Of a stretch of 64,000 bases of DNA, positions 1 to 64,000 are shown piece after piece. Under the pieces are notes generated by a model. That model had not been told where the DNA came from. It made no database searches and was given only the letters and a program-made list of their open reading frames with translations. The position numbers and the translations under genes are program-made. The DNA comes from Escherichia coli (GTDB lineage: Bacteria; Pseudomonadota; Gammaproteobacteria; Enterobacterales; Enterobacteriaceae), in NCBI RefSeq assembly GCF_013122565.1, contig NZ_CP053258.1, one strand, 5' to 3'. Numbering within the stretch: position 1 is the first letter of the stretch; every line of letters starts with the position of its first letter.

Positions 1-1125
1 CCATTATTGCTGGATGAACTGCTCGATCCAAACACTCTCTACCAGCCGACGGCGACCGATGCCTACCGTGATGAACTGCGCCAGTATTTGCTGCGCGTGC
101 CGGAAGATGACGAAGAACAACAGCTTGAGGCGCTGCGTCAGTTCAAACAGGCGCAGCTGTTACGCATTGCGGCAGCGGATATCGCCGGTACGCTACCGGT
201 GATGAAAGTGAGCGATCACTTAACCTGGCTGGCGGAAGCTATGATAGATGCCGTCGTTCAGCAGGCGTGGGTTCAAATGGTGGCCCGCTACGGTAAGCCA
301 AATCACCTCAACGAACGTGAAGGGCGCGGTTTTGCGGTGGTCGGCTACGGCAAGCTGGGCGGCTGGGAGTTAGGCTACAGCTCCGATCTTGACCTGATCT
401 TCCTCCATGATTGTCCAATGGATGCGATGACTGACGGCGAGCGGGAAATCGATGGGCGACAGTTTTATCTGCGTCTGGCGCAACGCATTATGCATCTGTT
501 CAGTACGCGTACCTCTTCCGGCATTTTGTATGAAGTAGATGCTCGACTGCGTCCGTCCGGGGCGGCGGGAATGCTGGTGACATCCGCAGAAGCATTTGCC
601 GATTATCAGAAAAACGAGGCCTGGACGTGGGAACATCAGGCGCTGGTGCGTGCGCGTGTAGTGTACGGCGATCCGCAGCTCACCGCGCACTTTGACGCGG
701 TGCGTCGCGAGATTATGACGCTGCCGCGTGAAGGTAAAACTCTGCAAACGGAAGTGCGGGAAATGCGCGAGAAAATGCGCGCTCATCTCGGCAATAAACA
801 TCGCGATCGCTTTGATATCAAAGCCGATGAAGGCGGAATTACCGATATCGAATTTATTACCCAATATCTGGTGTTGCGCTACGCTCATGAAAAACCGAAG
901 TTAACGCGCTGGTCAGACAACGTGCGCATTCTGGAACTACTGGCGCAAAACGACATTATGGAAGAGCAGGAAGCGATGGCGCTGACCCGTGCTTACACGA
1001 CGCTGCGCGATGAACTTCATCATCTTGCATTACAGGAATTGCCGGGCCATGTGTCGGAGGATTGCTTCACCGCAGAGCGTGAACTGGTGCGGGCAAGCTG
1101 GCAGAAGTGGCTGGTGGAAGAATGA
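1..1125 (+). CDS. glnE: Glutamine synthetase adenylyltransferase GlnE, C-terminal part; 5' end lies outside the window
   Basis: Open frame from position 1 to a stop at 1125; translation matches the GlnE nucleotidyltransferase C-terminal domain as remembered; followed directly by hldE as in E. coli. Confidence 0.9.
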
Positions 1126-1172
1126 AGTATGGTATTATCGCGCGCAAATTTTGAATCTCTCAGGAGACAGGA

Positions 1173-2606
1173 ATGAAAGTAACGCTGCCAGAGTTTGAAC
1201 GTGCAGGAGTGATGGTGGTTGGTGATGTGATGCTGGATCGTTATTGGTACGGTCCCACCAGCCGTATCTCGCCGGAAGCGCCGGTGCCCGTGGTTAAAGT
1301 GAATACCATCGAAGAACGTCCGGGCGGCGCGGCTAACGTGGCGATGAACATCGCTTCTCTCGGTGCTAATGCACGCCTGGTCGGGTTGACGGGCATTGAC
1401 GATGCAGCGCGTGCGCTGAGTAAATCTCTGGCCGACGTCAACGTCAAATGCGACTTCGTTTCTGTACCGACGCATCCGACCATCACCAAATTACGGGTAC
1501 TTTCCCGCAACCAACAGCTGATCCGTCTGGATTTTGAAGAAGGTTTCGAAGGTGTTGATCCGCAGCCGCTGCACGAGCGGATTAATCAGACGCTGAGTTC
1601 GATTGGCGCGCTGGTGCTTTCTGACTACGCCAAAGGTGCGCTGGCAAGCGTACAGCAGATGATCCAACTGGCGCGTAAAGCGGGCGTTCCGGTGCTGATT
1701 GATCCAAAAGGTACCGATTTTGAGCGCTACCGCGGCGCTACGCTGTTAACGCCGAATCTCTCGGAATTTGAAGCTGTTGTCGGTAAATGTAAGACCGAAG
1801 AAGAGATTGTTGAGCGCGGCATGAAACTGATTGCCGATTACGAACTCTCGGCTCTGTTAGTGACCCGTTCCGAACAGGGTATGTCGCTGCTTCAACCGGG
1901 TAAAGCGCCGCTGCATATGCCAACCCAGGCGCAGGAAGTGTATGACGTTACCGGCGCGGGCGACACGGTGATTGGCGTCCTGGCGGCAACGCTGGCAGCG
2001 GGTAATTCGCTGGAAGAAGCCTGCTTCTTTGCCAATGCGGCGGCAGGCGTGGTGGTCGGCAAACTGGGAACCTCCACGGTTTCGCCGATCGAGCTGGAAA
2101 ATGCTGTACGTGGACGTGCAGATACCGGCTTTGGCGTGATGACCGAAGAGGAACTGAAGCTGGCTGTAGCGGCAGCGCGTAAACGCGGTGAAAAAGTGGT
2201 GATGACCAATGGCGTCTTTGACATCCTGCACGCCGGGCACGTCTCTTATCTGGCAAATGCCCGTAAACTGGGTGACCGTTTGATTGTCGCCGTCAACAGC
2301 GATGCTTCCACCAAACGGCTGAAAGGGGATTCCCGCCCGGTAAACCCACTCGAACAGCGTATGATTGTGCTGGGCGCACTGGAAGCGGTCGACTGGGTAG
2401 TGTCGTTTGAAGAGGACACACCGCAGCGCTTGATCGCCGGGATCCTGCCAGACCTGCTGGTGAAAGGCGGCGATTATAAACCAGAAGAGATTGCCGGGAG
2501 TAAAGAAGTCTGGGCCAACGGCGGCGAAGTGTTGGTGCTCAACTTTGAAGACGGTTGCTCAACCACTAATATTATCAAGAAGATCCAACAGGATAAAAAA
2601 GGCTAA
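1173..2606 (+). CDS. hldE: Bifunctional D-glycero-beta-D-manno-heptose-7-phosphate kinase / heptose-1-phosphate adenylyltransferase
   Basis: 477-aa ORF; N-terminal ribokinase-like domain with GAGD motif, C-terminal cytidylyltransferase-like domain; ribosome-binding site GGAGA upstream. Confidence 0.95.
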
Positions 2607-2619
2607 CCGGAAAGCGGTT
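2593..2619 (-). terminator. Putative minus-strand intrinsic terminator (hairpin AACCG/CGGTT followed by a U-run) overlapping the hldE stop; candidate ibsD mRNA terminator
   Basis: Read on the minus strand: gaaccgctttccggtt then agccTTTTTT. Confidence 0.35.
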
Positions 2620-2686
2620 CACAGATCTCGCTTCGTAGCAGGCTGGCCTATTGACGCTGTTGTTTTTTCAACCTAAAGTAAAGGAA

Positions 2687-2834
2687 CAAGGGTAAGGGAG
2701 GATTTCTCCCCCCTCTGATGAGTTGTTAGTAAGTCGGGAAACTTAACAGTAACAACACAACCAGTATGATGACGAGCTTCATCATAACCCTTTCCTTCTA
2801 TAAGGCCCCTTCCTCGGGAGGGGCTTTCCCGTTT
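2687..2834 (+). ncRNA. sibD: Sib-type antisense sRNA (antitoxin of ibsD); ends approximate
   Basis: Sigma70-like promoter TTGACG (2651-2656), 17-bp spacer, TAAAGT (2674-2679); hairpin 2805-2824 followed by a weak T-tract; fully antisense to the 19-aa ibs ORF. Confidence 0.6.
2726..2785 (-). CDS. ibsD: Type I toxin Ibs family, 19-aa hydrophobic peptide MMKLVIILVVLLLLSFPTY
   Basis: Hand translation of the minus strand gives ATG ATG AAG CTC GTC ATC ATA CTG GTT GTG TTG TTA CTG TTA AGT TTC CCG ACT TAC TAA; AGGAAAGGG ribosome-binding site upstream; missing from the supplied ORF track because it is shorter than the length cutoff. Confidence 0.8.
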   Translation of the reverse strand: MMKLVIILVVLLLLSFPTY

Positions 2835-2976
2835 CAGCCCCTTGCTGACTCCCCGATTGTTGATGAGCGCCGGACCCCGCGCAACGCTTTCCCTGATGCA
2901 GTTTTCTCTTCCCCGAGTCGACTCGCAAAATGCTGCAACATCCTGATCATTTGCACTTTTTAGCGGAACGCAGATA

Positions 2977-3005
2977 TAAAAAATCCCCGGCTTTTTGGGC
3001 CAGGG
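2977..3005 (-). terminator. Minus-strand intrinsic terminator (CCCUGGC/GCCGGGG stem with G-U wobble, then U6), copy within repeat unit 1, downstream of ibsE
   Basis: Same motif as the terminator after yqiK. Confidence 0.45.
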
Positions 3006-3061
3006 ATATGTGTTAATGAAACCTTCTTGACGCTGATTTTTTTTCAACCTAAAGTAAAGGA

Positions 3062-3210
3062 ACAAGGGTAAGGGAGGATTTCTCCCCCCTCTGATTGGCT
3101 GTTAATAAGCTGCGAAACTTACGAGTAACAACACAATCAGTATGATGACGAGCTTCATCATAACCCTTTCCTTATACAAGGCCCCTTCTTCGGGAGGGGC
3201 TTTCCCGTTT
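3062..3210 (+). ncRNA. sibE: Sib-type antisense sRNA (antitoxin of ibsE); ends approximate
   Basis: Promoter TTGACG (3027-3032), 17-bp spacer, TAAAGT (3050-3055); hairpin 3181-3200 plus T-tract; antisense to ibsE. Confidence 0.6.
3102..3161 (-). CDS. ibsE: Type I toxin Ibs family, 19-aa peptide MMKLVIILIVLLLVSFAAY
   Basis: Hand translation of the minus strand gives ATG ATG AAG CTC GTC ATC ATA CTG ATT GTG TTG TTA CTC GTA AGT TTC GCA GCT TAT TAA. Confidence 0.8.
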   Translation of the reverse strand: MMKLVIILIVLLLVSFAAY

Positions 3211-3353
3211 CAGCCCCTTGCTGACTCCCCGATTGTTGATGAGCGCCGGACCCCGCGCAACGCTTTCCCTGAGGTAGTTTTGCCTTCCCCGAGCGGTCAC
3301 GCAAAATGCTGCAACAGCCCGATCATTTGCACTTTTTATCGGAACGCAGATAT

Positions 3354-3381
3354 AAAAAATCCCCGGCTTTTTGGGCCAGGG
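3354..3381 (-). terminator. Intrinsic terminator downstream of yqiK (minus strand)
   Basis: Minus-strand hairpin ccctggcccaaaaagccgggg followed by auuuuuu, 19 nt after the yqiK stop. Confidence 0.6.
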
Positions 3382-3399
3382 ACGTTCATAGCTGAAAAT

Positions 3400-5061
3400 T
3401 TATTCTACGTTTTCGGCGACGGGAGTTGTTGAGGTTAAGGGTGAAGTCAATGCCGCCAGTGAGCCGCCTGAAACGCCAATTTCATTGAGCAAGGAGTCAA
3501 TCAGCGGTGCCTGTGTGCGGTAAGAGAGAGCGGCTGATAATGCTTGTTCCGCCAGGTTTCCGCCCCCCACATTACCCGTGTTTGCATCACCCGCAGCGCT
3601 GCCACGATTCAGACCATCGACCTGAATAATCTTGATACCGTCAATAGATTTCATCGGCTCAACGGATTTTTCTATTACCGCAGGTAGCGCCTGCAACAAG
3701 GCCAGTTTGAATTTAAGGCTGGTTTGTTCATCAGAAAGTACGTTGATAGCATCGTTCAGCGCACGTTGTGCTTCTGCTTCCGCCAGACCCTTTTTACGTG
3801 TAGCTTCGGCTAACTCAACGATAGCCGCCGCCTGCATCTCTGCGGCTTCTTTTTCTGCTTTCGCCCGCACGGTCAGTTCAACCGCTTTGGTTTCTGCATC
3901 CTGCGCGGCAGCGATTAGGGCAACTTGTTTAGCACGATCGGCTTCGGCAGTCTGGCGAGTGGTTTCTACGTTTTGTTGGGCGCTTACCGCTTCTGCAAGT
4001 GCGAGATTAGCACGCGCTTCTGCCTGGGACTGTTGTTCCGATTTGGCGGCAATAGCGATCGATTTCGTCTGGTTAGCGATTTCGGTGACCTGCTGCTGTT
4101 CGATCTCTTTAATGCGAACTTCACGTTCAGCTTCAACCTTTCTTGAGCGGACGGCCTGTTCGCGGTCGATTTCTGTTTCCTGAATCTGTCGTTCAGCCAG
4201 AATTCGTGTCTGCTCTGCTTCACGACGACGTTCAGCTTCAAAAGCCGCAATACGTGCATTCTGTTCGGCAGTACGGGTTTTAACCTGCTGCTCCTGCTCA
4301 AGCGTCATAAACGCTTCTTGCTGTTCAATCTCCAGCTTGCGCGATAGCGCATCGCGATTTTTTTCACGCACCGCAACTTCTACATCCTGTTCAACTTCGT
4401 TACGTTCGCGGCGACGGCGCTCTGTTTCCTGAGTCAGTTTGGTTAAACCTTCGGCGTCAAAGGCATTGTTCGGATTGAAATGTTCTTTCGAGGTCTGGTT
4501 AAAGTTGGTAAGTGAAACGCTCTCCAGTTCCAGACCGTTTTTCGACAGGTCTTCTGCCACTGTATTTTGCACCCCCTGCACGAAGTTCTCGCGGGTATCC
4601 TGTAACTCATGCATGGTCATTTGCGCAGCTGTTGCACGGAGGGCATCGACAAATTTATCTTCAACCAACATACGTAAGTCTTCAGGCGACAGGGTGCGTT
4701 GCCCCAGCGTCTGGGCAGCGGTGGCAATCCCTTCTACTGAAGGTTTTACCCGCACAAAGAAAGCGACTACTACATCGACGCGCATACGATCTTTCGTAAT
4801 CAGGCTATCAATAGTTGAGCGGCTGACTTCCAGCTTCAGAGTATTCATATTGATGGGGATTATTTCATGAAAGATCGGCATCACGATTGCGCCACCGCTC
4901 ATTACCACTTTTTGCCCCCCTAAGCCGGTACGGACAAATGCTTGCTCTGCCGAAGCGCGACGATAGAGCCTGGCGAAAATAATTCCAATAATAAACAGAA
5001 TGCATACGGCAATAATCGCGGTAAACATCCAGGAGGGCACAGAATTAGCAATATCATCCAT
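3400..5061 (-). CDS. yqiK: Flotillin-like SPFH/band-7 membrane protein
   Basis: 553-aa ORF; N-terminal transmembrane segment, SPFH domain, long Ala/Glu/Gln-rich coiled-coil region. Confidence 0.9.
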   Translation of the reverse strand: MDDIANSVPSWMFTAIIAVCILFIIGIIFARLYRRASAEQAFVRTGLGGQKVVMSGGAIVMPIFHEIIPINMNTLKLEVSRSTIDSLITKDRMRVDVVVAFFVRVKPSVEGIATAAQTLGQRTLSPEDLRMLVEDKFVDALRATAAQMTMHELQDTRENFVQGVQNTVAEDLSKNGLELESVSLTNFNQTSKEHFNPNNAFDAEGLTKLTQETERRRRERNEVEQDVEVAVREKNRDALSRKLEIEQQEAFMTLEQEQQVKTRTAEQNARIAAFEAERRREAEQTRILAERQIQETEIDREQAVRSRKVEAEREVRIKEIEQQQVTEIANQTKSIAIAAKSEQQSQAEARANLALAEAVSAQQNVETTRQTAEADRAKQVALIAAAQDAETKAVELTVRAKAEKEAAEMQAAAIVELAEATRKKGLAEAEAQRALNDAINVLSDEQTSLKFKLALLQALPAVIEKSVEPMKSIDGIKIIQVDGLNRGSAAGDANTGNVGGGNLAEQALSAALSYRTQAPLIDSLLNEIGVSGGSLAALTSPLTSTTPVAENVE

Positions 5062-5087
5062 TATTAAATTTCCTTTTGATTAATAAA

Positions 5088-5717
5088 TTACAATATTTGG
5101 GGCCAGGGATTGTTTTCCGCCAAATATCGAGTTGCAGAAAGTCGGCAAATAATTAACACTTTGTCTCCTTTAGTGAAAATTTTTCCTTCTTCAGGCTCCA
5201 GTAGTAAATAATGTATTTGGCCAAATTGATCGGTGAGTTTTCCTTCGCAGGGATTACCTGAAGTGGCTTGATGACCGGTAATTAACGCCATGCTACCAAT
5301 ATATTCTTCTTCTGTAATAGCTGAACTATGATCGCGTGGAATCCAGGGCGCAACTATTTTACCGGTATAATGCACCGCAATAATCGTAAATAGTAAACTG
5401 ACAGGAACCACAAACAGGTTCGAGAGTGGTGATTGCCAGACCATGATGCAGGTATGCTGCAACAGGATGCCAATAAGACCAAAAAAACCAGCCAGTAAGC
5501 AAAGAACGACGAGAGCTGGCAATCTTCCGATATTGAGATAATGAAGTGCCTGGCTAATATGACCTGTGGTTATGGAATCATAATGGTCAAGATGTGCATC
5601 AAGTGCACCGGAGAGCATGTGACCGCAGATAAGCGCAAAAATTTCTAAAAGGCCGATCAACAGTACAAAGGAAATAGCGAAAAGATAAGGGGTGTTATAG
5701 TCGGCGAATAAAATCAT
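5088..5717 (-). CDS. yqiJ: NfeD-like inner membrane protein, partner of YqiK
   Basis: 209-aa polytopic hydrophobic ORF immediately upstream of yqiK on the same strand. Confidence 0.85.
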
Positions 5718-5985
5718 ATGTCACTCCAATGTCCATTTAGTGACGCAATATTTACTTTGGGATAGTTTCCTTGCTTACATTTATCTTTGTTAATAATAAC
5801 ACATGTTAGAGAAGTTCTGGAAGAAAAAGTCTTTTAATATGGTTTTTTATTTTTCACTAAAAAGTGTGATCGGGGACAATATATTTACGCACGTTATGTT
5901 TAAAGGCACTACACTGATTGGGGAATACTGAAATCAGAAAAAGCATATGGCCTTAAAAGGTATGCGATAACCGGAGGATGTGCTT

Positions 5986-6186
5986 ATGGATCATAGTCTT
6001 AATTCTTTAAATAACTTCGATTTCCTGGCGCGTAGTTTTGCCAGAATGCACGCAGAAGGTCGCCCGGTCGATATTCTGGCCGTTACTGGTAACATGGATG
6101 AAGAACATAGAACCTGGTTTTGCGCACGTTATGCCTGGTATTGCCAACAGATGATGCAAACCAGAGAACTTGAATTAGAACACTGA
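5986..6186 (+). CDS. glgS: Glycogen synthesis / surface-composition regulator GlgS (66 aa)
   Basis: Translation [66 protein letters not shown]; long AT-rich upstream region. Confidence 0.9.
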
Positions 6187-6190
6187 TATT

Positions 6191-6213
6191 ACGGGCCGTC
6201 TGGCCCGTTTTTG
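6191..6213. terminator. Terminator hairpin (CGGGCC gtct GGCCCG + T-run) in the convergent glgS/ubiK junction
   Basis: Perfect 6-bp GC stem followed by TTTTT; sits between the stop codons of convergent genes. Confidence 0.6.
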
Positions 6214-6220
6214 TGTTGCT

Positions 6221-6520
6221 TTATTCTGCTTTATCAATAGGCGGGATAGCCGGAGGAGATTGAAGATCTGCTACCGAATTATTGCGCGCTTCCAGTTCAC
6301 TGATGCGTTGCTCCAGTAACGCCAGTTTCTCACGAGTCCGTAACAGGACTTGCGTTTGGACGTCGAACTCTTCACGGCTTACAAGGTCGAGGCGCGTCAG
6401 CTGCGCTTGTAGGGTTTGGCGGATTTTTTTCTCCACATCTTCCCCGAACTCCCTGATTCCTTTAGGCATTGATTCGTGAACCTGGCGAGCGATTTGCTCA
6501 ATTTTTTTCGGGTCAATCAT
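6221..6520 (-). CDS. ubiK: Ubiquinone biosynthesis accessory factor UbiK (YqiC, BMFP family)
   Basis: ORF 6221-6580; start placed at internal Met ([13 protein letters not shown]...) to give ~99 aa; coiled-coil protein. Confidence 0.8.
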
Positions 6521-6606
6521 TGTAGTTTCCCTGTACTGATAGGTGTTGAGTGCCATTGTAGTGCGATAAGGGTAAGTCATAAACCAGAATTATGTGAAGC
6601 TATGCG

Positions 6607-6635
6607 TTGCTGCCGCTAATCATTAGCGTTATAGT
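6607..6635 (+). promoter_or_regulatory. Putative ribB promoter (-35 TTGCTG, 17-bp spacer, -10 TATAGT)
   Basis: Hexamers with canonical spacing just upstream of the riboswitch aptamer. Confidence 0.5.
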
Positions 6636-6644
6636 GAATCCGCT

Positions 6645-6795
6645 TATTCTCAGGGCGGGGCGAAATTCCCCACCGGCGGTAAATCAACTTGGTTGAAAGC
6701 CCGCGAGCGCTTTGAGTGCGAACTCAAAGGACAGCAGATCCGGTGTAATTCCGGGGCCGACGGTTAGAGTCCGGATGGGAGAGAGTAACGATTCT
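6645..6795 (+). promoter_or_regulatory. FMN riboswitch (RFN element) in the ribB leader; boundaries approximate
   Basis: Conserved RFN core: GGGCGGGGCGAAATTCCCCACCGGCGGTAAA...CCGGGGCCGACGGTTAGAGTCCGGATGGGAGAG upstream of ribB. Confidence 0.85.
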
Positions 6796-6893
6796 GTCGG
6801 GCATGGACCCGCTCACGTTATTTTGGCTATATGCCGCCACTCCTAAGACTGCCCTGATTCTGGTAACCATAATTTTAGTGAGGTTTTTTTACC

Positions 6894-7547
6894 ATGAATC
6901 AGACGCTACTTTCCTCTTTTGGTACGCCTTTCGAACGTGTTGAAAATGCACTGGCTGCGCTGCGTGAAGGACGCGGTGTAATGGTGCTTGATGATGAAGA
7001 CCGTGAAAACGAAGGTGATATGATCTTCCCGGCAGAAACCATGACTGTTGAGCAGATGGCGCTGACCATTCGCCACGGTAGCGGTATTGTTTGCCTGTGC
7101 ATTACTGAAGATCGCCGTAAACAACTTGATCTGCCAATGATGGTAGAAAATAACACCAGCGCCTATGGCACCGGTTTTACCGTGACCATTGAAGCGGCTG
7201 AAGGTGTGACTACCGGTGTTTCTGCCGCTGACCGTATTACGACCGTTCGCGCAGCGATTGCCGATGGCGCAAAACCTTCTGATCTGAATCGCCCTGGCCA
7301 CGTTTTCCCACTTCGCGCGCAGGCAGGTGGTGTACTGACGCGTGGCGGTCATACTGAAGCGACTATTGATCTGATGACGCTGGCAGGCTTTAAACCGGCT
7401 GGTGTGCTGTGTGAGCTGACTAATGACGATGGCACGATGGCGCGTGCACCAGAGTGCATTGAGTTTGCCAATAAACACAATATGGCGCTCGTGACTATTG
7501 AAGACCTGGTGGCATACCGTCAGGCACATGAGCGTAAAGCCAGCTGA
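6894..7547 (+). CDS. ribB: 3,4-dihydroxy-2-butanone 4-phosphate synthase
   Basis: 217-aa ORF matching RibB as remembered ([17 protein letters not shown]). Confidence 0.95.
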
Positions 7548-7580
7548 AAACCGCTGCTTAATTTACTGCCTTAATCAAGA

Positions 7581-7614
7581 AACCGAAGTTGTAGCAGGCT
7601 TCGGTTTTTATTTT
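7581..7614 (+). terminator. Intrinsic terminator after ribB
   Basis: Stem AACCGAAG / CTTCGGTT followed by TTTTTATTTT. Confidence 0.7.
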
Positions 7615-7808
7615 GCCCTGCTATGCAAGATGTTAATTCCGCTTCTCTTTCTATGAGAAAATTTCATTAATATCAGGCATTCTTTTTCATTATGATCAAA
7701 ATCATATAATTGTTCCGTTATTATGCGACCATATGAATATATCCGAAAAAGGATATGTGAAATTTATGCGCTAAATGTTTAGTATTGTTAAATATTAAGG
7801 GTAAAAGG

Positions 7809-7979
7809 ATGTTTATCGCCTGGTACTGGATTGTATTGATTGCTCTGGTTGTGGTGGGTTATTTCCTGCATTTGAAACGTTATTGTCGGGCGTTTCGCCA
7901 GGACAGAGACGCACTGCTTGAAGCGCGGAACAAATACTTAAACAGTACGAGAGAAGAGACAGCTGAAAAGGTAGAATAA
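7809..7979 (+). CDS. Small hypothetical membrane protein (~56 aa): one transmembrane helix plus a charged tail
   Basis: ATG with AAGGG ribosome-binding site; translation MFIAWYWIVLIALVVVGYFLHLKRYCRAFRQDRDALLEARNKYLNSTREETAEKVE; AT-rich upstream region. Confidence 0.4.
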   Translation: MFIAWYWIVLIALVVVGYFLHLKRYCRAFRQDRDALLEARNKYLNSTREETAEKVE

Positions 7980-8036
7980 GGCTTTCGTGAAGCTGGCAGA
8001 AGTTGTCCATGCGCTGGACAACTTCTGATGTTGTTT

Positions 8037-8810
8037 TTAACCAATTCCCGCCGTTTGTAGTAGCACTAAACTGAATCCCATCACTGACATTCCACATAGT
8101 ACGCCATAGCTGGGGTTATTATTAGGGTCAATCTCTTTGGCGAGCGGCATTAATTCATCAACCGAGAGCGCCACCATAATTCCTGCAACCGCCGCCATGA
8201 TTGCCGCCATGACCACCGGGGAAATCATGCTACCGAGGATTAACCACGCCAGCACACCACCAAGAATTTCTGCCAATCCAGAAATCCCCGCCCACAGAAT
8301 TGCCGTGCGTTTAGAACCCGTTGCTGCATAAACCGGGCCTGCAACCGCCAGACCTTCAGGAATATTGTGCAACGCGACGGCCAGTGCGATGCCAAATCCC
8401 AGCTCCAGGTTGCTGCTCGCCGTGACAAAGGTGGCAATCCCTTCCGGGAAGTTATGCAGACTGATGCCGAGAGTGAGCAGAATGGCTGTGCGCTTGATCG
8501 ATTTTGGCAACGGCTGCACCGATTTTTGCATTAAATCCTGCGGATGCGCATGTGGCAACATGCGGTCCAGGCCAAAATAGCCAAGCAGACCGAAGATAAA
8601 CATTCCATAACCCAACACAGGCGACATTCCTTCAGCGGCTAGTGCGGCAGGAAGCATTTCCATTAATGAGATGAGCAACATGATCCCCGCCGCAAATCCT
8701 AGCGAAAACGCCAGTAAGCGGTTCGAGGGTTTTTGCCCGAGAACGCCGAGAAACGCGCCAATAAACGTGGCTGCCCCCGCCAGTATGGTCAGAATGAGAG
8801 GTACTGACAT
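8037..8810 (-). CDS. zupT: Zinc transporter ZupT (ZIP family)
   Basis: ORF 8037-8852; start placed at [12 protein letters not shown] (257 aa); ZIP-family HNxPEG motifs. Confidence 0.9.
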
Positions 8811-8925
8811 CGACAACTCCTTATAAATCTTCACCTTCAGGCAGATTGTCAAAATAACTGATGATCATCATCATTGTTATCCGGGTTCTTACTCCGCCGA
8901 ACAAGCGTATTGTGAGGATATCAAA

Positions 8926-9741
8926 ATGACACCTTTAGTTAAGGATATCATCATGTCTTCAACACGTATGCCAGCATTGTTTTTAGGTCACGGTAGTCCG
9001 ATGAACGTGCTGGAAGATAATTTGTATACCCGCAGCTGGCAGAAGTTGGGGATGACATTGCCACGCCCGCAAGCGATTGTGGTGGTTTCGGCTCACTGGT
9101 TTACCCGTGGAACAGGAGTGACCGCGATGGAGACGCCGCCCACGATTCATGACTTTGGTGGCTTCCCGCAGGCGCTGTACGATACGCATTATCCTGCTCC
9201 GGGTTCGCCTGCGCTGGCACAGCGTCTGGTTGAGCTGTTAGCGCCGATCCCGGTGACGCTGGATAAAGAAGCCTGGGGCTTTGACCACGGCTCGTGGGGC
9301 GTGCTGATTAAGATGTATCCTGACGCTGATATCCCGATGGTGCAGTTGAGTATCGACAGTAGCAAACCTGCCGCCTGGCATTTCGAAATGGGGCGCAAAC
9401 TGACAGCGCTGCGAGATGAAGGAATAATGTTGGTCGCCAGCGGTAACGTGGTGCATAACCTGCGCACAGTGAAGTGGCACGGTGATAGTTCACCGTATCC
9501 GTGGGCGACGTCGTTTAATGAGTATGTGAAAGCGAATCTGACGTGGCAAGGGCCAGTGGAACAACATCCTCTGGTGAATTACCTCGACCATGAAGGTGGC
9601 GCGTTATCGAACCCAACGCCAGAGCATTATCTGCCGTTGTTGTATGTGTTAGGTGCGTGGGATGGGCAGGAGCCAATTACCATTCCGGTTGAGGGTATAG
9701 AAATGGGCAGCCTGAGTATGCTGTCGGTGCAGGTAGGTTAA
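8926..9741 (+). CDS. ygiD: Extradiol ring-cleavage dioxygenase class III (4,5-DOPA dioxygenase-like)
   Basis: 271-aa ORF; position between zupT and ygiC; exact start uncertain. Confidence 0.8.
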   Translation: MTPLVKDIIMSSTRMPALFLGHGSPMNVLEDNLYTRSWQKLGMTLPRPQAIVVVSAHWFTRGTGVTAMETPPTIHDFGGFPQALYDTHYPAPGSPALAQRLVELLAPIPVTLDKEAWGFDHGSWGVLIKMYPDADIPMVQLSIDSSKPAAWHFEMGRKLTALRDEGIMLVASGNVVHNLRTVKWHGDSSPYPWATSFNEYVKANLTWQGPVEQHPLVNYLDHEGGALSNPTPEHYLPLLYVLGAWDGQEPITIPVEGIEMGSLSMLSVQVG

Positions 9742-9778
9742 CAATTACCGGATGGCGAATGCCATCCGGTATCATTGA

Positions 9779-10939
9779 TTATTCAACAAAAATATGTGGA
9801 TAAAACCGAGACATATCCTGGGTGATCAATGCACGGTCTTCACGAATGCCAATTCCGGCAGGTTGATCGTTCACCAGCCAGCTACCAATCAGCATATAGC
9901 TGTCGCCGAATTTCGGTAACGGGTGGAATTGCTGAACAATCATTCCTTCTTCGCCATACGGACCTTCCGCTGCTTCAATGGTTTTGCCGTTCTCAATGAT
10001 CGACACGTTTGCGCCTTCACGGGAGAAGATTGGTTTAACCACATATTTTTCCATTTGCGGATGATCATCTTCCGCAAAATAAGCGGGCAGCAGGTTCGGG
10101 TGATTCGGGAACATCTCCCACAGTAGCGGCAGCAATGCTTTGTTGGAGATAATGCTCTTCCATGCCGGTTCCAGCCAGCGTACGCCTGCATCCTCCAGCT
10201 TGGTGGAGAACATCTCACGCAGCATAAATTCCCACGGATACAGCTTGAACAGGTTAGAAATCACCTGATCCTGTAAATCCGTGAACTGACCTTTTTCACC
10301 TAACCCGATATCGTCAATGTAGAGGAACTCGGTAGCGATTTCAGCTTCCGTCGCGCAGTCCTGCAAATACTGAATGGTTCCGCGATCTTCCACCGTGTCG
10401 CGACAGCAGGTGAGATGCAGCAACTGGAAGCCATACTGTTCACGCAGCTCAACGAAGCGATCGATCAGTTTTTCTTGCAGACTGTTAAACTGGTCGCTGC
10501 CCTCCGGCAAGTTACCGGCGTTAAGCTGATCTTCCAGCCAGATCCACTGAAAGAACGCCGCCTCGTATAGTGACGTTGGCGTATCGGCGTTATTTTCCAG
10601 AAGTTTAGGTTCGCCAGTGCCATCCCACGCCAGATCAAGACGCGAATAAAGCGATGGCTGGTGCGTCAGCCATGACTGGCGCACAAAACTCCAGGTGTGT
10701 TTTGGAATGCGGAATTTGGTCATCAGCTCATCGCTGGCGATCACTTTTTCCACCACTTTCAGGCACATCTGGTGCAGTTCGGCGGTGACTTCTTCCAGCT
10801 TTTCAACCTGGGCGAGGGTCAACTTGTAGTAAGCATCTTCACACCAGTACGGCTCGCCGTACATGGTGTGAAAATTGAAACCGTATTCGCGGGCTTTCTC
10901 ACGCCAGTCCGGGCGCTCGGTAATACTCACTCTTTCCAT
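9779..10939 (-). CDS. ygiC: Glutathionylspermidine synthase-like ATP-grasp protein
   Basis: 386-aa ORF; downstream of ygiB on the same strand. Confidence 0.85.
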
Positions 10940-10944
10940 CGGTA

Positions 10945-11616
10945 TCAGCCACCCATTGAACGAGAAGAGGTACCGGTTGCGCTACGCTGCATAGTGCTTT
11001 GTTTGGCAACAGATTCACCAAAACCGCCACGGGTAACGGTAGTGGTGGTCGCCGGTTTTGGTGCCATTGCCGTCTTCGGTACGGTCATGGTGCGGCCTGG
11101 CTGGGCTGCGCCATAGTTTTTACCCGTCGCGTCGGTATATTTACCGTAAGCCGGGCTGGCTGGGTTTTTCGAGGAGAACAGCGGCTGCTGTGCAAATCCC
11201 GCGCCGCCGCCCATCAGACGCCCCATCATGTAACCGGCCATCAGCGGCATCCAGAAACTCCCGCTGGATTGCTGAGCCTGCGCCTGGTTTTCTGGTGCCA
11301 TGCCAGCCTGGGCTGGTGCTTGCTGGCACTGACCTTCACCAAATTCAGCAACACAGTCTTCACGGGTGGCGTATTTCGGCGCAGTACGTTCGGCTTCTTT
11401 CAGCGCATTGTTGTACGCGGTGGTACATTCGGCGCTTTTGCCTGGGTTTGCAGCTGAACAGTCGTCAGCATTTTGATAGAGAGACACTGTTTCATCACTC
11501 TTTTCACAGCCAGCCAGCATAAAAACAGTGGCAACCGCGAGAGCGACTGGTGTCAGATGGCGTGCGCTCCAGTTTTTGCGGAACGATGCGTGGCGTATGG
11601 ATTTTGTCCGTTTCAT
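10945..11616 (-). CDS. ygiB: DUF1190-family protein
   Basis: ORF 10945-11649; start placed at MKRTKSIRH (223 aa). Confidence 0.8.
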
Positions 11617-11763
11617 TTTTGTCTTCCGGGACCAGTGGTAAATACCCATCAGAATAGAGGATGGCTGGTCGAAATTGAAGCGAGAAGGGGGAAGAATGCG
11701 GCAGATAACCCGTATCTTTACGTTGCCTTACGTTCAGACGGGGCCGAAGCCCCGTCGTCGTCA

Positions 11764-13245
11764 TCAGTTACGGAAAGGGTTATGACCGTTACTGGTGGTA
11801 GTGCGTGCGGATGTTTGCTGAACGACGGGTGCCGGGCTATCAGGCGCATAACCATCAGCAATAGCATTCTGTTCCGGCGTTTGCGGGGCAACGTTTTCCG
11901 GATTAGTGGAAACCGGTTTGCTCAGCGCATTGTTCAGTGCCAGCAGATCCTGCTCGTTCAACGTACCCAAGGCTGACTTAATATTCAGCTGATTAATCAG
12001 GTAGTTATAACGCGCATTCGCCAGCTCTTGCTTGGCGTTGTACAGCGTGGTGGTCGCATCCAACACATCAACAATGGTACGCGTACCGACCGAGTAGCCC
12101 GCTTCCATCGCGTCTAATGAGCTTTGAGCGGAAACTACGGCTTGTTTGTAGGCGTTAATGCTACTGATAGAAGCATTAATGTTGTTGAAGGAGGAACGTA
12201 CGGTTTGCACGACGCTGCGATGCGCGCTTTCCAGTTGCTCGCTGGCACCGACAAAGTTGTACTGGGCCTGTTTCACCTGCGAGTTAACCATTCCGCCCTG
12301 ATAAATCGGCAGCGAGAAGCTCAGGCCAACTTTGTTCTGGCCCATATTGCTATCGTCATACTGGGTACCAGCGGCACCACGGGTTTTCGAACCGCTATAA
12401 GAGGTGTCAGAAATCCCGGTAGAAGCCGTTAAATCCAGAGTCGGTAAGTGACCATCCTGCGCCTGGCGAATTTGCTCGCGCGCCAGGTCCTGGCTCAAGC
12501 GTGCCTGTAACAGCGACAGGTTGCGTTTTTCGGCTTCTTTCAGCAGCGCGTTAACCGGCTGTGGTTTGTCGGTTTTAAAGTTTTCGACATTCAGCGCCGC
12601 CAGTTCCGGATAGTAGTTACCGGTGATCTGGCGCAGCTGCTCTACCGCGTTATCAAGGTTATTACGTGCGGTCACTTCGTTCGCCAGCACGGTATCGTAC
12701 TGCGCGCGGGCGTTCTGCACGTCGGTGATCGCTACCAGGCCCACGTTAAAACGTTGGGTGGTTTGATCTAATTGACGGTAGATCGCTTCTTTTTGCGCCT
12801 GTGTATAGGAAAGAACGTCAATAGCATTCAACACGTTGAAATAAGCGGTCGCGGTGTTGAGGATCAAGGTTTGCTGATCGGTCTGATACGTGACGTCCTG
12901 AATCCCTGCTGCTTTTTCCTGCAGCGTTAACGCACGCCATTTCGACATATCAAAAATGGATTGAGTTAACTGCAGGGACGCACTGGTCGCGTTAGAGTTG
13001 ATGCCGTTCGCGTCGCGGTAGCCGTTGCTATAGGTGTAATCTGCACCTAAACCTAGCTGTGGCAGTAATGGACTGCGCGCTTCATTAATTTTTTCAAAGG
13101 CAGCATCACGATCGGCGGCAGATTTACGCAATTCCGGGTTACTAAGGCGTGCTTGCTGATAAACTTGCATCAGGTTCTCGGCCTGGCTCAACGAACTGAA
13201 CCCAGAAAGGCTCAGGCCGATAAGAATGGGGAGCAATTTCTTCAT
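11764..13245 (-). CDS. tolC: Outer membrane efflux channel TolC
   Basis: ORF 11764-13284; start placed at MKKLLPILIGLSLSGFSSLSQA signal peptide (493 aa). Confidence 0.95.
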   Translation of the reverse strand: MKKLLPILIGLSLSGFSSLSQAENLMQVYQQARLSNPELRKSAADRDAAFEKINEARSPLLPQLGLGADYTYSNGYRDANGINSNATSASLQLTQSIFDMSKWRALTLQEKAAGIQDVTYQTDQQTLILNTATAYFNVLNAIDVLSYTQAQKEAIYRQLDQTTQRFNVGLVAITDVQNARAQYDTVLANEVTARNNLDNAVEQLRQITGNYYPELAALNVENFKTDKPQPVNALLKEAEKRNLSLLQARLSQDLAREQIRQAQDGHLPTLDLTASTGISDTSYSGSKTRGAAGTQYDDSNMGQNKVGLSFSLPIYQGGMVNSQVKQAQYNFVGASEQLESAHRSVVQTVRSSFNNINASISSINAYKQAVVSAQSSLDAMEAGYSVGTRTIVDVLDATTTLYNAKQELANARYNYLINQLNIKSALGTLNEQDLLALNNALSKPVSTNPENVAPQTPEQNAIADGYAPDSPAPVVQQTSARTTTSNGHNPFRN

Positions 13246-13321
13246 TTGCATTCCTTGTGGTGAAGCAGTATTTAGCGCGATCAAACTGTAAAATTATTGC
13301 GGATTCTAGCAGAAGCCGCTA

Positions 13322-13348
13322 CCGCAAAAGGTTGGCGTTACGTGCCAT
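13322..13348. promoter_or_regulatory. Putative mar/sox/rob box in the tolC promoter region
   Basis: Sequence ccgcaaaaggttggcgttacgtgccat (reverse complement ATGGCACGTAACGCCAACCTTTTGCGG) upstream of tolC; resembles the marbox consensus from memory. Confidence 0.4.
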
Positions 13349-13449
13349 AGGGCGTTAATGTGCCTCAATTTAACACATGACTGCTCAAACGGCAGTCAAA
13401 CGTCGCTGAAATTCACATTTAATTCACTATTAGTGCCAGGACATTAACA

Positions 13450-14079
13450 ATGCTTAAGCCAGACAACCTGCCCGTTACATTTGGCAAAAACGATGTAGAA
13501 ATTATTGCACGAGAAACACTTTATCGCGGCTTTTTTTCATTAGATCTTTATAGATTTCGTCATCGTCTATTCAACGGGCAAATGAGTCATGAGGTACGGC
13601 GGGAAATTTTTGAGCGCGGTCACGCCGCAGTCTTGCTACCCTTTGACCCAGTGCGTGATGAAGTTGTGCTGATTGAGCAGATTCGAATTGCCGCGTACGA
13701 CACTAGCGAAACCCCCTGGCTACTGGAGATGGTTGCCGGGATGATTGAAGAGGGTGAAAGTGTGGAAGATGTTGCCCGTCGCGAAGCGATTGAAGAGGCG
13801 GGGCTGATAGTCAAACGGACCAAACCGGTGTTAAGTTTCCTGGCAAGCCCGGGGGGCACCAGTGAGCGTTCGTCAATTATGGTGGGCGAAGTGGACGCCA
13901 CGACCGCAAGCGGTATTCATGGTCTGGCTGATGAAAACGAAGATATTCGCGTTCATGTGGTAAGCCGGGAACAGGCATACCAGTGGGTAGAAGAGGGGAA
14001 AATCGACAACGCAGCGTCGGTCATCGCTTTGCAATGGCTGCAGCTGCATCATCAAGCGTTAAAAAATGAGTGGGCATAA
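13450..14079 (+). CDS. nudF: ADP-ribose pyrophosphatase (Nudix)
   Basis: 209-aa ORF with Nudix box ([23 protein letters not shown]). Confidence 0.9.
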
Positions 14080-14502
14080 ATGAAGCGTTACACACCTGAC
14101 TTTCCTGAAATGATGCGCCTGTGCGAGATGAACTTTTCACAATTGCGCCGTTTGTTACCGCGCAATGACGCACCCGGCGAAACTGTAAGCTATCAGGTGG
14201 CAAACGCACAATATCGGCTGACGATTGTGGAATCGACCCGATACACTACCCTGGTGACAATAGAGCAGACTGCGCCTGCGATCAGTTACTGGAGCCTTCC
14301 GTCAATGACGGTGCGTCTGTATCATGACGCGATGGTGGCTGAAGTGTGTTCAAGCCAGCAGATTTTTCGCTTCAAAGCGCGGTATGATTATCCTAATAAA
14401 AAGTTGCATCAACGCGACGAAAAGCATCAAATTAATCAGTTTTTAGCGGACTGGTTGCGATACTGTTTAGCACATGGAGCGATGGCGATTCCGGTTTATT
14501 AG
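14080..14502 (+). CDS. yqiB: DUF1249-family protein
   Basis: 140-aa ORF starting immediately after the nudF stop. Confidence 0.8.
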
Positions 14503-14526
14503 CGTCGTGAAACCTAAGGACACCAT

Positions 14527-15354
14527 TTGGAAAGCCTGTTAACCCTTCCTCTGGCTGGTGAGGCCAGAGTCAGGATTTTACAAATTACCGATACTCACCT
14601 GTTTGCACAAAAGCACGAAGCCCTGTTAGGGGTAAACACCTGGGAAAGCTACCAGGCGGTGCTGGAGGCGATTCGTCCACATCAGCACGAATTCGACCTG
14701 ATTGTCGCGACAGGTGATTTAGCGCAGGATCAATCCTCTGCGGCCTATCAGCATTTCGCTGAAGGCATCGCAAGTTTTCGTGCGCCCTGCGTCTGGCTGC
14801 CGGGCAACCACGATTTCCAGCCCGCGATGTACAGCGCGTTACAGGATGCGGGTATCTCCCCGGCGAAGCGGGTATTTATTGGTGAGCAATGGCAAATCCT
14901 GTTGCTGGATAGCCAGGTGTTTGGCGTGCCGCACGGTGAGCTAAGCGAGTTTCAGCTTGAGTGGCTGGAACGTAAACTGGCTGATGCGCCAGAGCGCCAT
15001 ACGTTGCTGCTGCTGCATCATCATCCGCTACCTGCGGGTTGTAGTTGGCTTGATCAACACAGCCTGCGTAACGCGGGCGAACTGGATACCGTGCTGGCGA
15101 AGTTTCCGCACGTCAAATACTTGCTGTGCGGTCATATTCATCAGGAGCTGGATCTCGACTGGAATGGTCGCCGCCTGCTGGCAACGCCGTCGACCTGTGT
15201 GCAGTTTAAGCCGCACTGTTCCAACTTTACGCTGGATACTATCGCGCCCGGCTGGCGTACTCTCGAGTTACATGCTGATGGCACGCTGACCACCGAGGTG
15301 CATCGCCTGGCGGACACACGTTTCCAACCTGATACCGCTTCAGAAGGCTACTGA
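14527..15354 (+). CDS. cpdA: 3',5'-cyclic AMP phosphodiesterase (calcineurin-like metallophosphatase)
   Basis: 275-aa ORF; TTG start; metallophosphatase motifs GDLAQD, GNHD. Confidence 0.9.
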
Positions 15355-15935
15355 TGTCTACGCTTCTTTATTTACACGGTTTCAACAGCTCGCCGCGCTC
15401 TGCAAAAGCGAGCTTGTTAAAAAACTGGCTGGCGGAACATCACCCTGACGTTGAGATGATCATTCCTCAGTTGCCGCCGTATCCTTCCGACGCGGCAGAA
15501 CTGCTGGAATCCATTGTCCTGGAACATGGCGGCGATTCGCTGGGTATTGTCGGTTCGTCACTGGGGGGATATTACGCCACCTGGTTGTCGCAATGTTTTA
15601 TGCTGCCCGCAGTGGTGGTAAACCCGGCGGTGCGCCCGTTTGAACTGCTGACGGACTATCTCGGTCAGAACGAGAACCCCTACACCGGGCAGCAATATGT
15701 GCTAGAGTCACGCCATATTTACGATCTCAAAGTCATGCAGATTGACCCGCTGGAAGCGCCGGATTTGATCTGGCTGCTGCAACAGACGGGAGATGAAGTG
15801 CTGGATTACCGCCAGGCGGTGGCGTACTACGCTTCCTGCCGCCAGACTGTCATAGAAGGCGGCAACCACGCATTCACGGGCTTCGAAGATTATTTCAACC
15901 CGATCGTCGATTTTCTTGGTCTGCACCATCTCTGA
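15354..15935 (+). CDS. yqiA: Esterase YqiA (alpha/beta hydrolase)
   Basis: 193-aa ORF overlapping the cpdA stop by 1 nt (TGATG); GSSLGG nucleophile elbow. Confidence 0.85.
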
Positions 15936-15960
15936 CGATCAACTCGAATTGCTAACTTAA

Positions 15961-17856
<1,896 letters not shown>

Positions 17857-17867
17857 TAATCTTAACC

Positions 17868-17892
17868 CGGCAAACATGTGTTTTGCCGGGTT
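17868..17892. terminator. Terminator hairpin after parE (CCCGGCAAA cat gtg TTTGCCGGG)
   Basis: 9-bp perfect palindrome with T-rich flank; lies between parE and the first islet gene. Confidence 0.6.
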
Positions 17893-17900
17893 GTCGTTGA

Positions 17901-18770
17901 TTATTTTATTGGGCACAGTTTGTTACGATCTGGAAATAGTGTTGCCAGCGAACCAGCCAGAGTTTTCCAGTCCGTAGCCATTTTTTCTGCTTGTGCAGTT
18001 GTTATTACTGCACCTTGTTGTTTAATAAGCTCATCCTCCACTCTGGTATAGTGAATAATGGTAAAATCCGTAGAGGACCATTTATCCTTAGAGAACATCT
18101 TCGTCATCGCATGAATGTTTGCTTGCCCGTCATCGATAAAAATAATCGCGTCATATTTGTTCCCCATTTTATCCAGCATATAATCGAGAATTACGCCTTT
18201 ATCTTGCCCGGAAGAAAAAAATACCCCCTGGCTGTACAGCCATGACCGTTTGAGTTTCCCTTTTTCAAAGGGTGGCAAAGTATCCTCTTTCTTCCTGAGT
18301 GCGGAAGACGAAAAATCAATGCCGTTTCGCTTTAATTCCCGCAATGTCGGAAAGAGAGTATCCGGTGCACGGGATGTCAGAGCAAAAGCGGTATGCTTTT
18401 GTTGCCACTGTTTTAACATTGTCGGTAACTGTGGCTCGGTAAGCTGCATAGGGCTAAGTTCGTAAAGCATACTGATTGTATTTTCATACAGGCAAGGAAC
18501 TTTTTGCGAGTCATCCGGCTTTAAGGGCAATTTATCGGTTTGCCATTGATACCAGATATCACCGCCAATGCGTGTGCCACTCGTTAATAACGTATTATCA
18601 ATGTCAAAAACCAATAATATCTTATCGGATGGATAGAGAGTTTCCTTTTCGGTGATAATTTTACTGACCGCACTATATTCGCCAGTAACTATATTTTTTA
18701 CCTGTGCGTAAGATAAAGCAGGCAGAGCAGAGAGCATCATCCAGAGAATGATTTTAAATTTATTATTCAT
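17901..18770 (-). CDS. Secreted HAD-superfamily phosphatase (acid phosphatase-like)
   Basis: 289-aa ORF; N-terminal signal peptide (MNNKFKIILWMMLSALPALSYAQ); HAD motif I DIDNTL; later FIDDGQ motif. Confidence 0.65.
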   Translation of the reverse strand: MNNKFKIILWMMLSALPALSYAQVKNIVTGEYSAVSKIITEKETLYPSDKILLVFDIDNTLLTSGTRIGGDIWYQWQTDKLPLKPDDSQKVPCLYENTISMLYELSPMQLTEPQLPTMLKQWQQKHTAFALTSRAPDTLFPTLRELKRNGIDFSSSALRKKEDTLPPFEKGKLKRSWLYSQGVFFSSGQDKGVILDYMLDKMGNKYDAIIFIDDGQANIHAMTKMFSKDKWSSTDFTIIHYTRVEDELIKQQGAVITTAQAEKMATDWKTLAGSLATLFPDRNKLCPIK

Positions 18771-18783
18771 TTTTTATTCCAGA

Positions 18784-19518
18784 TTAGAAAGTATAAGTCA
18801 GACCCCAGCGCCAGCGGATTTGGCGATTACTTGATGTTTTATCCACACCTTTATAATCCGCAATACTCATATAGGGTATCCACGATCCAATTTTGTACCC
18901 TACTTTAAATGATGCGGTATAGTTTTTATGGCCATCATTCCACGTTAAATAACCATTATTGTAATAGACCAGGTTTAACTGATATTGGAAGTTGGTTTTT
19001 TGTGGTCGATAGTCGATCCACACATCATAACGGCGGTTATTACGATCATCGTTGCCATAACCTTTGGATTTATCGGTGGCTTTATCCATGTCATAACGAA
19101 ACCGACCCGAAACTTTCCATTCTTTGCTGAAGTCATAACCCGCAGAAAGACCATATTCGTAAGTTGACCAATATTGCGTGGTATCAAGCCAGAACATGGG
19201 TTCTAACCAGAATTTTTTGTCATCCAGCGGCTTAAAGCGGTAAACAACAGATAATCCTGTTCCGTTATTGCCAAATTGTGAGGGGTCCCACTTATCTTTA
19301 TCACCTTCATCGGTGTTATAGCGTAATTCTCCCATCAAACCGATACCATTACTAAAAAATGTACCAAATTCAACGCGGTCCGCGTGGGTGCGAGTATCAT
19401 CAAGATACTCATGACGATAATCAATAAATCCATGCGGCTGTTCTGCACAGACTAGTGTAGGTGACAGGCAGGATAACATTGTTATTCCTGCAAGTGATAT
19501 TTTAAGATAAGAATTCAT
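18784..19518 (-). CDS. Outer-membrane beta-barrel porin, KdgM/NanC family (tentative)
   Basis: 244-aa ORF; signal peptide; Tyr/Trp/Gly-rich alternating pattern; C-terminal ...GLTYTF; IDYRHE motif near the N-terminus. Confidence 0.6.
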   Translation of the reverse strand: MNSYLKISLAGITMLSCLSPTLVCAEQPHGFIDYRHEYLDDTRTHADRVEFGTFFSNGIGLMGELRYNTDEGDKDKWDPSQFGNNGTGLSVVYRFKPLDDKKFWLEPMFWLDTTQYWSTYEYGLSAGYDFSKEWKVSGRFRYDMDKATDKSKGYGNDDRNNRRYDVWIDYRPQKTNFQYQLNLVYYNNGYLTWNDGHKNYTASFKVGYKIGSWIPYMSIADYKGVDKTSSNRQIRWRWGLTYTF

Positions 19519-19613
19519 AATATTCCCTTTCAGAATAAAATATATTTTTGGTGATCGAATACACCATCTGATGATTCCAGGTATTAGAATGTTTTTGTAT
19601 CTATAGTTTGACT

Positions 19614-20738
19614 TTAAACTTTAAGTTTGTTTTCCTTATCAATGAATAGATAAAATTTCGTCTGTTGATGGGGCTGGAAATTATTATCAGATACAAATAT
19701 TAACGATGTATGCCCATCAATCAGAGGACCGAAGGTTACCCCTTCAATACAATCCGCAGAGGAAGTGTAATCAGCAAAATCAATTAATAATTTTTTACTG
19801 ACGGGTTGTAACGTGGATTTATTGGACCAATCTTGCAGACTGTCAATATTCTTGATATCGCTGGCAGCAGTTAAATCGACCATATAAACTCTGACAGAGT
19901 AATCCCAGTCATTGAACCCAGCACTGACGTTTCTGCCGGAACGTTCGATGACCAACAATTGGTGATCATTCAGCGCCAGGACCTCGGATACGCCATTATC
20001 ATTAATACCGAACTTACTCACTTGCGGAACAGGATCAGTAATATAGAGATATTCATGCAATTGCTTTGAAGGTCGACCGTCTGCATCTATAGAAAATTGC
20101 AGTAAGCGTGCTGTGCCTGAATTTATTGGACTTGCAATAGGCCCATCCTGTTTAAGGCTGCTTTCAACGGCGATAAAAAGTGATTTTCCATCTGGTGTAA
20201 CTGTCAGGCCCTCCCAGGCGTTGCCGCTGCGAATACCATTGCTGCTCTCTTTGTCAGAACTAATATTAAAGCGAGCAGGAAATAAAGACGTAAAATCTTT
20301 CTCCATTACGCCATCGAGAGTGCTCAGACGCAGTGGAGCACCTAACTCCGAACTCCAGAGTAATGATTTACCATTGTGTGTCAGGGCCAGACCTTCGGCA
20401 TCCACCGTATTGGTCACGAAAGGCTGCTGTTTTGCATCAAGCAGTGGACGCTGGTTGAGAAAATTCACTTGCTCAATGCCCCTGGATGATACCTGTATTT
20501 TTAGTGTATAAAGACTGGCATCTCCTTCTTTATTATTGTTTCTGCTATCGTTAATAGCATAGAAAATATTTTTTTTTGCATCAAATGTGATGGCTGATAG
20601 CCCCGCGATTGTGACATTGTTCTGCTTTTCTCCCGTCCGGAAGTTAAACTCCCCAGCATAATGAAGAAAACTGTTTGCCTGCGCTGTTGTGCATAACAGC
20701 GGTAATGCCAGAAAAATAGCGGCATATCTTATTTTCAT
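19614..20738 (-). CDS. Secreted beta-propeller-like protein, phytase-like esterase family (tentative)
   Basis: 374-aa ORF; signal peptide MKIRYAAIFLALPLLCTTAQA; repeated AEGLA / EGLTVTPDG / IEGVTF motifs. Confidence 0.5.
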   Translation of the reverse strand: MKIRYAAIFLALPLLCTTAQANSFLHYAGEFNFRTGEKQNNVTIAGLSAITFDAKKNIFYAINDSRNNNKEGDASLYTLKIQVSSRGIEQVNFLNQRPLLDAKQQPFVTNTVDAEGLALTHNGKSLLWSSELGAPLRLSTLDGVMEKDFTSLFPARFNISSDKESSNGIRSGNAWEGLTVTPDGKSLFIAVESSLKQDGPIASPINSGTARLLQFSIDADGRPSKQLHEYLYITDPVPQVSKFGINDNGVSEVLALNDHQLLVIERSGRNVSAGFNDWDYSVRVYMVDLTAASDIKNIDSLQDWSNKSTLQPVSKKLLIDFADYTSSADCIEGVTFGPLIDGHTSLIFVSDNNFQPHQQTKFYLFIDKENKLKV

Positions 20739-20765
20739 GATATTTACCTTTGTATATATATGATT

Positions 20766-21680
20766 TTAGTCGTGTTGTGAAAGAAAAAGATTAACCTCCG
20801 ATGGTGTCGGCAGATGACCTCTGGCACCTAATGCAGTAATATTTATTGCTGCTGTGGCAGAAGCAAATTTTAGTGCTTCAATTAAGGGCATGTTTTTTAT
20901 TAAGCTATAAACAAATGCACCATTAAAAGTATCTCCAGCGCCTGTGGTATCAATAACGGGAATTGTATAACTACCTATTTTTACTTGCTCATTGCCTTTG
21001 ACTGCAATTACTCCCCTAACATCCAGCGTAACCACGACAGCGTCAAGTTGATACTCGTCTTGTATATCATGCAGAAGTGTAAAATCTGGCTCTGTTGCAT
21101 AGCCACGAATAAAACCGTCATAATTAAATATCGCAATATCAGCAAGGTGTAAAATTCTGGCAAGGTGTTCAGGTGTTGCAATGATATGAGGCTCAATATC
21201 AACGACAACTTTTGTCATTTGGCTACGGGAATATTCGGCCAGCATACGAAATTTCTCGATATCTGCTGGCATCGTATAAAAATAACGGCTTTGCGCAATT
21301 GCCTGCAGGGCTTTTTCTTTATCCCACTCATGATCACTACCAGGCGAGTAAACCAACGTTTTTTCACCTAATTCATCAATAAAGATAATCGCGGTATTGG
21401 CAATCAATTCCGGAATTACCTGAACGAAATCACAATTTACATGATATTTTTTAAATCCATCAAGAATGATCGAGGCTGAATGATCATTGCCCACACATGA
21501 AACAGATACCACATTGAGACCCAGTTGTCCCATCGCACAGGCACTGTTGGCGACTGTGCCGCCAGCTTGTTCACCCAGACGTGTCCCGACAACTTTACCG
21601 CCACGAGTGGGGAGTGACGGGATAGATAAAAAAATATCTATATTTCCACTGCCTAAAGCGGCGACATCAAATTTCTTCAT
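20766..21680 (-). CDS. PfkB-family carbohydrate/nucleoside kinase
   Basis: ORF 20766-21734; start placed at MKKFDVAALG with GGGAGA ribosome-binding site; PfkB signature DTTGAGDTFNGAF. Confidence 0.8.
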   Translation of the reverse strand: MKKFDVAALGSGNIDIFLSIPSLPTRGGKVVGTRLGEQAGGTVANSACAMGQLGLNVVSVSCVGNDHSASIILDGFKKYHVNCDFVQVIPELIANTAIIFIDELGEKTLVYSPGSDHEWDKEKALQAIAQSRYFYTMPADIEKFRMLAEYSRSQMTKVVVDIEPHIIATPEHLARILHLADIAIFNYDGFIRGYATEPDFTLLHDIQDEYQLDAVVVTLDVRGVIAVKGNEQVKIGSYTIPVIDTTGAGDTFNGAFVYSLIKNMPLIEALKFASATAAINITALGARGHLPTPSEVNLFLSQHD

Positions 21681-21684
21681 AGTC

Positions 21685-22683
21685 TTATTTCTCCCTATGG
21701 CTAACGCGTTGCCCGCCTGCGTCGACATAATCACAACTTAAATGCCAGCACATTTCATATAACCACTGCATGACCAGAAATAAATTGTTGGACTCACTGG
21801 CGTCAGGTATAAAACTGATTAATTCTGCTGTCGCTCCCTGTTCAACAATTGCTTTTTGGGTTGCAAGGTAAAATGGGGACTCGCAGGATGTGGCTGGTAG
21901 TAAAATATAATGCTGACCGACACCAGCCTGATGTAAGCGTAATGAATGATAAAATTCTTCCAGTGGAAGGGCTGTCGCACGAATCTGTGGGCCGCAAGAA
22001 AGTAAATTGCTCCCCGATATTGCCAGTCCCCAACTTAAGCCACTCCCAAGAAACGTTATCTCTTTTTGTTGGTAAAAATGGCGCTTCTTTTGCTGCCAGT
22101 GCTGATTAATCTGGCTAAATTTCCCTTCCAAATCCTCTTCAATCTGCAGTGGTGTTAAGCCTGGACATAATTTTTGCGCTAAGCGCAGGAGGGCATAAAG
22201 TGTGACGCTACTACTTTGCGTTGGAATACCCTGCTTATTCGCCCATGTATAGAGCATGTTTTCTGTTATTGCGCAAAATGGTGTTCCAGGGCAATTCGTC
22301 ACACCCAGCACTTGCGCGTTTGAGCATACTGCGTGGCAGAGGGCGTCAACGGTCATTGATGGTCTGCCACTTGCACTGAGAATAATGATTAACGTTTCTT
22401 TCTGATAACGGGTTAAATCAGTCTGAAGGAAATCCCACGTTTGCAATGCGTAACAAAACAGATGTGTGTATTTCCCCAGCCAGGCGGCGGCACATAGTGC
22501 CACCGTCCAGGAGTCGCCCGATCCCACTATACAGACGCGTTCAACAGCACGTTTATCGAGCTGAAAAGTAGAAAAACATTCACCCCAGATAGCTGCCAAA
22601 TGGCGTAACGATGCCGCGGTAGCATTTATTTCCTCACGAGTTTGCGCTAATGGCATAACAGGAGTACGGGCTGGCATGTTCAT
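21685..22683 (-). CDS. SIS-domain sugar-phosphate isomerase/deglycase-like protein
   Basis: 332-aa ORF; SIS motifs (VGSGDSW, SASGRPS); start codon overlaps the stop of the upstream gene by 1 nt. Confidence 0.7.
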   Translation of the reverse strand: MNMPARTPVMPLAQTREEINATAASLRHLAAIWGECFSTFQLDKRAVERVCIVGSGDSWTVALCAAAWLGKYTHLFCYALQTWDFLQTDLTRYQKETLIIILSASGRPSMTVDALCHAVCSNAQVLGVTNCPGTPFCAITENMLYTWANKQGIPTQSSSVTLYALLRLAQKLCPGLTPLQIEEDLEGKFSQINQHWQQKKRHFYQQKEITFLGSGLSWGLAISGSNLLSCGPQIRATALPLEEFYHSLRLHQAGVGQHYILLPATSCESPFYLATQKAIVEQGATAELISFIPDASESNNLFLVMQWLYEMCWHLSCDYVDAGGQRVSHREK

Positions 22684-23759
22684 TATTTCTCCTGTGCCTG
22701 TAATGCAAGCAATGTCAGACCCGATGCGATCGCTTCAATATCGAAATCTTTATTATTTACGGCGCGGAAAAAGGCATATTTATCTTCAGGGAGCGCATCA
22801 AAACCGCGCCATGCCCCTGCAATTGCGCCTGCCATCGTAGCGATGCTATCGGTGTCATTGCCAATATTGGCGCAGGCATGAATGGTTTCCCAGGGTTCTC
22901 CTTTGCAGTACAGCAATAGACCGATTGCCGCAGGAATGGATTCATGGGCGGCAACAGAGTTACCAACCAAACCTTCCATTTCTCGCAGACAAGACTCCAG
23001 GTCATTGGCTCGTCTGGCGATGTCCGCTGCAAGTTGGATGCGCATGGCGATAGATGGCCCTGCGACACATCGTGCATATTGTTTGGCCAGGCGTTCGCCG
23101 TAATTCGCTCCCCAGATTGCGGCGTCCAGTAATGATGTGAGCGAGGCTTCTGGTAACATAGCTTGTGATGTCGCCGCAGCGATGGCGCAAGCGCTGGCAA
23201 TCGCAATATTGGTGTCATGCGAAGGTAGGCAAGTTATTAGCGCCAGGTGACACGCTTTTTCTTTCTTGCCTGGCCAGATCAATCCTGCCGGGGCTACACG
23301 CATTCCTGCGCCGTTCGTGGTGCCGACATTGGGTGCCTGACGAGAAGATGTTCCAATACGCCCAATGGTGTTTGTTGGTCTACCTTCTTTTAGTGCCTTG
23401 ACGATTTGTTCTGTTGTGGGGCCTTTATAATTTGCGTAGGGCTGCATATCGGCCCAACGCAGAAGACAAGCTAACCAGTCATTATTGGTGAAGTTATCAA
23501 ATCCAGCCTCAATTAACCCTTCTGAAAATACATACATTTGGCTGGAATCGTCGGTAATAAGTCCCGCAATACCATTTAATGAGCCAGCAAAGGTATCGGC
23601 AGGAGGAGAAACAAAGGCATTTAAAAAACCTCCCCATTGCGCTTTTATTTCATCAATGCTGTAGAGTTCAGTCGCTGCGCCTAATGCATCGCCCATACCC
23701 GCGCAGGCTAAAGAACCTAATATTTTGTTATAAATTACGGCTTGTTCTATTTTGTTCAC
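22683..23759 (-). CDS. ADP-ribosylglycohydrolase-family protein
   Basis: 358-aa ORF; N-terminal GMGDALGAATE and C-terminal GNDTDSIATMAG motifs typical of the family. Confidence 0.75.
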   Translation of the reverse strand: MNKIEQAVIYNKILGSLACAGMGDALGAATELYSIDEIKAQWGGFLNAFVSPPADTFAGSLNGIAGLITDDSSQMYVFSEGLIEAGFDNFTNNDWLACLLRWADMQPYANYKGPTTEQIVKALKEGRPTNTIGRIGTSSRQAPNVGTTNGAGMRVAPAGLIWPGKKEKACHLALITCLPSHDTNIAIASACAIAAATSQAMLPEASLTSLLDAAIWGANYGERLAKQYARCVAGPSIAMRIQLAADIARRANDLESCLREMEGLVGNSVAAHESIPAAIGLLLYCKGEPWETIHACANIGNDTDSIATMAGAIAGAWRGFDALPEDKYAFFRAVNNKDFDIEAIASGLTLLALQAQEK

Positions 23760-23772
23760 AATATTCTCTCTG

Positions 23773-24525
23773 TTACACGCTAAAACTGTCTTTTGTAATT
23801 CGTGCTTTGTAGGAGTACCGACTTGCGGGATAAACCATCTCTACATACTCCATTGGTTTGCGTTCCACGGATAACGTGACGCGGGTACAACTTAATACGA
23901 CGTCATCGGCAGTCAGTTCCAGTAATTGACGCTCAAGAGGCGAGGGAAGTCGGGCAGAGATAATTTCCGTTGCTTCTAAAGGTTTAATAGCGAGTTTTTC
24001 TTCCAGTAAAATATAGAGGGAACCCGTCGCCAGCAGCTCTTCCTGAGTTATTTCTTGTCCGTCATTTAACGCAAGCCATGATGTCTGAATACCCAGCGGC
24101 GTACTTCCCATATAGCGAATGCGTTTTATACAGAAAACGGTATGGACATGGATATCAAGTTCGAGATTTTTTCTGATAATATCACTTAGAGGAATATAAC
24201 CTATTTCAAGAATATTCTGTGCAGGTACGCCGCCACGAGCCTTAATGTCATCAGTAAAACTATGTAATAAATGATTTTCCCGACTGCGAGCCGGTAATGT
24301 AAATGTTCCTTGCCCGTGGACACTATGCAGGTATCCGCGTTGTTTCAAACTTTCTATTGCTTTCCGAATTGTTGTTCTGCTGCTTAAAAAATGTTCAGCA
24401 AGTTCTCTTTCTGTTGGTATAGCTTTGCCTTCTTTCCATTCACCGTTATCAATCTTTTTCTTTATTTCATCAAAAATTTCACGATGCTTAAGCTGACCTT
24501 TACTGGCTTTATAAATTCTTATCAT
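23773..24525 (-). CDS. GntR/HutC-family transcriptional regulator (winged-HTH + UTRA domain)
   Basis: 250-aa ORF; N-terminal HTH (PTERELAEHFLSSRTTIRKAIESL); first gene of the minus-strand cluster, divergent from the transporter. Confidence 0.8.
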   Translation of the reverse strand: MIRIYKASKGQLKHREIFDEIKKKIDNGEWKEGKAIPTERELAEHFLSSRTTIRKAIESLKQRGYLHSVHGQGTFTLPARSRENHLLHSFTDDIKARGGVPAQNILEIGYIPLSDIIRKNLELDIHVHTVFCIKRIRYMGSTPLGIQTSWLALNDGQEITQEELLATGSLYILLEEKLAIKPLEATEIISARLPSPLERQLLELTADDVVLSCTRVTLSVERKPMEYVEMVYPASRYSYKARITKDSFSV

Positions 24526-24707
24526 GACAAAGCCTCATTTCAAGTGGTTGATACCAACTCTACATTCTTTTATTTTTATTGCGCAGTATGCTTCTTTGTT
24601 ATCTGTGATATAAAACAGAAAAAACCACATTTATTATTAAAAATCATTCAGTTAAATGAGATTGGTTTTTATGTGATGCTGCTCAATATTAACTCAGTGG
24701 TTTGTTG

Positions 24708-24719
24708 TGGTATCTACCA
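24708..24719. promoter_or_regulatory. Palindrome TGGTATCTACCA in the divergent promoter region; candidate GntR/HutC operator
   Basis: Perfect inverted repeat TGGTA-tc-TACCA between the regulator and transporter genes. Confidence 0.4.
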
Positions 24720-24811
24720 ATGCATTTATTCTCACTCGTAAAGTTATGTGCTGAATGAGTTCCGATACATTTGTTTTTAATATAATTTCACGTGATCAAT
24801 GAGTGCTGTGT

Positions 24812-26143
24812 ATGAAACTGACAATAAATGAAAAGATAGGTTTTGGTGCCGGTGATATGGCTATTGCGATAGTAATGATGTCTTTAGCCATGATCATCAC
24901 TTATTTTTACACGGATGTATTTGGTCTGAAACCCGTCGACTTAGGTATTCTGTTATTTTCTGTACGTATCCTTGATGCTGTGATTGATCCAGTTGTGGGA
25001 ACAATGACAGACAGAACGAATACACGTTGGGGAAAATATCGGCCGTGGTTGCTTTTTATGTCAATACCGTTTGGGATAAGCATTTGGTTGATGTTCACCA
25101 CACCTGATACCGATTATTCAGTTAAGCTTTTATGGGCCTGGGCTACCTATGTGTTACTTACCTTGACCTATACGTTAATCGCTATTCCTTATGTTTCATT
25201 AATCAGCGTTATCACGGATGATCCACAAGAGCGATTGAGCGCCAATGGTTATCGTTTTGTTATGACAAAAATTGCCATGTTCGCCGTAACAATTATTGTT
25301 CCTTTATCTGCAATGTATCTTGGGAAGAATAACGTACAACTGGGTTATCAAATAGCAATGGGGGCAATGGGAATTCTGGCAACGTGTTTATGCCTGTATT
25401 GTTTTTTTAGCGTGAGAGAGCGCATCTACCATCCAAAACCCAGTCTCGGTATGGCCGCGCAGTTTCGGTTACTGATCAAAAATGATCAATGGCTCATTTT
25501 GGGCGCTGTAATTGCGATCATTATGTTTGGCGGGATTATTCGTAACTCTGTCGCTGCATATTATGCAAAATATTACCTGAATGGTGGGGATGCTTTAATT
25601 TCACCGTTTTTAACTTCAGGCGTGATCGCCTCTGTTCTGGCTATGATCGCTTGTACCTGGCTTACTCGACTCTACGACAAAATAAAAATATTTCGTTATA
25701 CCCAATTACTGGCGTTCGTGGTGGGTGGTGCGATGTATTTCGTGCAACCAAATTCTATAGTGTTAGCTTTTACATTTTATATTGTGGTGACCTTCCTGAC
25801 GGATATTCAGCTTCCCATTTATTGGGCATCCATTGCTGAGTCCGTGGATTACGGTGAAATGAAAACGGGGCAACGTGTTTCTGGCCTGGCATTTGGCGGG
25901 ATTCTCTTTTTCCAAAAGTTCGGTATGGGGCTGGCAGGGGGCTTTATCGGAATCGCTTTAGCCTATTTGGATTATCAACCTGGTGTAGAACAAACACCAC
26001 AGGCGCTGTGGGGGATCTGCCTGTTAATGACGATCATTCCCGCGATACTTAACCTGATTACCGGACTCATCATGCGATTTTATCTGATTAATAATGAATT
26101 TTACGAACAGATTAAAGCACGGTTACAGACGGCGGAAGAGTGA
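24812..26143 (+). CDS. GPH-family (glycoside-pentoside-hexuronide) cation symporter
   Basis: ORF 24803-26143 with about 12 predicted transmembrane helices; N-terminal GxGxGD and RWGKYRPW motifs typical of MelB/YicJ-like transporters; start uncertain. Confidence 0.75.
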   Translation: MKLTINEKIGFGAGDMAIAIVMMSLAMIITYFYTDVFGLKPVDLGILLFSVRILDAVIDPVVGTMTDRTNTRWGKYRPWLLFMSIPFGISIWLMFTTPDTDYSVKLLWAWATYVLLTLTYTLIAIPYVSLISVITDDPQERLSANGYRFVMTKIAMFAVTIIVPLSAMYLGKNNVQLGYQIAMGAMGILATCLCLYCFFSVRERIYHPKPSLGMAAQFRLLIKNDQWLILGAVIAIIMFGGIIRNSVAAYYAKYYLNGGDALISPFLTSGVIASVLAMIACTWLTRLYDKIKIFRYTQLLAFVVGGAMYFVQPNSIVLAFTFYIVVTFLTDIQLPIYWASIAESVDYGEMKTGQRVSGLAFGGILFFQKFGMGLAGGFIGIALAYLDYQPGVEQTPQALWGICLLMTIIPAILNLITGLIMRFYLINNEFYEQIKARLQTAEE

Positions 26144-26186
26144 ATATAAATGGCCGGCAAACAGCACCGGCCTCTTTTCAGGAATG

Positions 26187-26501
26187 TTAAATCCCTGGCT
26201 GCAGAATACGAATATTCATCTCCAGCACGTCACCTTTTACGGCTTCGCTATACGCCTTCATGTGCGGGGTTTGCAGATGCGCTTCAAGATGCGCGATGCT
26301 TTCCCACTGCTCTATCATCACGATAGAATCCGGTGCCATAGACTGGAAACTCACGCCAGCAGCGCAATCCACCATTGGCGCATAGCCGTGGCAACCTTCT
26401 TCTTTCAGTACGGTTGGAACGATTTTAGCAAACTGATCCAATACCGCCTGACGGTGATGTTGACCAGGACGAGTACGGATTTCTGCGATTACGGTAAGCA
26501 T
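26187..26501 (-). CDS. ygiN: Quinol monooxygenase
   Basis: 104-aa ORF (MLTVIAEIRTRPG...) downstream of mdaB. Confidence 0.9.
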   Translation of the reverse strand: MLTVIAEIRTRPGQHHRQAVLDQFAKIVPTVLKEEGCHGYAPMVDCAAGVSFQSMAPDSIVMIEQWESIAHLEAHLQTPHMKAYSEAVKGDVLEMNIRILQPGI

Positions 26502-26531
26502 GGTTAACTCCTTCTAAAGCCTGAGCTCTAG

Positions 26532-27113
26532 TTAACCAAAAATTTCCACAAGATGCTTGCGATATTCTTCAGTATAGCGGGGAACATCAGGCATTTTTAT
26601 CACGTCATTAGCGATAAATGTCGGCAGCGGTTCCATGCCAAGGAATTGGTTTGCTTTATGGAACGGCAGATACACACCGTCAACGCCAACGCCGTGGAAG
26701 AACTGATCTTTTTCGGTGAAGGCTTCCATTGGTGCGTTCCAGGTCAGAGAGAGCATATATTTTTTTCCCTGTACCAGGCCGCCGGAACCGTATTTTTTCG
26801 ACGGATCTTTGCGGGTACGACCATCGCTGGCATACAGCGTGCCGTGACCTTCGGTGAATACATCATCAATGTATTTTTTCACTGTCCACGGCGCGCCCAT
26901 CCACCAGCCTGGCATCTGCCAGATCACCACATCAGCCCAGAGAAAGTTTTGTACTTCCGCTTTGACATCGTAGTCGCTGTCGGCGCGAACGATGCGGACA
27001 TCATGCCCGAGGTCGCGCAGTGTGCCATCCGCGACTTCGGTCAGGGTGTCGTTCAGTTGACCATTGGAGTGGGCGAATTTTTTCGCGCCGTTGATAATCA
27101 GGATGTTGCTCAT
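26532..27113 (-). CDS. mdaB: NADPH:quinone oxidoreductase MdaB
   Basis: 193-aa flavodoxin-like ORF (MSNILIINGAKKF...). Confidence 0.9.
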   Translation of the reverse strand: MSNILIINGAKKFAHSNGQLNDTLTEVADGTLRDLGHDVRIVRADSDYDVKAEVQNFLWADVVIWQMPGWWMGAPWTVKKYIDDVFTEGHGTLYASDGRTRKDPSKKYGSGGLVQGKKYMLSLTWNAPMEAFTEKDQFFHGVGVDGVYLPFHKANQFLGMEPLPTFIANDVIKMPDVPRYTEEYRKHLVEIFG

Positions 27114-27222
27114 TTTTTAACCTCAAGGTGAGACGTTTTCCGACTATAGTACGTCACAGAGCGGTACGGTGAAATTAGCAAAATGTGCAAAGTCTTTTGC
27201 GAATTTAGCAAAAATCTTACCC

Positions 27223-28572
27223 TTACCAGCTTACCTTCGCCTCAAATCCACCTTGTTTCGCATTCCCAAATTCAACATTCATGCCATGCAATTTGGCGAT
27301 TCGCTGGACAATCGATAGCCCAAGCCCGCTGCCGGTAGCGGTTTGTCCGGGTGGGCGATAGAAGCGTTCGCCAATTCTCGCCAGTGCCTCTGGTGTCACA
27401 CCGGGGCCGTTATCCCTCACGATGAAATTATCAGCATTCAGCGTGACGTCTACCACGCTGCCCTGTGGACTGTAGCGCACGGCGTTATCCAGCAAATTTC
27501 GCACCAACAAACTTAGCAATAGCGGTTGTCCGGTGCGTTTGATGCCGTGGGCATTGAGTGTCAGTCGCACGTCAATTTTCGCCTGCTGCGCCGTGTGGTA
27601 AATATCCATCACCGACGATTGCAGGAGATCTTCAAGCGGGATCTCCGCGACGTCCTGAAGGTTATCCAGTGAGTCCAGCCGCGATAGCGTGAGCAGTTGA
27701 TCAACCAGACGAGTAGCGCGATCGATCCCGGAATGTAATTGAAGCAGTGCTTTTTTCCGCGCCTGCGGATCATCGTCAGAGAGCTGCGCAACTTCGGTTT
27801 GCACTTTCAGCGCTGTTAACGGGCTACGAAGTTCGTGAGCTGCGTCGGAGGTAAAGCGTCGTTCACGAACCATCATCGCATGTGTGCGGGCGAACAGTTG
27901 ATTTAGCGACTCAACCAACGGACGCACTTCGCTGGGTACGCCAGTCGCGTTTAGTGGTTTTTCCGAGTCAGGGTCACGCATACGTAGCGCCAGCGCCAGC
28001 TTGTTCAGCGGCGCGAGTTCACGACCCAGTAGTACCATCATGATGATTAACATAATCGGCAGTGCGACCAGCCACGGGAGCAATTGCCCGGTAACAATCG
28101 CCAGCGCCATGTCTTCACGGTATTCCCATTCCTGACCAACAACGATGCGATATTTGCCATCAGGTGAGGTCATCCAGACAAAACGCCATTGATCTTTATC
28201 GCCCACCAGTTGCCCGTCAGCAAAACCTTCCCGTTGATAGCTATAGGGAATATCTTCTCCGTTATCGCCATCGTTAAGGACCATTCTGCCGTCGTGGGTA
28301 AAGATGGCAAAGGTCAGCGCATCGTCATCAACATGACCGTGTTTTAATTTATTTGGCGTCTGTGCCATGCGATCCGCCGCGTTGATTTCGTTGAGATCGA
28401 GCGTACTTAACCGCTTGGCAAACAGCATCAGTTGGGTGTCGAACAACTCATCGACGTTATCCGTTGTTTGTTTCCAGGCGACAAAGCTGGAAAGCAGCCA
28501 GGTCACCGAGGCCAGAATTAAAAAGATTAGCGTCAGCCTGACACGCAGACTAAGACGTTGGGTAAATTTCAT
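27223..28572 (-). CDS. qseC: Sensor histidine kinase QseC
   Basis: 449-aa ORF; two transmembrane segments, H-box HELRSPL, ATPase domain; overlaps qseB by 4 nt. Confidence 0.9.
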
Positions 28573-29228
28573 TTCTCACCTAATGTGTAGCCAATACCAT
28601 GCACGGTACGAATAAAATCACTGCCGAGTTTGCGTCGCAGATGATGCACATGCACTTCAACGGCATTACTGGTGACCTCTTCGTCCCAGGTATACAGTTT
28701 CTCTTCAATCAGTTTGCGCGGCAGTACCCGACCAGCGTTACGCATCAGTAATTCCAGCAGAGCAAATTCTTTTGGTTTCAGTATTAAGGGTTCGCCAGCC
28801 AGCGTGGCGATACGTTTGCCGGGGTCGAGCATGACGTTACCGTGGCGCAGTTCGTTGCTGGCCTGGCCGTTGGTTCGGCGCATCAGAGCTTCCAGCCTGG
28901 CGGCGACTTCTATCAACGCAAAAGGTTTACACAGATAATCGTCAGCTCCCAGACGCAGCCCCTCAACACGTTCCGCTAACGCATCGCGCGCGGTCAGGAT
29001 CAGTACCGGCTCACGCTGACCTTTTTCTCGCCATTCGCGCAAAATATCGCGACCATCCATGCCTGGTAAGGTTAAATCCAGGATCACCGCATCATAAGGC
29101 GCACTATATAGCGCCTCTTTTCCCTGACGACCTTGTGTAAACCAGTCGACGCTAAAACCCATTTTACCAAGGCCAGTTTTGATGCCGTCGCCAATCAGCA
29201 TGTCATCTTCTATCAGTAAAATTCGCAT
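28569..29228 (-). CDS. qseB: Response regulator QseB (OmpR family)
   Basis: 219-aa ORF; receiver domain (MRILLIEDD...DLTLPGMDG) and winged-helix output domain. Confidence 0.9.
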
Positions 29229-29379
29229 TTTTTCATCCCTGCGATAACCGTATTTGCTGCCAGTAAACCGTGTTGTAACGCGCTCTGTACAGCATTAAAT
29301 TTTATTTTTTTCCCTTAAGAAGTTGTTAAGGACTATCTTGTTAAATGCTCGGAAACAGACATTAAAGGGAGTAATAAAC

Positions 29380-29772
29380 ATGAAAAAATTCGCAGCAGTA
29401 ATCGCAGTAATGGCCCTGTGCAGCGCACCGGTGATGGCAGCAGAGCAGGGCGGTTTTTCTGGCCCATCGGCAACGCAAAGTCAGGCTGGAGGATTCCAGG
29501 GGCCGAACGGCAGCGTAACGACCGTAGAAAGCGCAAAATCCCTGCGTGACGACACCTGGGTAACCCTGCGCGGCAATATCGTTGAACGCATCTCTGACGA
29601 TCTCTACGTGTTCAAAGATGCCAGCGGTACTATCAATGTTGATATCGACCACAAACGCTGGAACGGCGTGACGGTGACGCCGAAAGATACGGTTGAGATC
29701 CAGGGGGAAGTCGATAAAGACTGGAATTCTGTTGAAATTGACGTAAAACAGATCCGCAAAGTAAATCCGTAA
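29380..29772 (+). CDS. ygiW: Periplasmic BOF (OB-fold) family protein YgiW
   Basis: ORF 29323-29772; start placed at MKKFAAVIAVMALCSAPVMA signal peptide (130 aa). Confidence 0.85.
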   Translation: MKKFAAVIAVMALCSAPVMAAEQGGFSGPSATQSQAGGFQGPNGSVTTVESAKSLRDDTWVTLRGNIVERISDDLYVFKDASGTINVDIDHKRWNGVTVTPKDTVEIQGEVDKDWNSVEIDVKQIRKVNP

Positions 29773-29824
29773 TTGTTACCGCTCCCGGGACGCGTTCCCG
29801 GGAATAATTTCGCAGGGAGGCAAA

Positions 29825-30307
29825 ATGACAAACCTGACACTGGATGTAAACATTATCGATTTCCCATCAATCCCTGTGGCGATGTTGCCGCACCGCTGTA
29901 GCCCTGAATTGCTCAACTACAGCGTGGCGAAATTTATCATGTGGCGTAAAGAGACGGGGCTTTCTCCTGTTGACCAAAGCCAGACTTTTGGCGTCGCCTG
30001 GGACGACCCTGCCACCACCGCACCGGAAGCGTTTCGCTTTGATATCTGCGGCAGCGTTAGCGAACCGATTCCCGATAATCGTTATGGTGTGAGTAATGGT
30101 GAACTTACCGGTGGACGTTATGCCGTGGCCCGCCACGTTGGCGAGCTGGACGATATTTCACACACGATATGGTGCATCATTCGCCACTGGCTGCCTGCAA
30201 GCGGCGAGAAAATGCGTAAAGCACCGATTCTGTTTCACTACACCAATCTTGCCGAAGGGGTGACAGAGCAGCGACTGGAAACGGATGTTTATGTGCCGTT
30301 GGCGTGA
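29825..30307 (+). CDS. ygiV: GyrI-like small-molecule-binding protein YgiV
   Basis: 160-aa ORF following ygiW. Confidence 0.8.
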   Translation: MTNLTLDVNIIDFPSIPVAMLPHRCSPELLNYSVAKFIMWRKETGLSPVDQSQTFGVAWDDPATTAPEAFRFDICGSVSEPIPDNRYGVSNGELTGGRYAVARHVGELDDISHTIWCIIRHWLPASGEKMRKAPILFHYTNLAEGVTEQRLETDVYVPLA

Positions 30308-30437
30308 TGCCTGACTCCAGCTTCCCTTATAAATTCCTGCTTCAAACTGGCGCTACTAATGCGCCACTTTCTTATATGGTCAATCACTTTCCTTAAAGAA
30401 TACGTTTTGTGTGGTCACTATCTCCGTACATCTAACT

Positions 30438-30481
30438 AACCTTTTAGGTGCTTTTTCATTGCTGTAATTAACCTTTTAGGT
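30438..30481. promoter_or_regulatory. Two AACCTTTTAGGT palindromes (30438-30449 and 30470-30481): MqsA operator sites in the mqsRA promoter
   Basis: Two perfect ACCT-n4-AGGT palindromes about 20 bp apart, 30-70 bp upstream of mqsR. Confidence 0.75.
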
Positions 30482-30511
30482 TATAACTAAAGTAACAGGG
30501 AGGCGGGGGTT

Positions 30512-30808
30512 ATGGAAAAACGCACACCACATACACGTTTGAGTCAGGTTAAAAAACTTGTCAATGCCGGGCAAGTTCGTACAACACGTAGTGCACTGTT
30601 AAATGCAGATGAGTTAGGTTTGGATTTTGATGGTATGTGTAATGTTATCATTGGATTATCAGAGAACGACTTTTATAAAAGCATGACCACCTACTCTGAT
30701 CATACTATCTGGCAGGATGTTTACAGACCCAGGCTTGTTACAGGCCAGGTTTATCTTAAAATTACGGTAATTCATGACGTACTGATCGTCTCATTTAAGG
30801 AGAAGTAA
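30512..30808 (+). CDS. mqsR: Type II toxin MqsR (mRNA interferase)
   Basis: 98-aa ORF MEKRTPHTRLSQVKKLV...; immediately precedes mqsA. Confidence 0.9.
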   Translation: MEKRTPHTRLSQVKKLVNAGQVRTTRSALLNADELGLDFDGMCNVIIGLSENDFYKSMTTYSDHTIWQDVYRPRLVTGQVYLKITVIHDVLIVSFKEK

Positions 30809-30809
30809 T

Positions 30810-31205
30810 ATGAAATGTCCGGTTTGCCACCAGGGAGAAATGGTTTCTGGCATTAAAGATATTCCATACACCTTCCGTGGACGAAAAACAGTATTGAAAG
30901 GTATCCACGGTTTATATTGTGTCCATTGCGAAGAGAGCATCATGAATAAAGAAGAGTCAGATGCTTTCATGGCGCAAGTAAAGGCATTTCGGGCTTCGGT
31001 GAATGCCGAAACAGTGGCACCTGAATTTATAGTGAAGGTTCGAAAAAAGCTCTCTCTTACACAAAAAGAGGCAAGCGAAATTTTTGGGGGAGGTGTAAAT
31101 GCGTTTTCGCGTTACGAAAAAGGCAATGCCCAACCTCATCCTTCCACAATCAAACTTTTACGTGTTCTGGATAAGCATCCAGAACTATTAAATGAAATCC
31201 GTTAA
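30810..31205 (+). CDS. mqsA: Antitoxin MqsA (zinc-ribbon + HTH-XRE)
   Basis: 131-aa ORF; N-terminal CxxC...CxxC zinc ribbon; C-terminal HTH; starts 2 nt after the mqsR stop. Confidence 0.9.
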   Translation: MKCPVCHQGEMVSGIKDIPYTFRGRKTVLKGIHGLYCVHCEESIMNKEESDAFMAQVKAFRASVNAETVAPEFIVKVRKKLSLTQKEASEIFGGGVNAFSRYEKGNAQPHPSTIKLLRVLDKHPELLNEIR

Positions 31206-31337
31206 TTAATGGAAAAGCGGGGGCAACTCGCTTTTTTCTTTACCGGAGTGTGAGCCAAATCACTCGTGATAAGTTTGAGCAAACAATGCCACAGGCGTAT
31301 TGTTGTCGGGCTTATAATTTCTCCGGTAAGGAATACC

Positions 31338-32945
31338 ATGTATACGCGAAATTTATTATGGCTGGTCAGCCTGGTAAGTGCGGCTCCTCTCTACGCTGCT
31401 GACGTTCCCGCCAATACACCGCTCGCCCCGCAACAAGTCTTTCGTTACAACAATCATAGCGACCCAGGTACGCTCGACCCGCAAAAGGTGGAGGAGAATA
31501 CTGCCGCGCAGATTGTGCTGGATCTGTTTGAAGGTCTGGTATGGATGGACGGTGAAGGCCAGGTGCAGCCCGCTCAGGCTGAACGCTGGGAGATACTGGA
31601 CGGCGGCAGGCGCTATATTTTCCATCTGCGTAGCGGTTTGCAGTGGTCCGACGGTCAGCCTCTGACGGCAGAGGATTTTGTCCTCGGCTGGCAGCGCGCG
31701 GTTGACCCGAAAACGGCAAGCCCTTTTGCTGGCTATCTGGCACAGGCGCACATTAACAATGCCGCGGCTATTGTTGCGGGTAAAGCAGATGTTACATCGC
31801 TGGGTGTCAAAGCGACGGATGATCGTACTCTTGAGGTTACGCTTGAGCAGCCGGTTCCTTGGTTCACGACGATGCTCGCCTGGCCGACGCTGTTCCCGGT
31901 TCCTCATCATGTCATCGCTAAACATGGCGATAGCTGGAGTAAGCCAGAGAACATGGTTTACAACGGTGCCTTTGTGCTTGATCAGTGGGTAGTTAACGAA
32001 AAGATTACTGCACGCAAAAATCCAAAGTACCGCGATGCGCAACATACAGTATTGCAACAGGTTGAGTATCTGGCGCTGGATAATTCGGTCACCGGCTATA
32101 ACCGCTATCGCGCGGGAGAGGTCGATCTCACCTGGGTTCCGGCGCAGCAAATTCCCGCCATTGAAAAATCACTGCCTGGCGAGCTACGAATTATCCCGCG
32201 GCTGAACAGCGAATATTACAACTTTAACCTTGAGGAACCGCCATTTAACGATGTGCGGGTGCGTCGGGCGCTATATCTTACGGTTGATCGACAGCTTATT
32301 GCGCAAAAGGTACTGGGGTTGAGGACGCCCGCAACCACGCTGACGCCGCCAGAGGTAAAAGGCTTTAGCGCGACGACGTTCGATGAACTGCAAAAGCCAA
32401 TGAGTGAGCGCGTCGCGATGGCAAAAGCCTTGCTGAAACAGGCGGGATACGACGCCTCTCATCCGCTACGCTTTGAGCTTTTCTACAACAAGTACGATCT
32501 GCATGAAAAGACCGCGATAGCGTTGTCTTCCGAATGGAAAAAATGGCTGGGTGCACAGGTGACGCTGCGCACAATGGAGTGGAAAACTTATCTTGATGCC
32601 CGACGAGCCGGTAATTTCATGCTGTCTCGGCAGTCGTGGGATGCGACGTATAATGATGCTTCCAGCTTCCTGAACACGCTCAAAAGCGATAGTGAAGAAA
32701 ACGTCGGTCACTGGAAAAATGCGCAGTATGACGCCTTACTAAACCAGGCCACGCAGATCACTGATGCGACAAAGCGTAATGCGTTGTATCAGCAGGCAGA
32801 AGTGATCATCAACCAACAGGCACCGCTGATTCCTATCTACTATCAGCCGTTAATCAAACTGCTTAAACCCTACGTTGGCGGTTTTCCGCTGCATAATCCC
32901 CAGGATTATGTCTACAGCAAAGAGTTGTATATCAAGGCACATTGA
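31338..32945 (+). CDS. ygiS: Periplasmic solute-binding protein, family 5 (oligopeptide/deoxycholate-binding-like)
   Basis: ORF 31266-32945; start placed at MYTRNLLWLVSLVSAAPLYA signal peptide (535 aa). Confidence 0.85.
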   Translation: MYTRNLLWLVSLVSAAPLYAADVPANTPLAPQQVFRYNNHSDPGTLDPQKVEENTAAQIVLDLFEGLVWMDGEGQVQPAQAERWEILDGGRRYIFHLRSGLQWSDGQPLTAEDFVLGWQRAVDPKTASPFAGYLAQAHINNAAAIVAGKADVTSLGVKATDDRTLEVTLEQPVPWFTTMLAWPTLFPVPHHVIAKHGDSWSKPENMVYNGAFVLDQWVVNEKITARKNPKYRDAQHTVLQQVEYLALDNSVTGYNRYRAGEVDLTWVPAQQIPAIEKSLPGELRIIPRLNSEYYNFNLEEPPFNDVRVRRALYLTVDRQLIAQKVLGLRTPATTLTPPEVKGFSATTFDELQKPMSERVAMAKALLKQAGYDASHPLRFELFYNKYDLHEKTAIALSSEWKKWLGAQVTLRTMEWKTYLDARRAGNFMLSRQSWDATYNDASSFLNTLKSDSEENVGHWKNAQYDALLNQATQITDATKRNALYQQAEVIINQQAPLIPIYYQPLIKLLKPYVGGFPLHNPQDYVYSKELYIKAH

Positions 32946-33082
32946 TGCCTTTATCGCCGTCGGAGCACGTCCGGCGGCGCTATTCACGCTGATCTCCTGT
33001 GACTCGACGCGGCAGATAATGTAGTATCTCCGGCAATATTGCCCCTTTGAAGGCTGGCGAATAAGTTGAGGAATCAGAATTA

Positions 33083-35341
33083 ATGAGCGATATGGCAGAG
33101 CGCCTTGCGCTACATGAATTTACGGAAAACGCCTACTTAAACTACTCCATGTACGTGATCATGGACCGTGCGTTGCCGTTTATTGGTGATGGTCTGAAAC
33201 CTGTTCAGCGCCGCATTGTGTATGCGATGTCTGAACTGGGCCTGAATGCCAGCGCCAAATTTAAAAAATCGGCCCGTACCGTCGGTGACGTACTGGGTAA
33301 ATACCATCCGCACGGCGATAGCGCCTGTTATGAAGCGATGGTCCTGATGGCGCAGCCGTTCTCTTACCGTTATCCGCTGGTTGATGGTCAGGGGAACTGG
33401 GGCGCGCCGGACGATCCGAAATCGTTCGCGGCAATGCGTTACACCGAATCCCGGTTGTCGAAATATTCCGAGCTGCTATTGAGCGAGTTGGGGCAGGGGA
33501 CGGCTGACTGGGTGCCAAACTTCGACGGCACTTTGCAGGAGCCGAAAATGCTACCTGCCCGTCTGCCAAACATTTTGCTTAACGGCACCACCGGTATTGC
33601 CGTCGGCATGGCGACCGATATTCCACCGCATAACCTGCGTGAAGTGGCTCAGGCGGCAATCGCATTAATCGACCAGCCGAAAACCACGCTCGATCAGCTG
33701 CTGGATATCGTGCAGGGGCCGGATTATCCGACTGAAGCGGAAATTATCACTTCGCGCGCCGAGATCCGTAAAATCTACGAGAACGGACGTGGTTCAGTGC
33801 GTATGCGCGCGGTGTGGAAGAAAGAAGATGGCGCGGTGGTTATCAGCGCATTGCCGCATCAGGTTTCAGGTGCGCGCGTACTGGAGCAAATTGCTGCGCA
33901 AATGCGCAACAAAAAGCTGCCGATGGTTGACGATCTGCGCGATGAATCTGACCACGAGAACCCGACCCGTCTGGTGATTGTGCCGCGTTCCAACCGCGTG
34001 GATATGGATCAGGTGATGAACCACCTCTTCGCTACCACCGATCTGGAAAAGAGCTATCGCATTAACCTCAATATGATCGGTCTGGATGGTCGTCCGGCGG
34101 TGAAAAACCTGCTGGAAATTCTCTCCGAATGGCTGGTGTTCCGCCGCGATACCGTGCGCCGCCGACTGAACTATCATCTGGAGAAAGTCCTCAAGCGCCT
34201 GCATATCCTCGAAGGTTTGCTGGTGGCGTTTCTCAATATCGACGAAGTGATTGAGATCATTCGTAATGAAGATGAACCGAAACCGGCGCTGATGTCGCGG
34301 TTTGGCCTTACGGAAACCCAGGCGGAAGCGATCCTCGAACTGAAACTGCGTCATCTCGCCAAACTGGAAGAGATGAAGATTCGCGGTGAGCAGAGTGAGC
34401 TGGAAAAAGAGCGCGACCAGTTGCAGGGCATTTTGGCTTCCGAGCGTAAAATGAATAACCTGCTGAAGAAAGAACTGCAGGCAGACGCGCAAGCCTACGG
34501 TGACGATCGTCGTTCGCCGTTGCAGGAACGCGAAGAAGCGAAAGCGATGAGCGAGCACGACATGCTGCCGTCTGAACCTGTCACCATTGTGCTGTCGCAG
34601 ATGGGCTGGGTACGCAGCGCTAAAGGCCATGATATCGACGCGCCGGGCCTGAATTATAAAGCGGGTGATAGCTTCAAAGCGGCGGTGAAAGGTAAGAGCA
34701 ACCAACCGGTAGTGTTTGTTGATTCCACCGGTCGTAGCTATGCCATTGACCCGATTACGCTGCCGTCGGCGCGTGGTCAGGGCGAACCGCTCACCGGCAA
34801 ATTAACGTTGCCGCCTGGGGCGACCGTTGACCATATGCTGATGGAAAGCGACGATCAGAAACTGCTGATGGCTTCCGATGCGGGTTACGGTTTCGTCTGC
34901 ACCTTTAACGATCTGGTGGCGCGTAACCGTGCAGGTAAGGCTTTGATCACCTTACCGGAAAATGCCCATGTTATGCCGCCGGTGGTGATTGAAGATGCTT
35001 CCGATATGCTGCTGGCAATCACTCAGGCAGGCCGTATGTTGATGTTCCCGGTAAGTGATCTGCCGCAGCTGTCGAAGGGCAAAGGCAACAAGATTATCAA
35101 CATTCCATCGGCAGAAGCCGCGCGTGGCGAGGATGGTCTGGCGCAACTGTACGTTCTGCCGCCGCAAAGCACGCTGACCATTCATGTTGGGAAACGCAAA
35201 ATTAAACTGCGTCCGGAAGAGCTACAGAAAGTCACTGGCGAACGTGGACGCCGCGGTACGTTGATGCGCGGTTTGCAGCGTATCGATCGTGTTGAGATCG
35301 ACTCTCCTCGCCGTGCCAGCAGCGGTGATAGCGAAGAGTAA
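33083..35341 (+). CDS. parC: DNA topoisomerase IV subunit A
   Basis: 752-aa ORF; GyrA-like N-terminus with active-site region AAMRYTE. Confidence 0.95.
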
Positions 35342-35574
35342 TATGCCGGGGCGGGCGCTGTTTCCTCCCGCTTGCAAGGAACGCCGGATGAAACGTTAAG
35401 TCGTCATCCGGCAGCGTATTCAACCCCCGGAAACGATAAAAATTCCCTTGAAACCGTTGTTTATTCATGCGTTGCGATTAACAATACGCTTTTCCAGAGA
35501 GCGGCTTTTAACAATGCCCTAACCTGATTTCAGGTGACGTACAATGCCAGTCTCTCAGACCTTCAGAGGGTGTT

Positions 35575-36312
35575 ATGCTATATATCTTTCGTCTTATTAT
35601 TACCGTGATTTACAGCATCTTAGTCTGTGTATTCGGCTCCATTTACTGCCTTTTCAGCCCGCGTAACCCGAAACATGTGGCCACCTTTGGGCATATGTTT
35701 GGCCGTCTTGCGCCGCTGTTCGGCCTGAAAGTTGAGTGCCGCAAACCTGCAGACGCTGAAAGCTACGGCAATGCTATCTATATCGCTAACCACCAGAACA
35801 ACTATGACATGGTGACAGCATCGAACATTGTGCAACCGCCGACGGTGACGGTAGGTAAAAAGAGCTTGCTGTGGATCCCCTTCTTCGGGCAGTTGTACTG
35901 GTTAACCGGCAACTTATTGATCGACAGAAACAATCGCACTAAAGCTCACGGCACTATTGCGGAAGTCGTGAATCACTTCAAAAAACGCCGTATTTCCATC
36001 TGGATGTTCCCGGAAGGAACCCGCAGTCGTGGTCGCGGCCTGCTACCGTTCAAAACCGGGGCATTTCACGCGGCAATTGCGGCAGGCGTCCCGATTATTC
36101 CCGTGTGCGTCTCTACAACTTCGAATAAGATTAATCTTAATCGACTGCACAACGGTCTGGTGATTGTCGAAATGCTGCCGCCAGTTGATGTCAGTCAGTA
36201 TGGCAAAGATCAGGTTCGTGAGCTGGCTGCCCATTGTCGTTCGATAATGGAACAAAAAATCGCCGAGCTCGATAAAGAAGTCGCAGAGCGCGAAGCCGCC
36301 GGAAAAGTTTAA
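35575..36312 (+). CDS. plsC: 1-acyl-sn-glycerol-3-phosphate acyltransferase
   Basis: 245-aa ORF; acyltransferase motifs NHQNNYD and FPEGTR. Confidence 0.9.
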   Translation: MLYIFRLIITVIYSILVCVFGSIYCLFSPRNPKHVATFGHMFGRLAPLFGLKVECRKPADAESYGNAIYIANHQNNYDMVTASNIVQPPTVTVGKKSLLWIPFFGQLYWLTGNLLIDRNNRTKAHGTIAEVVNHFKKRRISIWMFPEGTRSRGRGLLPFKTGAFHAAIAAGVPIIPVCVSTTSNKINLNRLHNGLVIVEMLPPVDVSQYGKDQVRELAAHCRSIMEQKIAELDKEVAEREAAGKV

Positions 36313-36386
36313 GTCGGCAATCTGTATTTTTGCGGGGAACACTTTCCTGCACGGTATTACTTTAGCCAGTTTTACATGGAGCAAAT

Positions 36387-37799
36387 ATGTCACTCAGTCG
36401 GCGTCAGTTCATTCAGGCATCGGGGATTGCACTTTGTGCAGGCGCTGTTCCCCTGAAGGCCAGCGCAGCCGGGCAACAGCAACCGCTACCCGTTCCGCCG
36501 CTGCTTGAATCTCGCCGTGGGCAACCGCTGTTTATGACTGTACAACGCGCGCACTGGTCATTTACGCCAGGGACACGCGCGTCGGTCTGGGGAATCAATG
36601 GTCGTTACCTGGGGCCGACTATCCGCGTCTGGAAGGGCGACGATGTTAAGCTTATTTACAGCAACCGGCTGACAGAAAATGTCTCAATGACGGTGGCCGG
36701 GCTACAGGTACCTGGCCCGCTGATGGGCGGGCCGGCACGGATGATGTCGCCAAACGCTGACTGGGCACCCGTACTGCCTATTCGCCAGAACGCAGCTACT
36801 CTGTGGTATCACGCCAATACTCCCAACCGCACGGCTCAGCAGGTCTATAACGGCCTTGCCGGAATGTGGCTGGTGGAAGATGAAGTCAGCAAGTCGCTGC
36901 CTATCCCCAACCATTATGGTGTGGATGATTTTCCGGTCATTATCCAGGATAAACGGCTGGATAACTTTGGTACGCCAGAATACAACGAACCGGGAAGCGG
37001 CGGCTTTGTTGGTGATACACTACTGGTTAACGGTGTGCAAAGCCCGTACGTTGAAGTCTCGCGTGGCTGGGTGCGCTTGCGACTGCTGAACGCGTCGAAC
37101 TCTCGTCGCTATCAACTACAGATGAGCGATGGTCGCCCGTTACATGTGATTTCTGGCGATCAGGGATTCCTGCCTGCTCCTGTATCGGTGAAGCAACTTT
37201 CGCTGGCACCGGGCGAGCGCCGCGAGATTCTGGTGGATATGAGCAACGGTGATGAAGTGTCGATCACCTGTGGCGAAGCGGCGAGCATTGTTGATCGTAT
37301 TCGTGGCTTCTTTGAGCCATCCAGCATTCTGGTTTCTACCCTGGTGCTAACGCTGCGCCCAACCGGCCTTCTGCCGCTGGTCACAGACAGTCTTCCTATG
37401 CGCTTGCTGCCAACTGAAATCATGGCCGGTTCGCCGATTCGCAGTCGCGATATCAGTCTGGGTGATGACCCGGGTATTAATGGACAACTGTGGGACGTCA
37501 ACCGTATTGATGTCACCGCGCAGCAAGGAACGTGGGAACGCTGGACGGTACGCGCGGACGAGCCGCAAGCGTTCCATATTGAAGGTGTGATGTTCCAGAT
37601 CCGTAACGTGAATGGCGCGATGCCGTTCCCGGAAGACAGAGGCTGGAAAGATACCGTTTGGGTTGACGGACAAGTGGAGCTGCTTGTTTATTTCGGTCAG
37701 CCTTCCTGGGCGCACTTCCCGTTCTACTTCAACAGTCAGACGCTGGAAATGGCGGACCGTGGCTCGATAGGGCAACTGTTAGTCAATCCGGTACCGTAA
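36387..37799 (+). CDS. ftsP: Cell division protein FtsP (SufI), multicopper-oxidase fold, Tat-secreted
   Basis: 470-aa ORF; twin-arginine signal SRRQFIQASG. Confidence 0.9.
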   Translation: MSLSRRQFIQASGIALCAGAVPLKASAAGQQQPLPVPPLLESRRGQPLFMTVQRAHWSFTPGTRASVWGINGRYLGPTIRVWKGDDVKLIYSNRLTENVSMTVAGLQVPGPLMGGPARMMSPNADWAPVLPIRQNAATLWYHANTPNRTAQQVYNGLAGMWLVEDEVSKSLPIPNHYGVDDFPVIIQDKRLDNFGTPEYNEPGSGGFVGDTLLVNGVQSPYVEVSRGWVRLRLLNASNSRRYQLQMSDGRPLHVISGDQGFLPAPVSVKQLSLAPGERREILVDMSNGDEVSITCGEAASIVDRIRGFFEPSSILVSTLVLTLRPTGLLPLVTDSLPMRLLPTEIMAGSPIRSRDISLGDDPGINGQLWDVNRIDVTAQQGTWERWTVRADEPQAFHIEGVMFQIRNVNGAMPFPEDRGWKDTVWVDGQVELLVYFGQPSWAHFPFYFNSQTLEMADRGSIGQLLVNPVP

Positions 37800-37849
37800 T
37801 GGACCAATTCATCGCTCCACTGAGTGGTGGGGCGATACAAGGATGAAAC

Positions 37850-39274
37850 ATGGATGGCATGGGATGGATGATTATTTTGGTACTTCCCTTTCTTTGGATG
37901 GGGTATGGACTGGCGTTGTTAATCATAACGGGGTGCGCTTTTGAATCTAAGGGGATTCGTCGCGTTCTGCTATGGGGTGTTGCGCCTCAGTTTATTATTC
38001 TTTGTATTGCGACCTTATTGCTTTACTGGACTAACTCTCGGTTAATTTATGTTTTTGTCTTTTTTCAGCCAGTTTTATGTATCACCACGGCAATTTTTTT
38101 ATTTGCTGGTAAAAAAACACAATATTCCAGATTGCTGTTTACTCTGTCTCATGTGATTTTTCTCGCTGGCGTTTTATATCAGGGGCATAGGGAAAATCTG
38201 CAATACATAATTAATAACGACTGGAAGGAATATAAAATAACGCGTTTATTTGAGCAAGTGCAGGACAATGGGGCGCATGCGCTGAATAACGATGTAACTT
38301 GTTCAGAATTAATGCAACTACTCACACTGGCAGCGGAACGTAATGACGTCAAAGAAGAGACGTTACGTACTCTTATTGCAAAGAAAGTATCGCCATTTCT
38401 GACAATGTCAGATAACTGTACGGGTGAGAATTCAGTAGAGACTTATTCTGTATATACTACGCCTTTTATGGCAGCTATTCAAAATCATAATATACATTCT
38501 GTCCGTTTTTTTAGTCAATTGCTTATGGGAAACTCATCAAAAGCAAAAAATAATCGTGACATTGTGCGCCGGGCAAACCCATTGATCGAAGTGTATAAAT
38601 ATAGTCATGGTTCTAAAAAACAACGTAAGTCAGGGTTAGAAATAAGTAAGCAATTAATGGCCATTATGCCAGAGCTATTAACAGATGCCGTCTGGCGTGC
38701 CGTGCTCAATGTATATGATGCCGATGCAGCACGATGGTTCTGGCGTAAGCAACCACCAGAAAATCGGTTGTATCGCTTAAAGGCTATGGCATTAATACCA
38801 CAAACGGATGCGCTATTGGCGGAGATTCGACAAACTCCAGAGGTACTGAATATCTCGTCTGAGGGAGACCTGAATGAAGAGGAGTTTCTCCATTTCTTAA
38901 TTTATGGAGGAGATACCGCTGTAATACATGCACTGGTTGAAAAAGGAATAGTTAACTGGCAGCACCTTATGAACATTGAGGGGTTTGATAAGGACCCCTT
39001 AATTTGGGCTATTTCAAAACTGGGAGAAAATGACAATGACCGGGAGGTTTTGACATTAATTATTCATGATATTAATGCGCAAAATGCACTGCCGGAGGAT
39101 CGCATAGCCAAATATTTAACGCGGACGGGATCAATGGGCGAGATTTTTTTAAAGGCGGGCGTACATTGTGATAAGTTATATGCGGCAATTGAGTCCGACA
39201 AAAAGCGAAATAATGGTATGTATAGTCAAAACGCCAGGGAAGAAGTGGATCGAGTATGTACGCCCGCAAAATAG
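37850..39274 (+). CDS. Hypothetical membrane protein, paralog A: about four N-terminal transmembrane helices and a helical (possibly ankyrin-like) C-terminal domain
   Basis: 474-aa ORF with AGGA ribosome-binding site; AT-rich codon usage; clear paralogy to the next ORF; not part of the K-12 gene order I recall. Confidence 0.6.
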   Translation: MDGMGWMIILVLPFLWMGYGLALLIITGCAFESKGIRRVLLWGVAPQFIILCIATLLLYWTNSRLIYVFVFFQPVLCITTAIFLFAGKKTQYSRLLFTLSHVIFLAGVLYQGHRENLQYIINNDWKEYKITRLFEQVQDNGAHALNNDVTCSELMQLLTLAAERNDVKEETLRTLIAKKVSPFLTMSDNCTGENSVETYSVYTTPFMAAIQNHNIHSVRFFSQLLMGNSSKAKNNRDIVRRANPLIEVYKYSHGSKKQRKSGLEISKQLMAIMPELLTDAVWRAVLNVYDADAARWFWRKQPPENRLYRLKAMALIPQTDALLAEIRQTPEVLNISSEGDLNEEEFLHFLIYGGDTAVIHALVEKGIVNWQHLMNIEGFDKDPLIWAISKLGENDNDREVLTLIIHDINAQNALPEDRIAKYLTRTGSMGEIFLKAGVHCDKLYAAIESDKKRNNGMYSQNAREEVDRVCTPAK

Positions 39275-39319
39275 GTGCAGTTTGGGGCGGTTAAGGAATA
39301 AAAAATAAAGGACTAAGCC

Positions 39320-40729
39320 ATGCGTAATGATGAATTTTTTCACCATTTTACTTTGACACTGTTTATGTTGGGTGGCTATCTACTGACTCTGTTCATCGTT
39401 ATCGTCCTTTCCTTTTTTAGCCCATTATGCCGAAAAATGGTCTTCCATGGCGCATTGCCGCAATTGATGATGGCAATAACGGTGTCGCTCGGTTTATATT
39501 ATCTGGAACGATACTCTTTTGCGGTATGGGCCTTACTGGATTCTTTTTGGATATTATTCCCCTGCCTGTTATTGATCATAGTGATAAATAAATGGTTAAA
39601 GCGTTCCCTTGTATGGATGAGTGCTTGTCATATTATGTGCTTGCTGTTGTTACTCTGGCAGGTGCAGCCCACGTTATTTAAAATCAGCTTTTATCACCAA
39701 CAATTAAGTCACCTGGCTCAGGCAGAGCAGGAAAATTTCCGCACACTGGATGCGATTCACGATACGCAACGTCTGGAAGCGATGTTACTGGTAGCGTTGA
39801 AATCCCCGGAAAATCAAACCTCTGAAAATGCCTTTCGCTATCTGTCAGGGCGAATCTCACCATTTGCTATACCTTCCATTGGCGATGAACAGTATTCTAC
39901 CCGCACTTTTTTTACGATTGCGTTGGAACATTACAACGCCCGCGCCATCCGCGCGTTTAGCCGCTTTCTGCAAGGAAATTCCTCAAAAGCGCAGGAATAT
40001 CGTGCGATTGTTCATCAAAAAAATCCACTGCAGCAGATGTACCGGGGAATAAGTTTGCCAATTCGTTTTAGTGAAGAAGAGATCGCCCGTCACATTATTG
40101 CCGCTCGCGAGATAAGCCTCACCTTACTGCCCCTGATGCCAGAATTATTAAACGAAGAGGCGTATGCAAATGTCATTGATGCTTATGACAGCGCAACGCT
40201 GAAGGCTTTTTGGCAGTTCCAGCTGCCGCCTACGCCGGTTTTGCGCCTGGAAGCGATGTCGGTAATTCCCATGACAGCGGCACTGGTTCAACAGGTGAGA
40301 GAGTCACCAAAACGGCTTGAACTGGAAGATAAAAGTGGCAGGACAGTACTAACTTACATCGTGCGCTTTGGAAATATTGCCGCAGTACAGGCACTGATTG
40401 ACGCTAATCTGATCGACTGGCAACGGCTTCGCCAATCGACAGAAAGGTCAACACCATTATTACTGGCGACCTGGCGACAAAAATACGACGATGATCATGT
40501 AATCTTCCCATTGATTTTAAAGGACATGCTGGCAAAAAATGCGCCACCCTCAGCAGAGGAAATAATGAACTGCCTTAAGGATGGTATGACCGCAGATGAT
40601 TTTTTCTCTGCCGGAATGAGCAACACGCAATTCTGTTCTGCGATTGAACAAAGCCTCCAGGCGAAAACGTCAGTATTACCGGCGAATCGATTACGCCATC
40701 TGCAATCCTCGCTGTGTGCAAAGCTGTAA
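39320..40729 (+). CDS. Hypothetical membrane protein, paralog B, same architecture as paralog A
   Basis: 469-aa ORF; shared blocks with paralog A, e.g. FSRFLQGNSSKAQEYRAIV vs FFSQLLMGNSSKAKNNRDIV and RLEAMSVIPMTAAL vs RLKAMALIPQTDAL. Confidence 0.6.
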   Translation: MRNDEFFHHFTLTLFMLGGYLLTLFIVIVLSFFSPLCRKMVFHGALPQLMMAITVSLGLYYLERYSFAVWALLDSFWILFPCLLLIIVINKWLKRSLVWMSACHIMCLLLLLWQVQPTLFKISFYHQQLSHLAQAEQENFRTLDAIHDTQRLEAMLLVALKSPENQTSENAFRYLSGRISPFAIPSIGDEQYSTRTFFTIALEHYNARAIRAFSRFLQGNSSKAQEYRAIVHQKNPLQQMYRGISLPIRFSEEEIARHIIAAREISLTLLPLMPELLNEEAYANVIDAYDSATLKAFWQFQLPPTPVLRLEAMSVIPMTAALVQQVRESPKRLELEDKSGRTVLTYIVRFGNIAAVQALIDANLIDWQRLRQSTERSTPLLLATWRQKYDDDHVIFPLILKDMLAKNAPPSAEEIMNCLKDGMTADDFFSAGMSNTQFCSAIEQSLQAKTSVLPANRLRHLQSSLCAKL

Positions 40730-40844
40730 CCAACCGGAAGTTAAGTCATCCGCTGAAAACATCGCATTAACTTTTCGATTTCTCTTTCGTTCCGGCTTAT
40801 AATCCCCGGCCTTTGATTATTTTTTTATCATTTCTGGAAGCAAA

Positions 40845-43064
40845 ATGAGCTCTATCTCCCTGATCCAACCGGATCGCGACCTGTTCTCCTGGCCGCAGTA
40901 CTGGGCCGCCTGTTTTGGACCGGCACCGTTTTTGCCGATGTCTCGTGAAGAGATGGATCAACTTGGCTGGGATAGCTGCGACATCATTTTGGTTACTGGC
41001 GACGCGTATGTCGATCACCCAAGCTTCGGGATGGCGATTTGCGGTCGTATGCTGGAAGCGCAGGGCTTTCGCGTCGGGATCATCGCCCAGCCGGACTGGA
41101 GCAGCAAAGACGACTTTATGCGTCTGGGTAAACCGAATCTGTTTTTCGGCGTTACTGCTGGCAACATGGATTCGATGATCAACCGCTATACCGCCGATCG
41201 CCGTTTACGTCATGACGATGCCTACACGCCGGATAACGTCGCGGGTAAGCGACCGGATCGCGCCACACTGGTTTATACCCAGCGTTGTAAAGAGGCGTGG
41301 AAAGATGTGCCGGTGATCCTCGGCGGTATTGAGGCTAGTCTGCGCCGTACCGCGCATTATGATTACTGGTCCGATACCGTGCGCCGTTCCGTGCTGGTGG
41401 ATTCCAAAGCCGACATGCTGATGTTCGGTAACGGTGAGCGTCCGTTGGTGGAGGTGGCGCACCGTCTGGCGATGGGCGAGCCGATTAGTGAAATCCGCGA
41501 TGTGCGTAATACTGCGATTATCGTAAAAGAGGCGTTGCCAGGCTGGAGCGGTGTGGATTCCACCCGTCTCGATACCCCAGGGAAAATCGACCCGATCCCG
41601 CATCCGTATGGCGAAGATCTGCCGTGCGCGGATAACAAACCTGTTGCGCCGAAAAAGCAGGAAGCGAAAGCCGTAACCGTGCAGCCGCCGCGCCCGAAAC
41701 CGTGGGAAAAAACCTACGTATTGCTGCCTTCTTTCGAGAAAGTGAAGGGCGATAAAGTGCTGTACGCCCATGCTTCGCGCATTCTGCACCACGAAACCAA
41801 CCCTGGCTGCGCCCGCGCATTGATGCAAAAACACGGCGACCGCTATGTGTGGATCAACCCGCCTGCTATCCCGCTTTCTACCGAAGAGATGGACAGCGTT
41901 TTTGCGCTGCCGTACAAGCGCGTGCCGCATCCGGCCTATGGCAATGCCCGTATTCCGGCTTACGAAATGATCCGTTTCTCGGTCAACATTATGCGCGGCT
42001 GCTTTGGCGGCTGCTCTTTCTGTTCTATCACTGAGCACGAAGGGCGCATTATTCAGAGCCGTTCGGAAGATTCGATCATTAATGAGATTGAAGCGATCCG
42101 CGACACCGTTCCAGGTTTTACGGGCGTAATTTCCGATCTCGGTGGGCCAACTGCCAACATGTATATGTTGCGCTGCAAATCGCCACGCGCTGAGCAAACC
42201 TGCCGCCGTTTGTCCTGCGTTTACCCGGATATTTGTCCGCATATGGACACGAACCACGAACCAACGATCAACCTCTATCGCCGTGCGCGTGATCTGAAAG
42301 GCATTAAAAAGATCCTGATTGCCTCTGGTGTGCGTTATGACATCGCCGTAGAAGATCCGCGCTATATCAAAGAACTGGCGACCCATCACGTCGGCGGTTA
42401 TCTGAAGATTGCCCCGGAACATACCGAAGAAGGGCCGTTATCGAAGATGATGAAGCCGGGCATGGGCAGCTATGACCGCTTTAAAGAGCTGTTCGATACC
42501 TACTCGAAACAGGCAGGTAAAGAGCAGTATCTGATCCCCTATTTCATCTCCGCGCACCCGGGTACGCGTGATGAAGATATGGTGAATCTGGCGCTGTGGC
42601 TGAAAAAGCATCGTTTCCGTCTCGACCAGGTACAGAACTTCTACCCATCGCCGCTGGCTAACTCGACCACCATGTATTACACCGGGAAAAACCCGCTGGC
42701 GAAGATTGGTTATAAGAGTGAAGACGTCTTCGTACCGAAGGGCGACAAGCAGCGTCGTTTGCATAAAGCGTTGTTGCGTTACCACGATCCGGCAAACTGG
42801 CCGTTAATCCGCCAGGCGCTGGAAGCGATGGGCAAAAAGCATCTGATTGGCAGCCGTCGCGATTGCTTAGTGCCTGCGCCAACCATTGAAGAGATGCGTG
42901 AAGCTCGTCGCCAGAACCGCAATACCCGTCCGGCGTTGACGAAACATACGCCGATGGCGACCCAGCGTCAGACGCCTGCTACGGCAAAAAAAGCGTCGTC
43001 TACGCAATCTCGTCCGGTGAATGCTGGTGCGAAGAAACGCCCTAAAGCGGCGGTTGGACGTTAA
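40845..43064 (+). CDS. ygiQ: Radical-SAM protein YgiQ (UPF0313)
   Basis: 739-aa ORF; radical-SAM cysteine motif CFGGCSFC; Lys/Arg-rich C-terminal tail. Confidence 0.9.
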
Positions 43065-43134
43065 ATTCGCTGTTCCCGGTAGCAGAATTGCTACCGGGGA
43101 TATTACTTCAGAATCTATCTCATTAGGCATTTAT

Positions 43135-43491
43135 TTATATGCCGAAATGTATCATGTGTTTATTTTCTCTGATAGCTTTTTGTATTACTTCTGATAAAGA
43201 AAGAAGTAAAGGATCGTGCTGGAATTTTGTATCCGATACAACAATATGAAGAAACTGATTTAATGAATCTGGTGGGATAATGGTGACTCCGTAGCGAGCA
43301 AGCGCATAACCTGGACGATTTAAACTATGATAGAAGGTTTTTATTGTCTGAAGTTGTTCCCACCATTCATCAATATAAATGTCATCATCAATATAAACGC
43401 AATTATATTTTTCAGGTTCATAGTGACCATAATCTTTATCAGTATCAATTTCATCAATAATACCAAATTCGGTTTTAATCATAATGACCAT
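43135..43491 (-). CDS. Small acidic hypothetical protein (118 aa)
   Basis: ORF with AT-rich composition downstream of the yqhG-like paralog on the same strand; no family recognised. Confidence 0.4.
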   Translation of the reverse strand: MVIMIKTEFGIIDEIDTDKDYGHYEPEKYNCVYIDDDIYIDEWWEQLQTIKTFYHSLNRPGYALARYGVTIIPPDSLNQFLHIVVSDTKFQHDPLLLSLSEVIQKAIRENKHMIHFGI

Positions 43492-43673
43492 GCTTTTTAA
43501 TTGTTATGCAGAAAAATGCCAGGAAAATGATTTAAATTGAATTTTCTGGGGTGATTTGTAATCTTGCTTGTCATATAGATGAGCCATCCAACGAGGTTGT
43601 GCAACATTTAATGAGGGAGACTGGACCAGAACAAGGCTGGGGATTAATATAGAAATGATTAACAATAGTGGCT

Positions 43674-44597
43674 TCATTTTGTCGTTGTTTCCATATTATT
43701 TTTAGCAGATTCCGCCTGTAATTTTTTGATTTCTTGTTCTCTGTGGCGTGCAAACTCTTTACGGGTCGTGACGCGTTCATACAAAGTAATATCGGTAATC
43801 CCCCCACTCCGCATGCCCAAATGACCTCGTATATCCATATCAAATGTTCCAGCTATCCGGACATAATCGCCATTTAGCTGACGAGCACGAGTTAAGGTCA
43901 CGACTGGGTTTGGGAAATCAATATCCAACCACACGCTATCACTTTGAACAAAATTTTCCCAGGATTCTTTATTTAAATATAAGGCGTTGCCTTCAAACTC
44001 AATATTGCCGACACCTTCGACAACCACCTTTTGCAAATGGTATTTTTCTGGCTGCGCAAGTAGTGCCGTCATTGATATCGAATGAGAAAAATGATCGCTT
44101 GAGGGTTCATTAATTACAGCTCTGCGTTTCATTCGCGTATCTTCACGTATTTCTGCCCGTAGACTGTTAGGCATTTCATTACCATCATCGATGTCTTCTA
44201 TTAGCCAGCGATGATTATCATTTTCACGAACCAGCATCAGCCCCAGTAACCGGTGGACATTGGTGCGATTTTGTTTGATAACCAACTGCAACAGTACATG
44301 CGTTCGGCCGCCATTTAGGTGTGTGCTTTGGATTATTTCTGCAGAAACGAAAGTATCATCAACACAGCGACACAAAAGATTATTATTCAGCCAGGGTGTC
44401 ATTTTGCCAGGAGTAGCGCTCATATTACTTCGCAAATCGAGACTGAATTCATCGGTTATTGGTATATCGCCATTACTGGTCAATGGTTGGTACAAACGTT
44501 CTATCGCTTCATTAATCGATTCTTTGCACAACACGTTTCCGCTGAAGCCACAGAACAGCAGAATAAAAAAACAGGTGTGCCAGCGTCGCATAATCAT
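43674..44597 (-). CDS. Secreted YqhG-like (DUF3828-like) protein, second paralog
   Basis: 307-aa ORF with signal peptide; shares motifs with the dkgA-proximal yqhG ORF (NHRWLIEDI vs NGRWVIDDI). Confidence 0.6.
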   Translation of the reverse strand: MIMRRWHTCFFILLFCGFSGNVLCKESINEAIERLYQPLTSNGDIPITDEFSLDLRSNMSATPGKMTPWLNNNLLCRCVDDTFVSAEIIQSTHLNGGRTHVLLQLVIKQNRTNVHRLLGLMLVRENDNHRWLIEDIDDGNEMPNSLRAEIREDTRMKRRAVINEPSSDHFSHSISMTALLAQPEKYHLQKVVVEGVGNIEFEGNALYLNKESWENFVQSDSVWLDIDFPNPVVTLTRARQLNGDYVRIAGTFDMDIRGHLGMRSGGITDITLYERVTTRKEFARHREQEIKKLQAESAKNNMETTTK

Positions 44598-44670
44598 GCC
44601 CTTATGTTTGGCTTTTTCTTAGCAAACAGCCTCTAACCCGGCAACTGACATGCTGCCGGGGATTTTTTTA

Positions 44671-44928
44671 TCATTCTGCGTACATACGCATGCAGCGCAG
44701 GCAATCAAAATAGTCCTGTGCATCAAGACGCGTATTGGCTCTGTTAGCTTCGGATTTGGCAGCATAGATTTGTGGGCGTAGTGCTTTCATATCCTGCTCA
44801 AGCCGGGCGATTTTGGCATTTAATGTTTGTACATTGCTCGCCAGTTGATTGACCTTTTGCTCATTGACGCAGCCACTGAGCAAGCAGGTTGCCAGAACAA
44901 CAGCTCCCACGGTGAAAATCGTTTTCAT
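44671..44928 (-). CDS. yqhH: Lpp-like small lipoprotein YqhH
   Basis: 85-aa ORF; lipobox LLSGC; coiled-coil; C-terminal Cys-rich tail. Confidence 0.85.
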
Positions 44929-44978
44929 ATAGTGTTCCCTTTTATTTATTGTTCCGGCTAATTGTTATTTAATTCAGC

Positions 44979-45905
44979 TCATTGCTTTAATCTGGCGGCG
45001 GTTTTCGCCTCAATCTGCTTAAGTAGGCTGCCGCTGTTCGGGCGGATAAAATCAGCGATTTCCCACTTACCTTCGCGCCGCTGTAAAACCAGCTCTTGCT
45101 CTTCGTTGTTGCCATTGGTCAGCGTAAAACGAACATGAATGCGGGCGGAATCGGCGGTTTTCTCCAGGACTCGAATTTCATCAACGCGTGAAAATAGCGA
45201 CTCTTCGCCAAAACAGATCGGATTGTCGTAAATAAATTGCCGTTCTATTTGCATATCTTCATCGGGATTGTTGGCCGTCTTGAAGGTGGTTTTATAGAAG
45301 GCATTGACCGCCTGGCGGTAAGAGTCGGAAACCACCCACGTCCACGGCCAGCTATAATCAGCAATATGTTCAAAGAGTTCAGCAACAAAGGATTCTGGCT
45401 GTTCTTTTTGCAACGAAGCTAAAGCGGCCAGCGTTTTTTCATTCTCGCTATTAACGGCATGCCAGATACTGCCATGATTGCTGACAATATCATCAATGAC
45501 CCAACGACCATTTTCCGCCACCATTTTCAGTGTCTGTGTGGTCTTTTCTTTATCATCTTTAAAGATACGAAAGCGCACAACGGCATCGGCATGATCGACG
45601 TCAGTTTGGGTTATCGCTACGCTTTCTAACACCAGCTCGCCAAAATCCTGACAATCACAAACCGGATCATAATCCAGCCAGCCAATATTGCCCGGTAGTG
45701 TAAGATTGTCGTTCAGGGTAAGCGCCTGTTGAATACGCGCTGAAGTTATCGCCCGCTCTCCGGTTTCACCGAAATAAGGCGTACTGGCATCTGATTTATA
45801 GTTCTGATAAATCTGCCGGACTGTTTGTTCTACGGTCTGTGAAGGAGGCTGCGCGTGTACGGTAAAACTTGCCAGGGCTGCTAAAAACAGAAGTATTATT
45901 TTCAT
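44979..45905 (-). CDS. yqhG: Secreted DUF3828-family protein YqhG
   Basis: 308-aa ORF with signal peptide MKIILLFLAALASFTVHA; adjacent to dkgA. Confidence 0.75.
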   Translation of the reverse strand: MKIILLFLAALASFTVHAQPPSQTVEQTVRQIYQNYKSDASTPYFGETGERAITSARIQQALTLNDNLTLPGNIGWLDYDPVCDCQDFGELVLESVAITQTDVDHADAVVRFRIFKDDKEKTTQTLKMVAENGRWVIDDIVSNHGSIWHAVNSENEKTLAALASLQKEQPESFVAELFEHIADYSWPWTWVVSDSYRQAVNAFYKTTFKTANNPDEDMQIERQFIYDNPICFGEESLFSRVDEIRVLEKTADSARIHVRFTLTNGNNEEQELVLQRREGKWEIADFIRPNSGSLLKQIEAKTAARLKQ

Positions 45906-46104
45906 CTGTTTTTCACCTCTCCGTTGCGTTTATCCCGGGTGTAGATGAGTTGTTCCTTTAAGAGCTTCCGGCTCTGCATGATGATGTCCTTATATTTGGC
46001 ATTCCTGAACAAGGAAGAGTAACAATGGGCAGGACGCGAGGGGAATAAATGATTTCTGAAAAGTCCGGTAGCGGAACATTACCGCCACCGGGAAAATTTG
46101 CACG

Positions 46105-46932
46105 TTAGCCGCCAAACTGGTCAGGATCGGGACCGAGACGCTTGCCCTGATCGAGTTTTGCAATCTCGCCGAGTTCGTCTTTGTCGAGACGGAAATCCCA
46201 GACATCAAAGTTTTCGGCAATACGTGAAGGTGTGACCGATTTCGGGATCACCACCAGGCCGCTATCCAGATGCCAGCGGATAACAATCTGCGCCGGGGTT
46301 TTGCCGTATTTATCTGCCAGATCGCGAATGACTTTCTGATCGAAAACGCCTTTCCCTCCTTGCGCTAATGGGCTCCAGGATTCGGTCTGGATTTTGTGTG
46401 TCGCGTTCCAGGCATGTAGCTGGCGTTGTTGCATCAGCGGGTGAAGTTCGATCTGATTAATAACAGGCGTCACGCCAGTTTCATCAATCAGGCGTTGCAG
46501 GTGATGGATCTGGAAGTTGCACACGCCGATGCTTTTGATTAATCCCTCTTTTTGCAATTCGATCATGCCTTTCCATGCTTCGACATAATGGTCGATAGCG
46601 GGAACGGGCCAGTGCATTAAGTAGAGGTCGATATAATCAAGCTGGAGTTTTTTCAGGCTGTCGAGCAGGGCTTCGCGGGGGCGCTTGTGGTCGTCGTTCC
46701 ACAGCTTAGTGGTGATGAACAGTTCTTCTCTGTTGACTGAGGCATTTTTCAGGGCTTTGCCGACACCTTCTTCGTTCTTATAGGCCGCGGCGGTATCAAT
46801 CGAGCGATAACCCACTTCTAACGCTTTTTGAATGGCGGTGATTACTTCCTCATTACTTGCTTGCCAGACGCCCAGTCCCAGCTGGGGCATGACATTGCCA
46901 TCCTGTAGCTTAATAACGGTTGGATTAGCCAT
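46105..46932 (-). CDS. dkgA: 2,5-diketo-D-gluconate reductase A / methylglyoxal reductase (aldo-keto reductase)
   Basis: 275-aa ORF with aldo-keto reductase motifs. Confidence 0.9.
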   Translation of the reverse strand: MANPTVIKLQDGNVMPQLGLGVWQASNEEVITAIQKALEVGYRSIDTAAAYKNEEGVGKALKNASVNREELFITTKLWNDDHKRPREALLDSLKKLQLDYIDLYLMHWPVPAIDHYVEAWKGMIELQKEGLIKSIGVCNFQIHHLQRLIDETGVTPVINQIELHPLMQQRQLHAWNATHKIQTESWSPLAQGGKGVFDQKVIRDLADKYGKTPAQIVIRWHLDSGLVVIPKSVTPSRIAENFDVWDFRLDKDELGEIAKLDQGKRLGPDPDQFGG

Positions 46933-47036
46933 ACGTTCCTCCTTTATATGAACTCACCGGAGCAGGCTCCGGTGAGGTGTTGTGAACTTAAGTCTGGACG
47001 AAATGCCCGAAAACGAAAGTTTGAGGCGTAAAAAGC

Positions 47037-48200
47037 TTAGCGGGCGGCTTCGTATATACGGCGGCTGACATCCAGCGTAATGTCATGATTTTCGCCCAGT
47101 TGGGTCATGCCGTGCTCTTCCAGTTTTTTCAGCAAAGCCGGGATGGAGCTGCCGTCCAGACCGTAGTCGGAGAGGTGGGTCGGCACGCCTAATTGCTCAA
47201 AGAAATTGCGGGTTGCGGCAATCGCGGCGTCAATACGCTCATCGTCGGAACCTTCAGTGATGTTCCAGACGCGTTCAGCATATTGCAGCAGCTTAGCGCG
47301 CTTGGTATCGCGTTTTTCATTCCACAGTGCAGGCAGGATGATAGCCAGTGTTTGCGCGTGATCCAGACCGTGCATCGCAGTCAGTTCGTGGCCCAGCATA
47401 TGCGTTGCCCAGTCCTGCGGTACGCCAGCGCCGATCAAACCGTTCAGCGCCTGAGTCGCCGCCCACATGACGTTGGCGCGCACATCGTAGTTTTCTGGCT
47501 CTTTCAGGGCTTTCGGACCATCTTCGATCAGCGTCAACAAAATGCCTTCTGCGAAACGGTCCTGAATTTTGGCATCAACCGGTTTGGTAACATACTGTTC
47601 CACGGTGTGTACAAAGGCGTCCACTACGCCGTTAGCCACCTGACGCGGCGGCAGGGTGTAGGTATAAACCGGATCGAGCACGGCAAATACGGGCTGAACA
47701 TGGGCAGAATGGAACGCCTGCTTGTCGCCTGTGGTTTTACGGGAGATCACCGCACCGGCGTTGGATTCTGAACCGGTTGCTGGCAGCGTCAGCACACAGC
47801 CCATCGGGATGGCGCTTTTAATCTCTTTACCGCCCGTTTGCAGAATGTGCCACGGATCGATATTTTCCGGATAGTTAGCCGCTGCGGCGATAAATTTGGT
47901 GCCGTCCAGTACAGAACCGCCGCCAACCGCCAGCAGGAAAGTCACTTTTTGTTCGCGAACCAGTTTCACGGCGTTCATCAGCGTTTCATAAGCCGGGTTT
48001 GGCTCAATACCGCCAAATTCCAGCACGTCCATGCCTTTCAGGGCATCCAGAACTTGATCGAGAACGCCGGTTTTTTTCACGCTGCCGCCGCCGTAGGTAA
48101 TCAATACGCGAGCATCGTGAGGAATTTGTTCGCGTAAACCAGCGATTGCGCCTTTACCAAACAGAATGCGGGTTGGGGTGTGCAGATTAAAGTTGTTCAT
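47037..48200 (-). CDS. yqhD: NADPH-dependent aldehyde reductase (iron-containing alcohol dehydrogenase family)
   Basis: ORF 47037-48224; start placed at [17 protein letters not shown] (387 aa). Confidence 0.9.
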
Positions 48201-48336
48201 TACTTGCTCCCTTTGCTGGGTCAATATGAGGGCAGAGAACGATCTGCCTGATGTTTTTCATTGTGGTCGCCAGCGCCGTACCTCTCAATGCTTATTTCTG
48301 CCAATGTCTTGCCTATTTCTCCAGAGTGCTGGAGAA

Positions 48337-49293
48337 ATGCTACAAAATTGCGCACAATCAAATTGCCGCATTCTTCCTAAGAAATTACGCGATATGAAAC
48401 GTGAAGAGATTTGCCGCTTGCTGGCGGATAAAGTTAATAAACTGAAAAATAAAGAAAATAGTTTGTCAGAACTGTTGCCCGATGTGCGTTTGTTGTATGG
48501 CGAGACGCCTTTCGCACGCACACCGGTGATGTACGAGCCTGGCATCATAATTCTCTTTTCCGGACATAAAATCGGTTATATCAATGAACGCGTGTTTCGT
48601 TATGATGCCAATGAATACCTGCTGCTGACGGTGCCGTTGCCGTTTGAGTGCGAAACCTATGCCACGTCAGAGGTGCCGCTGGCAGGGTTGCGTCTCAATG
48701 TCGATATTTTGCAGTTACAGGAACTGTTGATGGACATTGGCGAAGATGAGCATTTCCAGCCGTCGATGGCAGCCAGCGGGATTAACTCCGCCACGTTATC
48801 AGAAGAGATTTTATGCGCGGCGGAGCGGTTACTCGACGTGATGGAGCGACCACTGGATGCGCGTATTCTCGGCAAACAGATCATCCGCGAAATTCTGTAC
48901 TACGTGCTGACCGGACCTTGCGGCGGCGCGTTACTGGCGCTGGTCAGTCGCCAGACTCACTTCAGTCTGATTAGCCGCGTGCTGAAACGGATTGAGAATA
49001 AATACACCGAAAACCTGAGCGTCGAGCAACTGGCGGCAGAAGCCAACATGAGCGTATCGGCGTTCCACCATAATTTTAAGTCTGTCACCAGCACCTCGCC
49101 GTTGCAGTATTTGAAGAATTACCGTCTGCATAAGGCGCGGATGATGATCATCCACGACGGCATGAAGGCCAGCGCAGCAGCGATGCGCGTCGGCTATGAA
49201 AGCGCATCGCAATTTAGCCGTGAGTTTAAACGTTATTTCGGTGTGACGCCGGGAGAAGATGCGGCAAGAATGCGGGCGATGCAGGGGAATTAA
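48337..49293 (+). CDS. yqhC: AraC-family transcriptional regulator YqhC
   Basis: ORF 48166-49293 truncated to an internal Met to give 318 aa; C-terminal AraC HTH; divergent from yqhD. Confidence 0.8.
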
Positions 49294-49332
49294 ATACGTT
49301 CCCGGTACAGCAACCGGGAACGGGGAAAATCG

Positions 49333-49992
49333 TCAGGCGTTACAGTATTTTTTTTTAATCACCACAAACAGCGTGCCTAACAAGCCAGCGGTTAACAAGG
49401 CAATTGGCAGGATCATCAGGAACGTCATTACCTGATCTTCATGGCGTTTAACGAACGGAATCATACTTAAGGCATAGCCGAAACTGGTTACCACGCTGAC
49501 CCACAGCAATCCGCTTAACCAGTTGAAAAACTGGAAACGGCGGTTTGGCAGACCGGAAATTCCCGCCATGGTTGGCAGCAGCGTACGGACAAATGCAAGA
49601 AAACGTCCAGCCAGCAGCGCCAGCAGACCGTGGCGGTCAAACATGCAGGTGGCGCGCTGGTGATATTTAGCAGGAAGCTGTGCCAGCCAGCCTTTCACCG
49701 TTTTGGTATTCCCTAACCAGCGCCCCTGAATATAACTTAGCCAGCAGCCCAGACTTGCTGCGGCGGTCAGAATCGCAATCGTAGGCAGAAAATCCATAAC
49801 CCCCTGGGCAATCAATGCGCCTGCCAGTATCAACAAGCTGTCGCCTGGCAAAAATGAGGCGGGCAGCAGGCCGTTTTCTAAAAACAGCGTGGCAAACATG
49901 ACAAAGTAAACAACGCTAACAATATGAGGATCCGCCAGCGCGGCAAAGTCGTGTTGCCAGAGCGCAGCGATGATATCTTGAATAACAGCCAT
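49333..49992 (-). CDS. yghB: DedA-family inner membrane protein
   Basis: 219-aa polytopic ORF. Confidence 0.85.
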
Positions 49993-50131
49993 GGACTTTC
50001 CTGTGGAACAGCGTTTAAGCCTTTATCTGCCTATTGTACTCCTGAATCGTCCGGGACGCCTTGATCCCGGACGCAACAATTTAAGACTTTTCACAATAAA
50101 ATGTCTGCAAAATTGTCCAAAAGTGGCAATG

Positions 50132-51319
50132 TTATACAATCCGCGCAAAACCGGCGTCCAGATCGGCAATCAGATCGTCGACATCTTCCAGACCAATATG
50201 CAGGCGAATCAAGGTCCCGCTAAAATCGATCTCGCCTTGTGGGCGAATGGCGGCGATATGTTCTGGTTGATTTGCCAGGATCAACGATTCATACCCGCCC
50301 CACGAGTAGGCCATGCTGAATAAACTGAAGTTATCCAGATAGTTCGCCAGCTCTTCATCATTGAGTTTTTTCTTAAGCACAAAGGAAAATAGCCCGCTGC
50401 TGCCTGTAAAGTCTCGTTTCCAGAATTCGTGTCCTTTACTGCCAGGCAGGGCAGGGTGGTTAACTCGCGCAACTTGCGGATGTTCTGCCAGCCATTCGGC
50501 CACTTTCAGACTGCTTTCATGATGTTGACGCAAACGCACACCTAATGTGCGCAGGCCACGGCTGGTTATATAGGCGGTATCGGCATCGACCATCTGGCCC
50601 ATCAGATAGGCATTTTCCCGTAGCTGCTCCCAGCAACGGGCATTGCACACGGCAGTGCCAATCATCGCATCTGAATGCCCAACCAGATATTTGGTGGCGG
50701 CCTGAATAGAAACATCGATGCCAAAATCCAGCGCCTTAAACAGCACACCGGCTGCCCAGGTGTTGTCGATCATAATGATGGCATCCGGCACCACACTGCG
50801 CACGGCGGCAACAATCGCCGGAACGTCGTGGACTTCCATAGTGATGGAACCCGGCGATTCCAGAAACACGATTTTAGTGTTTGGCTGCAGATGCTTAACG
50901 ATATCGGCACCAATCAGCGGATCAAACCACGATGTCGTTACGCCCAGTTTGCTGAGGATTTTGCTACAGAAATCCTGACTCGGTTCATAGGCGGTGTTGG
51001 TCATCAACACATGATCGCCCTGTTCGACAAAAGCAAGAATCGAATTAGCAACCGCTGCCGCCCCGCAGGGAAATAGCGCGCAGCCTGCGCCACCTTCCAG
51101 TTCACACATCGCTTGTTGTAAGGAAAAATGGGTTAACGTTCCGCGCCGTCCATAGAACAACTCGCCATTGGCGCGATTGCGCGTCGCGTGCTTTTTGGCT
51201 TCCATACTCTCAAATACCAGCGAAGAAGCGCGCTGAATCACGCTATTTACCGCGCCGAGAGTGTATTTTTTGCTGCGTCCTGCATTCACCAGTTGAGTAT
51301 CAAGCTTTTTGTCCGCCAT
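50132..51319 (-). CDS. metC: Cystathionine beta-lyase (PLP-dependent)
   Basis: ORF 50132-51454; start placed at [14 protein letters not shown] (395 aa); PLP lysine region. Confidence 0.9.
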
Positions 51320-51337
51320 GTCGGGATTCCTGTTTTT

Positions 51338-51356
51338 ATACGTCTGGATGTCTAAA
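51338..51356 (-). promoter_or_regulatory. Putative tandem MetJ boxes (AGACATCC AGACGTAT on the minus strand) in the metC leader
   Basis: Two 8-bp repeats resembling the AGACGTCT met-box consensus just upstream of the metC ribosome-binding site. Confidence 0.4.
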
Positions 51357-51482
51357 CTAGCATGAATATTCGCGGGCGCATCCTGAAGAATTGGCATAAA
51401 GCAGAAAATTTTCGCAAATGGCGTGCTGGTGACTTTTTTACTGCGTAAACGCAAGGAAAAGAAAGCAAAGGTACGGCAGTAT

Positions 51483-51510
51483 GCAAATAGTAATGAGAAC
51501 GACTATCAAT
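51483..51510 (+). promoter_or_regulatory. Putative Fur box upstream of exbB
   Basis: AATAGTAATGAGAACGAC hexamer-repeat pattern resembling GATAAT-type Fur sites; exbBD is a classic Fur target. Confidence 0.3.
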
Positions 51511-51570
51511 TCGACGTCGTTTTGATATTATTATGCGCAGATTTTGTGACTTGCGTCCTGGAGATACACA

Positions 51571-52305
51571 GTGGGTAATAATTTAATGCAGACGGACCTT
51601 TCCGTCTGGGGTATGTATCAGCACGCCGATATTGTCGTTAAGTGCGTGATGATTGGGCTTATTTTGGCCTCCGTAGTCACCTGGGCAATCTTCTTCAGTA
51701 AGAGCGTAGAGTTCTTCAATCAGAAGCGTCGCCTTAAGCGCGAGCAGCAACTGCTGGCTGAAGCGCGTTCCTTAAACCAGGCCAACGATATCGCCGCTGA
51801 TTTTGGTAGCAAAAGCTTAAGCCTGCATTTGCTCAATGAAGCGCAGAATGAGCTGGAACTGTCAGAAGGCAGCGACGATAACGAAGGTATTAAAGAACGT
51901 ACCAGCTTCCGTCTGGAGCGTCGGGTCGCCGCAGTAGGTCGTCAAATGGGCCGCGGTAACGGCTATCTGGCAACCATCGGCGCGATTTCGCCGTTCGTTG
52001 GTCTGTTTGGTACGGTCTGGGGCATCATGAACAGCTTTATTGGTATCGCGCAAACGCAGACTACTAACCTGGCAGTCGTTGCGCCGGGTATCGCAGAAGC
52101 TCTGTTAGCAACGGCAATCGGCCTCGTGGCAGCGATTCCTGCGGTCGTTATCTATAACGTATTTGCACGCCAGATTGGCGGCTTTAAAGCGATGCTGGGT
52201 GATGTTGCAGCGCAGGTATTGTTGCTGCAAAGCCGTGACCTGGATCTGGAAGCCAGCGCCGCTGCGCATCCGGTTCGTGTCGCACAAAAATTACGCGCAG
52301 GATAA
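51571..52305 (+). CDS. exbB: TonB-system energiser ExbB
   Basis: 244-aa ORF with three transmembrane segments. Confidence 0.95.
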   Translation: MGNNLMQTDLSVWGMYQHADIVVKCVMIGLILASVVTWAIFFSKSVEFFNQKRRLKREQQLLAEARSLNQANDIAADFGSKSLSLHLLNEAQNELELSEGSDDNEGIKERTSFRLERRVAAVGRQMGRGNGYLATIGAISPFVGLFGTVWGIMNSFIGIAQTQTTNLAVVAPGIAEALLATAIGLVAAIPAVVIYNVFARQIGGFKAMLGDVAAQVLLLQSRDLDLEASAAAHPVRVAQKLRAG

Positions 52306-52311
52306 TGCCCG

Positions 52312-52737
52312 ATGGCAATGCATCTTAACGAAAACCTCGATGATAACGGCGAAATGCATGATATCAACGTGACGCCGTTTATCGACGTGATGTTGGTTCT
52401 GCTGATTATCTTTATGGTGGCGGCACCGTTAGCGACGGTAGATGTGAAGGTGAACTTGCCTGCTTCTACCAGCACGCCGCAGCCGCGCCCGGAAAAACCG
52501 GTTTATCTGTCGGTGAAGGCAGACAACTCGATGTTTATCGGTAACGATCCGGTCACCGATGAAACAATGATTACGGCGTTGAATGCGTTAACCGAAGGCA
52601 AGAAAGACACCACCATCTTCTTCCGAGCGGATAAAACCGTCGATTACGAGACGTTGATGAAGGTAATGGATACGCTGCATCAGGCGGGTTACCTGAAGAT
52701 AGGTCTGGTCGGCGAAGAAACCGCCAAAGCGAAGTAA
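52312..52737 (+). CDS. exbD: TonB-system energiser ExbD
   Basis: 141-aa ORF immediately after exbB. Confidence 0.95.
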   Translation: MAMHLNENLDDNGEMHDINVTPFIDVMLVLLIIFMVAAPLATVDVKVNLPASTSTPQPRPEKPVYLSVKADNSMFIGNDPVTDETMITALNALTEGKKDTTIFFRADKTVDYETLMKVMDTLHQAGYLKIGLVGEETAKAK

Positions 52738-52743
52738 AGTAGA

Positions 52744-52962
52744 ATTGCCTGATGCGCTACGCTCATCAGGCCTACAAAATCTATTGCAACATGTTGAATC
52801 TTCGTGCGTTTGTAGGCCGGATAAGGCGTTCACGCCGCATCCGGCATTAGGGGCTCAATGCCTGATGCGCTACGCTCATCAGGCCTACAAAATCTATTGC
52901 AACATGTTGAATCTTCATGCGTTTGTAGGCGGATAAGGCGTTTTCGCCACATCAGGTAAGAG
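52744..52962. repeat. REP/BIME cluster: two tandem ~113-bp units, each with paired REP palindromes
   Basis: Repeated gcctgatgcgctacgctcatcaggcctaca and gtaggccggataaggcgtt...gccgcatccggca motifs. Confidence 0.85.
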
Positions 52963-53008
52963 TGAATTCACAATGATGCCCGGTTGCTTTTCACAACCGG
53001 GCATTTTT

Positions 53009-53893
53009 TTAACCTAAATGCTCGCCGCCGCACACGCCGTGCACTTCTGCGGTGACGTAGCTCGACTCCTGACTTGCCAGATAAACATATACAGGGGCCA
53101 GTTCCGCCGGTTGCCCCGCACGCTTCATCGGCGTTTGCTGACCAAACTGCGGGATCTTATCCTGCGTTTGTCCGCCGGAAATTTGCAGTGCTGTCCAGAT
53201 TGGGCCTGGCGCGACAATATTCACCCGAATACCTTTCTCTGCGACCTGTTTTGCCAGGCCACGGCTGTAGTTCAGAATTGCCGCCTTCGTAGCCGCATAG
53301 TCCAGTAAATGCGGGCTTGGCTGGTATGCCTGGATTGACGAAGTGGTGATGATACTTGCACCTTTCGGTAGCAGGGGGATCGCTTCCTGGGTTAGCCAGA
53401 ACAGCGCGAAAACGTTAATGGCAAAGGTCTTTTGAAACTGTTCGCTGGTGAGGTCTGCAATATCAGGAATGGCAACCTGTTTCCCGGCGACCAGCGCCAT
53501 AATATCCAGCCCGCCTAAGGCCTTATGCGCTTCGTGAACCAGCGAACGGGCAAATTTCTCATCGCTTAAATCGCCTGGCAGCAGAACGGCTTTGCGTCCG
53601 CATTCTTCAATGATCTTTTTCACATCCTGAGCGTCTTCTTCTTCCACGGGAAGATAACTGATCGCCACGTCAGCCCCTTCACGCGCGTAAGCGATGGCGG
53701 CAGCGCGACCGATTCCGGAATCGCCCCCTGTCACCAGGGCTTTACGATCTTTCAGGCGACCGCTACCAACATAGGTTTTCTCGCCGCAATCCGGTACCGG
53801 TGTCATCTTCGCCTGGATGCCTGGCGTCGGTTGTTTCTGTTTGGGATATTCACCAGTGTAATACTGCGTGGTCGGGTCTTTTAAATGAGACAT
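53009..53893 (-). CDS. yghA: Short-chain dehydrogenase/reductase YghA
   Basis: 294-aa ORF; Rossmann motif [10 protein letters not shown]. Confidence 0.9.
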
Positions 53894-54014
53894 CGTTTTT
53901 CTCCCTTCAGGTTCAACGTCCTTTAAGGGTAGACGCTCTCGATGCGTTGATAAGGGAACCAGGAAAATCCCTAAACCTCAGAATTATGCGACAAAGGTTT
54001 AATGGATATGTTGA

Positions 54015-54578
<564 letters not shown>

Positions 54579-54617
54579 TCTGATTCGGGCGCGGTTCTCG
54601 CGCCCGTTATTAACAGG

Positions 54618-55658
54618 TCATTTATCGGAAGACGCCTGCCACAGATTCAGCTCGCCATCGGCGATATGCTGATCAATCTGCGCCAGCTCCTCGGTGCTAA
54701 ATGTCAGATTATTCAGCGCCTGCACGTTCTCCTCTAGTTGCTCCGCGCGGCTGGCACCAATCAATACCGACGTCACGCGATCATCTTTCAGCAACCAGCT
54801 TAACGCCATTTGCGCCATTGATTGTCCACGATGCTGTGCCATGTCATTCAATAATCGCAGGCTGTTGAGGTTGGCTTCGGTGAGCATTTTCGGCGTCAGG
54901 CCACGAACTTTATTCCCTTCACGATGCATCCGTGAATCTTGCGGAATGCCGTTGAGATATTTTCCGGTCAGCAATCCCTGAGCCAGAGGAGTAAAGGCAA
55001 TGCAGCCCACGCCGTTATTTTGCAGGGTATCCAGCAGGCCGCTTTTATCCACCCAGCGGTTCAGCAAATTGTACGAAGGTTGATGAATTAACAACGGAAT
55101 TTTCCACTCGCGCAGTAACTCGACCATTTTTTGCGTCCGCTCTGGCGAGTAAGAGGAGATCCCGACATAAAGCGCCTTACCGCTTTGTACCGCATGAGCC
55201 AGCGCAGAGGCGGTTTCTTCCATCGGCGTATTTTCATCAACGCGATGAGAGTAAAAGATATCGACATACTCAAGCCCCATACGCTTCAGGCTTTGGTCGA
55301 GGCTGGCGAGCAGGTATTTACGTGAACCGCCAGAGCCGTAAGGGCCGGGCCACATATCGTAGCCAGCCTTGGTAGAGATAATCAGTTCATCGCGATAAGC
55401 GGCAAAATCCTCCCGCAGCAGGCGACCAAAGTTCTCTTCTGCGCTTCCTGGAGGCGGCCCGTAATTGTTGGCTAAATCAAAGTGCGTAATGCCTAAATCA
55501 AACGCTTTACGCAGGATCGCACGCTGTGATTCCAGCGCGTTAACGTGACCGAAATTGTGCCATAAACCGAGCGATAACGCGGGCAGGCGTAAACCGCTTT
55601 TTCCGCAATAACGGTACTGCATCTGCCCGTAACGCTCGGGATTCGCTAACCAGACCAT
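54618..55658 (-). CDS. gpr: L-glyceraldehyde 3-phosphate reductase (aldo-keto reductase)
   Basis: 346-aa ORF (MVWLANPERYGQMQYRYCGKSGLRLPALSLG...). Confidence 0.9.
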   Translation of the reverse strand: MVWLANPERYGQMQYRYCGKSGLRLPALSLGLWHNFGHVNALESQRAILRKAFDLGITHFDLANNYGPPPGSAEENFGRLLREDFAAYRDELIISTKAGYDMWPGPYGSGGSRKYLLASLDQSLKRMGLEYVDIFYSHRVDENTPMEETASALAHAVQSGKALYVGISSYSPERTQKMVELLREWKIPLLIHQPSYNLLNRWVDKSGLLDTLQNNGVGCIAFTPLAQGLLTGKYLNGIPQDSRMHREGNKVRGLTPKMLTEANLNSLRLLNDMAQHRGQSMAQMALSWLLKDDRVTSVLIGASRAEQLEENVQALNNLTFSTEELAQIDQHIADGELNLWQASSDK

Positions 55659-55811
55659 GACCTCTCCTTTCCACCATTCAATTTCGAAACAATGTTTCTA
55701 GTTTAGCGATTCATCAGTGCGTATCCCGTAGTCTGGCTCACAGAGTGACGAAAAACTGGGCAAAAACACGTGCTTATGCTTTGCTTAAAAAAACACCAAG
55801 TGAGGAGTGCA

Positions 55812-56702
55812 ATGATGCCGCGTTTAACCGCCAAAGATTTCCCACAAGAGTTGCTGGATTACTACGACTATTACGCTCACGGGAAAATCTCGAAACGTGA
55901 GTTCCTCAACCTTGCGGCGAAGTATGCGGTAGGCGGGATGACGGCATTAGCGTTGTTTGATTTGCTCAAGCCAAATTATGCGCTGGCGACTCAGGTAGAG
56001 TTTACCGACCCGGAAATTGTTGCTGAGTACATCACGTATCCTTCGCCAAATGGTCACGGCGAGGTGCGGGGTTATCTGGTGAAGCCCGCAAAGATGAGCG
56101 GCAAAACGCCAGCCGTAGTGGTGGTGCATGAGAATCGTGGACTGAATCCGTATATCGAAGATGTGGCACGGCGAGTGGCGAAGGCGGGGTATATCGCCCT
56201 GGCACCTGACGGCTTAAGTTCCGTTGGAGGTTATCCGGGAAATGATGATAAAGGTCGTGAGCTGCAACAGCAGGTTGATCCAACCAAACTGATGAATGAT
56301 TTCTTTGCCGCAATTGAGTTTATGCAACGCTATCCGCAAGCGACAGGCAAAGTGGGTATTACTGGATTTTGCTATGGCGGTGGCGTATCGAACGCGGCGG
56401 CTGTCGCGTATCCGGAACTGGCCTGCGCGGTGCCGTTTTATGGTCGACAGGCACCCACCGCCGATGTGGCGAAGATTGAAGCGCCTTTACTGCTCCACTA
56501 CGCGGAACTGGACACCCGAATCAACGAGGGCTGGCCCGCTTACGAGGCGGCGTTGAAAGCCAATAATAAGGTTTATGAGGCGTATATCTATCCGGGGGTT
56601 AATCACGGATTCCATAATGATTCCACGCCCCGTTATGACAAATCTGCCGCCGATCTTGCCTGGCAAAGAACGCAGAAATGGTTCGATAAATATCTCTCCT
56701 GA
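55812..56702 (+). CDS. yghX: Dienelactone hydrolase-family protein, apparently intact
   Basis: ORF 55770-56702; start placed at MMPRLTAKDF with GAGGAG ribosome-binding site; uninterrupted 296-aa frame. Confidence 0.75.
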   Translation: MMPRLTAKDFPQELLDYYDYYAHGKISKREFLNLAAKYAVGGMTALALFDLLKPNYALATQVEFTDPEIVAEYITYPSPNGHGEVRGYLVKPAKMSGKTPAVVVVHENRGLNPYIEDVARRVAKAGYIALAPDGLSSVGGYPGNDDKGRELQQQVDPTKLMNDFFAAIEFMQRYPQATGKVGITGFCYGGGVSNAAAVAYPELACAVPFYGRQAPTADVAKIEAPLLLHYAELDTRINEGWPAYEAALKANNKVYEAYIYPGVNHGFHNDSTPRYDKSAADLAWQRTQKWFDKYLS

Positions 56703-56820
56703 TAGGTTTATCTCTTACGGGATTACGTCTTAAACAAGCATGAAAAAATAGCGTGCGCAAAAGTCGTTCTTTGCCTAAAATATCGCTATATATAACAATA
56801 TATAGCGAATGAGGTGAACG

Positions 56821-57108
56821 ATGAATAACCATTTTGGTAAAGGCTTAATGGCGGGATTAAAAGCAACGCATGCCGACAGTGCGGTTAATGTGACTAAATA
56901 CTGTGCCGATTATAAACGCGGTTTTGTATTAGGCTACTCACACCGGATGTACGAAAAGACCGGAGATCGCCAGCTTAGCGCCTGGGAAGCGGGTATTCTG
57001 ACGCGCCGCTATGGACTGGATAAAGAGATGGTAATGGATTTCTTTCGTGAGAATAATTCCTGTTCTACGTTGCGCTTTTTTATGGCCGGTTATCGCCTCG
57101 AAAATTGA
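56821..57108 (+). CDS. yghW: DUF2623-family protein YghW
   Basis: 95-aa ORF upstream of the hyb operon. Confidence 0.8.
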
Positions 57109-57296
57109 TCAAACATACGTATTATCTTGCTTTAATTAATTACACTAATGCTTCTTCCCTTCGTTTTAGCGCCCCGCCGCAGTATCATGATATCGATAAC
57201 CATAATAAATGTGTGGTAAATGGCGCATCGATCGCATTATTGATTTTGCGATTGAGGCAAAATATATGCCAGGTCTTCGCAACGGAATAACAATAA

Positions 57297-58415
57297 ATGA
57301 CTGGAGATAACACCCTCATCCATTCTCACGGCATTAACCGTCGTGATTTCATGAAGCTTTGTGCAGCATTAGCCGCCACCATGGGGTTAAGTAGCAAAGC
57401 CGCTGCAGAGATGGCCGAATCGGTTACTAACCCGCAGCGTCCGCCAGTTATCTGGATTGGCGCGCAGGAGTGCACCGGTTGTACGGAATCTCTGCTTCGT
57501 GCAACGCATCCAACGGTAGAAAACCTCGTGCTGGAGACTATCTCTCTGGAATATCACGAAGTGCTTTCCGCCGCCTTCGGTCATCAGGTCGAAGAGAACA
57601 AACATAACGCTCTTGAGAAGTACAAAGGGCAGTATGTGTTAGTGGTGGATGGTTCCATCCCATTAAAAGATAATGGGATTTATTGCATGGTCGCCGGTGA
57701 GCCGATTGTGGATCACATCCGCAAAGCGGCGGAAGGCGCAGCAGCGATTATCGCTATCGGTTCCTGCTCTGCGTGGGGCGGTGTTGCCGCAGCTGGAGTT
57801 AACCCGACTGGCGCAGTCAGCCTGCAAGAAGTTCTGCCAGGCAAAACCGTTATCAACATTCCGGGCTGCCCGCCGAACCCGCACAACTTCCTCGCGACCG
57901 TTGCGCACATCATCACTTACGGCAAGCCGCCGAAACTGGATGACAAAAACCGTCCGACCTTCGCCTATGGCCGTCTGATTCACGAACACTGCGAACGTCG
58001 CCCGCACTTCGATGCTGGTCGTTTTGCCAAAGAGTTCGGTGATGAAGGCCACCGCGAAGGCTGGTGCCTGTACCACCTCGGCTGTAAAGGGCCAGAAACT
58101 TACGGCAACTGCTCAACGCTGCAATTCTGCGATGTTGGCGGTGTGTGGCCGGTGGCGATTGGTCACCCGTGCTATGGCTGTAACGAAGAAGGTATCGGCT
58201 TCCATAAAGGCATCCATCAGCTTGCCAACGTCGAAAATCAGACTCCGCGTTCACAGAAACCGGACGTTAATGCTAAAGAAGGCGGCAACGTCTCGGCAGG
58301 CGCTATTGGTTTGCTCGGCGGTGTGGTTGGGCTGGTTGCCGGTGTCAGCGTGATGGCGGTGCGTGAACTGGGTCGTCAGCAAAAGAAAGATAACGCTGAC
58401 TCACGGGGAGAATAA
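57297..58415 (+). CDS. hybO: Hydrogenase-2 small subunit (Tat signal)
   Basis: 372-aa ORF; twin-arginine motif RRDFMK; Fe-S cysteine clusters. Confidence 0.95.
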
Positions 58416-58417
58416 CC

Positions 58418-59404
58418 GTGAACAGACGTAATTTTATTAAAGCAGCCTCCTGCGGGGCATTGCTGACGGGCGCGCTGCCGTCTGTCAGTCATGCGGCTGC
58501 TGAAAACCGCCCGCCAATTCCGGGATCGCTGGGGATGTTGTACGACTCGACCTTGTGCGTTGGCTGCCAGGCTTGCGTCACCAAGTGTCAGGATATCAAT
58601 TTCCCTGAACGTAACCCGCAAGGGGAACAGACCTGGTCGAACAACGACAAACTGTCGCCGTATACCAATAACATCATTCAGGTGTGGACCAGCGGCACAG
58701 GGGTCAACAAAGACCAGGAGGAGAACGGCTACGCGTACATTAAGAAACAGTGTATGCACTGCGTCGATCCGAACTGTGTCTCTGTGTGCCCGGTCTCTGC
58801 ACTGAAAAAAGATCCGAAAACCGGCATTGTCCATTACGACAAAGATGTGTGCACCGGCTGCCGTTACTGCATGGTCGCCTGCCCATACAATGTGCCGAAG
58901 TACGACTACAACAACCCGTTTGGTGCGCTGCATAAGTGCGAGCTGTGCAACCAGAAAGGTGTGGAACGTCTCGATAAAGGCGGTCTGCCTGGCTGCGTAG
59001 AAGTGTGCCCGGCGGGCGCGGTGATTTTTGGTACGCGTGAAGAGCTGATGGCGGAGGCGAAAAAACGTCTGGCGCTGAAGCCTGGCAGCGAATACCACTA
59101 TCCGCGTCAGACGCTGAACTCTGGTGACACTTACCTGCATACGGTGCCGAAATATTATCCGCATCTGTACGGCGAGAAAGAGGGCGGCGGTACTCAGGTT
59201 CTGGTACTGACGGGTGTGCCTTATGAAAATCTCGACCTGCCGAAACTGGACGATCTTTCTACCGGTGCGCGTTCCGAAAATATTCAACACACCCTGTATA
59301 AAGGCATGATGCTACCACTGGCTGTGCTGGCGGGCTTAACCGTGCTGGTTCGTCGCAACACCAAAAACGACCATCACGACGGAGGAGACGATCATGAGTC
59401 ATGA
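58418..59404 (+). CDS. hybA: Hydrogenase-2 ferredoxin-type Fe-S subunit
   Basis: 328-aa ORF; Tat motif RRNFIK; four CxxCxxCxxxCP ferredoxin motifs. Confidence 0.95.
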
Positions 59405-60572
59405 TCCACAACCGCTGGGCGGCAAAATCATCAGTAAACCGGTCATGATTTTTGGACCGTTAATCGTCATCTGTATGCTCCTGATTGTGAAGCGTCTGGT
59501 GTTCGGTCTGGGCTCTGTCTCTGACCTGAACGGCGGCTTCCCGTGGGGCGTGTGGATCGCGTTTGACCTGCTGATTGGCACCGGCTTTGCCTGTGGCGGC
59601 TGGGCGCTGGCGTGGGCGGTATACGTCTTTAACCGTGGGCAATACCATCCGCTGGTGCGTCCGGCGCTGTTGGCGAGTCTGTTCGGTTACTCACTGGGTG
59701 GCTTGTCGATCACTATCGACGTGGGTCGCTACTGGAACCTGCCGTACTTCTACATTCCGGGTCACTTCAACGTGAACTCGGTACTGTTCGAGACGGCGGT
59801 CTGTATGACCATCTACATCGGCGTGATGGCTCTGGAGTTTGCTCCGGCACTGTTTGAACGTCTGGGCTGGAAGGTGTCGCTACAGCGTCTGAACAAGGTG
59901 ATGTTCTTCATCATCGCGCTCGGCGCGCTGTTGCCGACCATGCACCAGTCTTCAATGGGGTCACTGATGATCTCGGCGGGCTACAAGGTGCATCCGCTGT
60001 GGCAGAGCTATGAAATGTTGCCGCTGTTCTCGCTGCTGACGGCGTTCATCATGGGCTTCTCGATTGTCATCTTTGAAGGTTCGCTGGTGCAGGCGGGTCT
60101 GCGTGGCAACGGTCCGGATGAAAAGAGCCTGTTCGTCAAGCTGACCAACACCATCAGTGTGTTGCTGGCAATTTTCATCGTGCTGCGCTTTGGCGAGCTT
60201 ATCTATCGCGACAAGCTGTCGTTAGCGTTTGCCGGTGACTTCTACTCCGTGATGTTCTGGATTGAAGTCCTGCTGATGCTCTTCCCGCTGGTCGTTCTGC
60301 GTGTGGCGAAGCTGCGTAATGATTCCCGCATGCTGTTCCTGTCAGCACTGAGCGCACTGTTAGGTTGTGCAACCTGGCGTCTGACCTATTCGCTGGTGGC
60401 ATTCAACCCGGGCGGCGGTTACGCCTACTTCCCGACCTGGGAAGAACTGTTGATTTCTATTGGTTTTGTGGCTATTGAGATTTGCGCTTACATCGTACTC
60501 ATTCGTCTACTGCCGATACTTCCTCCTTTAAAACAAAACGATCATAATCGTCATGAGGCGAGCAAAGCATGA
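59394..60572 (+). CDS. hybB: Hydrogenase-2 integral membrane subunit
   Basis: 392-aa polytopic ORF overlapping hybA by 11 nt. Confidence 0.95.
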
Positions 60573-62272
60573 GCCAGAGAATTACTATTGATCCGGTAAC
60601 CCGTATTGAGGGGCATTTACGCATCGATTGCGAAATCGAAAATGGCGTCGTTTCGAAAGCATGGGCTTCCGGTACCATGTGGCGCGGCATGGAAGAGATC
60701 GTGAAAAACCGCGATCCGCGCGATGCATGGATGATTGTGCAACGTATCTGTGGCGTATGTACTACCACTCACGCGCTGTCTTCCGTTCGTGCGGCAGAAA
60801 GTGCGCTGAATATCGACGTTCCGGTTAACGCGCAATACATCCGTAACATCATTCTGGCTGCGCACACCACGCATGACCATATCGTTCATTTCTATCAGCT
60901 TTCGGCGCTGGACTGGGTGGACATCACTTCTGCACTGCAAGCTGATCCAGCCAAAGCCTCCGAAATGCTGAAAGGTGTTTCGACCTGGCATCTGAACAGT
61001 CCGGAAGAGTTCACCAAAGTTCAGAACAAGATCAAAGATCTGGTTGCCAGCGGTCAGTTGGGTATTTTCGCCAATGGCTACTGGGGTCACCCGGCGATGA
61101 AACTGCCGCCGGAAGTGAACCTGATTGCGGTAGCGCACTACCTGCAAGCGCTGGAGTGCCAGCGTGACGCTAACCGCGTCGTGGCGCTGCTGGGCGGTAA
61201 AACGCCGCACATTCAGAACCTGGCGGTAGGTGGGGTCGCTAACCCGATCAACCTCGACGGTCTGGGCGTGCTGAACCTTGAGCGCCTGATGTACATCAAG
61301 TCTTTCATCGACAAGCTGAGCGACTTTGTTGAGCAGGTTTATAAGGTTGATACCGCCGTTATCGCCGCTTTCTACCCGGAATGGCTGACGCGCGGTAAAG
61401 GTGCAGTGAACTACCTGAGCGTGCCGGAGTTTCCAACCGACAGCAAAAACGGCAGCTTCCTGTTCCCGGGCGGCTACATTGAGAATGCGGATCTGTCCTC
61501 GTATCGTCCGATCACTTCTCATTCCGATGAATACCTGATTAAAGGCATTCAGGAGAGCGCGAAGCACTCCTGGTATAAAGACGAAGCGCCGCAGGCTCCG
61601 TGGGAAGGCACCACCATTCCGGCTTATGATGGTTGGTCTGACGACGGTAAATACTCCTGGGTGAAATCACCGACTTTCTACGGCAAAACGGTAGAAGTGG
61701 GTCCGCTGGCTAACATGCTGGTGAAACTGGCGGCAGGACGTGAGTCTACCCAGAACAAACTGAATGAAATCGTTGCGATTTATCAGAAACTGACTGGCAA
61801 CACGCTGGAAGTGTCACAGCTGCACTCCACGCTGGGCCGTATTATTGGTCGTACCGTTCACTGCTGCGAATTGCAGGATATCCTGCAAAATCAATACAGT
61901 GCACTGATCACCAATATCGGCAAAGGCGATCACACCACCTTCGTGAAACCGAACATTCCGGCAACGGGTGAGTTCAAAGGTGTTGGCTTCCTCGAAGCGC
62001 CGCGCGGTATGCTCTCTCACTGGATGGTGATCAAAGACGGTATCATCAGCAACTACCAGGCAGTTGTTCCATCAACCTGGAACTCTGGCCCGCGTAACTT
62101 CAATGATGACGTCGGTCCTTACGAGCAGTCGCTGGTGGGTACACCGGTTGCTGATCCGAATAAACCGCTGGAAGTGGTGCGTACCATTCACTCCTTCGAC
62201 CCGTGCATGGCCTGTGCGGTACACGTAGTGGATGCCGACGGCAACGAAGTGGTTTCAGTGAAGGTTCTGTAA
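60569..62272 (+). CDS. hybC: Hydrogenase-2 large [NiFe] subunit
   Basis: 567-aa ORF; N-terminal RICGVCTTTH and C-terminal DPCMACAVH nickel-binding motifs. Confidence 0.95.
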   Translation: MSQRITIDPVTRIEGHLRIDCEIENGVVSKAWASGTMWRGMEEIVKNRDPRDAWMIVQRICGVCTTTHALSSVRAAESALNIDVPVNAQYIRNIILAAHTTHDHIVHFYQLSALDWVDITSALQADPAKASEMLKGVSTWHLNSPEEFTKVQNKIKDLVASGQLGIFANGYWGHPAMKLPPEVNLIAVAHYLQALECQRDANRVVALLGGKTPHIQNLAVGGVANPINLDGLGVLNLERLMYIKSFIDKLSDFVEQVYKVDTAVIAAFYPEWLTRGKGAVNYLSVPEFPTDSKNGSFLFPGGYIENADLSSYRPITSHSDEYLIKGIQESAKHSWYKDEAPQAPWEGTTIPAYDGWSDDGKYSWVKSPTFYGKTVEVGPLANMLVKLAAGRESTQNKLNEIVAIYQKLTGNTLEVSQLHSTLGRIIGRTVHCCELQDILQNQYSALITNIGKGDHTTFVKPNIPATGEFKGVGFLEAPRGMLSHWMVIKDGIISNYQAVVPSTWNSGPRNFNDDVGPYEQSLVGTPVADPNKPLEVVRTIHSFDPCMACAVHVVDADGNEVVSVKVL

Positions 62273-62766
62273 TGCGTATTTTAGTCTTAGGGGTCGGCAA
62301 TATTTTGCTGACCGATGAAGCCATCGGCGTGCGGATTGTCGAAGCGTTAGAGCAACGATACATTCTGCCGGATTATGTTGAGATCCTCGATGGCGGCACG
62401 GCGGGAATGGAGCTGCTTGGCGACATGGCAAATCGCGATCATCTGATTATTGCGGATGCCATTGTGTCGAAGAAGAGCGCGCCGGGAACGATGATGATCC
62501 TGCGGGATGAAGAAGTTCCGGCGTTGTTTACCAACAAAATATCTCCGCATCAGCTTGGCCTGGCCGACGTATTGTCGGCCCTGCGCTTCACCGGTGAGTT
62601 TCCGAAAAAGCTGACCCTGGTCGGCGTGATCCCGGAATCGCTGGAGCCACACATCGGCTTAACACCGACGGTTGAAGCAATGATTGAACCTGCGCTTGAG
62701 CAGGTTCTGGCTGCGCTGCGCGAATCAGGCGTGGAAGCCATCCCACGGGAGGCGATTCATGACTGA
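62272..62766 (+). CDS. hybD: Hydrogenase-2 maturation endopeptidase
   Basis: ORF 62203-62766; start placed at MRILVLGVGN (164 aa), overlapping the hybC stop by 1 nt (TAATG). Confidence 0.9.
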   Translation: MRILVLGVGNILLTDEAIGVRIVEALEQRYILPDYVEILDGGTAGMELLGDMANRDHLIIADAIVSKKSAPGTMMILRDEEVPALFTNKISPHQLGLADVLSALRFTGEFPKKLTLVGVIPESLEPHIGLTPTVEAMIEPALEQVLAALRESGVEAIPREAIHD

Positions 62767-63247
62767 AGAGATAGCAGGTTTCCAGACCTCCCCGAAGGCG
62801 CAAGTACAGGCAGCGTTTGAAGAAATTGCCCGGCGTTCGATGCACGATCTCTCTTTTCTGCATCCTTCAATGCCGGTGTATGTTTCTGACTTTACGCTGT
62901 TTGAAGGTCAGTGGACGGGGTGTGTGATCACCCCGTGGATGCTGAGTGCGGTTATCTTCCCCGGCCCGGATCAACTCTGGCCGCTGCGCAAAGTGAGTGA
63001 AAAAATTGGTCTACAACTGCCGTATGGCACTATGACCTTTACCGTTGGCGAACTGGACGGTGTTTCGCAATATCTCTCCTGTTCGCTGATGTCGCCGCTT
63101 TCGCATAGCATGTCGATTGAAGAGGGCCAACGCCTGACGGATGACTGCGCACGAATGATCCTTTCGCTGCCAGTCACCAATCCGGATGTACCACACGCAG
63201 GGCGTCGCGCCCTGCTGTTTGGCCGCAGGAGTGGCGAAAATGCATGA
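62759..63247 (+). CDS. hybE: Hydrogenase-2 operon chaperone HybE
   Basis: ORF 62684-63247; start placed at MTEEIAGFQTSPKAQ (162 aa). Confidence 0.85.
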   Translation: MTEEIAGFQTSPKAQVQAAFEEIARRSMHDLSFLHPSMPVYVSDFTLFEGQWTGCVITPWMLSAVIFPGPDQLWPLRKVSEKIGLQLPYGTMTFTVGELDGVSQYLSCSLMSPLSHSMSIEEGQRLTDDCARMILSLPVTNPDVPHAGRRALLFGRRSGENA

Positions 63248-63581
63248 GTTGTCGCTTTGCCAGAGCGCCCTTGAAATTATCCAACGGCAGGCGGAGCAGC
63301 ACGATGTTAAGCGCGTCACCGCCGTGTGGCTGGAAATTGGCGCGCTCTCCTGCGTTGAGGAGAGCGCCGTCCGTTTTAGTTTTGAAATTGTCTGCCACGG
63401 AACGGTGGCGCAAGGGTGCGATTTACATATCGTCTATAAACCCGCCCAGGCCTGGTGCTGGGATTGCAGCCAGGTGGTGGAGATTCATCAGCACGATGCG
63501 CAGTGTCCGATCTGTCATGGCGAGCGGTTGCGTGTCGATACCGGCGATTCGCTGATCGTCAAAAGTATTGAAGTTGAATAA
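63240..63581 (+). CDS. hybF: Hydrogenase nickel-incorporation protein (HypA-like)
   Basis: ORF 63186-63581; start placed at MHELSLCQSALEI (113 aa); CxxC...CxxC zinc motif. Confidence 0.9.
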   Translation: MHELSLCQSALEIIQRQAEQHDVKRVTAVWLEIGALSCVEESAVRFSFEIVCHGTVAQGCDLHIVYKPAQAWCWDCSQVVEIHQHDAQCPICHGERLRVDTGDSLIVKSIEVE

Positions 63582-63593
63582 CCGGAGTTAACA

Positions 63594-63842
63594 ATGTGTA
63601 TTGGCGTTCCAGGCCAGGTGCTGGCTGTCGGTGAAGATATTCACCAGCTTGCGCAGGTTGAAGTATGTGGTATCAAGCGCGACGTGAATATCGCCCTGAT
63701 TTGTGAAGGTAACCCTGCCGATCTGCTGGGCCAGTGGGTGCTGGTACACGTCGGATTTGCCATGAGCATCATCGACGAAGATGAAGCCAAAGCCACATTA
63801 GACGCGCTGCGCCAAATGGATTACGACATTACCAGCGCGTGA
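63594..63842 (+). CDS. hybG: Hydrogenase maturation factor (HypC-like)
   Basis: 82-aa ORF beginning MCIGVPGQV (conserved N-terminal Cys). Confidence 0.9.
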
Positions 63843-63854
63843 TGATTAGCTTTT

Positions 63855-63935
63855 GTAGGCCTGATAAGACGCGATAGCGTCGCATCAGGCATTGTGCTCG
63901 ATTGCCGGATGCGGCGTGAATGCCTTATCCGGCCT
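63855..63935. repeat. REP palindromic units downstream of hybG
   Basis: gtaggcctgataagacgcgatagcgtcgcatcaggc and gccggatgcggcgtgaatgccttatccggcc. Confidence 0.8.
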
Positions 63936-64000
63936 GGATGGCTTGCTGCGACGAACACCAATCCTTACCCCTGACGCTTATCTTCCGTATTCGTCTCGAA

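Follow-up and report, generated by a model that had tools for sequence, protein, structure and literature searches.

Gene content and organisation of the hyb locus

The window, a 64,000-nucleotide stretch of Escherichia coli DNA, carries eight uninterrupted open reading frames on one strand in the order hybO-A-B-C-D-E-F-G (Table 1). They span 57297-63842 on the plus strand, exactly the interval and the set of eight intact genes given in the initial annotation. Every ORF length is divisible by three, no internal stop occurs, and all eight lengths are exactly those of K-12. From O/A to F/G, the junctions measure +2, -11, -4, -1, -8, -8 and +12 nt, so that O/A and F/G are short spacers rather than overlaps. 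The overlaps listed earlier for hybA/hybB (11 nt), hybB/hybC (4 nt) and hybC/hybD (1 nt) all hold, and the further ones placed at hybD/hybE and hybE/hybF, for which no length had been stated, are 8 nt each.

Table 1 Features of the hyb locus, with positions in the window and supporting model scores.
Feature	Product or description	Length	Position	Strand	Evidence
yghW-hybO intergenic region	hyb promoter/5′ leader region	188 nt	57109-57296	+	1 of 188 bases differs from K-12 (57292)
hybO	Hyd-2 small subunit, Tat signal and C-terminal membrane anchor	372 aa	57297-58415	+	ATG start; NF007779 equivalog, 834.7 bits (cut-off 659), 1-372/372
hybA	Hyd-2 ferredoxin-type electron-relay subunit, Tat signal	328 aa	58418-59404	+	GTG start; NF008134 equivalog, 596.8 bits (cut-off 263)
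hybB	Integral membrane NrfD-type quinone-interacting subunit	392 aa	59394-60572	+	NF008133 equivalog, 625.1 bits (cut-off 450); Pfam NrfD
hybC	Hyd-2 [NiFe] large subunit precursor	567 aa	60569-62272	+	NF007778 equivalog, 1272.4 bits (cut-off 969)
hybD	Maturation endopeptidase for HybC	164 aa	62272-62766	+	NF007777 equivalog, 311.5 bits (cut-off 190)
hybE	Hyd-2-specific assembly/Tat proofreading chaperone	162 aa	62759-63247	+	NF007776 equivalog, 285.8 bits (cut-off 188); identical to K-12
hybF	HypA-family nickel metallochaperone	113 aa	63240-63581	+	NF009046, 244.4 bits; TIGR00100 HypA, 147.9 bits; both above cut-off
hybG	HypC-family Fe(CN)2CO-delivery chaperone	82 aa	63594-63842	+	NF007721 equivalog, 173.5 bits (cut-off 115)
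REP/BIME element	Palindromic element between convergent hybG and yghU		63858-63934		Rfam naRNA4 (RF02564); near-identical to K-12

All eight proteins match NCBIfam models over their full length and above the curated cut-offs, and the expected Pfam domains are present. Seven were scored against Hyd-2 equivalog models, and HybF against a HypA/HybF subfamily model and the HypA equivalog. Pseudogenisation or frameshifting was ruled out, as none was found in the reading frames or on alignment with K-12; a gap-free, codon-by-codon comparison with K-12 and with the best-matching genome gave equal lengths and no indels.

Structural subunits and maturation proteins

HybO contains RRDFMK at residues 15-20 and HybA RRNFIK at residues 3-8, and both proteins end in a hydrophobic stretch. 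The twin-arginine signals reported initially are therefore preserved, and both subunits combine them with a C-terminal membrane anchor, as described for Hyd-2 by Beaton et al. (2018; PMC5902676), the source also for the subunit roles used here. HybO is 100% identical to its K-12 counterpart and matches the small chains of the crystallised HybOC core (PDB 6EHQ/6EN9) along the length present in the crystal; the crystal constructs lack the Tat signal and transmembrane helix, whereas the native hybO encodes both.

HybA has 16 cysteines in four groups (47/50/53/57, 112/115/120/124, 145/148/151/155 and 174/177/193/197), retains Pro125 and matches Pfam Fer4_11. Its GTG start is kept in four other genera. 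HybB, also 100% identical to K-12, falls in the NrfD/PsrC membrane family, and the locus encodes no haem-b subunit of the HyaC type.

The [NiFe] ligand motifs of HybC, likewise noted at the outset, are RICGVC (59-64) and DPCMACAVH (544-552), which supply Cys61, Cys64, Cys546, Cys549 and His552; all four Ni-Fe cysteines are shared with the crystallised core. Beyond residue 552 lies a 15-residue C-terminal tail, VVDADGNEVVSVKVL, and the mature chain 6EHQ_L stops at residue 552. Against chain L of 6EN9, 565 of 567 HybC residues are identical, the two exceptions (T128A and A416S) lying outside the metal-ligand motifs.

Among the maturation proteins, HybF has the N-terminal MHE together with CWDC (73-76) and CPIC (89-92), the zinc-site motifs of HypA. 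HybG begins with the Met-Cys of the HypC Cys2 motif and is identical to K-12.

Comparison with K-12 and with hydrogenase-1

The K-12 MG1655 hybOABCDEFG operon (b2997-b2990) has the same genes, order, lengths, start codons (including GTG for hybA), overlaps and neighbours. HybO, HybB, HybE and HybG are identical between the two strains, and the other four proteins carry one or two substitutions each, six in total and all conservative: K234N in HybA, T128A and A416S in HybC, N69S in HybD, and V11L and L91I in HybF. Upstream lie gpr-yghX-yghW and downstream yghU, in the order of K-12 and of the best-hit genome, and the window is colinear with K-12. The operon therefore sits between yghW and yghU, as expected for E. 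coli; the neighbouring yghX is intact here and a pseudogene in K-12. Together, the family models, the 98-100% amino-acid identity to K-12 proteins and PDB Hyd-2 chains, and the K-12 gene neighbours bear out the original reading of a complete hydrogenase-2 operon, including the alignment with characterised Hyd-2 proteins proposed as its check.

E. coli hydrogenase-1 (hyaABCDEF) is likewise a membrane-bound uptake [NiFe]-hydrogenase, with a Tat-dependent small subunit, the same large-subunit ligand motifs and a dedicated endopeptidase. The Hyb proteins, however, fall short of the Hyd-1 cut-offs, with 508.6 bits for the large-subunit model (cut-off 1101) and 96.8 bits for the protease model (cut-off 261), and so are not those of Hyd-1. 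Furthermore, Hyd-2 uses HybA and HybB, a ferredoxin and an NrfD-type membrane protein, where Hyd-1 has the cytochrome b HyaC.

Distribution and selection

Of 5426 complete E. coli genomes, 5416 carry the hyb region, in keeping with the earlier description of the locus as ordinary core content, and the exact sequences of all eight proteins are already in public databases under the same names. The operon is already known and adds nothing new to the E. coli core. Its nucleotide sequence differs from K-12 at 110 positions (about 1.7%), nearly all of them third codon positions; 104 differences are synonymous and six non-synonymous, and the resulting dN/dS of 0.017 indicates continuing purifying selection rather than decay.

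The best identity over the region among the 5426 complete RefSeq E. coli genomes was only 98.6%, which raised the question of a recoded or engineered genome. This was rejected: the third-position synonymous changes are mixed and run in both directions, TCG and TCA serine codons are kept, and over 3761 bases the window matches the assembly of a sequenced isolate (SRR11451224) at 100% identity. Judged by its gene identities, intact frames, motifs, conservation and purifying selection, the locus is almost certainly the native hybOABCDEFG operon of a natural E. coli isolate, which encodes the respiratory [NiFe]-hydrogenase-2 together with the maturation factors dedicated to it; the biochemical roles are assigned by analogy with the K-12 literature.

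More unusual content lies elsewhere in the window, in the form of rare accessory insertions around ygiQ. A PADLOC search of these accessory ORFs for defence systems returned no matches.

Leader and RNA elements

A consensus scan near the hybO leader found a single, weak sigma-70-like site (57098-57125), the count for the region being no better than in shuffled sequence, and no convincing sigma-70 site upstream of hybO. The 20 bases upstream of hybO hold no clear Shine-Dalgarno match, and the same is true in K-12. Internal promoters and terminators were rejected, as consensus matches did not exceed the shuffled level: 4 promoter-like and 10 terminator-like sites were counted, where shuffling gives 6.2 ± 2.3 and 7.6 ± 3.1, respectively.

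An Rfam search of 54000-64000 (E ≤ 1) for overlooked non-coding RNA within or next to the operon gave only the REP-derived naRNA4 element 3′ of hybG; its minus-strand score of 85.7 bits exceeds the gathering threshold (59.5), whereas the plus-strand score of 58.1 bits does not.

Within hybF, a perfect 10-bp stem-loop (63342-63367), significant in E. coli (z = -3.77), is followed by a T-rich stretch. The hairpin is degraded in Salmonella, Citrobacter and Kosakonia and shows no compensatory changes. It was therefore rejected as a conserved element, and is probably a by-product of the sequence coding for A-L-S-C-V-E-E-S-A. We accord a very small chance to a speculative pair of alternatives, namely that the stem-loop is an Escherichia-specific RNA element (an internal attenuator, or a processing or stabilising site) setting hybG levels relative to the genes before it, or else that the rare HybC A416S and HybF V11L variants measurably alter Hyd-2 maturation or catalysis.

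Probable translational coupling

Coupled cistrons classically have stop and start codons that overlap by 1, 4 or 8 nt. In the hyb operon, neighbouring genes are joined by overlaps or very short spacers, and Shine-Dalgarno-like sequences lie 10-14 nt upstream of seven of the eight starts, inside the preceding genes; that of hybB, for example, is GGAGGAG, 10-13 nt 5′ of the start. Junction architecture and nucleotide sequences are kept in Salmonella, Citrobacter, E. marmotae and Kosakonia.

The same ribosome-binding sites could support de novo initiation, and the overlaps might then reflect mere genome compaction or drift, each cistron initiating independently at its own site. We consider this unlikely. 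Besides the match to the classical geometry, Salmonella, Citrobacter and E. marmotae share exactly the same overlap lengths (+2, -11, -4, -1, -8, -8). Moreover, the O/A, A/B and B/C junctions are conserved almost base for base, against a hyb gene identity of no more than 77-89% in Salmonella, Citrobacter and Kosakonia, which indicates that the junctions are constrained by more than their coding function. Translational coupling of neighbouring hyb cistrons is thus a reasonable inference from the way the genes overlap, from the Shine-Dalgarno-like sequences that lie within upstream genes and from cross-genus junction conservation.

Proposed function of the hyb operon

In the proposed scheme, HybC (with the Ni-Fe active site) and HybO (with three Fe-S clusters) would form the periplasmic catalytic core. 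HybC would receive the Fe(CN)2CO group from HybG and nickel from HybF, after which HybD would remove its C-terminal tail by cutting after His552, while HybE would retain the precursor until assembly is complete. The folded HybOC dimer would cross the membrane on the HybO Tat signal, HybA being exported by its own. Electrons would pass through the four [4Fe-4S] clusters of HybA to the membrane protein HybB, where exchange with the menaquinone pool would take place. Adjacent cistrons are probably coupled in translation through their short overlaps and spacers, with a Shine-Dalgarno-like sequence in the gene before. From the 98-100% identity to characterised K-12 proteins, we infer that the enzyme is a bidirectional, O2-sensitive H2:menaquinone oxidoreductase.

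An intact-looking operon could still be functionally impaired, had the six substitutions damaged activity or maturation. The exact HybC and HybF alleles are indeed rare (2 and 1-2 contigs, respectively), and the 98.6% ceiling on identity among complete genomes may be read in the same direction. Yet all six changes are conservative and outside the ligand motifs, and several are found elsewhere: Citrobacter has HybC 128A, Kosakonia has HybA 234N and other E. coli have HybF 91I, while the exact HybD sequence is found on at least 1000 public contigs. With purifying selection continuing across the genes, impairment is extremely improbable.

The significance of an intact Hyd-2 operon at this locus goes little beyond annotation. 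The strict conservation of its junctions across genera lends small support to the idea that Hyd-2 subunit and maturase stoichiometry may be set at translation. Judging from its intact operon, the isolate has most probably retained anaerobic respiration driven by H2, which is of relevance to how enterobacteria colonise the gut.

Gene content and identity of the hyb operon

An ORF list was compiled over positions 55000-64000, and the coordinates, junctions, start codons and stop codons were then checked directly. Eight uninterrupted reading frames, hybO to hybG, lie on the plus strand at exactly the operon coordinates of the initial annotation. The junctions (spacers positive, overlaps negative) measure O/A +2 nt, A/B -11, B/C -4, C/D -1, D/E -8, E/F -8 and F/G +12, O/A and F/G being short spacers rather than overlaps. 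The overlap lengths proposed earlier for A/B, B/C and C/D were exact, and the D/E and E/F overlaps, for which no size had been given, are both present.

Features of the hydrogenase-2 (Hyd-2) locus
Feature	Position	Strand	Details
hybO	57297-58415	+	ATG start, 372 aa
hybA	58418-59404	+	GTG start, 328 aa
hybB	59394-60572	+	392 aa
hybC	60569-62272	+	567 aa
hybD	62272-62766	+	164 aa
hybE	62759-63247	+	162 aa
hybF	63240-63581	+	113 aa
hybG	63594-63842	+	82 aa
REP/BIME element	63858-63934	both	Rfam naRNA4 match; downstream of hybG

All eight proteins match their own Hyd-2-specific NCBIfam models over the full length, with scores higher than the curated cut-offs (HybC, 1272 bits against NF007778, cut-off 969; HybO, 835 bits against NF007779, cut-off 659), while the Hyd-1 NCBIfam models score far under theirs. 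Pfam returned the expected domains throughout: Oxidored_q6 and NiFe_hyd_SSU_C (HybO), Fer4_11 (HybA), NrfD (HybB), NiFeSe_Hases (HybC), HycI (HybD), NiFe-hyd_HybE (HybE), HypA (HybF) and HupF_HypC (HybG).

The Tat signals and NiFe ligand motifs, described as preserved in the initial annotation, were all located: RRDFMK in HybO (residues 15-20), RRNFIK in HybA (3-8), and RICGVC (59-64) and DPCMACAVH (544-552) in HybC. A 15-residue tail, VVDADGNEVVSVKVL, comes after the last of these; in 6EHQ_L, the mature chain of the crystal, the sequence stops at residue 552. HybO and HybA both carry a hydrophobic C-terminal anchor segment, and HybA has 16 cysteines in four groups of four, with Pro125 also present. 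HybF has an N-terminal MHE and two CxxC motifs, and HybG begins Met-Cys. These motifs agree with the description of Hyd-2 by Beaton et al. 2018 (PMC5902676). Compared with 6EN9_L, the large chain of crystallised E. coli Hyd-2, HybC is identical at 565/567 residues, both differences falling outside the ligand regions, and HybO is matched by the Hyd-2 small chains of the PDB.

Divergence from K-12 and origin of the sequence

A gap-free, codon-by-codon alignment with K-12 MG1655 gave equal lengths with no indel and no frameshift; frameshifts on alignment were the outcome that the initial annotation had named as refuting it. There are 110 nucleotide differences, nearly all at third codon positions (104 synonymous, 6 non-synonymous). 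The six substitutions are HybA K234N, HybC T128A and A416S, HybD N69S, and HybF V11L and L91I; HybO, HybB, HybE and HybG are identical to their K-12 counterparts. Because dN/dS is 0.017 (Nei-Gojobori count), the comparison indicates strong purifying selection on the hyb genes. Several of the substituted residues have natural precedents: 128A in the HybC of Citrobacter, 234N in the HybA of Kosakonia and 91I in the HybF of other E. coli. HybC 416S and HybF 11L were not seen among the other sampled sequences.

The best identity over the hyb region among complete E. coli genomes is 98.6%. An engineered or recoded genome was considered as the source of this low value and rejected, since no serine codon has been eliminated and the synonymous changes are mixed, with substitutions running either way. 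The exact sequences of all eight proteins are already public under E. coli names, including the rare HybC and HybF alleles (QJU26997.1, QJU27000.1), and positions 60240-64000 are identical to the assembly of run SRR11451224 at 3761/3761 compared bases. On these grounds, the source is a natural E. coli lineage with few representatives among the complete genomes of RefSeq.

Other differences from K-12 within the window

The entire window is colinear with K-12 3,197,925 to 3,139,558 in reversed orientation. A 3-kb insertion between ftsP and ygiQ (37800-40770) holds tandem paralogous ORFs, 26% identical, at 37850-39274 (474 aa) and 39320-40729 (469 aa), for which Pfam gave only sub-threshold ankyrin-repeat matches and NCBIfam and PADLOC none. 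Between ygiQ and yqhH lies a 1.5-kb insertion (43104-44637), whose flanking K-12 matches overlap by ~30 bp (3158889-3158918); its minus-strand ORFs, 43135-43491 (118 aa) and 43674-44597 (307 aa), have no Pfam or PADLOC match. Only 7/5426 complete E. coli genomes cover at least 80% of the 7-kb stretch containing both (37700-44700); identity in these is 96.7%, and the genes are annotated there as hypothetical proteins.

An 8.3-kb accessory island between parE and ygiN (17852-26187), carried by 404/5426 genomes, encodes a DUF2608 protein, KdgM-family porin, phytase-like esterase, PfkB/ribokinase-like kinase, SIS-domain protein, ADP-ribosylglycohydrolase, GntR regulator and GPH-family symporter; it looks catabolic, for a glycoside- or nucleoside-like substrate. 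The K-12 fimbrial operon ygiL-yqiGHI (3185070-3191708, with IS2 in K-12) is missing at 6217-6290, and ygiZ (3171833-3172426) at 27217-27223. At 2651-3382, a sib/ibs-type repeat unit is present in two tandem copies (SibD/IbsD and SibE/IbsE in K-12), each ~92.5% identical to the other copy's K-12 counterpart, giving off-diagonal matches in the K-12 comparison.

Nearer the operon, yghX is an intact ORF (55770-56702) of the dienelactone-hydrolase family with an N-terminal YqhI-like segment, annotated in the best-hit genome as a 295-aa YghX hydrolase; the K-12 copy is a pseudogene, broken into yghX' and a small ORF, yqhI. Upstream of hybO, a single base distinguishes the 188-nt region from its K-12 counterpart, and a simple promoter scan there found nothing over shuffle background. 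Beyond hybG, the convergent gene yghU starts, 3' end first, at ~63965, as mapped from the best-hit locus.

Conservation of the junctions and of the operon

A Shine-Dalgarno-like sequence lies 10-14 nt upstream of seven of the eight starts, within the preceding gene; none was found upstream of hybO, here or in K-12. The hyb loci of Salmonella enterica, Citrobacter amalonaticus, Escherichia marmotae and Kosakonia sacchari were compared. The junction pattern +2, -11, -4, -1, -8, -8 is identical in the first three, the sole difference in K. sacchari being D/E at -11, and all four keep the hybA GTG start. Across these loci the sequences at O/A, A/B and B/C are almost base-identical, even though the hyb genes of Salmonella, Citrobacter and Kosakonia show just 77-89% identity. 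The comparison is good evidence of constraint on the junctions and fits a putative translational coupling of the hyb cistrons.

The hybF gene carries a stem-loop (GCGCTCTCCT-GCGTTG-AGGAGAGCGC, 63342-63367) with a perfect 10-bp stem and 6 nt in the loop, ahead of a T-rich stretch; the surrounding 60-nt segment folds at -26.2 kcal/mol (z = -3.77). K-12 has the identical stem and E. marmotae keeps it with one G-U pair, whereas third-position changes without compensation have eroded it in Salmonella, Citrobacter and Kosakonia. Rather than a conserved RNA element, the stem-loop is probably a side effect of the coding sequence.

Megablast detected region 57100-64000, whose matched features are annotated hybO to hybG, in 5419 of the 5426 complete E. 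coli genomes, with coverage of at least 80% in 5416. An IS621 (IS110-family) insertion interrupts the matching stretch in two genomes of bovine E. coli. Gene order, lengths and overlaps are identical to those of the best hit and K-12, where the operon is flanked by gpr-yghX-yghW on one side and yghU-gss on the other. The protein models, the synteny and the distribution bear out the operon's location and identification in the initial reading, and the intact hyb operon is already known, ordinary core content of E. coli.
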